Shown in pieces: positions 1 to 64,000 of a stretch of 64,000 bases of DNA. The stretch comes from a virus, in IMG/VR virus record IMGVR_UViG_3300043409_000785, positions 1-64,000 of that record. One strand, 5' to 3'. Numbering within the stretch: the first letter of the stretch is position 1; each line of letters opens with the position of its first letter. A model generated the notes under the pieces. The model did not search any database. It was given only the letters and a program-made list of their open reading frames with translations, and had not been told where the DNA came from. A program made the position numbers and the translations under genes.

Positions 1-575
1 GCATCCTTCAGCTCAGTCATGCCTGAGTTCTCTTTCACATCCAGGTTGAGTTGAAAGTTGGTGCACTCTTTGGGCTTGGTCAGATGGGTCAGAATCGAAT
101 TGGCTGCGTCACAACGTACCTTGTCCGAGGCTGAATTGGCCATCAGGTCTGCTTGCACGTTGAGTGCCTTCTGATACAGGTCTTGGTTCAGCACCCAGCT
201 AGGCACCAAGCTCTGCTCCATGATCAGGTTGACAAGCTTGCCTTTGTGGTAGGCAGACACATACGCGGAAATGTCCTTGGGTGTGGTTCCCTTGGCTACC
301 AGATTGGCGTGCCGTTGAGGGAAAGTTCTGAAGTAGGCATCCTGGTTGCTGTAGCCCATGAGCTTGTAGCTCACGTAAGCCACGGCATGCACGTAATCTT
401 CAGCCTTGAACTTACCCTCCTTGAGCACGGAGGTGTAGCTTATGAAGTTGTTCCTGACCTGCTCTGCCACCAGCGGATCAGCAGCAATGTTGTTCAGCAG
501 GTCTGTAAGGGGCTGAGTGGCTGCACTCTTCAAGTTGGCAGGCAATGAGCGTTCGACTTGTTCTTTGGTAAGCAT
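1..575 (-). CDS. N4 gp69-like conserved late protein, truncated by window edge
   Basis: Not in the ORF track. Manual translation from ATG at 575 gives MLTKEQVERSLPANLKSAATQPLTDLLNNIAADPLVAEQVRNNFISYTSVLKEGKFK..., open to position 1. Resembles the conserved gene upstream of the terminase in N4-like phages. Confidence 0.7.
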   Translation of the reverse strand, partial: MLTKEQVERSLPANLKSAATQPLTDLLNNIAADPLVAEQVRNNFISYTSVLKEGKFKAEDYVHAVAYVSYKLMGYSNQDAYFRTFPQRHANLVAKGTTPKDISAYVSAYHKGKLVNLIMEQSLVPSWVLNQDLYQKALNVQADLMANSASDKVRCDAANSILTHLTKPKECTNFQLNLDVKENSGMTELKD

Positions 576-598
576 GGTGAGTTTTGTTCTGGATATAG

Positions 599-616
599 AA
601 AAGGGGCCGAAGCCCC
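599..616 (-). terminator. Intrinsic terminator
   Basis: Minus strand GGGGC-TTCG-GCCCC-TTTT. Confidence 0.7.
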
Positions 617-650
617 AGGAGAGTTGAAGGATGGAACCAAGAAGGGAAGC

Positions 651-1046
651 TTAGCCAGCTTGCTTTTCCCGATGCAGCTTTTGAGCCAGCTCGAAACCAA
701 ACATAGGCCAGAGCTTGTCAATGGCTTTGCTACGTGCGTCCTTACGTGCGTACTCCGCGGAGTAGTTGGCAGCAGACACACTGCCATGGTTCACACCTTC
801 TACCCGCATACCGTTCTTCAGAACCAAAACACAGAACAAGGTACGGTCCATGACTGCACGATCTTCAGAACTTGCAGGAGTTGCATGCAGGGGATTGTCG
901 GAGCCGAGACACCAGTAACCCACAACACCATCCATAGCTGAGAAGTAGTGCTCACTGGAAATCTCAGCTTCGATCTGCTCGATGGTCACTCGGGGTGCTG
1001 TCTGCCCCACACCACCAACAATGGCTTGGGTAGGTTCTTGGTTCAT
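651..1046 (-). CDS. Phage Gp49/Sf6 gp66 family protein
   Basis: APRVTIEQIEAEI...FCVLVLKNG...SAANYSAEYARKDARSKAIDKLWPMFGFEL pattern; GAAGGA RBS before ATG 1046. Confidence 0.7.
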   Translation of the reverse strand: MNQEPTQAIVGGVGQTAPRVTIEQIEAEISSEHYFSAMDGVVGYWCLGSDNPLHATPASSEDRAVMDRTLFCVLVLKNGMRVEGVNHGSVSAANYSAEYARKDARSKAIDKLWPMFGFELAQKLHREKQAG

Positions 1047-1261
1047 GGGTACGTTTCCTTCTGTAATTTCGATTGCTAAGGTCATCAGTGTAGCTTACAC
1101 TTTAGGCATACCGCAACCCCATTTCCTACTCTATTTCCTATATGGGAATGGGAGGGCTAGGGCTATGTTGGTTCCAAGGAACCAAGAGAAGAAAAGGAAA
1201 ACCAAATCACCAAATGAAAAAGGACACCGAAGTGTCCTTGGTCAGCGGCAAAGTACCTATT

Positions 1262-1486
1262 TCACACTGCTTCTGTGAAGTCCACGTAGAACAGCTTGCC
1301 GGGAACAAACTGCTTGGCAGCTTCTGGGTTGATGGTGCCAATCTTGATTTCACCGCTAGGGGTGTACTTGAAGAACTCTTCATTCTCCTTGCTGCCGCTG
1401 ATGACAGGAACCAGCGTAGCAAACGTACCTGATTCCGTGGTGGCAGTGGATTGAACTTTGAATTTAGCTCGAACTACTTTGGTCAT
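1262..1486 (-). CDS. Small hypothetical phage protein
   Basis: 74-aa ORF with GAGGA RBS; VRAKFKV...ENEEFFKYTPSGEIKIGTINPEAAKQF. Confidence 0.7.
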   Translation of the reverse strand: MTKVVRAKFKVQSTATTESGTFATLVPVISGSKENEEFFKYTPSGEIKIGTINPEAAKQFVPGKLFYVDFTEAV

Positions 1487-2000
1487 TTAAATCCTCTGTT
1501 GATTGATAACCGTAGCATTCTACAGAAATCTTTGCTAACATGTCATCACGTTTTGCGACGTAGCCAGGCCAGTGGAAGGTGCTCCAACATCCACAGTCAG
1601 AGAAGTCTCCTCCTAGCTTTGATCTGACAGCAGTTCCCAGACCTGCTTTATCAAAACTGGTTTCCTTTTGTCTTGTACTTCAAACTTATCTCTAGGACAC
1701 CAAGTAGTTCTATAGTATTTTTGGAATAGAACTACTTCAAAGATATGTCGGGTATCGGGAGCTTCTGTAGAAATATTATCTGGAATAGTTTGAGAAAACA
1801 TCTGGAAAATCATTCTGCAAATTTTTGGGTTTGAAATTATTTTGGTAGTGAGGTGACATTGCAGTGCGGATATGAATTTTCTAAATTTTTGGGTTCATGG
1901 AAATGTTCATAGTGACTTGCCATTACAGTATCCACACCCACACCACACCCCGAACCACAACCACCCCCCCGGTCATATTCTCCTTGGTTCCACTGCATAC
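1487..2000. other. Probable genome-end / direct terminal repeat region
   Basis: Largely non-coding. Switch from leftward late genes to rightward early genes, a C-run near 1964-1970, and the first vRNAP promoter immediately downstream, as in N4-like genomes. The repeat itself cannot be seen in one window. Confidence 0.55.
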
Positions 2001-2008
2001 CCACCCTT

Positions 2009-2028
2009 GTTGCTACGCAACTCGTGAG
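2009..2028 (+). promoter_or_regulatory. vRNAP hairpin promoter 1
   Basis: GTTGC-TAC-GCAAC-TCGTGAG; template-strand hairpin with 5-bp stem and C-GTA-G triloop as in N4 early promoters. Confidence 0.8.
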
Positions 2029-2061
2029 GCAATGTCGCCTTGTTTTCTATTGGAGGCCGCT

Positions 2062-2256
2062 ATGCGCCCATTGGTTATCTACGTTACGTTCCGTCATGCT
2101 GAATCTCAGCAACTGACTGAAGAGTTCACGCATAACTCACTGCAAGCAGTGAAGTCTGTACTGGACTCGGGTAACTACTACCTCGACCATTGCCTGGTCA
2201 ACGGTGTGTTGTTCTCAGATCGTGAGTTCAACAAGCTGTGCTCGGCACTGATCTAA
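2062..2256 (+). CDS. Early hypothetical protein
   Basis: GGAGG RBS at 2052-2056; MRPLVIYVTF... Confidence 0.65.
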   Translation: MRPLVIYVTFRHAESQQLTEEFTHNSLQAVKSVLDSGNYYLDHCLVNGVLFSDREFNKLCSALI

Positions 2257-2258
2257 CT

Positions 2259-2280
2259 ATAAGACCCTTCGGGGTCTTAT
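2259..2280 (+). terminator. UUCG hairpin terminator
   Basis: ATAAGACCC-TTCG-GGGTCTTAT directly after stop. Confidence 0.6.
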
Positions 2281-2320
2281 TAAATTCCTTACACCCAATA
2301 CGGATACCTAAGACAGATAG

Positions 2321-2340
2321 GTAGCTACGCTACTCATGAG
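2321..2340 (+). promoter_or_regulatory. vRNAP hairpin promoter 2
   Basis: GTAGC-TAC-GCTAC-TCATGAG. Confidence 0.8.
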
Positions 2341-2370
2341 TAGTTATCAATCAACCAACTGGAGTTCATC

Positions 2371-2493
2371 ATGATCCGCTTCGCATTCAACGTCGTTACC
2401 CTTATCGAGAACATCACTTGCCTCCTTGCACATCGTGCCAAGGAACAGCTCAAGCTCCTTGAGCTGAAACAGCAGCTTCGCAATCATCGCTAA
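2371..2493 (+). CDS. Small early protein (40 aa)
   Basis: GGAG RBS; MIRFAFNVVTLIENITCLLAHRAKEQLKLLELKQQLRNHR; lies between promoter 2 and a terminator. Confidence 0.55.
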   Translation: MIRFAFNVVTLIENITCLLAHRAKEQLKLLELKQQLRNHR

Positions 2494-2502
2494 GCACCAA
2501 CC

Positions 2503-2530
2503 AGACCTCTTCGGAGGTCTATTTCTTTTC
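2503..2530 (+). terminator. Intrinsic terminator
   Basis: AGACCTC-TTCG-GAGGTCT followed by ATTTCTTTT. Confidence 0.7.
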
Positions 2531-2584
2531 TTGGTTCTACGAACCTATTGAGCAATCTTGCTCTCAATCAAACAGGAGTTAATC

Positions 2585-2902
2585 ATGGCAACAGCACGTA
2601 TGTCTTTGGGTTCAGTCTTTGGCGCAATCGGTCAGACCGCTCAGACTTTGACTGGCACTCTCGGTGCTATCAATGCAGGGGTTGGTATGGCCAACAAGGC
2701 TATCGAGAACATGGCAGCACAGCAAGATGATCGCATCAAAGCTGACAACAAGATGTTCAAGATCACTCTCGCTAACGAGAAATCGCAAGAACTGGCCGAG
2801 TCAACTATGGAAGCAGCTAAGTTTCGCAACAAGTCTGAGGCTCATGCTCAAGCATACGACCAGGCTTACGCACTCATCGCTGCTGCACTCGAAGAGAAGT
2901 AA
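2585..2902 (+). CDS. N4 gp1-like early protein
   Basis: AGGAG RBS; MATARMSLGSVFGAIG...GVGMAN pattern; position among first early genes. Confidence 0.6.
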   Translation: MATARMSLGSVFGAIGQTAQTLTGTLGAINAGVGMANKAIENMAAQQDDRIKADNKMFKITLANEKSQELAESTMEAAKFRNKSEAHAQAYDQAYALIAAALEEK

Positions 2903-3081
2903 ACCTTAACAACCTGGGCTGAGCAATCAGCCCTTGTTAAATTCATTACACATAACACAAACACCTAATTCGCAGGCATGGATAGTCTCATCCAAGTATC
3001 TGTCTTCAACTCAAACCAGTTAGATTGGGTTAGCAACTACGTTGCTTGTGAGAATGTTCTCACTAACCTTTGGAGATTGAT

Positions 3082-3306
3082 ATGGCTACCGTTGATCTGT
3101 TCAACAACATCCCTGATAGGTATGACGAAGAGTTCTTTCCTTACTCTGAGATTGAGTTCACTCAAACAGAAGTCATTGTCAGCTCTATCAATGAGCACGG
3201 CTATGTGACTTATGGGCACAAGACCATCACTTCAGTTAAACATGGTCCTACCATTACTGAAAATCCTTGGCTCTTATGTGATTGGGATGACCTGGATGAG
3301 TTGTAG
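3082..3306 (+). CDS. Hypothetical acidic early protein
   Basis: GGAG RBS before ATG 3082. Confidence 0.5.
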   Translation: MATVDLFNNIPDRYDEEFFPYSEIEFTQTEVIVSSINEHGYVTYGHKTITSVKHGPTITENPWLLCDWDDLDEL

Positions 3307-3528
3307 TTCAGTGTACCTGTAACTAACTCTCAACTAACCTTTCCCTAACACTCTCTTCCTCATTTCCTAAACCAACCCAATAACCCAATCAAGGACAGGC
3401 TCAATCCTGTCCTCCAAACTTATGCCTAACTTTGTCATCACCTTTGCCATCATCTACTTCTCGTACATCGGCTACTTGTTCGGTGGTGGTGTGCTTGTCA
3501 TTCCAACTTTTATGCTCTAACCAAAGAG

Positions 3529-3548
3529 GCAGCTACGCTGCTTCTGAG
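3529..3548 (+). promoter_or_regulatory. vRNAP hairpin promoter 3
   Basis: GCAGC-TAC-GCTGC-TTCTGAG. Confidence 0.8.
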
Positions 3549-3590
3549 ACATAGCAATCCTGCCGTGTCTCAACCTTTTAGGAGATAGTT

Positions 3591-3929
3591 ATGACTGCTG
3601 AAAAGAAGAAACCTTCCAATCTTGAACTCTTCCGTGCTGAGCGTAATAGGCCACGTCCTTGGCTCGATAAACCAGAACCCAAATCTCGTGTTTGGCTCAA
3701 CATTGGCTATCACAAGCCTGATGGTGAGTACGTTCGCTTGCCTTTTGGCGTGTACATGGACCCTGCTGAAATTGCGAGGTCTGCGCACATGTGGTCTGAC
3801 GACCAGAAGGCACTGCTCAAGGTGTTCATGGATCAAGGCAACGCTCTCGAAGAGGGCACTAGCACTGAGGTTACAGACTTCAATGGCAGCCCGTTGGTTG
3901 CCCAGATTCGCAAGACACTGCCCTACTAA
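3591..3929 (+). CDS. gp2/Drc-like ssDNA-binding transcription cofactor, divergent paralogue
   Basis: WLNIGY...YVRLPFGVYMD...GNALEEG...LVAQIRK motifs shared with 4373..4795. Confidence 0.6.
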   Translation: MTAEKKKPSNLELFRAERNRPRPWLDKPEPKSRVWLNIGYHKPDGEYVRLPFGVYMDPAEIARSAHMWSDDQKALLKVFMDQGNALEEGTSTEVTDFNGSPLVAQIRKTLPY

Positions 3930-3937
3930 GCCCAAGA

Positions 3938-3957
3938 GCCTCTACGAGGCTTTTGAG
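3938..3957 (+). promoter_or_regulatory. vRNAP hairpin promoter 4
   Basis: GCCTC-TAC-GAGGC-TTTTGAG. Confidence 0.8.
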
Positions 3958-3987
3958 GCTTTTCTCAATCACATTTAGGAGTATTTC

Positions 3988-4269
3988 ATGGCCATTTCCC
4001 CAAATACCACTGCACCCGGCGAATACAGCGACCTTGAGCTGATCTGCATTTTCCACGTCCCAGAAGAAGAAATCCCTCTGCTCAAAGCACAGGGCATGAC
4101 TTCTGCTGAGATCGCTGAGCGTCAACGTCAACGCTTCAAGGATGGCACCTTGGTTGAACCCAAGGTGACGTACAGCAAAGTGTCTTCGCTTCGTGAAGCT
4201 CTTTGCCCTGGTTCGAATGACAGTTCTTCTAGCAATCCAGGCTTTGAGGTCTGGGTTCAGAATCGTTAA
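3988..4269 (+). CDS. Early hypothetical protein
   Basis: AGGAG RBS; 93-aa ORF. Confidence 0.65.
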   Translation: MAISPNTTAPGEYSDLELICIFHVPEEEIPLLKAQGMTSAEIAERQRQRFKDGTLVEPKVTYSKVSSLREALCPGSNDSSSSNPGFEVWVQNR

Positions 4270-4275
4270 TACATT

Positions 4276-4295
4276 GCGCCTACGGCGCTTTTGGG
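4276..4295 (+). promoter_or_regulatory. vRNAP hairpin promoter 5
   Basis: GCGCC-TAC-GGCGC-TTTTGGG. Confidence 0.75.
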
Positions 4296-4372
4296 TATGG
4301 TTGGTTGGGCAATGGTGCTCAATCAATCTTTTCGTGGGTTTATCCACTTTGTAAGTTCAAGGAGTATTTATC

Positions 4373-4795
4373 ATGCCTATCAACAATCAAGCAGCTGCTC
4401 TCAATTTCGGCATCAACGGTGGTGGCAACATCAACCTGAACAACGGCAAGAGTGATCAGATCCCTGCTGAGTTCTGGGTCAACATCGGCTACAACCACGA
4501 TACTGGCAAGCTCGATGAGCAGGGTCAGCCTGTCATGCTGTTCGTACAGCTCCCGTTCGGTGTTCCTCTGGAAACGCCTGAGACATTGAAGGCCAAGAAG
4601 GTCTTCATGACGCCTGAGAAGCTTGCTTTTCTGGCAATGGTGACTGAGCAGGGTGAGGCACTGAAGCCTGGTGAAACTGCCTTCATTGGTGGCTATGCTG
4701 ACGGTCTGTTGATTCAGCTTCGGCGTGTCAACCATGACAAGCCTGTTGCTGATGTGGGTGCCAAGCCTACTATCAAGTTCGGCATGAGGGCTTAA
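4373..4795 (+). CDS. N4 gp2/Drc-like ssDNA-binding coactivator of RNAP II
   Basis: AEFWVNIGY...FVQLPFGVPLET...GEALKPGE...LLIQLRRV; AAGGAG RBS. Confidence 0.75.
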   Translation: MPINNQAAALNFGINGGGNINLNNGKSDQIPAEFWVNIGYNHDTGKLDEQGQPVMLFVQLPFGVPLETPETLKAKKVFMTPEKLAFLAMVTEQGEALKPGETAFIGGYADGLLIQLRRVNHDKPVADVGAKPTIKFGMRA

Positions 4796-4807
4796 CTTAA
4801 GCACGTT

Positions 4808-4833
4808 GGGAATGGGTCTTCGGACCTGTTCCC
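4808..4833 (+). terminator. UUCG hairpin, probable terminator
   Basis: GGGAATGGGTC-TTCG-GACCTGTTCCC. Confidence 0.55.
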
Positions 4834-4936
4834 TTCAAACTCAAGTCCAGATAGCTCACAATCCCATTTCAACTTTCGATAGTCTAAGTTCAACTTTTTG
4901 AACCCTATCGGCTAAAAAACCTAAAGGTCAAGAATC

Positions 4937-5152
4937 ATGACAAAACCACTGAACCAAGAAGAAAAAGAGAGGCTTGCTGGCCTTCGTAAGTTCTATGGCC
5001 ACATGACCGTAGAGACTGCTCGTGCCATGGAAGCACGAGAACAACGCAATGCTAATTTCGTTGGGTCAAGAGACAAGCTTTATGCTGGGCACCTGTTTCG
5101 ACGTGATCAGTACAGCTTCTATGCTGAGCTGATGGCTCGTGAGAACCTATGA
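4937..5152 (+). CDS. Hypothetical protein
   Basis: 71-aa ORF in early operon. Confidence 0.55.
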   Translation: MTKPLNQEEKERLAGLRKFYGHMTVETARAMEAREQRNANFVGSRDKLYAGHLFRRDQYSFYAELMARENL

Positions 5153-5159
5153 TCCCATA

Positions 5160-5179
5160 GCCGCTACGCGGCTGTTGAG
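5160..5179 (+). promoter_or_regulatory. vRNAP hairpin promoter 6
   Basis: GCCGC-TAC-GCGGC-TGTTGAG. Confidence 0.8.
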
Positions 5180-5263
5180 GCTTTTTAGCTTTTAGCCTTT
5201 TTACCATTTGGGGTTTGTTCTGGGTTTGAGCAAACCTTTTATTCATTTTCAAAGAAAGTATTT

Positions 5264-5479
5264 ATGCCAAAGACGCTTACCTATGCTGGCAGTCAGTTTA
5301 CTGCTAACCGCATCAAACATTTGCACTGTGTGGCATTTCAAAAGCAATTCGCTATTGATAACGATTTGAAAGATCGTTTCACGCAGTTGCGTAGGGATTG
5401 GATTTACGCTGCAGAAGATGCTTACTACAAAGACAACGTTTCTATTGATGTGTTTCGCATCATGCTATACGGCTGCTAA
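5264..5479 (+). CDS. Hypothetical protein
   Basis: 71-aa ORF. Confidence 0.55.
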   Translation: MPKTLTYAGSQFTANRIKHLHCVAFQKQFAIDNDLKDRFTQLRRDWIYAAEDAYYKDNVSIDVFRIMLYGC

Positions 5480-5494
5480 ACCAAGGAAAGAACA

Positions 5495-6034
5495 ATGAAA
5501 CAACTTACATTCGCTGGAATCGGTTCGAGGGAAACACCTGGGCCTATCCTCAATCTCATGACCCAGATTGGCTATGACCTTGCCAAGTCTGGATGGCTGC
5601 TTCGCTCAGGCTTTGCTGATGGAGCTGACAATGCCTTTGCCTACGGTGCTGAACAAGCACAAGGAGCCATGGAGCTTTTCATTCCATGGAAAGGCTTTAA
5701 CAATGCTCCCAACATGGATCAACGATTCATCGTTCCTGAGTTCTCTGACCTGCAAATGAGTATTGCAGCCAAGTGCCATCCTGCCTGGAACCAATGCAGC
5801 CAAGGGGCTAAGAAGCTTCATGCTCGCAATGTCAATCAGGTGCTTGGCAAAAACCTGGATGACCCTTCTGACCTCATCATTTGCTGGACACCCAATGGTT
5901 CTGGCAGTGGTGGAACAGGTCAGGCTATTCGCATTGCCAAGATTGCCCAAGTACCTGTCTTCGATCTTGCTATTCCTGGCAAGTTTGACGAGCTGGTCAA
6001 GTATGTTGAACAACTGGAAAAGAACAATGTCTGA
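5495..6034 (+). CDS. DprA/Smf-like (SLOG superfamily) protein
   Basis: FAGIGSRETP...LRSGFADGADNAF...GSGGTGQAIRIAK motifs. Confidence 0.75.
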   Translation: MKQLTFAGIGSRETPGPILNLMTQIGYDLAKSGWLLRSGFADGADNAFAYGAEQAQGAMELFIPWKGFNNAPNMDQRFIVPEFSDLQMSIAAKCHPAWNQCSQGAKKLHARNVNQVLGKNLDDPSDLIICWTPNGSGSGGTGQAIRIAKIAQVPVFDLAIPGKFDELVKYVEQLEKNNV

Positions 6035-6362
6035 ACTGCTGAAGAACTTCTACCTGGCTTATGCTGCATGGCTGGATGATGGTACCCAAGATGAAACTGT
6101 CTTCAGCAAAGCAAATGGTTTGTGCTCTAACCTGCGTTGGTACTGTGATTACGTTGAAACCAGCGATGCTGAGTGGTTCTGTGTAAAAGGTGAACTGGTA
6201 GATCAGTTCATTGATGCTGGGTTGAACAAGACATATCCGTTCGACCTTGATGGCTTTGCTTATGAAAAGTCTGGTCAACAATATAAATGTCATCTCAAGC
6301 CTAGACGCATCCAATGGGTGCGTGATCAAGTAGCCAAAATCAAGGAAGAAGCGTCTAGCTAG
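6027..6362 (+). CDS. Hypothetical protein
   Basis: MSELLKNFYLAYAAWLD...GLCSNL; overlaps upstream stop. Confidence 0.6.
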   Translation: MSELLKNFYLAYAAWLDDGTQDETVFSKANGLCSNLRWYCDYVETSDAEWFCVKGELVDQFIDAGLNKTYPFDLDGFAYEKSGQQYKCHLKPRRIQWVRDQVAKIKEEASS

Positions 6363-6449
6363 TTCTGTGAAGCATTCTGGTATTCATTACTCGAATGCTT
6401 TGCAGAGAATGTTTAGTTTGTTTTTTGAATAATTAACCTGGAGTACCTT

Positions 6450-6752
6450 ATGACCTTGAATCAATACATCGCTCAAGAACACGTCAAGCGTAAAAACGCT
6501 TACGAACCAATCAAGCCTATCGAATGTGTTGATGGTTTCACCATCAGTGTTCAAGCATCCCGAGTGCATTATTGTGAACCTCGCGAAAAAGATGGGCCAT
6601 ATTTATCTGTTGAATGTGGTTTCCCATCATCCGATGTACCTGAGATGGCTGACTACAAGGATGGTGATGATTACGACACTGATTCGGTTTTTGTCTGCGT
6701 CCCTGTTGAAATTGTGGAAGCAGTCCTGGCAAAGCATGGAGGCATGAAATGA
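6450..6752 (+). CDS. Conserved phage hypothetical protein
   Basis: IECVDGFTISVQASRVHYCEPR...ECGFPS...HGG pattern; GGAG RBS. Confidence 0.7.
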   Translation: MTLNQYIAQEHVKRKNAYEPIKPIECVDGFTISVQASRVHYCEPREKDGPYLSVECGFPSSDVPEMADYKDGDDYDTDSVFVCVPVEIVEAVLAKHGGMK

Positions 6753-7129
6753 CTAAAGTGTTTACGTTCGGCAGCAATGCCGCTGGAATCCACGGTGCTG
6801 GTGCTGCTAAGGAAGCCTACAAGAAGCACGGTGCTCGTTGGAAAGCTGGCTACGGCCATTATGGCAATAGCTTTGCCATCCCTACCAAAAGCATTTATCT
6901 TGAGACGTTAACTCTGGGCACCATCAAGGCTTACGTGGAAGGCTTCAAAGCCTACGCTGCTGACCATCCTGAGTTGACCTTTCAGGTTACTCAAATTGGT
7001 TGTGGATTGGCTGGCTACCAGGACAAGGACATTGCTCCTTTGTTCATTGGTTCCAGTCTCAATTGCCAGTTCGATAGCGCCTGGGAATCGTTTCTCGGTG
7101 CTGAGTTCACCTACTGGGGTCATGTATGA
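6749..7129 (+). CDS. Macro-like / A1S_2505-type phage protein
   Basis: FTFGSNAAGIHGAGAA...SFAIPTK...FQVTQIGCGLAGY. Confidence 0.65.
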   Translation: MTKVFTFGSNAAGIHGAGAAKEAYKKHGARWKAGYGHYGNSFAIPTKSIYLETLTLGTIKAYVEGFKAYAADHPELTFQVTQIGCGLAGYQDKDIAPLFIGSSLNCQFDSAWESFLGAEFTYWGHV

Positions 7130-7311
7130 CCTCTGAGCAATTCCTGCTGATGTCGGCTCAAGGCAGACCTGTCCGTGAGTTTGAATCACCTGACGCAGCC
7201 CGTCACTGGGCGCAAAAGCGAAAGGAATCAGCTGATGGCTACTATTGCCCCAACCTGATTCTGATCAAGAAAACCACCACTGTCGTTGAAGAAATTCTCG
7301 ACTACGTTTGA
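7126..7311 (+). CDS. Hypothetical protein
   Basis: ATGA overlap with upstream gene. Confidence 0.55.
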   Translation: MTSEQFLLMSAQGRPVREFESPDAARHWAQKRKESADGYYCPNLILIKKTTTVVEEILDYV

Positions 7312-7326
7312 ACCAAAGGAAACAAA

Positions 7327-8145
7327 ATGCAAGACGCAAATAAAATGCAGCATCAAATCATATTGGAAAAACTCTTCGCCAAGAACCAGCTCATAGACAG
7401 ACTGCGCTATGAGTTCTTCCACAACAAGTCTCCAGACTTTGTGGGCTACATGGAAGCAGTGCAGATTGATATGAACTTCGGCCTGGATCTCTTGATCCAG
7501 ATGCAATTGCACAAGCGCTGTAGTCTTCAAGTGCTGTTGGGTACTCTTCGCGGTCACTACGAGACAGCTCAAGAAGTAGCTGATGCCATCCTGAAGTGTG
7601 CTGAGGCTTATCTGGTAGATTTTGATCCTGCTCTGGAAGTCTTCATTGTGAAGTTCCTGGTCAATGCTAACGTTCAGGAAGAGTTGGATCGTTATCAGTA
7701 TCCATTGCCTATGGTGGTAGAGCCTGAAGAGGTAACTAATAACAAAAGCACTGGCTACAAAACTATTCCTGGTTCACTTATCCTCAAGAAGAACCATCAC
7801 AATGACGATATTTGTTTAGACCACATCAACCGAATGAATAAAGTCAAGCTTACTCTTGATGCAGATACTGCCATGATGGTTAAGAACCAATGGAAGGGTC
7901 TGGACAAGATGAAGGATGGGGATACCAAGGAAAAGTTTGAGAAGCGCAAGAAGGCATTTGCGCTTTATGACAAAGTAGCTAAGGACGTGATTGGCCTCTT
8001 AACTCAAGAGGGTAATGAGTTCTATCTAACACATGCCTACGATAAACGTGGCCGTACTTACTGTAAGGGCTACCATGTTAACTACCAAGGTAATCCTTGG
8101 AACAAGGCTGTAATTCAGTTTGCAGATAAAGAATTAATTGACTGA
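7327..8145 (+). CDS. N4-type RNA polymerase II subunit 1 (gp15-like)
   Basis: QYPLPMVVEP; FYLTHAYDKRGRTYCKGYHVNYQG (T7-like DxRGR motif); 272 aa. Confidence 0.92.
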   Translation: MQDANKMQHQIILEKLFAKNQLIDRLRYEFFHNKSPDFVGYMEAVQIDMNFGLDLLIQMQLHKRCSLQVLLGTLRGHYETAQEVADAILKCAEAYLVDFDPALEVFIVKFLVNANVQEELDRYQYPLPMVVEPEEVTNNKSTGYKTIPGSLILKKNHHNDDICLDHINRMNKVKLTLDADTAMMVKNQWKGLDKMKDGDTKEKFEKRKKAFALYDKVAKDVIGLLTQEGNEFYLTHAYDKRGRTYCKGYHVNYQGNPWNKAVIQFADKELID

Positions 8146-8155
8146 GGAAACAATA

Positions 8156-8362
8156 ATGATCATTCCACTCTGGATCACCACCGCACTTCAATCACTGTAC
8201 TACTTATGGGCAGTTATTGAGGTGTTCACTCTAGCTTGTGTCATCTGGAACAACACCAGTCCACATCTGGAAAAGATTCACTACACAGACATTGGACTTA
8301 AGTACAGTGTGTTGTTTGTCATCGTGTCTGTGTTCTATTTCAGTTACCTCGTAGTGGGTTAA
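8156..8362 (+). CDS. Small membrane protein
   Basis: GAGGA RBS; two hydrophobic segments. Confidence 0.55.
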   Translation: MIIPLWITTALQSLYYLWAVIEVFTLACVIWNNTSPHLEKIHYTDIGLKYSVLFVIVSVFYFSYLVVG

Positions 8363-8435
8363 TACACTAACTCTCCCCAACTCAAGGGCCACTCATGTGG
8401 TCCTTTTCATTTGTCAATTTACTTCAGGACGCATT

Positions 8436-9647
8436 ATGCAGAAGTTTCAAACATTCACCGCTCGTCAATATTTGATGATCGACATCGCCAACAACTTTGG
8501 CCTCGACAAAAAGAACTGGGATGACCGTCTTGCTTGGTTCAAAGAGAATGAGCACTGCCTCATGGATCTGGTCAAGCAAGCTGAGACACCAGCTCTGTAC
8601 TACGCAGGTGTCAAAGCCTGGGAAGCTGTGCAGCGTGGTGAGCCTATCGGTTACCTCATCTCACTCGACGCAACTGCGAGTGGTTTTCAGTGCTTAGCTG
8701 CCTTGACGGGTGATCATAGTGCAGCTCAACTGTGCAACGTGGTGGACACTGGCAAACGTGAAGATGCCTACACCGTGGTGTACAACTTCATGATGTCTGT
8801 TTTGGGTGAAGACTCCAAGATTGACCGTGCTGACACCAAACAGGCCATCATGACTGCGCTCTACGGCAGCAAGGCTCAGCCCAAGAAAGTCTTTGGCACT
8901 GGCAAGCTGCTCAAGACCTTTTACGCTGTGATGAATCATTTGGCTCCTGCTGCTTGGAAGCTCAACGAGGCTTTCTTGGCTATGTGGAATCCACAGGCAC
9001 TCATTAACAGCTGGGTACTTCCTGACAACTTCCATGTTCATGTGAAGGTCATGAACCAGGAAGAGGAAACAGTCCATTTTCTGAACAAGCCCTACACCAC
9101 GTTCAGGACGGTCAATGCTCCAAAAGAGGATGGCCGCAGTTTGGGAGCAAATTGCATACATTCGGCTGATGCGCTTATCGTTCGTGAGATTGCAAGACGT
9201 TGTGATCACGATCCTGCTCAGGTTCAGTACCTCTATGAAGTGCTAGAAACCTATTCCGAGCATCCTGCTGAGGAAGACAACATCTCCCTCAAGATGGTGG
9301 AAACCCTCTGGCAGCACTACCTTGATTCAGGCTATCTTTCAGCCCGGATCATGGACTATTTGCATGCCGATACGGTGCATCTGGTGGACCGTGAGGTGGT
9401 CAAGGAACTGCTGGATTCGCTGCCCAAGAAGCCTTTCAAGGTGCTGTCAATTCACGACTGCTGGAGGTGCCTTCCAGCCTACGGTAATGACATTCGCTGG
9501 CAGTACAACAATCAATTGATGTTGATTGCCAAGAGCAACCTGCTGCAGTTCCTGCTGTCCCAGATCATGGGCAAGGAGATCAAGATCACTAAACAAGATC
9601 CTGATCTTTGGAAGAGCATCATGGAATCGAACTACAGCTTGAGCTGA
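8436..9647 (+). CDS. N4-type RNA polymerase II subunit 2 (gp16-like)
   Basis: LDATASGFQ (motif A), RADTKQAIMTALYGS (motif B), LSIHDCW (motif C). Confidence 0.93.
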   Translation: MQKFQTFTARQYLMIDIANNFGLDKKNWDDRLAWFKENEHCLMDLVKQAETPALYYAGVKAWEAVQRGEPIGYLISLDATASGFQCLAALTGDHSAAQLCNVVDTGKREDAYTVVYNFMMSVLGEDSKIDRADTKQAIMTALYGSKAQPKKVFGTGKLLKTFYAVMNHLAPAAWKLNEAFLAMWNPQALINSWVLPDNFHVHVKVMNQEEETVHFLNKPYTTFRTVNAPKEDGRSLGANCIHSADALIVREIARRCDHDPAQVQYLYEVLETYSEHPAEEDNISLKMVETLWQHYLDSGYLSARIMDYLHADTVHLVDREVVKELLDSLPKKPFKVLSIHDCWRCLPAYGNDIRWQYNNQLMLIAKSNLLQFLLSQIMGKEIKITKQDPDLWKSIMESNYSLS

Positions 9648-9649
9648 TC

Positions 9650-9689
9650 AAATACTGGAATCTCCGAAAGGTGGTTCCAGTATTTTTTT
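9650..9689 (+). terminator. Intrinsic terminator
   Basis: AAATACTGGAATC...GAAA...GGTTCCAGTATTTTTTT. Confidence 0.7.
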
Positions 9690-9848
9690 GGTTCCTACAT
9701 ATATATGGCAGATTTTTTGAGAAAAACTTCAATGAATTCAACAACTTAGCTGCTGCGAAAGGACGTAAAAAAACCTACTCCCCTGCAAGGAAATAGGTTT
9801 TTTTACTAACTATGGTATGCTGTAGGTTCCTCAACGAAAGCAACCAAT

Positions 9849-10253
9849 ATGGGTATTCTACTAGCAGCTTACGACTCAAGCAAAACTGAAGTCACGTTCG
9901 GCAAAAAAAGATTCAACGTGCCCTTCTACTCACCACTACAAACAAGGAACAAGTGCATGACTGACGCAAGAAAAGTCCTACAGACGCTTACCAAAACAGA
10001 GTCTTGGTTCTTTTGGGAAATGGATATATCCAAGGATACGGAAACAAATGAAGTAATGTTTTCTAGGAGTAATTGCCCAGAAGAGAATAAAACCACCTAC
10101 CCAACTATTATTAAAAATCTGGTTGACAAAGGTATGATTTTGCGAATCAAGCAAAACCATTACCTGATAAACCCCAACGTGACGATGCCCAAGTTTGATT
10201 CGTATGCCAAAGTGTTGGCCAAATGGCATAGCTTAGGTGGCTTGCCGCTGTAG
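9849..10253 (+). CDS. RepL-like winged-helix DNA-binding protein
   Basis: IIKNLVDKGMILRIKQNHYLINP winged-helix wing motif. Confidence 0.55.
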   Translation: MGILLAAYDSSKTEVTFGKKRFNVPFYSPLQTRNKCMTDARKVLQTLTKTESWFFWEMDISKDTETNEVMFSRSNCPEENKTTYPTIIKNLVDKGMILRIKQNHYLINPNVTMPKFDSYAKVLAKWHSLGGLPL

Positions 10254-10298
10254 TGGCATAGCTATTCTTTCTTTGGTTCTAAAAACTAGGAGTGACTT

Positions 10299-10631
10299 AT
10301 AACAAATGATCGTATTAAAGAATTGGCACTGGCCAATGGATTCAAGCTTGTAAATCAAGGCATGGCAGGTATTGACCTGGAGCCTCCTGTTTATGCCTTT
10401 GCAAATGCTTTGCTTGCAGAGCACAAAAGCTGGCAACCACTGACAAGCAAAATGCTTGAGCAGTTTGAGCTGGAAGGCTCTGGTGAGTGCTTCCTTATTG
10501 ATGATGATGATGGATTCAAACTGGTAGGTGTCTATGAGTGGCGTCAAGGCAGGAACCCACATGGATTTTCTGACAGTGATGGTCGATGGTATTCAGCAAG
10601 CGACTTCACCAAGATCATGATCAATCCTTGA
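10299..10631 (+). CDS. Hypothetical protein, apparent ATA start
   Basis: AGGAG at 10288-10292, 6 nt before ATA; frame reads ITNDRIKELALANGFKL. Confidence 0.5.
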   Translation: MTNDRIKELALANGFKLVNQGMAGIDLEPPVYAFANALLAEHKSWQPLTSKMLEQFELEGSGECFLIDDDDGFKLVGVYEWRQGRNPHGFSDSDGRWYSASDFTKIMINP

Positions 10632-10702
10632 TTTCTTTACTTGGTTCACTAATCTTTTCTTGGGTTGGTAAACCCATTCAACAATTTTTAGGAGCATCCC
10701 TC

Positions 10703-11116
10703 ATGGGCCTCGATCAGTACGCCTACCGCATCAAAGCTGGCATTCTCAACGATAACGATCAAATTGATCTGTGTAGCAATCTTTTCCATGATGGAAACCC
10801 ACTGCCAGGGGTTGACACAAAATTTGCCTACTGGCGCAAGTTCAACGCCTTGCACGGCTGGATGGAACAGCTCTACCGTAGCAAGGGTGGCACCAAAGAA
10901 TTCAACTGCACCACAGTACGTTTGATACCAGATGACATTGCTCGCCTAGAGTCGATGGCTTTGGCTAAAGCTCTAGTACCTGTAGCTGGATTCTTCTTTG
11001 GAGATAGCGAGTCTCCCTTCAGCGATGAAGACAAGGATGAAGTGCTTGAGTTTGTTTCAAAAGCCAAAGAAGCTCTGGCTTCTGGTGATGCTGTTGCGTA
11101 TGACAGCTGGTGGTAG
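10703..11116 (+). CDS. Conserved phage protein (MGLDQY...YWRK...YDSWW type)
   Basis: AGGAG RBS; characteristic terminal motifs. Confidence 0.7.
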   Translation: MGLDQYAYRIKAGILNDNDQIDLCSNLFHDGNPLPGVDTKFAYWRKFNALHGWMEQLYRSKGGTKEFNCTTVRLIPDDIARLESMALAKALVPVAGFFFGDSESPFSDEDKDEVLEFVSKAKEALASGDAVAYDSWW

Positions 11117-11149
11117 GCTCAGCCTTTCTTGGGTTGAGTAAACTATAAA

Positions 11150-11425
11150 GCCTGCCTGAAATGGCAGGCCCATCATTGAATGACATTGAGTAGGTTGCCA
11201 CAACAACCTAACTACTTGTGGGTATGCCGGAGCTGAGGCTGCGGTCAGTGTTATTCAATGATGGTGAATGTGGGATGCTGACCCACAACGAGTGTCGGTA
11301 AATCCCCATCCGATTCGATAGGATATGACTCAAGGTGTGTGAAATAGCGGGTTGTCTCAGGACAGCAATAGGCTTTCACTGCAAACGTAAGGACACCATG
11401 CAAGGATCAGCTCTCGCCACCATCA
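11150..11425 (+). ncRNA. Candidate structured ncRNA unit 1
   Basis: 7-bp hairpin 11150-11169; 20-bp stem 11170-11189/11245-11264 with two G:U; internal H-type pseudoknot; second domain closed by TGATGGTG/CACCATCA. Confidence 0.6.
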
Positions 11426-11453
11426 CCTATTGTTAATAACTAAGGAACCAAAG

Positions 11454-11726
11454 ATGAACCGAGAAAAGAATGAGCAGTCTGTGATGATGTCTGCTTTTGC
11501 TCTGTGCCCAACTGAGCAAAGTCATCCTCAAAAAATGAAGTGGATCGGTGACTACTTTCTCAAGCACTACGTCCCGTGGGTGCCCAAGTACGCTCAGCTT
11601 TCCCAAGAGGAATGTGATCGTCTGCAGTACGATCAAGGTGGTTGGACACGTAAGTTCCGTGAGGCTCACAAGCTAGGCTGGGATGCAGCAAGGAAAGCTC
11701 ATGAAACTGATCTGCCCAAACTGTGA
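11454..11726 (+). CDS. Hypothetical protein
   Basis: AAGGA RBS; 90 aa. Confidence 0.6.
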   Translation: MNREKNEQSVMMSAFALCPTEQSHPQKMKWIGDYFLKHYVPWVPKYAQLSQEECDRLQYDQGGWTRKFREAHKLGWDAARKAHETDLPKL

Positions 11727-11898
11727 GACAGAAGGTAGCCTGTCTGTGATAGAAACCAGACAGTCTGCCAAGCTCATCTACCGTACAAGGAGATGTGAAT
11801 CCTGTAAGTGGAAGTTCACTACCCACGAAACTTTTGCTGAAGATGAGACTATCCCCAACAATATCCGTAGAAATTACAGCAAAGAGTTGGAAAGCTAG
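11701..11898 (+). CDS. NrdR-N-terminal-like zinc-ribbon protein
   Basis: CPNC...VIETR...RTRRCESCKWKFTTHE. Confidence 0.7.
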   Translation: MKLICPNCETEGSLSVIETRQSAKLIYRTRRCESCKWKFTTHETFAEDETIPNNIRRNYSKELES

Positions 11899-11933
11899 TG
11901 TAGAATTAAGTTAGTGGTAGCCCAGAGATGGGG

Positions 11934-12034
11934 CTATCCTAGAAGCAGGTTGTAACTCAGTTGGTAGAGTAGAGTCCACCGAACACCGATCTTTTGTCGC
12001 TGGTTCGAGTCCAGCCAGCCTGCTTCTAGGATAG
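11934..12034 (+). ncRNA. tRNA-like RNA with 19-bp extended acceptor stem and enlarged anticodon loop (unit 2)
   Basis: D arm ACTC-AGTTGGTA-GAGT, T arm GCTGG-TTCGAGT-CCAGC, stem 11934-11952/12016-12034, no CCA. Confidence 0.7.
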
Positions 12035-12109
12035 TGTGATGTAGCTCAGTGGTAGAGCAGAGAACTCATAATTCTTTGGTCCTTGGTTCAAATCCAAGCT
12101 TCACAACCA
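12035..12109 (+). tRNA. tRNA-Met/Ile2 (CAT)
   Basis: Cloverleaf; anticodon arm GAGAA-CTCATAA-TTCTT; T loop TTCAAAT; encoded CCA. Confidence 0.9.
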
Positions 12110-12216
12110 GTATGCGGTGCGGTTCATGGTGTTGCTTGTAAAGCTGCATCTCGTGGGTGTTAAAACCATGAACCAAATAGCCCATAGCCTAGGGGCTTTA
12201 TAAATTAGGTTGACTT

Positions 12217-12505
12217 TGCTGGTGGGAAAGAAACCAGCACTATCAAGAGAGTAGATCAGAGTGGCAGGTTAACTGCAACCTTGTCAAACAATTGCCAAGT
12301 GAAGACGTAATAGCTTGGCATGGATTTGGTGTTCAACAGGAGCATGGACTAGCTATCCTACGCAAAGGTTGAACCACAGCAGCAAATCGCTGGATAGTAT
12401 TGATCTACTCCCTTGATGGTGTAACGTAATTTGCGTACTAGCTCCGAAGTACAAGGAATCAAGCTAGGGTGCTTGAGGCTCAAAAGGCATGATCGGCCCC
12501 ATCAA
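12217..12505 (+). ncRNA. Candidate structured ncRNA unit 3
   Basis: Hairpin TGCTGGT/ACCAGCA; 21-bp stem 12238-12258/12401-12421; several internal hairpins; second domain closed by TTGATGG/CCATCAA. Confidence 0.6.
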
Positions 12506-12520
12506 CTACCAATGGCGCTT

Positions 12521-12699
12521 TGCTGGTTTAGCGTCGATACAAATCAAACCAGTACCATCAAGTAAGAATCAAGGAGTCCGTTAATCACGGAAACAGGAGC
12601 AATGACTTAGTATCTTCTTCCTTGGTTCTTTCTTGATGGTTAAGCATATACGGGCTTCATGCTCTGTATGTCGGGTTGGGAGTTCCTAGCCGCCATCAA
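12521..12699 (+). ncRNA. Candidate structured ncRNA unit 4
   Basis: Hairpin TGCTGGTTT/AAACCAGTA; 23-bp stem 12554-12576/12618-12640; second three-way domain closed by TTGATGGT/GCCATCAA. Confidence 0.6.
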
Positions 12700-12707
12700 C
12701 TTTTAAT

Positions 12708-12783
12708 GCGGGCTTGGCCGAATCAGGTTAGGCGGTAGCTGTTATGGTTACAGATGTGAGTTCAAATCTCATAGCCCGCTTCA
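12708..12783 (+). tRNA. Atypical tRNA with Gly-type body; central loop triplet TTA; ends TCA
   Basis: GCGGGCT/AGCCCGC acceptor, U73, anticodon arm GTAGC-TGTTATG-GTTAC, T arm GTGAG-TTCAAAT-CTCAT. Confidence 0.65.
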
Positions 12784-12790
12784 ATTTCAA

Positions 12791-12865
12791 GGGTGTATAT
12801 TTTAATTGGCAAAATGCTGATCTCCAAAATCAGTGATGGGAGTTTGAGTCTCGCTACACCCGCCA
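12791..12865 (+). tRNA. tRNA-Trp (CCA), slightly degenerate T arm
   Basis: GGGTGTA/TACACCC; CTGAT-CTCCAAA-ATCAG; T loop TTTGAGT; CCA end. Confidence 0.75.
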
Positions 12866-12872
12866 AGTATTT

Positions 12873-12948
12873 GCTGGTTTAGTTCAATTGGTAGAACGCC
12901 TGATTTGTATTCAGGATGTTGAGGGTTCGAGTCCTTTGACCAGCACCA
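12873..12948 (+). tRNA. tRNA-Thr (TGT)
   Basis: Cloverleaf; CCTGA-TTTGTAT-TCAGG; TTCGAGT; CCA end. Confidence 0.9.
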
Positions 12949-12956
12949 AGTTTATT

Positions 12957-13047
12957 GCGTCGTTAGCTTAATGGATAAAGCAGCAGCCTTCTAAGCTGTA
13001 AGTCAACGAAGACATTAATGTAGGTTCGAGTCCTACACGGTGCACCA
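12957..13047 (+). tRNA. tRNA-Arg (TCT) with long variable region
   Basis: GCAGC-CTTCTAA-GCTGT; 20-nt variable region; GTAGG-TTCGAGT-CCTAC; CCA end. Confidence 0.8.
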
Positions 13048-13123
13048 GAACTCTCCAGTGAGGGCTAAGGCCACGGCAGTAAGGCTACCATTTGAATGAG
13101 TATGGAAAATCTGTCCCAGTTTT

Positions 13124-13197
13124 GCAGGCTTGGCCGAATGGTTAGGTTCTGGATTTCCAATCCAGCTATGTGAGTTCAATTCTCACAGTCTGCTCCA
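13124..13197 (+). tRNA. tRNA-Gly (TCC)
   Basis: CTGGA-TTTCCAA-TCCAG; U73; CCA end. Confidence 0.88.
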
Positions 13198-13218
13198 TTA
13201 TGCTTTGCAGCAGCCTTT

Positions 13219-13257
13219 AACCCCGTATGTTCCTCTGGAGCTGCGGGGTTCTTTTTT
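13219..13257 (+). terminator. Terminator closing the tRNA cluster
   Basis: AACCCCGTA...TGCGGGGTT-CTTTTTT. Confidence 0.7.
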
Positions 13258-13507
13258 GAATCAAACAAAATAGGATAGCTTATATCTAAACGAGAATTCT
13301 TTGGTGAGTATTATTACCTCTGGGCAATTCAGCAATATGAAGCAGCCAGGGTATTTCTCAAAAACTGTGGCCGTCCACAAAACGACCACGATAGATTTCT
13401 GATTTCAGAAGCAAAGTGGTCTGCTTCATTTTTCAAACAAATATTGAACTAGGCTAACAAGCCTGTTCTTCTTTTCTTGGTTCAACAACCCTTTAACAAA
13501 ACAAATC

Positions 13508-14551
13508 ATGGCTGAAAATAATCTTTATCGCTGTACGCCCCGACAGGCTAAACGTTTCGTCATTGAAATACTGGAAGCAGGTCTGGTTCCGTATATTCAA
13601 TCTAGCCCCGGCATGGGTAAAAGCAGCATCGTTCGGGAAATTTCCGATGAAGCCCATACCTTTCTTTTGGATGAGCGCCTGAGTACACGGGAACCCGTGG
13701 ACATGTCGGGTTTTGCCATGGCTAACAAAGAGCGCACTCGTGCAAGCTACATTCCTTTGGAAGACTTTGTGCCCTTGGAAAATGAACCTATTCCCGATGG
13801 TTATGATGGTTGGTTGCTTTTTCTTGACGAGTTTAATGCTGCTCCTAGAACGGTACAGGCAGCGGCTTATAAGCTCATCCTGGATCGAATGATTGGACGG
13901 CACAAAATTCACCCCAACGTGGCTATAGTAGCTGCGGGTAATCTCGCCACTGATCGAGCGATTACCAACCCCATTTCCACGGCTATGCAAAGTCGCTTGG
14001 TGCATCTGGAGATGGAACTGAATTTCGATGAGTGGTTGTTCGATGTGGCAATTCCGCAAAACTACGACAGCCGCATCGTTGCTTACCTGAACCAGTACCC
14101 TAGCAAACTGATGGACTTTCGCCCAGACCATACGGAGAAGACATTCGCTTGTCCGAGGACGTGGGAGTTCCTGAACAAGCTCATCACTGGCAAGGAAGTC
14201 ACTGAAGACCGAGCTGCCATGTATGCTGGAACGATTACCTCCGGTGTGGCTGTGGACTTCATCCAGTTCACCAAGGTGTTCCACAACATGGTGTCCATCA
14301 AGGACATCCTGGCCAATCCCAAAACCTGCCATGTGCCACAAGACAACTCCACTCGCTGGGCCGTCATCACGCACATGATGGAGAAGATGACGGCTGACAA
14401 CTGGGGAGCCTTGATGGATTACTCCAGTCGCTTCAGTAGTGACCATCGAATTCTGTTTTTCCGGGCCTCTCTTAACAGGATGCCTGCATTGAGGCAGCAC
14501 CCTGCTTTCATCCAACATGCCCCTGAACTGGGTCGTTATTTACTCAGCTAA
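13508..14551 (+). CDS. MoxR-like AAA+ ATPase (N4 gp24-like)
   Basis: Walker A SSPGMGKS, Walker B LLFLDEFN, VAAGN, CPRTWE. Confidence 0.88.
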   Translation: MAENNLYRCTPRQAKRFVIEILEAGLVPYIQSSPGMGKSSIVREISDEAHTFLLDERLSTREPVDMSGFAMANKERTRASYIPLEDFVPLENEPIPDGYDGWLLFLDEFNAAPRTVQAAAYKLILDRMIGRHKIHPNVAIVAAGNLATDRAITNPISTAMQSRLVHLEMELNFDEWLFDVAIPQNYDSRIVAYLNQYPSKLMDFRPDHTEKTFACPRTWEFLNKLITGKEVTEDRAAMYAGTITSGVAVDFIQFTKVFHNMVSIKDILANPKTCHVPQDNSTRWAVITHMMEKMTADNWGALMDYSSRFSSDHRILFFRASLNRMPALRQHPAFIQHAPELGRYLLS

Positions 14552-14573
14552 ACCAAAGAAAGAAGAAACTGAA

Positions 14574-14669
14574 ATGCCAAAGAACTATATCGGTTTTGTG
14601 AACGACAACTCAGGCTCAATGTCCTCCCTGGCTGCTAAAGCCAACAAAGAACTTTTGACTGGGCAGTAA
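14574..14669 (+). pseudogene. 31-aa remnant of a vWA-domain protein
   Basis: MPKNYIGFVNDNSGSMSSLAAKA..., a beta1 plus DxSGS MIDAS motif, then stop. Confidence 0.5.
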
Positions 14670-14917
14670 TGCTGGTTTGCACCTACAGCATTCGGGATGA
14701 AAGTCCTAAAGTGAACTGCCAGATCCAAGGTAAAAGGAACTGGCTTGTTGAACTCTACATCACTGATGGCATCGAACGCATCACCAAGACACTTCGCAAC
14801 AAGGATAGGGCTTACCTGCCTGAGTTGCTGAGCACTTCTTTAAACGAATTAACCAGTATGTGGCCTGAGCTGGATCAGGTTACTGATGCCGGTTTCACTG
14901 TCAAACTTTTGAGGTAA
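14669..14917 (+). CDS. Hypothetical protein
   Basis: TAATG overlap; 82 aa. Confidence 0.55.
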   Translation: MLVCTYSIRDESPKVNCQIQGKRNWLVELYITDGIERITKTLRNKDRAYLPELLSTSLNELTSMWPELDQVTDAGFTVKLLR

Positions 14918-14922
14918 ACGGA

Positions 14923-15117
14923 ATGGAATTACAAGAGTTGAGCCAAGACAAGAATCTCACCGCTGCCCAATTGCGGGTGAAATACAAATACTACTGTGAT
15001 GGTGAACATCACACTTTCACCAAAGCAGATTGGCGCGATTGTGTCTTGGAACATAAGACACTCTTAGGCTACTGGGACTGGGTGGGAACTTCCATCCATG
15101 CCGCACTGAAAGGCTAA
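14923..15117 (+). CDS. Hypothetical protein
   Basis: GAGG RBS; ADWRDCV...TLLGYWDWV motif. Confidence 0.65.
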   Translation: MELQELSQDKNLTAAQLRVKYKYYCDGEHHTFTKADWRDCVLEHKTLLGYWDWVGTSIHAALKG

Positions 15118-15119
15118 TC

Positions 15120-16244
15120 ATGCAACACGACAGCTACCAGCTACAGCGCATGTTGGATCAAACCAAGAGCAGTGTCTTTCTTGGCAAGAGTGCTGCTTTC
15201 CTTGGTTCAATCTCATCCAACTTAGAGTTTATCTGGGATAACTCTATTCCAACAGCAGGCACTGACGGTACCAAACTGTGGTGGAACCCAGACTACTTTC
15301 TAGGTCTTCCCCCAAAGTCTCGTAATACGGACTACATGCACGAGTTATGGCATGTTGCTTTGCTTCACGGTGTCCGCAGAGACACCCGGGATCCTAAGCA
15401 GTGGAACATAGCTTGTGATGTGAAGATAGATCTCATGCTAGAAGATGAAGGCTATAGCTTTGATGGCATCAAAGGTGTGCTGACATTCCCAGACCTCAAT
15501 GCTAGGCAGTATGCTGGATGGGTGGAAGAAGACATTTATGACGATCTTGTTAAGAACAACTTCCAACCACCACCTAAGTATGAATGCGATATGGTTCCTG
15601 GAGGGCCTGGGGACAAACATGCTGTGATCAACAGTGTTGTCAGAGCTGTGCATCAAGCCAAGCTGGCTAACGCTGCTGGGAGCATTCCTGGCGGCATCGA
15701 GGAAATGCTCAACAACTTTCTCTCGCCTGTCGTGCCTTGGGAAACCCTGCTAAGACGCTGGTTTACCGATATGCTGGACGAGGACTACACCTGGAAGCGG
15801 CCTAACCGTCGCTACTCAGACATGTATCTACCGTCTCGTTTTTTGGATGATGGCCGCTTGAAGCACTTGGTTTACTACCAGGACGTTTCAGGCTCTGTTT
15901 CCAATGCAAATGTACATCGCTTCAACTCGGAGCTGAGTTTTGTCTGGAAAGAATTCAAACCTCAGAAAATGACCGTGGTGCAGTTCGACACCAAGATCCA
16001 AAAGATTGATGAGTTCAAGGAAGGTGATACCTTCAATGAAATCAAGATCGTAGGTAGAGGCGGTACGGATTTGCGTTGTGTTCGTGAGCACATCATGGAA
16101 ACCAAGCCCACTGCTGCCATCATATTCAGTGATCTGGAATGCCCACCAATGCGCAAGCTGGACTTTGATATTCCAGTGATCTGGGTTGTCGTTGGGAACA
16201 AAGAGGCTGGGGTTAACTTTGGCCATAAGATTCATATAACTTGA
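15120..16244 (+). CDS. Metallopeptidase-vWA protein (N4 gp25-like)
   Basis: IPTAGTDG, HELWH, WNIACD, DVSGSV, GRGGTD. Confidence 0.88.
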   Translation: MQHDSYQLQRMLDQTKSSVFLGKSAAFLGSISSNLEFIWDNSIPTAGTDGTKLWWNPDYFLGLPPKSRNTDYMHELWHVALLHGVRRDTRDPKQWNIACDVKIDLMLEDEGYSFDGIKGVLTFPDLNARQYAGWVEEDIYDDLVKNNFQPPPKYECDMVPGGPGDKHAVINSVVRAVHQAKLANAAGSIPGGIEEMLNNFLSPVVPWETLLRRWFTDMLDEDYTWKRPNRRYSDMYLPSRFLDDGRLKHLVYYQDVSGSVSNANVHRFNSELSFVWKEFKPQKMTVVQFDTKIQKIDEFKEGDTFNEIKIVGRGGTDLRCVREHIMETKPTAAIIFSDLECPPMRKLDFDIPVIWVVVGNKEAGVNFGHKIHIT

Positions 16245-16259
16245 ACCAAGGAAATAAAT

Positions 16260-16394
16260 ATGAAGACCTATATAGTCTATGGCGGCACCGGCAAAGAAGT
16301 TGGGTATATCAAAGCCGGTAGCCACAATGCTGCCGAGAAGAAAGCCCAGAAGAAATATGGCCCAAAAGCCTCCGTGGCCTACACTGAGCTTTGA
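16260..16394 (+). CDS. Small hypothetical protein (44 aa)
   Basis: AAGGA RBS; MKTYIVYGGTGKEVGYIKAGSHNAAEKKAQKKYG... Confidence 0.55.
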   Translation: MKTYIVYGGTGKEVGYIKAGSHNAAEKKAQKKYGPKASVAYTEL

Positions 16395-16407
16395 ACCAAG
16401 GAAAGAA

Positions 16408-16644
16408 ATGACTCTGCTTAACTACCCAAGCGAGGAAGTCCTGCAATTCGGTGTGCGAGTCTCTGATGCTCTGCTTGACTGTTGCATTAGAAAAACCATG
16501 GAAGGCTTGGGTGGTTGTAAACCATACAAGCTTGAGGACTTTGATGAAGACCTCAGACCGTATATCGAAGCGTACATCGTAGGCAATAACAACAGCAGTA
16601 TTGCTGTTACCTACGCAGCAATGCGAACCAAGGAAAAAGAATGA
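16408..16644 (+). CDS. Hypothetical protein
   Basis: AAGGA RBS before ATG 16408. Confidence 0.55.
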   Translation: MTLLNYPSEEVLQFGVRVSDALLDCCIRKTMEGLGGCKPYKLEDFDEDLRPYIEAYIVGNNNSSIAVTYAAMRTKEKE

Positions 16645-16916
16645 AAATTGTTATCAACAAATGCTACGGAGGCTTTGGCCTCTCAGTTGCAGCAGAAGAA
16701 CTCTACAAAGCCAAATCTGGCAAAGACAAGTTCTATGACTTTGAACTTGAGCGGGATGATCCTAATCTTGTTGCTGTGGTGGAAGAACTTGGCAATGCTG
16801 CCAATGATCGTGCTGCAGACCTTAAGGTTGTTGATGTCCCTGATGGTGTGCATTGGGAAATCAAGGAATACGATGGGCTGGAGCACATTGCTGAAATTCA
16901 CCGTACTTGGGGTTAA
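16641..16916 (+). CDS. Conserved phage protein
   Basis: MKIVINKCYGGFGLS...RDDPNLVAVVEELG...EYDGLEHIAE. Confidence 0.75.
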   Translation: MKIVINKCYGGFGLSVAAEELYKAKSGKDKFYDFELERDDPNLVAVVEELGNAANDRAADLKVVDVPDGVHWEIKEYDGLEHIAEIHRTWG

Positions 16917-16918
16917 GC

Positions 16919-17422
16919 ATGATAATCAATGGTAAATCTTTGCTTTTCCAAGCACCCATCAAGAACATGCTGACTGAGAAGCAGACAGCTCATGGGGTAA
17001 CCCATGGGTTAACCGAATGCGGAGTAGATATTCGCATTAAACAAAGCATAGTTTTTAGCCAAGCAGGTGGCAAACGGGTAGTTTACTTTACCGATGAATC
17101 AAACGTACCTGAGTTTAGTGAAGGACGGTTCTGTCTTGCTTCTTCCATTGAAGAATTTCAAATGCCCAACAACCTCATGGCTGTTGTGCATGACAAGTCT
17201 TCTTGGGCACGACAAGGTTTGTCAGTGTTCAATTCCTGTATCGAACCAGGATGGAATGGTTTTTTAACCATCGAGCTGGTTTACCACGGGAATGGTGAGT
17301 TGATTATTCCAGCTGGTTCAGGCATTGCCCAAGTTATCTTCCATGATTTGACTGAGCCTGCAAAATATACCGGCAAGTATCAAGGACAAGCTGATCGGCC
17401 TGTGGCTGCTATTTTGGTTTAG
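16919..17422 (+). CDS. dcd: dCTP deaminase
   Basis: VHDKSSWARQGLSVFN..IEPGWNGFLTIEL...YTGKYQGQ. Confidence 0.85.
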   Translation: MIINGKSLLFQAPIKNMLTEKQTAHGVTHGLTECGVDIRIKQSIVFSQAGGKRVVYFTDESNVPEFSEGRFCLASSIEEFQMPNNLMAVVHDKSSWARQGLSVFNSCIEPGWNGFLTIELVYHGNGELIIPAGSGIAQVIFHDLTEPAKYTGKYQGQADRPVAAILV

Positions 17423-17480
17423 TTTGCTTTGTTTGGGGTTGATGCGCTTTTGCACAGCCCTGAACCAAGGAATAAATAAT

Positions 17481-17747
17481 ATGACAACAATCAAACAAGT
17501 AGCTAAAGCTTTTGCTTCAGGTAATAAGGCTAAATGTTACAACGCTGAGACTGATGGTAAAAGCTATTGGCTGCATGGCAACAGGATTGCCTATAAGAAA
17601 GACGATTACGTAACTGCAGACTGGTGCGGTTATCACACCGCAACTACAGCCAACCACTTGAACAAGATCGCCAGAGCCATTGGCAGTCAAAAGCGTATCG
17701 GTTATGCAACTGCCCGGCTTGTTGATGAGAAAACATTCCAATTCTAA
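17481..17747 (+). CDS. Hypothetical protein
   Basis: AAGGA RBS; LHGNRIA...TATTANHLN. Confidence 0.65.
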   Translation: MTTIKQVAKAFASGNKAKCYNAETDGKSYWLHGNRIAYKKDDYVTADWCGYHTATTANHLNKIARAIGSQKRIGYATARLVDEKTFQF

Positions 17748-17755
17748 GATCAATC

Positions 17756-18121
17756 ATGAAAATCAAAACTGCTGAGTTAACCGAAGCTGCACTCAACTGG
17801 GTAGTAGCTTCTATCGAATGGCCGAATGACTCTGGGATTTTGAATCCTAGGTTGGTGAATAAGGAATCTGTCAACGAAGAATATGGGTTTCATTGTGATG
17901 GAACCCTGTCCATACACATTTTTGAACGTGAGCAAATAAGCTTACGGGCACCGAAACCCTACTGGCCCCATTGGACAGCCTGTGTGTACGTGCTACAAAG
18001 CGGAGTGGGCATGGTTGATAATCAAACAATGTCTGGCCCCACCATGCTAGTTGCCGGTCTTCGCTGCCATATTGCCAACAAGCTTGGTGATGAAGTCGAA
18101 GTACCTGATCACCTTCTTTAA
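17756..18121 (+). CDS. NinX-family phage protein
   Basis: [15 protein letters not shown]...[26 protein letters not shown]. Confidence 0.7.
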
Positions 18122-18140
18122 TTCTTTCCTTGGTTCAAAA

Positions 18141-19094
18141 ATGAAACAATACCTAGACTTCCTCAAGCACATCCACACCAATGGTGTGTATAAATCTGAC
18201 CGCACTGGCACTGGTACAACTAGTGTCTTCGGCCATCAAATGCGCTTTGACCTCAGTCAAGGCTTTCCTTTGGTGACCACCAAGAAGGTCCATACCAAGT
18301 CTGTCATTGCAGAACTGCTGTGGATGCTTTCTGGTAGTACCAACGTCAATGATTTGCAGGCTATGGGCTGCACAATCTGGGACGAGTGGGCTAATGAAAT
18401 GGGTGAGCTTGGTCCAATCTACTCAAAGCAATGGCGTAGCTGGGATGCCCCAGTAATTGAAGAATTTGATTGCCCAACTGACGGCATTTATGATGTGGAT
18501 TTCAAAACAATTGATCAAATCAGTGAAGCCATCCGCCTTCTCAAGGAAGACTCTGATTCTCGCCGTATTCTGGTGAGTGCTTGGAACGTAGCTGACCTGC
18601 CTGATATGGCTCTGGCACCATGTCATTGCCTGTTCCAGTTCTACACGCAGGAATTGGCATTGCACGAGCGCAATACACTGTGGGAAAAGCAGTTCAATAC
18701 ACTAAAGAGGCTAGAAATTGCTTTCCCTTGGGATCATGGTGACCTCGACGATATTGGTATTCCTCGTCGCAAGCTCTCCTGCCAGCTCTACCAGCGCTCT
18801 GCTGATGCTTTCTTAGGCATGCCTTTTAATATCGCCAGCTACGCTCTTCTGACACACATGATGGCCCAGCAGTGCAACATGGCAGTGGGCGATTTCATCT
18901 GGACTGGTGGAGATTGTCACATTTACAGCAACCATCAAGAGCAGGTTGCCTTGCAGCTGTCTCGTGATCCGCAACCACTGCCTAAGCTGGTCATCAAACG
19001 TAAACCTGATTCCATCTTTGATTACAAGGTGGATGATTTTGAGTTTGAAGATTATGTCCACCACCCGGCCATCAAAGCTGATGTGGCTGTTTGA
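18141..19094 (+). CDS. thyA: Thymidylate synthase
   Basis: [35 protein letters not shown]. Confidence 0.95.
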
Positions 19095-19116
19095 AATCTG
19101 AACCAAGGAAAAGAAA

Positions 19117-19290
19117 ATGTATTCAGACAAAGAAATGTTCATATTTGGACTGATCTGTGGAATGTTTGGGGCTATTGGTTTTCTCATTTCGCATGGAACT
19201 AACAGTTATGCGCTGAAGAAATCTCAGTATGAGTGCGTTGAGACTATTAACGACAAATGCACAACCTATGTCTTGAAAGAAATCAAATGA
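19117..19290 (+). CDS. Small membrane protein
   Basis: AAGGA RBS; hydrophobic FIFGLICGMFGAIGFLI. Confidence 0.5.
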   Translation: MYSDKEMFIFGLICGMFGAIGFLISHGTNSYALKKSQYECVETINDKCTTYVLKEIK

Positions 19291-19466
19291 TCAAACTGTT
19301 TACTGTCTGCTTAGCTTTTGTTTGTTTTGGCTCCATTGCTGCAGAGCCTGTGCTTGTATCTAACAAGCTTTATCCTGCTGTGGAATACAAACCAGCTATT
19401 TTTGTTTCAGCTAAGACTGAGGCTGTTGTTAAACCTGCCGGCAAAGCTAGTGAACCCAAGAATTAA
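19287..19466 (+). CDS. Small protein with signal-peptide-like N terminus
   Basis: MIKLFTVCLAFVCFGSIAAEP; ATGA overlap. Confidence 0.5.
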   Translation: MIKLFTVCLAFVCFGSIAAEPVLVSNKLYPAVEYKPAIFVSAKTEAVVKPAGKASEPKN

Positions 19467-19469
19467 CCT

Positions 19470-19766
19470 ATGAACCCCCCAACTAAACCTGGACAGAAAT
19501 GCCGTGTCGTCGGTGGCAGGATGGCTTACAACGATGAGGGCAAAGGCCCAAATATCGGCAAGAAAGTCACCACCATGTTCCTGCACACTAAGCAAGCTGG
19601 TGTGGAAAAGGAGAACGTCTGGCACTGCCGGGCTAAAGATGGTGAGATGCTTCAGACCTACTTCGGAGTGGGTAATGAAGCCGACTTTTTGGAGTGTTGG
19701 CTTGAGGTGATTCCTGAACAGGAAAACCAAGATACGCTCTCTAACAAATTAGAGCTATCTTTGTAG
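19470..19766 (+). CDS. Hypothetical protein
   Basis: 98-aa ORF. Confidence 0.6.
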   Translation: MNPPTKPGQKCRVVGGRMAYNDEGKGPNIGKKVTTMFLHTKQAGVEKENVWHCRAKDGEMLQTYFGVGNEADFLECWLEVIPEQENQDTLSNKLELSL

Positions 19767-19925
19767 AGCAGTCTGCCTTATCCTAACGTCAACGCAGCTC
19801 TCTACTGTAGAGCTGAGTAGTTCAAGGAAACCACCCCCGATATGTTTTGTGGGTCGGGCACCTTGTAACCACAGCCAGTAGTGTCTCGGCCTCATCAGCT
19901 CAGATGCGTGACTGGCAGCCATCCT

Positions 19926-19960
19926 AGCCCCTGTTGCCTGCCACGGAACAGGGGCTTTTT
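19926..19960 (+). terminator. Intrinsic terminator
   Basis: AGCCCCTGTT...AACAGGGGCT-TTTT. Confidence 0.7.
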
Positions 19961-20013
19961 CTTGACCAAAACCTTTTCAACCATTAAGCGGTTCTTTGAA
20001 CCAAGGAGCAAAC

Positions 20014-22470
20014 ATGCAGGTCACCCATTCAGACGACTATATCACCCACGCTGTTATCGGTGGTGGCAAAACCATCGACTTCGGCATCTCTAACAATGCC
20101 GAGTTCTTCCACATCCTGAGCAGCACCCTCTACACCAACCAAGAGTTGGCTGTCGTCCGTGAAGTGCTGTGCAATGCCTGGGATGCCCATATCGAAGCAG
20201 GCTGCACTGACAAGGCTGTCATCGTCAGCACCAAGGACAGCAAGTTCTCTGTGCAAGACTTCGGACACGGTATCCACAAAGAAAAGATTGGCCCTATCTA
20301 TGGCACCTATGGAGCTTCCACTAAGAAGAACGATGGTGGTCAAACGGGTGGCTTCGGTTTGGGATGTAAAGCACCTTTTGCCTATACAGACCACTTTGAG
20401 GTGACCTCCTGCCATGATGGTGTCAAGACCGTCTACAGCATGAGTAAATCTTCTGCTGAAGTAGGTGGCAAGCCTAGCATCATTCCCATTGCCAGCTTTC
20501 CTACTGTTGAATCAGGTATCACAGTCTCACTGGCTTTCAAGCAAGCTAGTGACCGCTACACTTTTGAGAGGTACATCAAGCACATCACTCGCAATGGTGA
20601 GATGAAAGTTGAACTCGACGGCAAGCTGCTGGAAGTTCACCCTTTCAGTAGTATGACAGAAAACTTCTTGGTAACGACTCAGTTGAATCAAGATCACCCA
20701 AGTAGTGAAAGACTCTACGTTCGCTACGGCAATGTGGTGTACCCAATACCAGACAACGGAGCCTACACAAGCAATTACAAGTACATTGAGCATTATCTGA
20801 AACAACTGCAGCAAGGCTATAGCAGCAGATACAGCATCGTGTTTCAGGCACCAGCTCACAGCATTGGTGTAACACCCAGCCGGGAATCATTGTCCATGCA
20901 GGAACACACGCTTAAAACATTGCAAGCACTTTTGACTGCTTTTGTTGATCGTTTGAACCAAGTAGAAAAGACACAATCGGTTATTGTCATGAAGCAGTCT
21001 ATTGAAAAGACAGCTGCTGAAGGCAAGACTGGTTTGTTGCTGCATGCTTCGGATGCTATTCCTGGTCTGTTAAAGGCAAGCAATGTAGCTCCACAGTACA
21101 TACTGAGTTCTACTGAACTTATCAACGCTAAAGTAGCCTACATGTATCCTCAGTTTAATGGTTTTCGTTATGCAGATATTTTCAACCGAGTTGACGCTGC
21201 AATGAAAGCTGGTGTAGGTGATCGTGGTTTGCTTCAGTCTTACCGTGCTGCTTTATTGAAAGAGAAGCTGTCAAAGTACCGAGAATCTGATTGGTTTCAC
21301 AAACAGATTGCTGGTCCGTTGCTGGCTGCTATGAGCAGCGCTCCAGAAGACAAACTGGCTAAAAGTCCTGTGAAGAAAGTTCCAGATGTGTCTGTTGATC
21401 GCTTGTTGGCTTACGGGCACATGCACTCAATACATAGCCATTCTTTTCGGGATGGAAGTGCCTCATTCAAAGGATTAGTTGTTCCTTTGGTTCAAGCCAA
21501 GAAGCTACCATTGGATCAGTATCTGCCGTATCTGAGAAACATCGTGGTCATCTCGCATACCAAGATTGGTGTGAAAGATGCTCTGAAGAATGTTTCTGAG
21601 TTTAGGGCTGCTGACAATAAACCTTATGGGTTTCTGCTCTACCACGTCCACCGCTCTAAGGCCAAAACTGAAGCTGCCATTGAGTTCTTCAAAAAGCGTA
21701 GGATGGTTGTAATTGACATTACTGACCAGCAGCAGCTGGAAAGTAAAGAGACAAGAGCACCAGTTATTACTCGTAAGAAGGGATTGGCTTGTGCTTCTTC
21801 TGCTCTGGTTGCTGATAGAGTTGATCTGTCTTTGGTTATGCTCAATGATGTTAAACGCATTGAGAAGCCTGAATGGATTAGCAAAGTCAGCACAAGTGAC
21901 TATGCAACCAATGGTGGAAATTTCGACAAGTTCAGCAATGAGGATACTGTTGCTATTGTTCGTTTGTTTGGTTCAGTAGGTGGCATTTATGTCAGCTCAC
22001 TTCAAAAGAAGAATTACACCAGCAATGGCGCAGTTCATCTTGTGAAGTATGTGCATGACAAAGTTTGTGCTGAGATCATGAGCAACCCAAGAATCAAAGA
22101 GCATTTGAGCCTCAAAGTAAGTGGTGCCCCACACTACTGGGACAGCTTTTGTTCTTCGGAGTTGTTGGCTAAAGAGTTTGGTTTAGTGACTAACATCACT
22201 GAACAGGATCGGCTGTACCTACAACTGTACAACTCTTTACTTGACAAGTCTTACTACAACCGCACAACCTACCCAGAGCTCACTAAAGTAATGGCTTATT
22301 CTGCTGCTATTCAGGTCAATACAGTTGCTATTACTTTGGTGGACAATCTTAAAGCAATTGATCATTATTTGGATGTGCGGAATTTTGTTAGTAAATTAAA
22401 AAGTAAATCTTCTACCCTCGCAGTTAAATCTAAGTTATTGGAAATCTTGCATCTTGCTTTGAAACCGTAA
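20014..22470 (+). CDS. rIIA: rIIA-like protein
   Basis: GHKL N terminus (VREVLCNAWDAH, DFGHGI, GGFGLGCKAPFAY), TPSRESLS; adjacent to rIIB. Confidence 0.9.
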   Translation: MQVTHSDDYITHAVIGGGKTIDFGISNNAEFFHILSSTLYTNQELAVVREVLCNAWDAHIEAGCTDKAVIVSTKDSKFSVQDFGHGIHKEKIGPIYGTYGASTKKNDGGQTGGFGLGCKAPFAYTDHFEVTSCHDGVKTVYSMSKSSAEVGGKPSIIPIASFPTVESGITVSLAFKQASDRYTFERYIKHITRNGEMKVELDGKLLEVHPFSSMTENFLVTTQLNQDHPSSERLYVRYGNVVYPIPDNGAYTSNYKYIEHYLKQLQQGYSSRYSIVFQAPAHSIGVTPSRESLSMQEHTLKTLQALLTAFVDRLNQVEKTQSVIVMKQSIEKTAAEGKTGLLLHASDAIPGLLKASNVAPQYILSSTELINAKVAYMYPQFNGFRYADIFNRVDAAMKAGVGDRGLLQSYRAALLKEKLSKYRESDWFHKQIAGPLLAAMSSAPEDKLAKSPVKKVPDVSVDRLLAYGHMHSIHSHSFRDGSASFKGLVVPLVQAKKLPLDQYLPYLRNIVVISHTKIGVKDALKNVSEFRAADNKPYGFLLYHVHRSKAKTEAAIEFFKKRRMVVIDITDQQQLESKETRAPVITRKKGLACASSALVADRVDLSLVMLNDVKRIEKPEWISKVSTSDYATNGGNFDKFSNEDTVAIVRLFGSVGGIYVSSLQKKNYTSNGAVHLVKYVHDKVCAEIMSNPRIKEHLSLKVSGAPHYWDSFCSSELLAKEFGLVTNITEQDRLYLQLYNSLLDKSYYNRTTYPELTKVMAYSAAIQVNTVAITLVDNLKAIDHYLDVRNFVSKLKSKSSTLAVKSKLLEILHLALKP

Positions 22471-22483
22471 AAGGAAATAAATC

Positions 22484-23914
22484 ATGAAAATTAAAATCAT
22501 AGCTGCGGTTGTCGATACACGGCAACTGACACTCTATAAAGAGAACGGTGAAGCTGTAGTCATCCCACAAGGTGACCCACGCTTGGCTCGTATCGTGGCT
22601 GAGGCTACACCTTTCCTGGCTCGTAATGAGCCTGTGGAAGTAGATTTGACTACTAAGACAGTTAACCACTATAAGGACTTTGAAGAAAGTTCTGGCGGTT
22701 TGGTCAAGTTCTTCCGAGTGGCTAAGAACAAGCTGAAAAGCTTGTTTGCTGTTAGTGCAGAAGCTGAACCTAAAACAATTCAGCCAATGACCCTGGGAAC
22801 TGTTCCGGGAAACAAAGAAGAAAAGATCACAGCTGCTGTTGCTGAAATCATGCAGCATGCTGTATCTGTTTCAGCTCCTGAGTTTGATGATCAAGAGATT
22901 GGTGAGAACGCTGACAACACTGTCATTGCAGTGATGAAACAGGTCAATGCAGCTCCTGCTGTGGTCACCAATATTGAGAGTATTGAGCCTCAGTTGGCGC
23001 ATGCTAATGCCAATGGTTCAACCATCGGTGTGCAGCGTTTCATGGAACGTATGGCTGCTGTGGTAAACAAGCGTCGTCATTCTGTGGAGGACTTGATGAA
23101 GTTCCTGCAGAAAGGTGACCTGCCCATTGCCCACGATGGCTCCATCATCATCTACAAAGTGCTGAACAAAGTAGACGATCACTACGTTGATTGCCACACT
23201 TGGAATGTGCCTCAAAAGGTGGGCAGCTATGTCTGCATGGATGAGTCCTTGGTGGACCCGGATCGTCGCAACGATTGCAGCAATGGTCTGCATGTGGCTC
23301 GCCGTGGCTACATCAGCGGCTTCAGTGGTGATGTATGTGTGCTGGCCAAGGTCAAGCCCGAAGACGTGATTGCTGTACCGCAGTACGATGCCAACAAGAT
23401 GCGTGTCTGTGGCTACCACATTTTGTTCGAGCTGAGCCAGGAAGACCATACCAAGCTCCGCAACAACAAGCCTATCACCGACACGGTGGAAGGCCAGAAG
23501 CTGCTGGGCAAAGCCATTGCTGGTGACCATGCGGGCATCCTAGAGGAAGTTCGTATCGGTGGGCACAAGGGCACCAATATCAAGGTAACGCCTGTGAAAA
23601 CTGCTAAAGCTAAACCTGTAAAGCAAAAACCAACACCCTTGGTTGCAGCCATCGAAGAGTCGTCGGCAGTACCACAAGCTCCTGCTCTCGATCCCAAGGC
23701 TGTAGCTACTGCAGTGGTTGTTGCCAAGCAAGGCAATGCCCGTCAGCAGAAAGCCAAGGCACTGTGGGAAACCACTTGCTTTCCTGCTACTGAGCTGGAA
23801 CGTACTCAGGCAGCACAAGCTTTGCTTGACTTTAAGAAAGCTGCCAAAGTGAGCTGGGCAACTCTTGGGTTGCCAGACGCCACTGGAGCTGACTTGACCA
23901 AGCTGCTGAGCTAA
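22484..23914 (+). CDS. rIIB: rIIB-like protein
   Basis: LPIAHDGSIIIYK, CSNGLHV, KVKPEDVIAVPQYDANKMRVCGY. Confidence 0.9.
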   Translation: MKIKIIAAVVDTRQLTLYKENGEAVVIPQGDPRLARIVAEATPFLARNEPVEVDLTTKTVNHYKDFEESSGGLVKFFRVAKNKLKSLFAVSAEAEPKTIQPMTLGTVPGNKEEKITAAVAEIMQHAVSVSAPEFDDQEIGENADNTVIAVMKQVNAAPAVVTNIESIEPQLAHANANGSTIGVQRFMERMAAVVNKRRHSVEDLMKFLQKGDLPIAHDGSIIIYKVLNKVDDHYVDCHTWNVPQKVGSYVCMDESLVDPDRRNDCSNGLHVARRGYISGFSGDVCVLAKVKPEDVIAVPQYDANKMRVCGYHILFELSQEDHTKLRNNKPITDTVEGQKLLGKAIAGDHAGILEEVRIGGHKGTNIKVTPVKTAKAKPVKQKPTPLVAAIEESSAVPQAPALDPKAVATAVVVAKQGNARQQKAKALWETTCFPATELERTQAAQALLDFKKAAKVSWATLGLPDATGADLTKLLS

Positions 23915-23978
23915 ATTGATCTGTAAAGGGTACCTCTATCGTATAAACTTAGAGGTAACTTTTACAGGAATCACTTAC

Positions 23979-24299
23979 ATGTCAGACGCTTACCGAGCCA
24001 ACCGAAAATGCACCGATGAGGACATCATCCGACTCAACAGTGTTGGATTGTCCTTGTCCACCATTGCCAAAAAACTAGACTGCCACCCAACCACCATCAC
24101 GCTGCGATTAAAAGCCCTCAAAATCAATCCAGCTGATACCCGAAGAACCTTCATGGAAGATGTGTTCAATGGTATGGCCAAGCCCCAACAAGACTGGCTC
24201 ATCAGTCAACTAGGGCCACATATTACCATCAAGGACTATGTACAAAACCTACTGGTCAAGGATTACTTGACCAGAAATCAATCGAACCAAGGAACATAA
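23979..24299 (+). CDS. HTH DNA-binding protein
   Basis: GLSLSTIAKKLDCHPTTITLRLK. Confidence 0.8.
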   Translation: MSDAYRANRKCTDEDIIRLNSVGLSLSTIAKKLDCHPTTITLRLKALKINPADTRRTFMEDVFNGMAKPQQDWLISQLGPHITIKDYVQNLLVKDYLTRNQSNQGT

Positions 24300-24300
24300 C

Positions 24301-25002
24301 ATGCCAGGACACTTTACTACTTCGTATCTTAGTGCTGACTCCAGTTCTGCAATAGCCGCGTCAGGAGATGAGTTTTTTGTGGGAGAGGTTGTGGGCCATC
24401 AAGGCACAAGCGACCTAGCTACAATTAAATCCTTCAAAGCCAACAGCGAAACCAATGACATTGATGTGGATACTGATAAAGGACACTGCACAATAAACTT
24501 TTTAGTGAAAGTAGATAGAGCAGTATGCGTGCATGAGGGTAATAACTGTACGCTAAGCAAAACCAAGGAATGGTTTGAGAAAGCTGTGCCCAACCCTGTG
24601 TTGAAAAACTTCAACAGCCAGCTGGGTTGCCATTTTGAAGAAGTGGCAGAGATGCTAAATCCAATTCAAGGAGTGGATAGTCTTACATCTGAATTGCTGA
24701 TCTCTGCTGAAGACGCTATGAGCGCCCTAGCCAGCCATATCAAGAACAACAGTGGGAAACGCATTGTTTTTATTGAATCAGAAAACGAACTTGAATTTCT
24801 TGACGCTATCTGTGATCAGATCGTCACCGGCACTGGCGTAGCTCACATGTCAGGACAGGACATCATTGGTGCTATGACCGAAGTCAACGACTCCAACTTC
24901 TCCAAGTTTGAAGATGGCCTGCCTCTCTTTGATGCTAACCGTAAGATCATCAAAGGCAAGCATTACCGCAAGGCAAATCTTGAACCTTTCCTGAAGAAAT
25001 AA
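24301..25002 (+). CDS. MazG-like NTP pyrophosphohydrolase with N-terminal extension
   Basis: QLGCHFEEVAEM, FLDAICDQIVT, EVNDSNFSK, KIIKG. Confidence 0.8.
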   Translation: MPGHFTTSYLSADSSSAIAASGDEFFVGEVVGHQGTSDLATIKSFKANSETNDIDVDTDKGHCTINFLVKVDRAVCVHEGNNCTLSKTKEWFEKAVPNPVLKNFNSQLGCHFEEVAEMLNPIQGVDSLTSELLISAEDAMSALASHIKNNSGKRIVFIESENELEFLDAICDQIVTGTGVAHMSGQDIIGAMTEVNDSNFSKFEDGLPLFDANRKIIKGKHYRKANLEPFLKK

Positions 25003-25025
25003 ACTCCCCCATCCTCACTAACACA

Positions 25026-25047
25026 GCCCCTGCTCAGGGGCTTTTTG
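25026..25047 (+). terminator. Intrinsic terminator
   Basis: AGCCCCT-GCTC-AGGGGCT-TTTT. Confidence 0.65.
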
Positions 25048-25060
25048 ATTGGAAATCTAT

Positions 25061-35288: not shown

Positions 35289-36038
35289 ATGACTTCTCTC
35301 TTTGGCAACCTGAAATCCGATGGCCTCGAAGCTTCTACCGACAATCTGGGCGGTGGTAGCTTTACCCGTGAATCTGACATCTACAGCGGCAAGATCAAAA
35401 TGGCTTATGCCGGTGCAGCCAAGTCCGGTGCTCGCTTTGTTCAACTCATTGTGGACCTGCCTGATGGCAAGGAATACAAAGAGACGGTGTACATCACCAA
35501 TAAGGCAGGCGAGAACTTCTACCTGAACAAGTCGGACAACTCCAAGAAGGTTCCTCTGCCGGGCTTCACCACGATTGACGACATCTGCTTGTGTGCCACT
35601 GGCAAGCCTCTGGCTGAACAAGATGCAGAAGAAAAAATCGTCAAGATTTACGACTTTGAAGCCAAGGCAGAACTGCCCACTTCGGTGCCAGTGCTGATCG
35701 AACTGCTGGGTCAGGACATTTCCCTGGCCATCCTGAAGGTTACGGAAAACAAGCAGGCCAAGAATGCCAGCGGTGTCTATGAAGCCACGGCAGAAACCCG
35801 TGACATCAATAGCATCGACAAGGTGTTCAACACGGCTACCCAGATGACTGTGGTGGAGGCCCGCAACAAGGCCGAAGCACCTGTCTTCTGGGACAATTGG
35901 CTGGAGCGCAACAAGGGCAAGACCCGTGACAAGACCAGCAAGGTTACCGGCAATCCTGGTGCTCCCGGTGCAGCTCGTTCTGGACCCCCACAAGCTGGTG
36001 CAGCTCCTGCCCGTCAGAGTCTGTTTGGCAAGAAGTAA
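35289..36038 (+). CDS. ssb: N4-type single-stranded DNA-binding protein (gp45-like)
   Basis: Synteny; LPGFTTIDDIC; C-terminal RQSLFGKK. Confidence 0.82.
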   Translation: MTSLFGNLKSDGLEASTDNLGGGSFTRESDIYSGKIKMAYAGAAKSGARFVQLIVDLPDGKEYKETVYITNKAGENFYLNKSDNSKKVPLPGFTTIDDICLCATGKPLAEQDAEEKIVKIYDFEAKAELPTSVPVLIELLGQDISLAILKVTENKQAKNASGVYEATAETRDINSIDKVFNTATQMTVVEARNKAEAPVFWDNWLERNKGKTRDKTSKVTGNPGAPGAARSGPPQAGAAPARQSLFGKK

Positions 36039-36041
36039 ACC

Positions 36042-36608
36042 ATGAAGGTAGCTGTCCTGGGCATGGACCCCTCAATGAGAAATTGGGGACTTGCCGAGGC
36101 AGTGCTTGATCTGGAAACTGGCTTGCTGGATACCCCTATTCTTTCCTTGGTTCAACCCAAGGATTTAGTAGGCAAACAGGTACGTCAAAACTCTTCAGAT
36201 CTGCACCTGACAACACAGCTGGCTGAGGTTGTTTTACCTATGGCGCGTAAGGCAAAGGTCATCTTTGTAGAAGTGCCCATTGGCTCTCAATCGGCTAGAG
36301 CTATGGCCAGTTACGGGTTTTGTGTCGGTCTTCTGGGGGCAATTAGAGCTGAAGGGATCCCCTTCATCGAAGTTACTCCTACCGAAGTGAAGAAGGTCTT
36401 CACCGGCAAGGCTGATGCAACCAAAGGTGAAATGATAGAGAAAGCTCTATCTGAGTATCCTGATGCTGTCTTCCCCATGCACAATGGGAAAGTTAGCGCA
36501 GCCAAGACAGAGCATGTTGCCGATGCACTGGCTGCAATCCATGCGGGAGTGCAAACTCCCGTTTTTAAAAACCTGATGCGTTTATTGAGTGTCAGCAAAT
36601 CCAACTAG
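36042..36608 (+). CDS. RuvC-like Holliday junction resolvase
   Basis: GMDPSMRNWG, FVEVP, TPTEVK, EHVADALAA. Confidence 0.82.
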   Translation: MKVAVLGMDPSMRNWGLAEAVLDLETGLLDTPILSLVQPKDLVGKQVRQNSSDLHLTTQLAEVVLPMARKAKVIFVEVPIGSQSARAMASYGFCVGLLGAIRAEGIPFIEVTPTEVKKVFTGKADATKGEMIEKALSEYPDAVFPMHNGKVSAAKTEHVADALAAIHAGVQTPVFKNLMRLLSVSKSN

Positions 36609-36615
36609 GAACATC

Positions 36616-37053
36616 ATGCAAATTACAATCAATCAATCTGAAATCGAATCGGCTATCACCACGTACATTGGTGGCCTCTTCAAGCTTAATCCTGGCACGA
36701 AAGTTCAGATTGAACTCAAGGCTACCCGTGGTGCTGAAGGTGCTACAGCCATCATTGACATCGTGCCAGATTTTCAAACTGGCCCTATGATGATTTCTGC
36801 TGCCTCAGCTGCTGTGCAAGAATCAAAGAAAAAAGAAGTAGCCGAAACCATCCACGAGATCAAAGCTACCTCTGCCAAGCTGTTTGCTGCCTCTGTGGCT
36901 GCTGAAGCTCCAGCTACTGTGACGGTTGATGAGGCCATTGCTGCAATCCCTGAAGTTGCACAAGAGGCCCCAGTCCACGACCCTGTTGCTGAAGTGCCAG
37001 TGCCCGCTCGCACCAGCTTGTTTGCTGGCCTGAAAAAACCAGTTAACACTTGA
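36616..37053 (+). CDS. Hypothetical protein
   Basis: MQITINQSEIESAI...ATRGAEGATAIIDI; C-terminal SLFAGL. Confidence 0.7.
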   Translation: MQITINQSEIESAITTYIGGLFKLNPGTKVQIELKATRGAEGATAIIDIVPDFQTGPMMISAASAAVQESKKKEVAETIHEIKATSAKLFAASVAAEAPATVTVDEAIAAIPEVAQEAPVHDPVAEVPVPARTSLFAGLKKPVNT

Positions 37054-37055
37054 CC

Positions 37056-37217
37056 ATGCCGCAAGTCTTGACTGTTCTGGCACTGGTTCTGGTTGCATTT
37101 TTCATTGTGACCACAGCCGTCATTGCCGCTGCCCCGTATGTTGCTATTGCAGCAATCATTTGGGGTATCGGTTGGAGTATTGGCCAAGAGGCTGATGATC
37201 CACCAACCCAGAAGTAA
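37056..37217 (+). CDS. Small membrane protein
   Basis: 53 aa, almost entirely hydrophobic. Confidence 0.5.
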   Translation: MPQVLTVLALVLVAFFIVTTAVIAAAPYVAIAAIIWGIGWSIGQEADDPPTQK

Positions 37218-37233
37218 ACACAGCACTTCAATC

Positions 37234-37263
37234 AAACCCACCAGAACCTCTGGTGGGTTTTTT
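37234..37263. terminator. Bidirectional terminator between convergent blocks
   Basis: AAACCCACCAGA-ACC-TCTGGTGGGTTT-TTT. Confidence 0.75.
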
Positions 37264-37272
37264 ATTTAGAGC

Positions 37273-40200
37273 TTAGTCAAACACAGCATTCACAGTTGGC
37301 AGCAGCATTGGTGCATTGAACAACATTCCTGGTCCAATGGAATTGCCAAGACCACCAGACCATGCTTTAGAGAACAGGTTGTCCGTGATGGGCGTTCCAA
37401 TGGAACCAAACAGATCGGGCTTGGGCATCATTCCTACCACCAGAGCATGCACTGGATTATTACGAATGGTACTTAAGGCAATCTTCACCAGACGAAGCTT
37501 GAAGTTATAGAACCAAAGCATACCAACACTTTCCAGATACCCGCGGCTACGGCCTGGGAGTCTGTCGTAGTTTACAAACTCTTCAGTAATACGTGCCAGA
37601 GCTTCTTTGGAAGTCAATCCTTTGCGTTGTGTCAAATCATCATAAAGGACTGCCTTGGCAATAAAGTCTCCGTAGTTCACTGCTTTTTGCAAGCCTTGGA
37701 ACAGGGCAGTGTCTTTGGTAACCAGAGCATATCGGCCTGCATTACGGATGCTGGTAGGCAGTTTGTCCACCAGTGATTCGATGTACTCATGCAGCTTGCC
37801 ACTGGTCAGTTGAACGTCTTCGCTCGCCACTTCCATATCTGAGATGGATGAGAACTGGCCAGCTTCAATCAAAGGCCAGATCGACATACGACGATAGCTG
37901 TCACGGATAGACTGCAGCTCAGCACTGAGCTTGCGGGTATTGATCACATCACCTTCAGCGGCTCTGAGCAAAGCTTCAACCTTAACTTCCCGACGACGAG
38001 ATTTGGAGTATGAATCTACTTCCAGAGTTTTACGTGGCATTCCTTTAGCAATACTTAGCAAAGGAACACCCCGGCTAATCAACTGATAGACATTACCAAT
38101 CAGATTGGAGATTGGAACAATGATCGACTTCATAACAATCAAAGTCTTGGCACTACCGACCACGTTCTGCAAGATACGTTCACCATTGACCATGTACTGA
38201 TAGGCTTTGTTTCCAAAGACACTGATCGCCAAGTTCTTAACAGCAGCCTCAGTCTCAGGTGACCACCGATGATTACCTGTCCAGAAATCGCCAATAGTAG
38301 CGCCACGATAACCAAGCATATCATTAGCCAGTTCTTTGCGAACCATGAAAGTGCCTTTACCAAACACATCCTCAATGTATTTAATGGTTTCTGGGTTTAA
38401 TAAACGAACTGCATCAGCCAGCACAGGGTCTTTCTTTTGTTCCTTTGGATCAAAGACATTGATGTACTCTGCTTTTTTGCTACTGCTATTTTGCAGATCG
38501 GTTTTGTACATCTTCTTGGCAGCATCTACCAAGGCTTCATTGAAGACTTGAACCTTGGCCTCTTCCACCTGACGACCACGCCATACACCAATCATTTTGG
38601 CAAGGTCTGTGCTTTGGCTCAGACGCTCTAGTTGCTTAGGATCAACAGCCCGTTCAAAGGCCACAATGACACCATCAGCAGAGCGTACTGGCAGCAAAGG
38701 TTCGGTGGTAGCACGTTCATTGCGCAGGTTCTGTGCCAAACGATAAACCAGTTTACGATCAGTGATTCGCCCTGCTGTCATCAGCCCATCGGTAAAGCCA
38801 GTAGCCAGATCAATACCGCCAGCAGTCTGTCGAGCATTCTGCATCGTGCCCTGGTTGTAAGCAGCACGACCTGGAACGTTAGCAAAGTAGTAGCTTCTTG
38901 GTTCACCGCCCACTAGTGAAGAACCTTTATAGCTTTCCACCTTGGTATAACTTTTGCCGATTAGCTTGCTGTATTCAGCGTCAGAAGCTACAACCATAGT
39001 GACATTGCCATCCTGGCTGCTTGGGACAAACCCCTTGAAGTAATTCATACGAGCTGTCAGTGAAGCATTGGCTTTACGCATCTCTTCAGCACGTTGACCA
39101 GTCAAGTAAGCCATCACAAAATCAACACCCTGGGCTTCACTTTGAACCAAGGAAGAAAGACTACTGAGGTTCTCGTTGCTCAAACCATCAATGGCGTAAA
39201 GCGATACCAGCTTGTCCACAGCTTTGATATAGGCTTCATCTGGTTTGGTTCGTTTAGCTTGTTGAGGCTCGTCAAACAGGTTAGCCACAGACTCAGCATT
39301 GCGAAGCAGATTGTTTCCATAACCCTTACCGTTCATGTAGTCAGCCAGTTGCCTGGCTTTCTTTTCTACTTGGTTCCAGTGTTGTGGATCAGCAGTTTTA
39401 AGCTGGGTTTCCACAGTCCGGATAGCCATAGGCAGAGCAGATGGTTTGGTGAATAGTTCACGAATCTCAGCATCCTTCATGCTTTCACGAAGCAATGCAA
39501 TATCGGTTTTGCCCAGACCATGAAACATGGCTGTCATCTCTTCTTTGGTCACAGTACGGCTGAACTGTTCCAGAATAACTCCCGGCAGATCATCCCGGTA
39601 GTGTTGACGATCTTGAGAAACCATAGTCCGAACCAGCTTGTTCTGGTCATAGATTTCAGCATTGGAATCGGTACGTCCCACAATGTCGGCGATGACTTCA
39701 CGCAAGGTACGGAAACCATCCACCTTGTTGATAGTAGAAACAATACCTTGAGCAACAATCTCAGCGTTATCCTCATTAATGATGGCAGAGGTCAGCTCAC
39801 CCAACTTGCCCAATGTTTGTGAGAACTTACCGTACTGTGGGTTTTTCAACGCAGATACAGAAGCTTTGTGAAGTGCTTTTGCACTCTTGTCGATGTAACC
39901 TAGCAGTCTGTTGTTGCGTTTGTTCAAGCGGGTTTCTCGCCAGTCTGCAAAACCTTCTGTCATTCGAGTCAGCAAATCATTGTTCGCCGTACTCATCAAG
40001 TGTTCAGTCAAAGCATCAATGGCAGCTTGAACATTAGGCGCATGTTTGCCTTCACCAGAGAGACGGAGAGAGAGCTTTTCCATCAAGCTGTTACCGGCAT
40101 TTTCAAAAGCACTGTCCAGACTATCCCAGTCCTTGAGTTTGGTTTTGGGCAGTTCCAGCTTGGACAGCACACCACGGAACTTCTCGTTGGTGATAGCCAG

Positions 40201-43200
40201 CCCCATAAATACAGGCAGCAAGGTAGAACGCCCAAGGGCGTCTTTGCCCTCGTAGTAGTTACCCATCACAGCGTTGTACTGCTCATTGGCGTAGTACAAA
40301 GCCGAACCAGCATCGGTATTGCTTGGGTCAATGAAGTCAGCAACCGTCAGTGTTTTGGTAGCCAGCGTAAACAGCTCTTGAGCACGAGCCATTGTGTTGG
40401 GGTCAATCACAGCCTGGGTAGCCAACGTCTGCACAATGGATGTGAATGTAGATTGCTCTATTGGTTCCATTGGGAAGCCATGAGCATTCAAAGTCATGGC
40501 AGCTTCAGTAGCTACTTGAATGGCTGTGGTAGTCACTTTGCCCGTCAACACACCGTCTTTGGTAAGAGGCATCTTTAAGTGGTTAGGGATACGCTTCAAG
40601 AAGTTATCCCGAATACCGCGTAGGCGAAGATCATTCTTGGGTGAAGAATGTGGCAACACCGCAGTAGAAGCAGCTGCCATCGTAGCTGCAATACTAGGCT
40701 GATAACGAGCCAGCAAAGCAGTATTAAAGCGAATGTTGGTGAACATATCACCACCGACTTTAGGAGCACGTTTACCCCACACCAGTTCCTTAATGAACTC
40801 CAGCACCATCTTGGAAATACGAACCAAAGGATTAGCCGTGGTGTTTTTCGTCATGCGGATTAGGGCAGGATTTGACTGGGTGTAGGCCATGAACTCATTG
40901 AGTGCAGATGCCTGAGCCAATGGATTTTTTCCTTGGTTCAAGTGGATCTGGATCACCGAACGAGCATGCAGGTACTGCTGCATCGTTTCAGTGCTCAGAG
41001 CAGGAAGCTCTTCACTCAGTTCCATGAACTGACGCATCAGGATTTCAAGACCCCCCACAGCACCAGCAATATCTGCATTGCCTTTACCCGGCAATGTGCC
41101 ACTGTAGTGGGCATGGATGATACTGAAGGTAGCGGCATGGACCATCTCATGCACCAACGTTTCACCGGTGGCATTGGGAAATATGATGATTTTTTGCCCA
41201 GTCAGGGTCAGACCCTTTTCCAGATTGTTTAAATGCTCTGCTGCAACGCCTAGTTGCTCTGCTTTGGCTCTGATTTGTTCATTGGTTCCAGTGATGAAGG
41301 TCCATCCTTCAAGGGCTTTACTGTTCACCAGTTCGTTGTACATCCACCGCTGCTCTTGTGGGATGTTCATTTGTGAACCAAGGAAAGAAAGATTCTCTTG
41401 GTAGAAGACCTTAGCCCCAGTAGCCATATCGTGGTAACCAGAGTTACTAATGGCTTCAGAAATGTCCTGAGTCTTGCTTAGTTGCTTGGTGACCCTCTCA
41501 CGATGGAACTCTCTGCGCTCGTTTAGAACTTCAATGATTTTTTCATCAGACATGCCTTCAACAGAGATGGTTCCTTGATGCTGGTAAGGTGAGCTGAAGC
41601 CAGCCATCTGGTCAATACCAGCACTAATGTCTTGCATTGCAAGATGGCGAATCTCAACCTCAATGGCTGCATTTTTAAGCTTTTCATTGACCTTCACTAG
41701 CTCTAAACTGAGATCAGTTCTTAACCAAGACAGCTTTTCCCCATCCATTTGATCAACTTTTAAACTCGGACCATAAAATGCTGAAGCAAGCTTCTTAAAC
41801 AGAATGGGCTTGTCAACTGCAATGCGTATTATCTCTCCATCAGTGTCTTGCATGAACACACTGTAAGACTCCGACAAGGCTTTCATGGCATTGCCCATCC
41901 AGGCATCGAAGATGGCCTTATTAGCCTTCTCGGAATACTCACCCAGCTTGTCCAATGGCAGGTTGATACCGTCGAACACTGGGAGCGTACCAACAACATC
42001 ACCATCCCAGTAGAAGTTCATGATCATCTGGCCATCAACCATGCCGATGTTCAGAGCAGCAATACCACCAACACCCAGATCTTTTGGTCCACTAGCCATA
42101 GCTGGAGTTTTAAACTGCCCATCCAAAGATGAACCAAATGCCTTAACGTTTTCCAGTCTATTGGATTGAGAACCGGCAAGGTAGTATTCCATGTTGCCTG
42201 TGTCAATCTTAGGCATCATGTACTTCAGCTTTTCCAAAACCTTCTTTAGCTCATTCTCAGATAGGAAGTCTCCTTCTTGATGGTTAGGGTCTTCCTTTTT
42301 CTTTTTGTCTAGGGCTTTAGCAACCTCAGTCTTAAAAGCATCCTCAAGGAACAGGGTCTGAACCTGGGTGGCTTGGCGAATAAGCTCCATAGAACTCATC
42401 AAGCTTGCACCCATAGTTTGACGAATAGCTGTATCCATTGGTTCAACAAACAGTGTCTTGACATTGCCAGTCAGTGTAGCTTTAGCATTTTCATCTACAG
42501 TGAAGCCAACTGCAGTTTCATGATTCACTGATTCAACTCTTGGGGTGTAAACATCAGACTGACCCAATGAAGTAATACCAGAATCCCTATCCGTTTTAAC
42601 GTAGAAGTTGGTTAGTGCTTCCCAAGCGCCAGTGAACTTGTTGAAGTTCTCTCTTGAACCAAACATGATAGTAGCTTCATCAGCGTTACGATCAGCATAC
42701 TTAGCTGCAGCTACGTCAGACATCTTGGAGTACAGCTCGTCAGTGATGATGCCTACAATCTTGGCAGCAATGCCATACTGACCAGCACCATAGATGGTCA
42801 CAGTAACTGGACTCTTGGCGGCACCACGTTTGATCTTCAGTTCACCTTTCTCATTGAAAGTGACATTGCCTTCAAACAGCAGTTCCAGCAGGTTCAACAT
42901 GTGCTGAACTTGGTTACTGGCTTGCGTATCTCCAGGAGCACTCGTAGCGTCATACACTGCTTTGCTCTCCTCAATCAATGTAGAGGCAGTATTAGCAACA
43001 GTGCCATAGGTATCTACGTCGTCAGCAACAAACTGATCCTGTGCAGTCCACCCCTCTTTACCGGGGTAGTAGCCAACCTTACGCATCATTTGAAGCTCAT
43101 GCACTGTGAAGGCTCCAGTGCTATGCAGAATCATGGCACCACCGGGACCATTCTGCATACCGTCAGCTTCACCATACAAAGTTGTGGTGAAGTTCTTACG

Positions 43201-46200
43201 CTCATCCGAGTCCTTGGCTGTATTCAAGTACCTAGCGTACTCAGTCAGAGCCTGTAGAGCCAGGTTGTTAAGCTCCAGACCAGCATTATTGAAGCTTTCA
43301 ATGAAGATGTCTGTAGCGTCAGCTTGGATAGCACCTTGGTCATTCACCCACTTCTGCAATACTTCCACAGCAGGTTGCAGTTCAGTGTGCAGTTGCTTCT
43401 TGATCTGCTCTCTTACCAAATCGGGCTTGATACGCTCAATCTTCATGCCAACAGCCTGGGCGATAGCAATTAGAAAGTTCTTATATGAGGCTTCGTTCTT
43501 GTTGTCCAGGTTAATGACTGTTGTATGAGGCGACAACACAGCTCTCATCAGTTTATCGCCTTGAGGAGTGTTTCTTCCTTTCTGCTGTAGGCGCTGAACC
43601 TTGCTAGGCTGCATTGGGAAATGCACACCAACTTCTTCTGAGGTCTTACCAACAGCTTCAGCTCTAACATCAACCTGTGAGCGCAAGAAGTCCATACCGA
43701 GCATGCCGGAGACGATACCTTGGTTAGTGCCCTCCACAGACTTCAAGTGGTTTTTATTGAACTTGTTTTGCTTCTCTTCCTTGGACAAACTACCAAAGCC
43801 AAACAGCTTAAGCATGTTATCAAAGCCAAGAGCTTCGTACAGCTTGTACTGGTGAGTGAAGTTGTACGGGGTATTCTGAGTAGCTTCAATAGCTTTCAGT
43901 GCTTGCTTCTTGTTCTTGGCTCCAGGATTACGCATCTGTGTTCTGGCAACACTAGGACGCTCATCCTCCAAATAAACAGTCTGCTCAGGGGTAACCAGCA
44001 CAGCTTGCTCGATGGCGTCTGGGTAAGACTGTAATGATTTCACATGTTTACCCACAACAGCTCTCAAGTCAATCAGGATACGATTGTGGGTTTTACGATC
44101 AATGGCTGGAAAGCCTTTTTTGTTCAAGACCTGTTTGCCCTTAGCGTCTAAGATCGGCGTATTCCAATTAAACTCTTGTTTGCTCAGTAAGCTGATTGGG
44201 CCTTGCTTAGTGTCAACTGTGATACCAACCATAGTTGCAAGAATCTCAGCAGCCATGGAGTTAGCAATACCAATTACCTGATCCATCGGGTAATCTTTAT
44301 TACCCTCCAGTCCCCAGTATTGACGGATTTTGTCACCAAGAGCAGTAACAGCATCAAGTTCACCTTGACCAATGCTCATCTCAGTAGCCAAACCAGAAGG
44401 TACTTCACCCTCTTGAATGCCAAAGATACCAGCCACACTCTTGTTAGTGAGCCTGCTTGTCACGCCCTCAGAAGTAATCAACCACTGCAATGCAGCGAGC
44501 ACAGCACCTTCTAGCAGTGTTTCGTTGTAGGTCAACTTGCCATTGTTATTATTCAGCAGGTTGAATACCTTACCTGTGTCCCAGGTGTTCACAAAACCAG
44601 AAGCAGTAATCTGCTCTTGAATAGTCACACCAATGTTCTTGCCGGTTTCAGGTGCATAGGCTAATCTAGCAGCTAGCTTAGCTTTCACCGCATCAACTAC
44701 CTGAGCGCCAACACGAGAAACGTACTGTTTGTACAAGTTACCTAACTGGTCAGAGTAACCAGCTTTAGGTTTTTTACCCATTGTTTCTGTCATATTCTCG
44801 GTAGAGGTTACAGCACTAGAGATAGTTTCCAGTGCTGTATTGACCAAAGCAATACGGCTAATAGCTGCAGCAGGCAGCTTGTATGCATCCAGGAAGCGAT
44901 TGGCAGCACCACCAAACAGGTTAGAGAATTTGGGTTCATCACGAAGACCCGTAGCCTCACCTGTGTACACGAACGGTGTCACATCGCTAACGTCTTCTTC
45001 CTCAATAGGGTCAGCTTCCTCTTCTTGAACCAAGGAAGAAACAACAGTGGCACTAGGCTCAGCAGTTACAGGCTTGTTCACCAGCTCATATTGCATCTGG
45101 TAAGCAATCTTGCCTTTGTACTTGGCGTAGAGGCTAGGTGCCCAACCTTCCAGTTTGCTCCACTCTTCTGCTGTGACGCTAGACACCAAGTACGGATCAG
45201 TAGTTGCACGAACCTGTGCTTTCTGGCCTGTATAAGTGTTCTTTACCGTAAAGACATCGCCCTTCTTTAAACCCTTGAACCCTGCGAGATCATTACGTGT
45301 GCTGGCAGTCCGGTCACCAGACAGAATCAAATCCATCGTGCTTTTGCCTTTAAACTCAGAGCGCATTACGTGAGAGGCATCCTGACCATCACGATAGTTC
45401 ATTGGAACCACAATGCCAGTGTCAGCACTAGGCTCAGCAACAGCAGTAGGTGCAACAGCTGCTGGAGTAGAAGTAGCTGGAGGTTCTACTTTCTTCTTTG
45501 GTTCAACCGCAGGCACACCATTGAGAACATCTTGGTAGGCAGCATTTAGCACCTTCATGAAATTGCTCTTGGAGCCGACACCTTCCCAACGAGAACCTTT
45601 CACACCAACAGTATGCTCAGAAGCTTTCAGAAATTCCTTACCACCCCGTTCAGTAATCTGAGTAACCAGTTCAGGGTACTTTTGCAGCTTGGCAATGATC
45701 ACTGCTTTCATGGTCAGCATATCTGCAGCCAGCTTCTCAGCAGCAGTACCTGTAGTGGCTTTGTTGGCCAAGTACCAACGCTCAGCGTCTTTGAACTTGG
45801 TGGGGACATTTGCCAAACCTGGAACTGAGTCAAGCGTGTATTTGTCATAGGTAGGGTTGGTCAACGCCCTGCCAAGCGCATCAGTCGATTTGCTGTAGAT
45901 GTTGATGCCAACAACTTCAGCAGGCTTGGCAGTAGCTACGCTGCCTTGTGGAGCTTGCGGTACAGAAGTGCCTGGATCACTTCCAGTCGTTGTTTGGCTG
46001 GCAGTTGCTGCAGCTTTTGCAAGGCGTCTTGCTTCCCGATTGGCTTTTTGTTTTGCGAGTTCGGCTTCGACTTCTTTAAGGGCATTTTGTAAATCCTCTG
46101 CGTTGAGTGCTTGTTCAAGTTCCTGCAAGCTGGTGCCAATTTGGCCCAGCAGCATCTCGGTATCATAGGTTAAGTAGTTACCCTGCCCCAACTTATTGGC

Positions 46201-49200
46201 GATATATAGTTCCGCACTGCTCTCTTCATTAGGCGCAGTGTACCCATCGTTGACTTGCCGCTCAGAACCAAATCGCATATTGGGCGGCAAAAAGTCATCC
46301 AGCCTACCATCTGCGGTGTAGGTTGACAACTTTTGCCCTGGCTTGCCTTTCAAGAACGTCCTGGTCTTTTTCCAGTCAGGACCAAAGATTTGATTCAAAT
46401 CCCACTCAGTCATCGAATGCTTAAGAGCATTCCACAAGCTTGCTGGGTTCTCCCGTACTGCTTTTTTCTCAGCACGAGTCGTTTCACGAATCAGTTTGAG
46501 AAGCTGCCTGACTTCTTTCTTTTGTTCTGGTGTAGCTGTTGACAAATCAACAGACGAGTCTTCGCCTAACTTATCGAGCAGATTCTCAATGTCTTTTCTG
46601 AGATCGTGCAATGGCGCTAGGTCATTAGGGAGGCCATATATGTTGTGGCTTTCATATACCCCAATGAAATCATTTAGTTTTTCCAAAGTTTTCTTGAAAT
46701 AGTTTTCATTGAACTTACGATTAGCCTCAATGTCTTCTAGGCTACCTGTGTTGCTTAGAGACTTCCCAACAATCTCCATATTATGCCGGATGCCACTAAG
46801 TACGGGGATGCTTTCAATAAAGTCGGCAGCTTCATTCCATATGGCAAACTCTAAGGGGGACACTACACCCTCTTCGTTTACAGGAATGCCATCTTGTAGA
46901 TCGTAAACAAGCCAAGCAGTTGAGTAATCTTCCGCTTCTGGTGAGAACTCCACATCAACGTCACCCCGCCTCCAAGTCAACTCTTCGCCATCTACTGGAG
47001 TAAACCCCATGTTCTGTAGCTGATCCAACTCTTCTTCTGTTGGCTCAGTCTTCATAGAAGTCTGGGAATTGATGGCACTTGTGGCCTCATCAACCAGTGC
47101 GTTCATTTCTTCCAACGCCGTGGACAGAGCAGTAGCATCAGCTTCACTGACAGAACCAGCCATCAATTCATTGATGGCAGTTATCTTTTTATTGGCCCAC
47201 TCAATTACATTTTTGAGCTTTACGGAATCCTCTGCAGTAGGTTTTTCAAGAAGAGCTTTAGCTTTGTCCACCCCCACCTGTATATTTTTTAGCAAAGATT
47301 TAACAGGTTCCACTGACGTGTTAACTTTTCCTTCATTTTTAGACACGTTGGTAATTTCACCGCGAGCAAGTCTTGCGGAAAACGCAACCCCATTTCCATC
47401 AACTTTACCTTTACGGAGATCACCGTGGGGGACCATTTCTCCACCAGCGCCTTCTGAAAAAACAATACCGTTTTTCACTTCAAATTTGAGGCCAGTTTCA
47501 GAGTCTTCGTATAAACCATCCGATATCCCGTTTGGTTGATTTTTTGTAACCACGCCCTCACGTTCTTTTAATTTTTCAGCTGCCTTGGCTGCTTCTGCAG
47601 CGTCACTTTCTGCGCGTCCTTCCGGGGATTGGCTACGCTCCAGCTGTGCTTTACGCGCAGCTAGTATTTCTTTTTCCTGGGCTTTGGCTTCTGCAATGGT
47701 AAGGAGGGTACCACTTTCTTTTGCTGCAATCAGCAAGCGAACTGCATCAGCGCCCACACCATGCTCTTCTTTAAATTTACGAACAGCAGGGCTATTCGGA
47801 AAACGCCGACGACCATCCTCATCGAATAAGTCATCTACGGTTGTATTAGTAGTAATCGGCGAGACAGGCTTCACACCAGTCTTGAAAGCTGCCACCACTT
47901 CAGCAGCAGGCTTGTCAATCCGGGAATCCAAAGCAACAGCCTTCAGCTCTTGACCATTCAGCTCAGAGAATGTGTCCTTCAAGTTGTTGTAGGCAGCAGC
48001 AATCATCCTGGCATCAGCTGCCACATCCTGCATGAGCTGGACGCTTGCCTCATTCCAAGGCTTGACCCAAACACCACTCGCACTGTCTTTGAACATGCGA
48101 TCAGTTTGTCCAAGCGTTGTGTACGGCACAGCCTTCTTCACGTCACCACGGCCAGTCAGCAAGTGCTGATTGAATGCGGCCATTTTGTTCTGGATGGTTT
48201 CAGCGAACTTCCTGAAGTCTTCCAGCAAGACTCTAGCCCCGGCAATGTCGTTGGCTCGGTAGGCTTTGTAGATTTCAGTGGCATGCTGTACAGCTGACAA
48301 CTGGCCCTTACCCAGATACTCGGCAGACTGGATCTGGTTGCTCACAATGTCTTGAGTTTTCAAGCCAAGACGTTCACGGTTAGCAAAGTCTTCCCGTGAC
48401 ATATCGAACAGCCCCTTGGCAATAGCTACACCTTTTTGCTGCTTCTCCGTGAGCACCAGCTTGCCAGAAGCAGCATGGGCCAACACAGCATTAACCAAAG
48501 CAGGATTGGCTTTTGCAGGATCATGCGCAATGGCATTGGCAGCGTTCTGAGCAGCAAGCTGACCTTCAGGGGTAGCCATGCTTTGCTCTGTCAGGTTAGC
48601 ACCGGCTTTGGCATTCTCAGCCACCACAAAGGCATCAATCCTGGCCAGCGTTTTCTTCACGATTGGTTGAGCATTGATCTTTGCTAATGTGTCCTTAATG
48701 GCCTTCATGCGAACCACAGCAGGATGATCGTCAGGCAGTTTGCTTAGCGAAGCAGGCTCACTACGAAGAGCATCTTCCAAATCAAACACATAGTTGTTCA
48801 GCTCCAGAGCAGCAGCAAAGTTAACCGTCCCAACATCACCTTCACTGTTTGCATTGACAAACTGAGCCAGCTTCAGCATGGCTTCAGCTTTGTCTTTGGA
48901 ACCAGCAACAACATCTACCAAGGGAGTTCCTGCAAAGGCAGCAGCGTCCTGTTCACCATAGTTTAACGCACCAGTGAGTTTTGCTGCGTAAGCCTGCCCT
49001 TCTGTCTTTTCTTCTTGGTTCAAATCTGAAGTATCAATACCTGCTTGAATGGCAGCAGCAGTTTCTGGCATGGCAGCCTGAGTAGCTGCAACTTCAGCAG
49101 CAATCTTGTTTGGAGCCAAAGGAGAAGCAGCTTCATTGCCAGCTTCAAGCTTGGCAACAGACTCACTCATTGCTGTAGAAGCTTTGCCCCACAGGTATTT

Positions 49201-50652
49201 GCTGGAATCACTGACAGCATTCTTGACAGCACTGGGACCAGCAATGGCTGCTGTAGTGCCAAAGCCGTACAGACCACCTTCACCGGCCTGTTCACCAACT
49301 TGATCGTACATGTCCTGATTAGGATTAACCACAGCTTTGTTAAGCAGGTTCTGGCTAAACTGACCCCAACCAGATTGGATGCCCTCTTCCAAAGTCTCCT
49401 TGGCTCCATTTTGGGCAACGGTTTTCACAGAAGCACGGGCAAATGGATTAGCCTCAAATGGGGCTACCAACTTACCGGCTGCAGCAGCTACAGGGGCTGT
49501 GATTGCACCAGCAGTGATACCAGCACGGTTAGCCAACTGAGTACGGGCCTGCTCTGGCGTCATCCCACTGGCAACATATCCACGGAAGGTTTCACTGTTT
49601 TTAGCCAGTTCTTCAAATGGCATCTTGGCAATAGCGTCTGCTGTTTGTTGGTAAACACCAGCACCTTCCATTGCACCAACAGTCAGTGGAAATGCTGCCT
49701 TATCAACAAGAGTGCCTAATTCTGAACCAGCCAGACCAGTGTTGATTGGCCCACCAGACTTGATTACACCGGATTTACCCAGAGCACCGAAAATTCCCTT
49801 ACCAGCCGTTGAAGCGCCCTTGGCCAAGACTGAACCAGACAGAAGAGATCCTACACCGCTGGAGATGCCACTTCCAAGAATAGCCGAATCATCTGCAGCG
49901 TTACTAACAGCGTTAATAGCACCACGACCCAGACGTTTAAGCCCCGCATAAAGTTCACCGTCACCATTGGATAAATCAATTTCTTGTTGTGCTTTGCTGT
50001 CACGAGAATCAAGTGCATTCCTTGCCTCGTTAACTTTTTTTCGTTGATTCAACTCATCAGACTGAAGTGTGTTCTGTGTCCAGTTATTGAGTTTGGCAAG
50101 ACCTTGAGCAGCAGACACACCAGCATCTTGGTTAACCAGTCCAAGACCAAAAGCACCAATGTTCAAAGCTGGCATGACAAAGCCACTGCCAACATCCACA
50201 ACAGAATCACGTATAGCCTGTCCAGCAGTACGACTAGCACCGGAATCCAGAATGGCTTCTTGGTTAGCTTTGTTGGCTTGACTCATCATATCGGCAGCTT
50301 GACGACTACCGTATTTGAATCGAAGATCGTTTGGCCCCATAGTACGGATATCACGTTCGTACTCGGTCATCGTGTTACGACCTTGACCTGTCAGACCACC
50401 AACAGCAGTTTGATAAGACTGATCCAAGGAAGGAAGGATGCTTGGCTTACCCATAGCAGTCTTCTTTTGTTCTGCAGCGGCAGCTACGTTGACTTTCTTG
50501 GTATCAACTGTGCTTGGAGTAGTTCCATCAGAAAATGGATTTGCGTAAACACCATCCAAAGTTCGCTTGCTATCAACAGCTTGTCTGGTCGGATAAGTGT
50601 CAGCAGAAGTGTTGGTTGCGTACTGTGCCAGCAAGTCGTTGAAGTCTGTCAT
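37273..50652 (-). CDS. Virion-encapsidated RNA polymerase (N4 gp50-like), about 4,460 aa
   Basis: EADGMQNG (motif A), RGAAKSPVTVTIYG (motif B), VFDGIN (motif C); no Cys seen in the translation; giant size; late-strand position. Confidence 0.95.
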   Translation of the reverse strand: MTDFNDLLAQYATNTSADTYPTRQAVDSKRTLDGVYANPFSDGTTPSTVDTKKVNVAAAAEQKKTAMGKPSILPSLDQSYQTAVGGLTGQGRNTMTEYERDIRTMGPNDLRFKYGSRQAADMMSQANKANQEAILDSGASRTAGQAIRDSVVDVGSGFVMPALNIGAFGLGLVNQDAGVSAAQGLAKLNNWTQNTLQSDELNQRKKVNEARNALDSRDSKAQQEIDLSNGDGELYAGLKRLGRGAINAVSNAADDSAILGSGISSGVGSLLSGSVLAKGASTAGKGIFGALGKSGVIKSGGPINTGLAGSELGTLVDKAAFPLTVGAMEGAGVYQQTADAIAKMPFEELAKNSETFRGYVASGMTPEQARTQLANRAGITAGAITAPVAAAAGKLVAPFEANPFARASVKTVAQNGAKETLEEGIQSGWGQFSQNLLNKAVVNPNQDMYDQVGEQAGEGGLYGFGTTAAIAGPSAVKNAVSDSSKYLWGKASTAMSESVAKLEAGNEAASPLAPNKIAAEVAATQAAMPETAAAIQAGIDTSDLNQEEKTEGQAYAAKLTGALNYGEQDAAAFAGTPLVDVVAGSKDKAEAMLKLAQFVNANSEGDVGTVNFAAALELNNYVFDLEDALRSEPASLSKLPDDHPAVVRMKAIKDTLAKINAQPIVKKTLARIDAFVVAENAKAGANLTEQSMATPEGQLAAQNAANAIAHDPAKANPALVNAVLAHAASGKLVLTEKQQKGVAIAKGLFDMSREDFANRERLGLKTQDIVSNQIQSAEYLGKGQLSAVQHATEIYKAYRANDIAGARVLLEDFRKFAETIQNKMAAFNQHLLTGRGDVKKAVPYTTLGQTDRMFKDSASGVWVKPWNEASVQLMQDVAADARMIAAAYNNLKDTFSELNGQELKAVALDSRIDKPAAEVVAAFKTGVKPVSPITTNTTVDDLFDEDGRRRFPNSPAVRKFKEEHGVGADAVRLLIAAKESGTLLTIAEAKAQEKEILAARKAQLERSQSPEGRAESDAAEAAKAAEKLKEREGVVTKNQPNGISDGLYEDSETGLKFEVKNGIVFSEGAGGEMVPHGDLRKGKVDGNGVAFSARLARGEITNVSKNEGKVNTSVEPVKSLLKNIQVGVDKAKALLEKPTAEDSVKLKNVIEWANKKITAINELMAGSVSEADATALSTALEEMNALVDEATSAINSQTSMKTEPTEEELDQLQNMGFTPVDGEELTWRRGDVDVEFSPEAEDYSTAWLVYDLQDGIPVNEEGVVSPLEFAIWNEAADFIESIPVLSGIRHNMEIVGKSLSNTGSLEDIEANRKFNENYFKKTLEKLNDFIGVYESHNIYGLPNDLAPLHDLRKDIENLLDKLGEDSSVDLSTATPEQKKEVRQLLKLIRETTRAEKKAVRENPASLWNALKHSMTEWDLNQIFGPDWKKTRTFLKGKPGQKLSTYTADGRLDDFLPPNMRFGSERQVNDGYTAPNEESSAELYIANKLGQGNYLTYDTEMLLGQIGTSLQELEQALNAEDLQNALKEVEAELAKQKANREARRLAKAAATASQTTTGSDPGTSVPQAPQGSVATAKPAEVVGINIYSKSTDALGRALTNPTYDKYTLDSVPGLANVPTKFKDAERWYLANKATTGTAAEKLAADMLTMKAVIIAKLQKYPELVTQITERGGKEFLKASEHTVGVKGSRWEGVGSKSNFMKVLNAAYQDVLNGVPAVEPKKKVEPPATSTPAAVAPTAVAEPSADTGIVVPMNYRDGQDASHVMRSEFKGKSTMDLILSGDRTASTRNDLAGFKGLKKGDVFTVKNTYTGQKAQVRATTDPYLVSSVTAEEWSKLEGWAPSLYAKYKGKIAYQMQYELVNKPVTAEPSATVVSSLVQEEEADPIEEEDVSDVTPFVYTGEATGLRDEPKFSNLFGGAANRFLDAYKLPAAAISRIALVNTALETISSAVTSTENMTETMGKKPKAGYSDQLGNLYKQYVSRVGAQVVDAVKAKLAARLAYAPETGKNIGVTIQEQITASGFVNTWDTGKVFNLLNNNNGKLTYNETLLEGAVLAALQWLITSEGVTSRLTNKSVAGIFGIQEGEVPSGLATEMSIGQGELDAVTALGDKIRQYWGLEGNKDYPMDQVIGIANSMAAEILATMVGITVDTKQGPISLLSKQEFNWNTPILDAKGKQVLNKKGFPAIDRKTHNRILIDLRAVVGKHVKSLQSYPDAIEQAVLVTPEQTVYLEDERPSVARTQMRNPGAKNKKQALKAIEATQNTPYNFTHQYKLYEALGFDNMLKLFGFGSLSKEEKQNKFNKNHLKSVEGTNQGIVSGMLGMDFLRSQVDVRAEAVGKTSEEVGVHFPMQPSKVQRLQQKGRNTPQGDKLMRAVLSPHTTVINLDNKNEASYKNFLIAIAQAVGMKIERIKPDLVREQIKKQLHTELQPAVEVLQKWVNDQGAIQADATDIFIESFNNAGLELNNLALQALTEYARYLNTAKDSDERKNFTTTLYGEADGMQNGPGGAMILHSTGAFTVHELQMMRKVGYYPGKEGWTAQDQFVADDVDTYGTVANTASTLIEESKAVYDATSAPGDTQASNQVQHMLNLLELLFEGNVTFNEKGELKIKRGAAKSPVTVTIYGAGQYGIAAKIVGIITDELYSKMSDVAAAKYADRNADEATIMFGSRENFNKFTGAWEALTNFYVKTDRDSGITSLGQSDVYTPRVESVNHETAVGFTVDENAKATLTGNVKTLFVEPMDTAIRQTMGASLMSSMELIRQATQVQTLFLEDAFKTEVAKALDKKKKEDPNHQEGDFLSENELKKVLEKLKYMMPKIDTGNMEYYLAGSQSNRLENVKAFGSSLDGQFKTPAMASGPKDLGVGGIAALNIGMVDGQMIMNFYWDGDVVGTLPVFDGINLPLDKLGEYSEKANKAIFDAWMGNAMKALSESYSVFMQDTDGEIIRIAVDKPILFKKLASAFYGPSLKVDQMDGEKLSWLRTDLSLELVKVNEKLKNAAIEVEIRHLAMQDISAGIDQMAGFSSPYQHQGTISVEGMSDEKIIEVLNERREFHRERVTKQLSKTQDISEAISNSGYHDMATGAKVFYQENLSFLGSQMNIPQEQRWMYNELVNSKALEGWTFITGTNEQIRAKAEQLGVAAEHLNNLEKGLTLTGQKIIIFPNATGETLVHEMVHAATFSIIHAHYSGTLPGKGNADIAGAVGGLEILMRQFMELSEELPALSTETMQQYLHARSVIQIHLNQGKNPLAQASALNEFMAYTQSNPALIRMTKNTTANPLVRISKMVLEFIKELVWGKRAPKVGGDMFTNIRFNTALLARYQPSIAATMAAASTAVLPHSSPKNDLRLRGIRDNFLKRIPNHLKMPLTKDGVLTGKVTTTAIQVATEAAMTLNAHGFPMEPIEQSTFTSIVQTLATQAVIDPNTMARAQELFTLATKTLTVADFIDPSNTDAGSALYYANEQYNAVMGNYYEGKDALGRSTLLPVFMGLAITNEKFRGVLSKLELPKTKLKDWDSLDSAFENAGNSLMEKLSLRLSGEGKHAPNVQAAIDALTEHLMSTANNDLLTRMTEGFADWRETRLNKRNNRLLGYIDKSAKALHKASVSALKNPQYGKFSQTLGKLGELTSAIINEDNAEIVAQGIVSTINKVDGFRTLREVIADIVGRTDSNAEIYDQNKLVRTMVSQDRQHYRDDLPGVILEQFSRTVTKEEMTAMFHGLGKTDIALLRESMKDAEIRELFTKPSALPMAIRTVETQLKTADPQHWNQVEKKARQLADYMNGKGYGNNLLRNAESVANLFDEPQQAKRTKPDEAYIKAVDKLVSLYAIDGLSNENLSSLSSLVQSEAQGVDFVMAYLTGQRAEEMRKANASLTARMNYFKGFVPSSQDGNVTMVVASDAEYSKLIGKSYTKVESYKGSSLVGGEPRSYYFANVPGRAAYNQGTMQNARQTAGGIDLATGFTDGLMTAGRITDRKLVYRLAQNLRNERATTEPLLPVRSADGVIVAFERAVDPKQLERLSQSTDLAKMIGVWRGRQVEEAKVQVFNEALVDAAKKMYKTDLQNSSSKKAEYINVFDPKEQKKDPVLADAVRLLNPETIKYIEDVFGKGTFMVRKELANDMLGYRGATIGDFWTGNHRWSPETEAAVKNLAISVFGNKAYQYMVNGERILQNVVGSAKTLIVMKSIIVPISNLIGNVYQLISRGVPLLSIAKGMPRKTLEVDSYSKSRRREVKVEALLRAAEGDVINTRKLSAELQSIRDSYRRMSIWPLIEAGQFSSISDMEVASEDVQLTSGKLHEYIESLVDKLPTSIRNAGRYALVTKDTALFQGLQKAVNYGDFIAKAVLYDDLTQRKGLTSKEALARITEEFVNYDRLPGRSRGYLESVGMLWFYNFKLRLVKIALSTIRNNPVHALVVGMMPKPDLFGSIGTPITDNLFSKAWSGGLGNSIGPGMLFNAPMLLPTVNAVFD

Positions 50653-50706
50653 TCTGGTTTCCAAGATATAAATTTGAGCTAGGTTGTAGTGTAACTCTAC
50701 ATAGAC

Positions 50707-50738
50707 AAAAGCCCCGCCTCAAGTGAAGCAGGGCTTTC
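50707..50738 (-). terminator. Intrinsic terminator
   Basis: Minus strand AAAGCCCTGCTTC-ACTT-GAGGCGGGGCTTTT. Confidence 0.65.
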
Positions 50739-50755
50739 AAATAGAGCTGAATTAG

Positions 50756-52909
50756 TTACTGAGGTGCCAGCAGTACCTTGCCAGTTTTAGCCAAGTAAGC
50801 TTTAGCACGTTCTGCGACAAGTCTTTCTTGTTCGAGCTTGGCAATACGTTCTGCTTCTTTTGCTGCTGCTTCACTGGCTTTTCTAGCTTCAGTCTGTTGA
50901 CGAAGCCATGTTGCACGAAGTGGTGAATCTTTAGCTGGCTCTTCAGTAATTGCTTTGGCAATTGCTGTTGAGGCATCACCCCAAGAACCAGTAACACCCT
51001 GTTGTGGTATTACCTTGCCAGCAATAGTCTTGGCAACTGGTGGGGGTTTATCAGTTGTCTTATCTGGAAACTCTTGCTTGGCTACTTTAGAGTTGTCTTG
51101 TCTCAGAATGGCGTCTTGGTATTGCTTCTCAGCAGTTGCTAGTCGCTGCTCAGAACGAAGCACCGAACCAGCAAGAGCTGGGTTATCTGCAGCACGAGCA
51201 CGAAGCTGCAGATACTCTTGATTTGCTGCTGTGAATTTATCTTTAGCAGCATCGACAGCCGCACCAATAGCAACGATGGCGTCATTCTCAGCTACTCGAC
51301 TTTGACCCATTGGCGTTTTTAGCGCATTTGCGAGAGCCTCAATACGCTTCTCGTTTGGTTCATAACCAGTACCTTTAAAGGCATTTCCAGTAAGCCATTG
51401 TGGCAATGTGAACCTAACACTACCAGAACCCATACCTTTATTGAGCAAAATCTCACCGGCCAATGCAGGTGTAATTTCGTATTTTTCAGATATTCTGTTA
51501 ATTTCCTCCATAAGTACAGGATGTGGGATAGTCTTCCATTTTTCATTAAGAGCGGTAGCAATGTCAGATGGGTTACTGAGATCACCTCCCTTAGCCATTA
51601 CGCTAGATAGACCAGTAAGGTTCTTCATACTCAGTGCCATCTTGGCATCTAACGTAGCACTTGCCCCAGCACTATTGAGTTCTGCTGGTGTATTTAACTT
51701 AGCACGTTTAGCTGCATCAATCAGTCCTGCAACAGCGTCAGTACCGCCGTTAACTGCCTGTTTATCATAGTAGTCAAGACGTTCCATCCAAGTGCTGCGA
51801 TTTTCAGCGTGCTTGGGTTGTTTTAGCAAATCTTCATAGTGTGCTCTTCGCAGAGCATTGAACTTAACTGGATCACCTCCAGACTGTTCAACCCATTTCT
51901 TAGCATTACCTGGGCCTTGGTTCACAGCTGCATCCATAGCCGTACCCTGAATAGCTGGTGGCAAGCTATCACCACCAATTGCATCCCAGTAGCGTTCTTT
52001 GTAAAGCTGAACTGCTTTGTCTTTTGTCAGGTTTTTAACATCAATGTCTGGGTTTGCTTTTTGGTTTATACCAAAATTAGCAGGAGCACCACTAGCACCA
52101 TCACTAGAAGTGTATCCACCCTCACGACGAAGAATTGATTCTGTGGCCCCAGCAAACCCTGGAGTAATGCCACCGCCACCAACTGCACCAGCTTGAGGTC
52201 CAAACGCAGAACCCCAACCTGCTGCTGCAATAAGGTTTTGTACACCCTGCTTAACTTCAGGTGCTGCATTAGCCCATTTTGGATTCTTAAAAAGAAGTGC
52301 TGGAATGTCAGAAGCAACACCAATTCCTGGAATGATTTCTGAAGCAATAGCTGAAGCTTCTTGGCTTTGAACATCCTTGCGGATACCAACACCTGTGTTT
52401 GCAATGCCACCAACATTCTTGAACATATCAAGAAGCTGGTCACCCCGCAAATTACCAAAGGATGCAGCACCCTGGGCTGTACGCATACCTGCTGTGTCGC
52501 CTCTAGCAGCAGCACCAGCATAGATCAACAAATCAGGAACAGAAGCGTCTAATGCAGCATCTTTTTCCTGAGTACGCTTCATGTTGTACATGTTGGTGTT
52601 CTGAGCTGTCAGGTCACTAACACCCTTGTCCATTGCATTAAATGTATCAGTGCTAACTCGACGGGGATCAATACCTTGCAGAAATTCGCCAGAAGCTAGA
52701 GCCTGTTGTCTGGCTGCAGGGTCTTGGTAACGCTGCATTGCTGCTCTAATTCCTTGGTTCACACCATTGGAAATAGAGTCGTCGTAAGCAGTGACAGCAC
52801 CAGTGGCTGTAGCACCAGCACGGTTGATCAGATCACTGAAAGTCTTGTAGCCATCCAGACTCCCTGAGAAGTTTGGGGCATCTACATTGCGCCAAGTAAG
52901 TTGAGCCAT
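50756..52909 (-). CDS. Internal virion protein (N4 gp51-like) with GH108-type lysozyme domain
   Basis: MAQLTWRNVDAPNF N terminus; ILRREGGY...NFGIN...LTKDKAVQLYKERYW...DAAVNQG. Confidence 0.8.
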   Translation of the reverse strand: MAQLTWRNVDAPNFSGSLDGYKTFSDLINRAGATATGAVTAYDDSISNGVNQGIRAAMQRYQDPAARQQALASGEFLQGIDPRRVSTDTFNAMDKGVSDLTAQNTNMYNMKRTQEKDAALDASVPDLLIYAGAAARGDTAGMRTAQGAASFGNLRGDQLLDMFKNVGGIANTGVGIRKDVQSQEASAIASEIIPGIGVASDIPALLFKNPKWANAAPEVKQGVQNLIAAAGWGSAFGPQAGAVGGGGITPGFAGATESILRREGGYTSSDGASGAPANFGINQKANPDIDVKNLTKDKAVQLYKERYWDAIGGDSLPPAIQGTAMDAAVNQGPGNAKKWVEQSGGDPVKFNALRRAHYEDLLKQPKHAENRSTWMERLDYYDKQAVNGGTDAVAGLIDAAKRAKLNTPAELNSAGASATLDAKMALSMKNLTGLSSVMAKGGDLSNPSDIATALNEKWKTIPHPVLMEEINRISEKYEITPALAGEILLNKGMGSGSVRFTLPQWLTGNAFKGTGYEPNEKRIEALANALKTPMGQSRVAENDAIVAIGAAVDAAKDKFTAANQEYLQLRARAADNPALAGSVLRSEQRLATAEKQYQDAILRQDNSKVAKQEFPDKTTDKPPPVAKTIAGKVIPQQGVTGSWGDASTAIAKAITEEPAKDSPLRATWLRQQTEARKASEAAAKEAERIAKLEQERLVAERAKAYLAKTGKVLLAPQ

Positions 52910-52918
52910 GGTAATTCC

Positions 52919-53383
52919 TTACTTGGGCAGAGAGTTCTTGCTGAGATAGGCTTGACGGTCTTGTTCAGACATACCTTGAGTCTTAGCACGGGAATTGATA
53001 CGATCCTCCAAAGCTGTGTTGTAAGACTGGGTTTGGTTGTTCAAATTCTTTTCAGCCATCATCTTGGTGAAGTCAAATTGTTTGTTTGCCAAACCAAGAG
53101 ACTTAAAACCACCCCACAGATTGCCCAAAGTCTGCAGTCCACCAATACCTAGATTGATCATCCCTGCGTTGTCACCAAGGGTCTTAAACCAGTCAGGTGA
53201 ACTATTTTTATCCAGTCCAAAGCTAGGCATCTGGAAACCTTGCATTGGATTGACAAGACCATTGCTACTTGGGTCAGCAAAACTCATTTGAGTTGGTTGC
53301 ATGTTTGAACCAGGACCAAAAGAGAACTGGTTAGTGTTGGTAGGCATACCCATGCCATAAGGGGTGAGATCAAACATTCCCAT
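52919..53383 (-). CDS. Virion structural protein (N4 gp52-like)
   Basis: NLNNQTQSYNTALEDRINSR motif; synteny. Confidence 0.78.
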   Translation of the reverse strand: MGMFDLTPYGMGMPTNTNQFSFGPGSNMQPTQMSFADPSSNGLVNPMQGFQMPSFGLDKNSSPDWFKTLGDNAGMINLGIGGLQTLGNLWGGFKSLGLANKQFDFTKMMAEKNLNNQTQSYNTALEDRINSRAKTQGMSEQDRQAYLSKNSLPK

Positions 53384-53392
53384 GATTTTCTT

Positions 53393-64000: not shown

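Follow-up and report, generated by a model that had tools for sequence, protein, structure and literature searches.

Module string and its setting

The window analysed here, a 64-kb stretch of an IMG/VR virus record, belongs to an N4-like phage, as seen from a 4463-aa open reading frame (ORF) and a T7-type RNA polymerase. On the plus strand, within a block of tRNAs and genes of the same orientation, lies a string of RNA modules arranged in four units (Table 1). A unit consists of a small hairpin, a long stem of 15-25 bp (H1) with the base CYAUCA/UGAUGG and a variable insert, and a second folded domain. The string continues straight into a canonical tRNA array. The two ORFs between units 1 and 2 are context and stand outside the RNA modules; unit 1 sits directly 5' of an ORF. 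A CCA-adding enzyme, RtcB or an RNA ligase would have pointed to tRNA warfare, but none of them is encoded by the window phage. Among the listed sequencing runs carrying the stretch none is recorded as RNA, and the one run guessed to be RNA consists of contigs and is probably DNA.

Table 1. Features of the module string and its surroundings in the window
Feature	Position	Strand	Basis
P0-1, hairpin of 7 bp immediately before the unit 1 5' arm	11150..11169	+	sequence; MFE and centroid folds
Unit 1 H1, arms 11170-11189 / 11245-11264, base CCAUCA/UGAUGG, 55-nt folded insert	11170..11264	+	
Unit 1 second domain, alpha type, H2 = 11259-11266 with 11418-11425	11259..11425	+	
Small ORF between units 1 and 2, without Pfam match	11454-11726	+	
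NrdR-type zinc ribbon ORF between units 1 and 2	11701-11898	+	PF22811, 35.6 bits
P0-2 hairpin, abutting and overlapping the start of unit 2	about 11918..11936	+	sequence; fold
Unit 2 H1, 19-bp stem CUAUCC.../...GGAUAG, arms 11934-11952 / 12016-12034	11934..12034	+	
tRNA-Met (CAU), second-domain slot of unit 2	12035..12109	+	ARAGORN; Rfam 70.1 bits
P0-3 hairpin abutting unit 3, paralogue of P0-4	about 12215..12239	+	sequence; fold
Unit 3 H1, arms 12238-12258 / 12401-12421, base CUAUCA/UGAUGG	12238..12421	+	
Unit 3 second domain, gamma / decayed tRNA-like, UGAUGG 12414-12419 with CCAUCA 12499-12504	12414..12504	+	
P0-4 hairpin abutting unit 4	about 12519..12553	+	sequence; fold
Unit 4 H1, arms 12554-12575 / 12619-12640, base CCAUCA/UGAUGG, 41-43-nt insert	12554..12640	+	
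Unit 4 second domain, beta type	12634..12698	+	model R1 66.7 bits; covariation
Canonical tRNA array, anticodons tta, cca, tgt, tct, tcc	12708..13197	+	ARAGORN and Rfam

The four long stems, first proposed in a sequence-only reading of the window, were recovered where that reading had placed them. When inverted repeats of 16 nt or more, separated by no more than 250 nt, were ranked over the whole 64-kb window, the stems of units 1-4 came 4th, 5th, 2nd and 1st among 34 pairs and were thus four of the five best. Counting G·U, 21 of 22, 19 of 19, 21 of 23 and 21 of 22 positions are paired in units 1-4, respectively; the pairs of unit 1 comprise 18 Watson-Crick, 3 G·U and 1 other, and the stem of unit 3 encloses a multi-hairpin insert of 142 nt. 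In the window the stems span 19-25 positions with 0-3 mismatches, matching the approximately two turns of mostly uninterrupted double-stranded RNA expected of an RNase III substrate. Also borne out were the small hairpin abutting each 5' arm, visible in the sequence and folds of all four units, the strings common to units 3 and 4, and the TGATGGT (at 11259, 12414 and 12634) that closes the 3' arm in units 1, 3 and 4, with its downstream partner CCATCA (ending at 11425, 12504 and 12698).

Folding is far stronger than in shuffled sequences. For 11150-11440 the z-score is -3.63, which none of 200 shuffles reached, and for 11900-12710 it is -7.72 (none of 20). The minus strand also scores well (-7.94) because long stems fold on either strand; the minimum free energy of the plus strand is lower (-292.2 vs -265.1 kcal/mol). 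Two motif counts were discarded as signals. TGATGGT occurs 37 times genome-wide against 10.5 in dinucleotide shuffles, and is ordinary under a higher-order model (32 vs 28.9 expected). Likewise, a link of the unit 4 arm to the genome-wide GAACCAAGGAA motif was rejected as chance, with 4 copies in the region against about 2 expected, by our own estimate, from the 87 in the window. The evidence is the stems and their conservation in other phages, rather than the motif count.

tRNA likeness of the second domains

The second domain is closed by a further helix, H2 (UGAUGGUG/CACCAUCA), of 7-8 bp and the form 5'-(U)GAUGG(U/C)G ... C(A/G)CCAUC(A)-3'. The slot is occupied by real tRNAs, by decayed tRNAs or by one of three conserved folds, here called alpha, beta and gamma. 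A tRNA-CAT had been proposed for unit 2, and the slot indeed holds tRNA-Met; in contig L391 a real tRNA-Asn takes this place, its first three bases being the end of the H1 3' arm. The second domain of L296 scores 45.3 bits on the Rfam tRNA model and has the acceptor GAUGGUG/CACCAUC plus A. With these three occupants, what had been described as a second folded domain can be specified as a tRNA-like element, of which H2 is the acceptor stem.

The conserved folds share further traits with tRNA. A hairpin of 5-7 bp abuts the 3' strand of H2, as the T arm does. In alpha domains this hairpin has 4-6 bp and follows without spacer in 9 of 12 cases (the window's own alpha has a 3-nt spacer), and in beta domains it has 7 bp. 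The U(-1)/G(+1) at the H2 junction is invariant. The loop of the alpha 5' hairpin is complementary to that of the 3' hairpin over at least 4 bp in 10 of the 12 domains, in three sequence pairs, and by analogy this complement is comparable to the meeting of D and T loops in the tRNA elbow. In unit 1 the hairpins with complementary loops lie at 11269-11287 (hairpin a) and about 11403-11414 (hairpin b), and between them a conserved core (11323-11397), common to Curvibacter phage P26059A and contig L154, is 78.8% identical over 75 nt. The beta domain of unit 4 is a three-way junction of H2, a variable hairpin and the conserved 7-bp hairpin abutting the H2 3' strand. A beta covariance model (R1) finds 10 beta domains at 52-79 bits; via the shared H2 and abutting hairpin it also picks up 11 domains of the alpha, gamma or tRNA-like kind, with lower scores of 13-29 bits.

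The phage elements resemble canonical tRNA (RF00005) in their acceptor-like stem of 7 bp, in the 5-bp hairpin next to it and in a loop contact of the D/T kind, but lack the free acceptor end and the single-stranded 3' NCCA. The trailer following CCAUCA reads ACU or CCU, not CCA, and the alpha, beta and gamma folds have no cloverleaf, anticodon arm or encoded CCA; those of the window gave no Rfam tRNA match at E up to 10.

A tRNA-like fold also occurs as an H1 insert. That of unit 2 (11946-12023), missed in the sequence-only reading, has D and T arms and an aberrant anticodon region, with 16 nt where the tRNA model has 11. Scanned alone it scores 42.7 bits on the Rfam tRNA model (gathering score 29), and it is absent from the output of the whole-window scan; ARAGORN labels it 'tRNA-Gly acc'. 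Its acceptor helix extends for 12 further pairs into the 19-bp stem, so that no free ends are left. The first unit of phage P26059A similarly carries a tRNA-like domain on a long stem (ARAGORN 'Pyl' call, 2490-2588).

Pairing and covariation

Across 24 distinct H1 stems from 19 loci, 396 pairs are Watson-Crick, 63 are G·U, 4 are A·C and 27 are other, an asymmetry between G·U and A·C that is somewhat inflated by a stem-finder that accepts the former and penalises the latter. The earlier proposal of selection on the plus-strand RNA is upheld by this imbalance. Conservation is graded along H1: the outer 6 bp (CYAUCA/UGAUGG) are fixed, the body covaries and the tip is hypervariable. The beta domains, aligned by covariance model since MAFFT misaligned their variable hairpin, have 96.9% of cells paired, and four of the seven pairs of the 3' hairpin change on both sides. 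They reach a covariation score of 0.210; shuffles give 0.118 (0 of 500 as good) and slid controls at most 0.074, so the covariation among homologues by which the proposal was to be judged is present in the beta domain.

Covariation cannot prove H2 because it is invariant at 6 of 7 positions. At position 7 the 20 distinct domains have U·G 14 times, U:A five times and C:G once; mismatches occur in the alpha domain of L026 (C·A, at the one variable position) and in L295 (A·C). The single-stranded junction bases are invariant.

Occurrence and modularity in other phages

The modules were found in two cultured phages, Curvibacter phage P26059A (host Curvibacter sp. IMCC26059) and Alcaligenes phage CASP1 (host Alcaligenes faecalis), both infecting Burkholderiales, as well as in about 17 IMG/VR contigs (L022, L026, L058, L073, L292-L298, L302, L311, L324, L329, L379, L391 and L154) and one bacterial contig (L300). 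By sequence comparison the fetched flanks have no detectable protein in common with the window: window ORFs of at least 60 aa, called crudely from the first Met, gave no tblastn match at E up to 1e-4 against 21 member loci with flanks of 2-15 kb. Nor was an N4-type RNA polymerase subunit found in five other records, complete 84-kb and 47-kb genomes among them, in a search run without positive control. Next to the cassettes lie tRNAs in the window, P26059A, CASP1, L154 and L391, whereas in L295 the neighbour is a permuted tmRNA. Arrays adjoin packaging genes in some contigs.

Module number and order vary between phages, even among close relatives, in which the same H1 stem carries unrelated inserts or tips. 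Three metagenome contigs re-join window modules: one joins 12410 straight to 12631, skipping the second domain of unit 3, another replaces 11181-11920 with 194 other letters, and the third links 11180 with 11451. The swapped inserts of relatives and the re-joining at the shared motif support the original proposal of a repeated scaffold whose cargo is unrelated. L022-type contigs have an extra conserved upstream element of about 300 nt that ends in UGAUGG, in which one hairpin is present in L292 and L058 and absent in L022; in these contigs the string lies directly upstream of a coding sequence. In L154 the alpha core occurs by itself, preceded by a TATAAT box.

Relatives of the upstream 176-aa protein are encoded by 302 stretches, and the array was in none of the 80 loci kept; three of these have isolated weak stems (L249; L267 and L269 with the same stem) without the motif context. 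Pattern scans with a 15-mer and a 14-mer returned 89 and 119 stretches, respectively, mostly chance matches. Of the 80 stretches found by a gapped scan for the junction, most belonged to one coding repeat of a single sample and were rejected as RNA, and two of three genome matches (L299, L301) were likewise rejected as chance matches within coding sequence.

Comparison with known RNA families

Rfam 15 contains no family for any of the modules. At threshold only tRNAs were matched in the window, nothing besides a tRNA at the P26059A locus, and only the permuted tmRNA and two tRNAs at 12 related loci; the suggestion that the modules lie outside described families thus survived the scan. The extra matches at E up to 10 (YrlA 42 bits, tRNA-Sec 24.6, miRNA, snoRNA) are sub-threshold and explained by tRNA likeness. 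In the literature searched no description of the family was found, though supplementary lists may contain it as an unnamed candidate motif.

The YrlA match (RF02553), at 11976-12085, reaches 42 bits where the gathering score is 69. It covers the T arm of the unit 2 insert together with the D arm of tRNA-Met, is explained by these two adjacent tRNA-like genes, and has sub-threshold counterparts in 13 of 14 control genomes. According to the methods part of one Y RNA study, dimeric tRNAs could potentially score as YrlA (PMC4201824). The motif GNCGAAN0-1G, described in part of the same paper as the YrlA 5' motif and putative Rsr site (PMC4201824), was found in 0 of 23 H1 5' arms and is absent from the plus strand of 11150-12700. 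TROVE/Ro60 (PF05731) was found neither in the complete 73.6-kb record nor in five other module carriers, of which the 84-kb P26059A is whole and four IMG/VR records are 15-59% complete (control positive in 2 of 14 genomes).

Two of the identities considered in the sequence-only reading are not supported. For a retron ncRNA, no reverse transcriptase (PF00078) was found in the complete 73.6-kb record (control positive in 3 of 14 genomes). The units differ in length (85-184 nt) and sequence, unlike the near-identical tandem repeats of a type III antitoxin beside a ToxN/AbiQ-type endoribonuclease. A ToxN (PF13958) search found nothing and is uninformative, as controls were equally silent. The Rfam models of GOLLD, ROOL and other large RNAs matched nothing in the window or at 12 related loci at gathering thresholds, nor within 10900-13400 when E was relaxed to 10.

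Competing folds and proposed processing

As H1 and H2 both use UGAUGG, they are in competition for it. Both of the mutually exclusive pairings put forward earlier are real and conserved. By nearest-neighbour energies the fold with complete H1 is favoured over that with H2 by 1.5-10.9 kcal/mol in eight of nine units, while the ninth gives a value of 20 from an imprecise 3' coordinate. By this estimate, formation of the acceptor-like stem may be rare where tertiary contacts or cleavage do not assist it.

Taken together, the module set is probably a real, so far uncatalogued RNA family. Our main reading is that of a family of modular, tRNA-associated structured RNAs, set within or next to the tRNA or tmRNA genes of diverse phages, whose tRNA look-alikes are excised by host enzymes, and we give it a probability of roughly 45%. 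In this scheme the module string would be transcribed together with the tRNAs. H1 would form first, during transcription, and the downstream CCAUCA, once made, would allow the acceptor-like stem. Host tRNA maturation enzymes could then excise the tRNA look-alikes. Bacterial RNase P prefers U(-1), and its cut would fall between U(-1) and G(+1), with 3' trimming after the A following CCAUC. Hairpins of about 20 bp with variable tips would thereby be freed, and RNase III may trim them further. Most speculatively, the freed tRNA mimics and hairpins might work in trans on host factors recognising the shape of tRNA, or serve as decoys. A bolder version, which we hold to be doubtful, would have a recombination-shuffled cassette array in Burkholderiales phages, with the host tRNA machinery dicing one transcript into customisable mimics and hairpins, their tips shaped by an arms race, as decoys or inhibitors of tRNA-directed or RNA-sensing defences; one 6-8-bp duplex would there double as hairpin base (outward) and tRNA acceptor stem (inward).

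It is also conceivable, and in our judgement unlikely, that the string acts only in cis, with stems as RNase III sites and tRNA-like folds as RNase P punctuation of an early/middle polycistronic transcript; the cuts would yield tRNAs and mRNAs with protective hairpins, and the pieces would be functionless. RNase III sites in T7 early RNA and tRNA punctuation are established precedents and count for this alternative, as do stems of 15-25 bp that fit RNase III substrates, the location within a same-strand gene/tRNA block and the position just 5' of coding sequence in L022-type contigs or, for unit 1, just before an ORF. However, conserved multi-helix domains with loop-loop pairing, a 75-nt core 79% identical between unrelated phages and hypervariable tips on conserved stems would all be superfluous for processing signals, and in L154 the alpha core stands alone behind its TATAAT box.

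Rather improbable are Y-RNA-like ribonucleoprotein scaffolds, in which the CYAUCA/UGAUGG duplex would dock one RNA-binding protein of host or phage and the inserts would be effector modules, as with Ro60/Rsr and YrlA/YrlB. An invariant helix on an otherwise covarying stem suits sequence-specific protein recognition. The likeness to Y RNAs as described in part of PMC4201824 lies in the long stem with conserved helix, the variable module and the tandem RNAs. According to the same portion, Y RNAs have at least one tRNA-like domain recognised by tRNA enzymes (PMC4201824), and a tRNA-like domain on a long terminal stem is found here in unit 2 and in the first unit of P26059A. Conversely, the phage modules differ in having no TROVE/Ro60 gene in the window genome or the five other records, no GNCGAAN0-1G and a YrlA score below threshold that control genomes also reach, and no shared neighbouring protein was found.

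We attach little probability to one large ornate RNA, that is, to the 0.7-1.5-kb string being a single multi-domain RNA like GOLLD or ROOL, in which CCAUCA and UGAUGG might pair intermolecularly. Dense structure over the whole stretch (z = -7.7), GNRA-type loops, loop-loop pairings and the same UGAUGG end on the upstream element of L022-type contigs are compatible with it, as are the homo-oligomeric complexes formed by GOLLD, ROOL and OLE in the portion of PMC12286853 concerned with them. Against it stand the Rfam searches, the free variation of module number and order even among close relatives, and the interruption of the window string by two ORFs and real tRNAs. Finally, almost no credence is given to a DNA-level or functionless origin (inverted repeats of miniature mobile elements, protein-binding sites or decaying tRNA pseudogenes), since, despite terminal inverted repeats around variable cargo, modules gained or lost between relatives (such as the L292/L058 hairpin), packaging genes adjoining some arrays and decayed tRNAs within the series, G·U exceeds A·C on one strand (63 vs 4), the outer 6 bp of the arms are conserved and the remainder covaries, unlike transposon ends, internal hairpins covary, the single-stranded junction bases are invariant, and conservation extends across phages with no detectable common protein in the fetched flanks.

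Relation to other systems

It is a long-standing finding that the tRNA clusters of phages also contain stable RNAs whose function is unknown. RNAC and RNAD of phage T4 are stable, lie within a tRNA gene cluster and are matured by tRNA-processing enzymes; much the same applies to the function of GOLLD and ROOL, which in phages and prophages often adjoin tRNAs. In the parts of the sources that deal with them, the function of the small T4 RNAs is still unknown (PMC9697503), and GOLLD and ROOL are highly structured RNAs of unknown function (PMC12286853). The T4 RNAs are two single molecules, whereas the phage modules form a modular string with a shared helix, and no sequence or family relation to them was seen. 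GOLLD and ROOL each have one conserved large fold, in contrast to the short shuffled modules of the present phages.

The closest analogue for the possible working of the phage string is found in the tRNA-miRNA-encoded RNAs (TMERs) of the murine herpesvirus MHV68, which likewise form a tandem series in a virus and link a tRNA-like element to long hairpins (PMC4838037). There the hairpins are freed by tRNase Z, a tRNA-processing enzyme (PMC4838037). TMERs, however, belong to an animal virus, are RNA polymerase III transcripts and are finished by Dicer, whereas the phage string has large structured inserts in its hairpins and one acceptor-like helix common to all modules; the two have no sequence relation.

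The design is new: one shared helix brackets short conserved folds that mimic tRNA as well as hairpins whose tips can be exchanged, and the set recurs in phages without a detectable common protein in the fetched flanks. Should RNase P and RNase III excise the modules, the string would be a tRNA-driven small-RNA factory, the first in a bacterial virus; should the invariant duplex bind a protein, the modules would define a new ribonucleoprotein. If the reading as a panel of tRNA mimics were true, bacterial viruses would have their own counterpart of the herpesvirus TMERs, and the string would represent a new class of counter-defence based on RNA. New RNA family models can be seeded directly from the alpha, beta and junction motifs, and the two cultured phage-host pairs (CASP1 and P26059A) make processing, as well as effects on infection and defence, directly testable.

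Architecture of the units

The four long stems (H1) were found exactly where the sequence-only reading had placed them, and in a ranking of the window's 34 inverted repeats they take places 1, 2, 4 and 5. Likewise, a small hairpin (P0) abuts each of them on the 5′ side, and UGAUGGU closes the stems of three of the four units, with CCAUCA downstream in each. A unit consists of three parts: P0 (or, in its place, the end of the unit before), H1, and a second domain closed by an acceptor-like helix (H2). H1 spans 15–25 positions, starting with six pairs of the form CYAUCA/UGAUGG, while the remainder is unlike between units yet still paired, and it encloses an insert of 13–142 nt. The second position of its base is C:G or U·G, and U:A in unit 2, which lacks a following H2. 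In H2, (U)GAUGG(U/C)G pairs with C(A/G)CCAUC(A). As UGAUGG is common to H1 and H2, the two pairings are mutually exclusive, as had been proposed. Nearest-neighbour energies, which leave out tertiary contacts and pseudoknots, favour the complete-H1 fold by 1.5–10.9 kcal/mol in eight out of nine units, the ninth value being unreliable because its 3′ coordinate was set loosely.

The second domain occurs in three conserved fold types, here denoted alpha, beta and gamma. Alpha domains comprise AA, a 6–7-bp hairpin, a variable centre and a further hairpin, usually of 5 bp. This 3′ hairpin abuts the 3′ strand of H2 without a spacer in 9/12 domains (the window's alpha has a 3-nt spacer), and in 10/12 the loops of the two hairpins show complementarity of 4 bp or more, using three different sequence pairs. 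The beta domain is a three-way junction, and gamma carries a canonical T-loop hairpin in Curvibacter phage P26059A and in locus L026. The slot may instead hold a tRNA or a decayed tRNA. The second domain of L296 scores 45.3 bits on the Rfam tRNA model, with GAUGGUG/CACCAUC plus A as acceptor; decayed tRNAs are found in L311 and L324; and L391 holds a real tRNA-Asn that begins with the three final bases of H1. In unit 2 of the window the second domain is tRNA-Met, as previously noted, but the tRNA-likeness of the insert itself had been missed: scanned alone it reaches 42.7 bits on the same model, albeit with an odd anticodon region. In their design the second domains resemble the upper half of a tRNA, set on one invariant acceptor-like stem.

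Proposed processing and comparison with known families

We propose, with a probability of about 0.45, that the RNA string would be co-transcribed with the tRNAs, that RNase P together with trimming at the 3′ end would excise the tRNA look-alikes, and that this would release hairpins of ~20 bp, potential substrates for trimming by RNase III. As a working analogue, the TMER system of MHV68 comes closest (PMC4838037). Neither a CCA-adding enzyme nor RtcB or an RNA ligase was found in the phage. That the modules serve purely as cis-acting processing signals appears unlikely; any role in trans (decoy, sponge or scaffold for proteins) is conjecture.

A Y-RNA-like ribonucleoprotein is a still more doubtful reading. 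A YrlA match was obtained, reaching from the T arm of the insert in unit 2 to the D arm of tRNA-Met, but at 42 bits versus a threshold of 69 it was rejected, and the methods of the YrlA paper (PMC4201824) raise the possibility that dimeric tRNAs score as YrlA. Moreover, the Ro60 gene was absent from the six records searched, two of them whole genomes and four IMG/VR records of 15–59% completeness, and the YrlA motif from all 23 H1 arms inspected. The earlier suggestion of a retron ncRNA failed, as no reverse transcriptase was found in the complete 73.6-kb record. For the type III antitoxin suggestion, a ToxN search gave no match, with the controls equally silent. Rfam 15 contains no family for the RNA modules, and no published description of them was found in the literature, supplementary files lying outside this search. 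As compared to the processing model, in which separate RNAs would be released, a single large RNA is quite improbable; the rearrangements described below bear on this point.

Modularity and covariation

The proposal of a repeated scaffold with unrelated cargo holds up, in that close relatives share a near-identical H1 stem with unrelated tips. The same hairpin body further appears as an insertion in a conserved upstream element of L292 and L058, and is absent from that element in L022. One metagenome contig joins 12410 directly to 12631, placing the unit 3 hairpin before the unit 4 beta domain, another has 194 other letters in place of 11181–11920, and a third joins 11180 to 11451. These rearranged contigs and swapped tips indicate that modules recombine at the shared helix.

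Over 24 distinct H1 stems, 396 Watson–Crick, 63 G·U, 4 A·C and 27 other pairs were counted. The excess of G·U over A·C, somewhat exaggerated since the stem-finder accepts G·U, points to selection on plus-strand RNA, as the sequence-only reading had held. Folding far surpassed dinucleotide shuffles (z = −3.6, 0/200, and z = −7.7, 0/20, for two parts of the region); z is also low for the minus strand, as for any long stem, yet that strand folds less favourably by 27 kcal/mol.

A covariance model built for beta recovers 10 copies of this domain at 52–79 bits and, more weakly (13–29 bits), 11 alpha, gamma or tRNA-like domains, owing to the shared H2 and abutting hairpin. Across the beta copies 96.9% of cells are paired, H2 is invariant, and in the 3′ hairpin both partners have changed in 4/7 pairs. 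A covariation score as high as the observed 0.210 was reached by none of 500 shuffles (mean 0.118) and by no slid control. The seventh H2 pair is U·G in 14, U:A in 5 and C:G in 1 of 20 distinct domains. With pairing conserved in this manner, a DNA-level or junk feature is highly improbable. The family is plus-strand, structure-constrained, modular and tied to tRNA or tmRNA genes.

Distribution among phages

A blastn search against 50,697 phage records returned tRNA-Met matches and one non-tRNA match, in P26059A (75 nt, 78.8% identity, outside the tRNA). At this locus, a 1-kb gap that includes a tRNA shows three long stems together with the junction strings and downstream domains seen in the window. 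Alcaligenes phage CASP1 carries a small hairpin, long stem and alpha domain just upstream of tRNA-Met and tRNA-Arg. Further members were gathered from IMG/VR, L311 coming with two identical copies. Scanning the genomes of 185,579 species gave one true instance, the bacterial L300; two other matches lay inside coding sequence and were due to chance. A junction-pattern match in IMG/VR sample 3300045988 was also rejected as fortuitous: this near-identical 76-nt stretch, on ~55 contigs, is coding. The stretch recurs in dozens of large contigs of viral origin, all from that sample, and has no relation to the RNA modules.

Window ORFs of at least 60 aa had no match in 21 member loci, and the array was absent from the best 80 loci encoding relatives of the window's upstream protein. 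The N4-type polymerase subunit had no match in five other records, which include two complete genomes; this search was run without a positive control. Judged from these sequence comparisons, the module-carrying phages are not relatives of the window's phage. The modules join the phage tRNA-associated structured RNAs with a distinctive design, and the two cultured phages, CASP1 on Alcaligenes faecalis and P26059A on Curvibacter sp. IMCC26059, make the family experimentally testable.

In L022, L058, L292, L294 and L296–L298 a conserved element of ~300 nt precedes the cassettes and ends in the same UGAUGG (in L296, on the minus strand, ~300 nt before the first UGAUGG). It is seemingly non-coding and has no Rfam match. 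The phage contig L295 carries a circularly permuted tmRNA gene, whose tag ends AKAEVAAFA (ARAGORN). In the AT-rich phage contig L154, an alpha core stands behind a TATAAT box, after tRNA-Thr, tRNA-Gly and a small ORF.

Genomic setting

The window makes up most of a 73.6-kb virus record rated complete by CheckV. It encodes a giant ORF and a T7-type RNA polymerase fragment, hallmarks of an N4-like phage. The region 11150–12700 is non-coding apart from two small ORFs and is followed immediately by an array of tRNA genes with the same orientation; the zinc ribbon of the second comes without an ATP-cone, and the whole segment is absent from one metagenome relative.

Features of the window and of related loci
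Feature	Record	Position	Context	Evidence
H1, unit 1 (alpha)	window	11170–11264		
H1, unit 2	window	11934–12034		
H1, unit 3 (gamma)	window	12238–12421		
H1, unit 4 (beta)	window	12554–12640		
Hairpin TGATGGT-TTC-ACCATCA	window	6530–6546	7-bp stem, 3-nt loop	
T7-type RNA polymerase fragment	window	8397–9647	just upstream of RNA string	PF00940
ORF	window	11454–11726	inside RNA string	Pfam: no match
ORF, 65 aa, NrdR-type zinc ribbon	window	11701–11898	inside RNA string	PF22811, 35.6 bits
tRNA, anticodon UUA	window	12708–12780		ARAGORN; Rfam tRNA, 45.9 bits
tRNA-Arg (TCT)	window	12957–13047	91 nt	
4463-aa ORF	window	37273–50664	minus strand	ORF call
tmRNA gene, two-piece	L295	1176–1577	directly after cassette string	Rfam tmRNA_permuted, 79.5 bits
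Small ORF	L154	9877–10129		
Alpha core alone	L154	10131–10300	without shared helix	
76-nt coding stretch	L303	2288–2363		
Member loci	IMG/VR		L022, L026, L058, L073, L292–L298, L302, L311, L324, L329, L379, L391, L154	pattern scans, then stem-finder

The perfect hairpin at 6530 contains the heptamer common to the RNA modules, and its shape recalls the hairpin promoters of the N4 virion RNA polymerase. The 7-mer GAACCAA has 87 copies in the window on both strands (e.g. plus 16243, 16393, 16625, 19100, 19998 and 24284; minus 56598 and 57303). Its extended form, approximately TTGAACCAAGGAAAGAA, often lies 5–10 nt upstream of start codons and also within ORFs in either orientation, and is a candidate phage promoter or translation-initiation motif. 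The tRNA with anticodon UUA would read the UAA stop codon; despite this, the large ORFs of the phage, the giant one included, are open under code 11. The tRNA-Arg has a 17-nt insertion in its variable region, according to the Rfam alignment.
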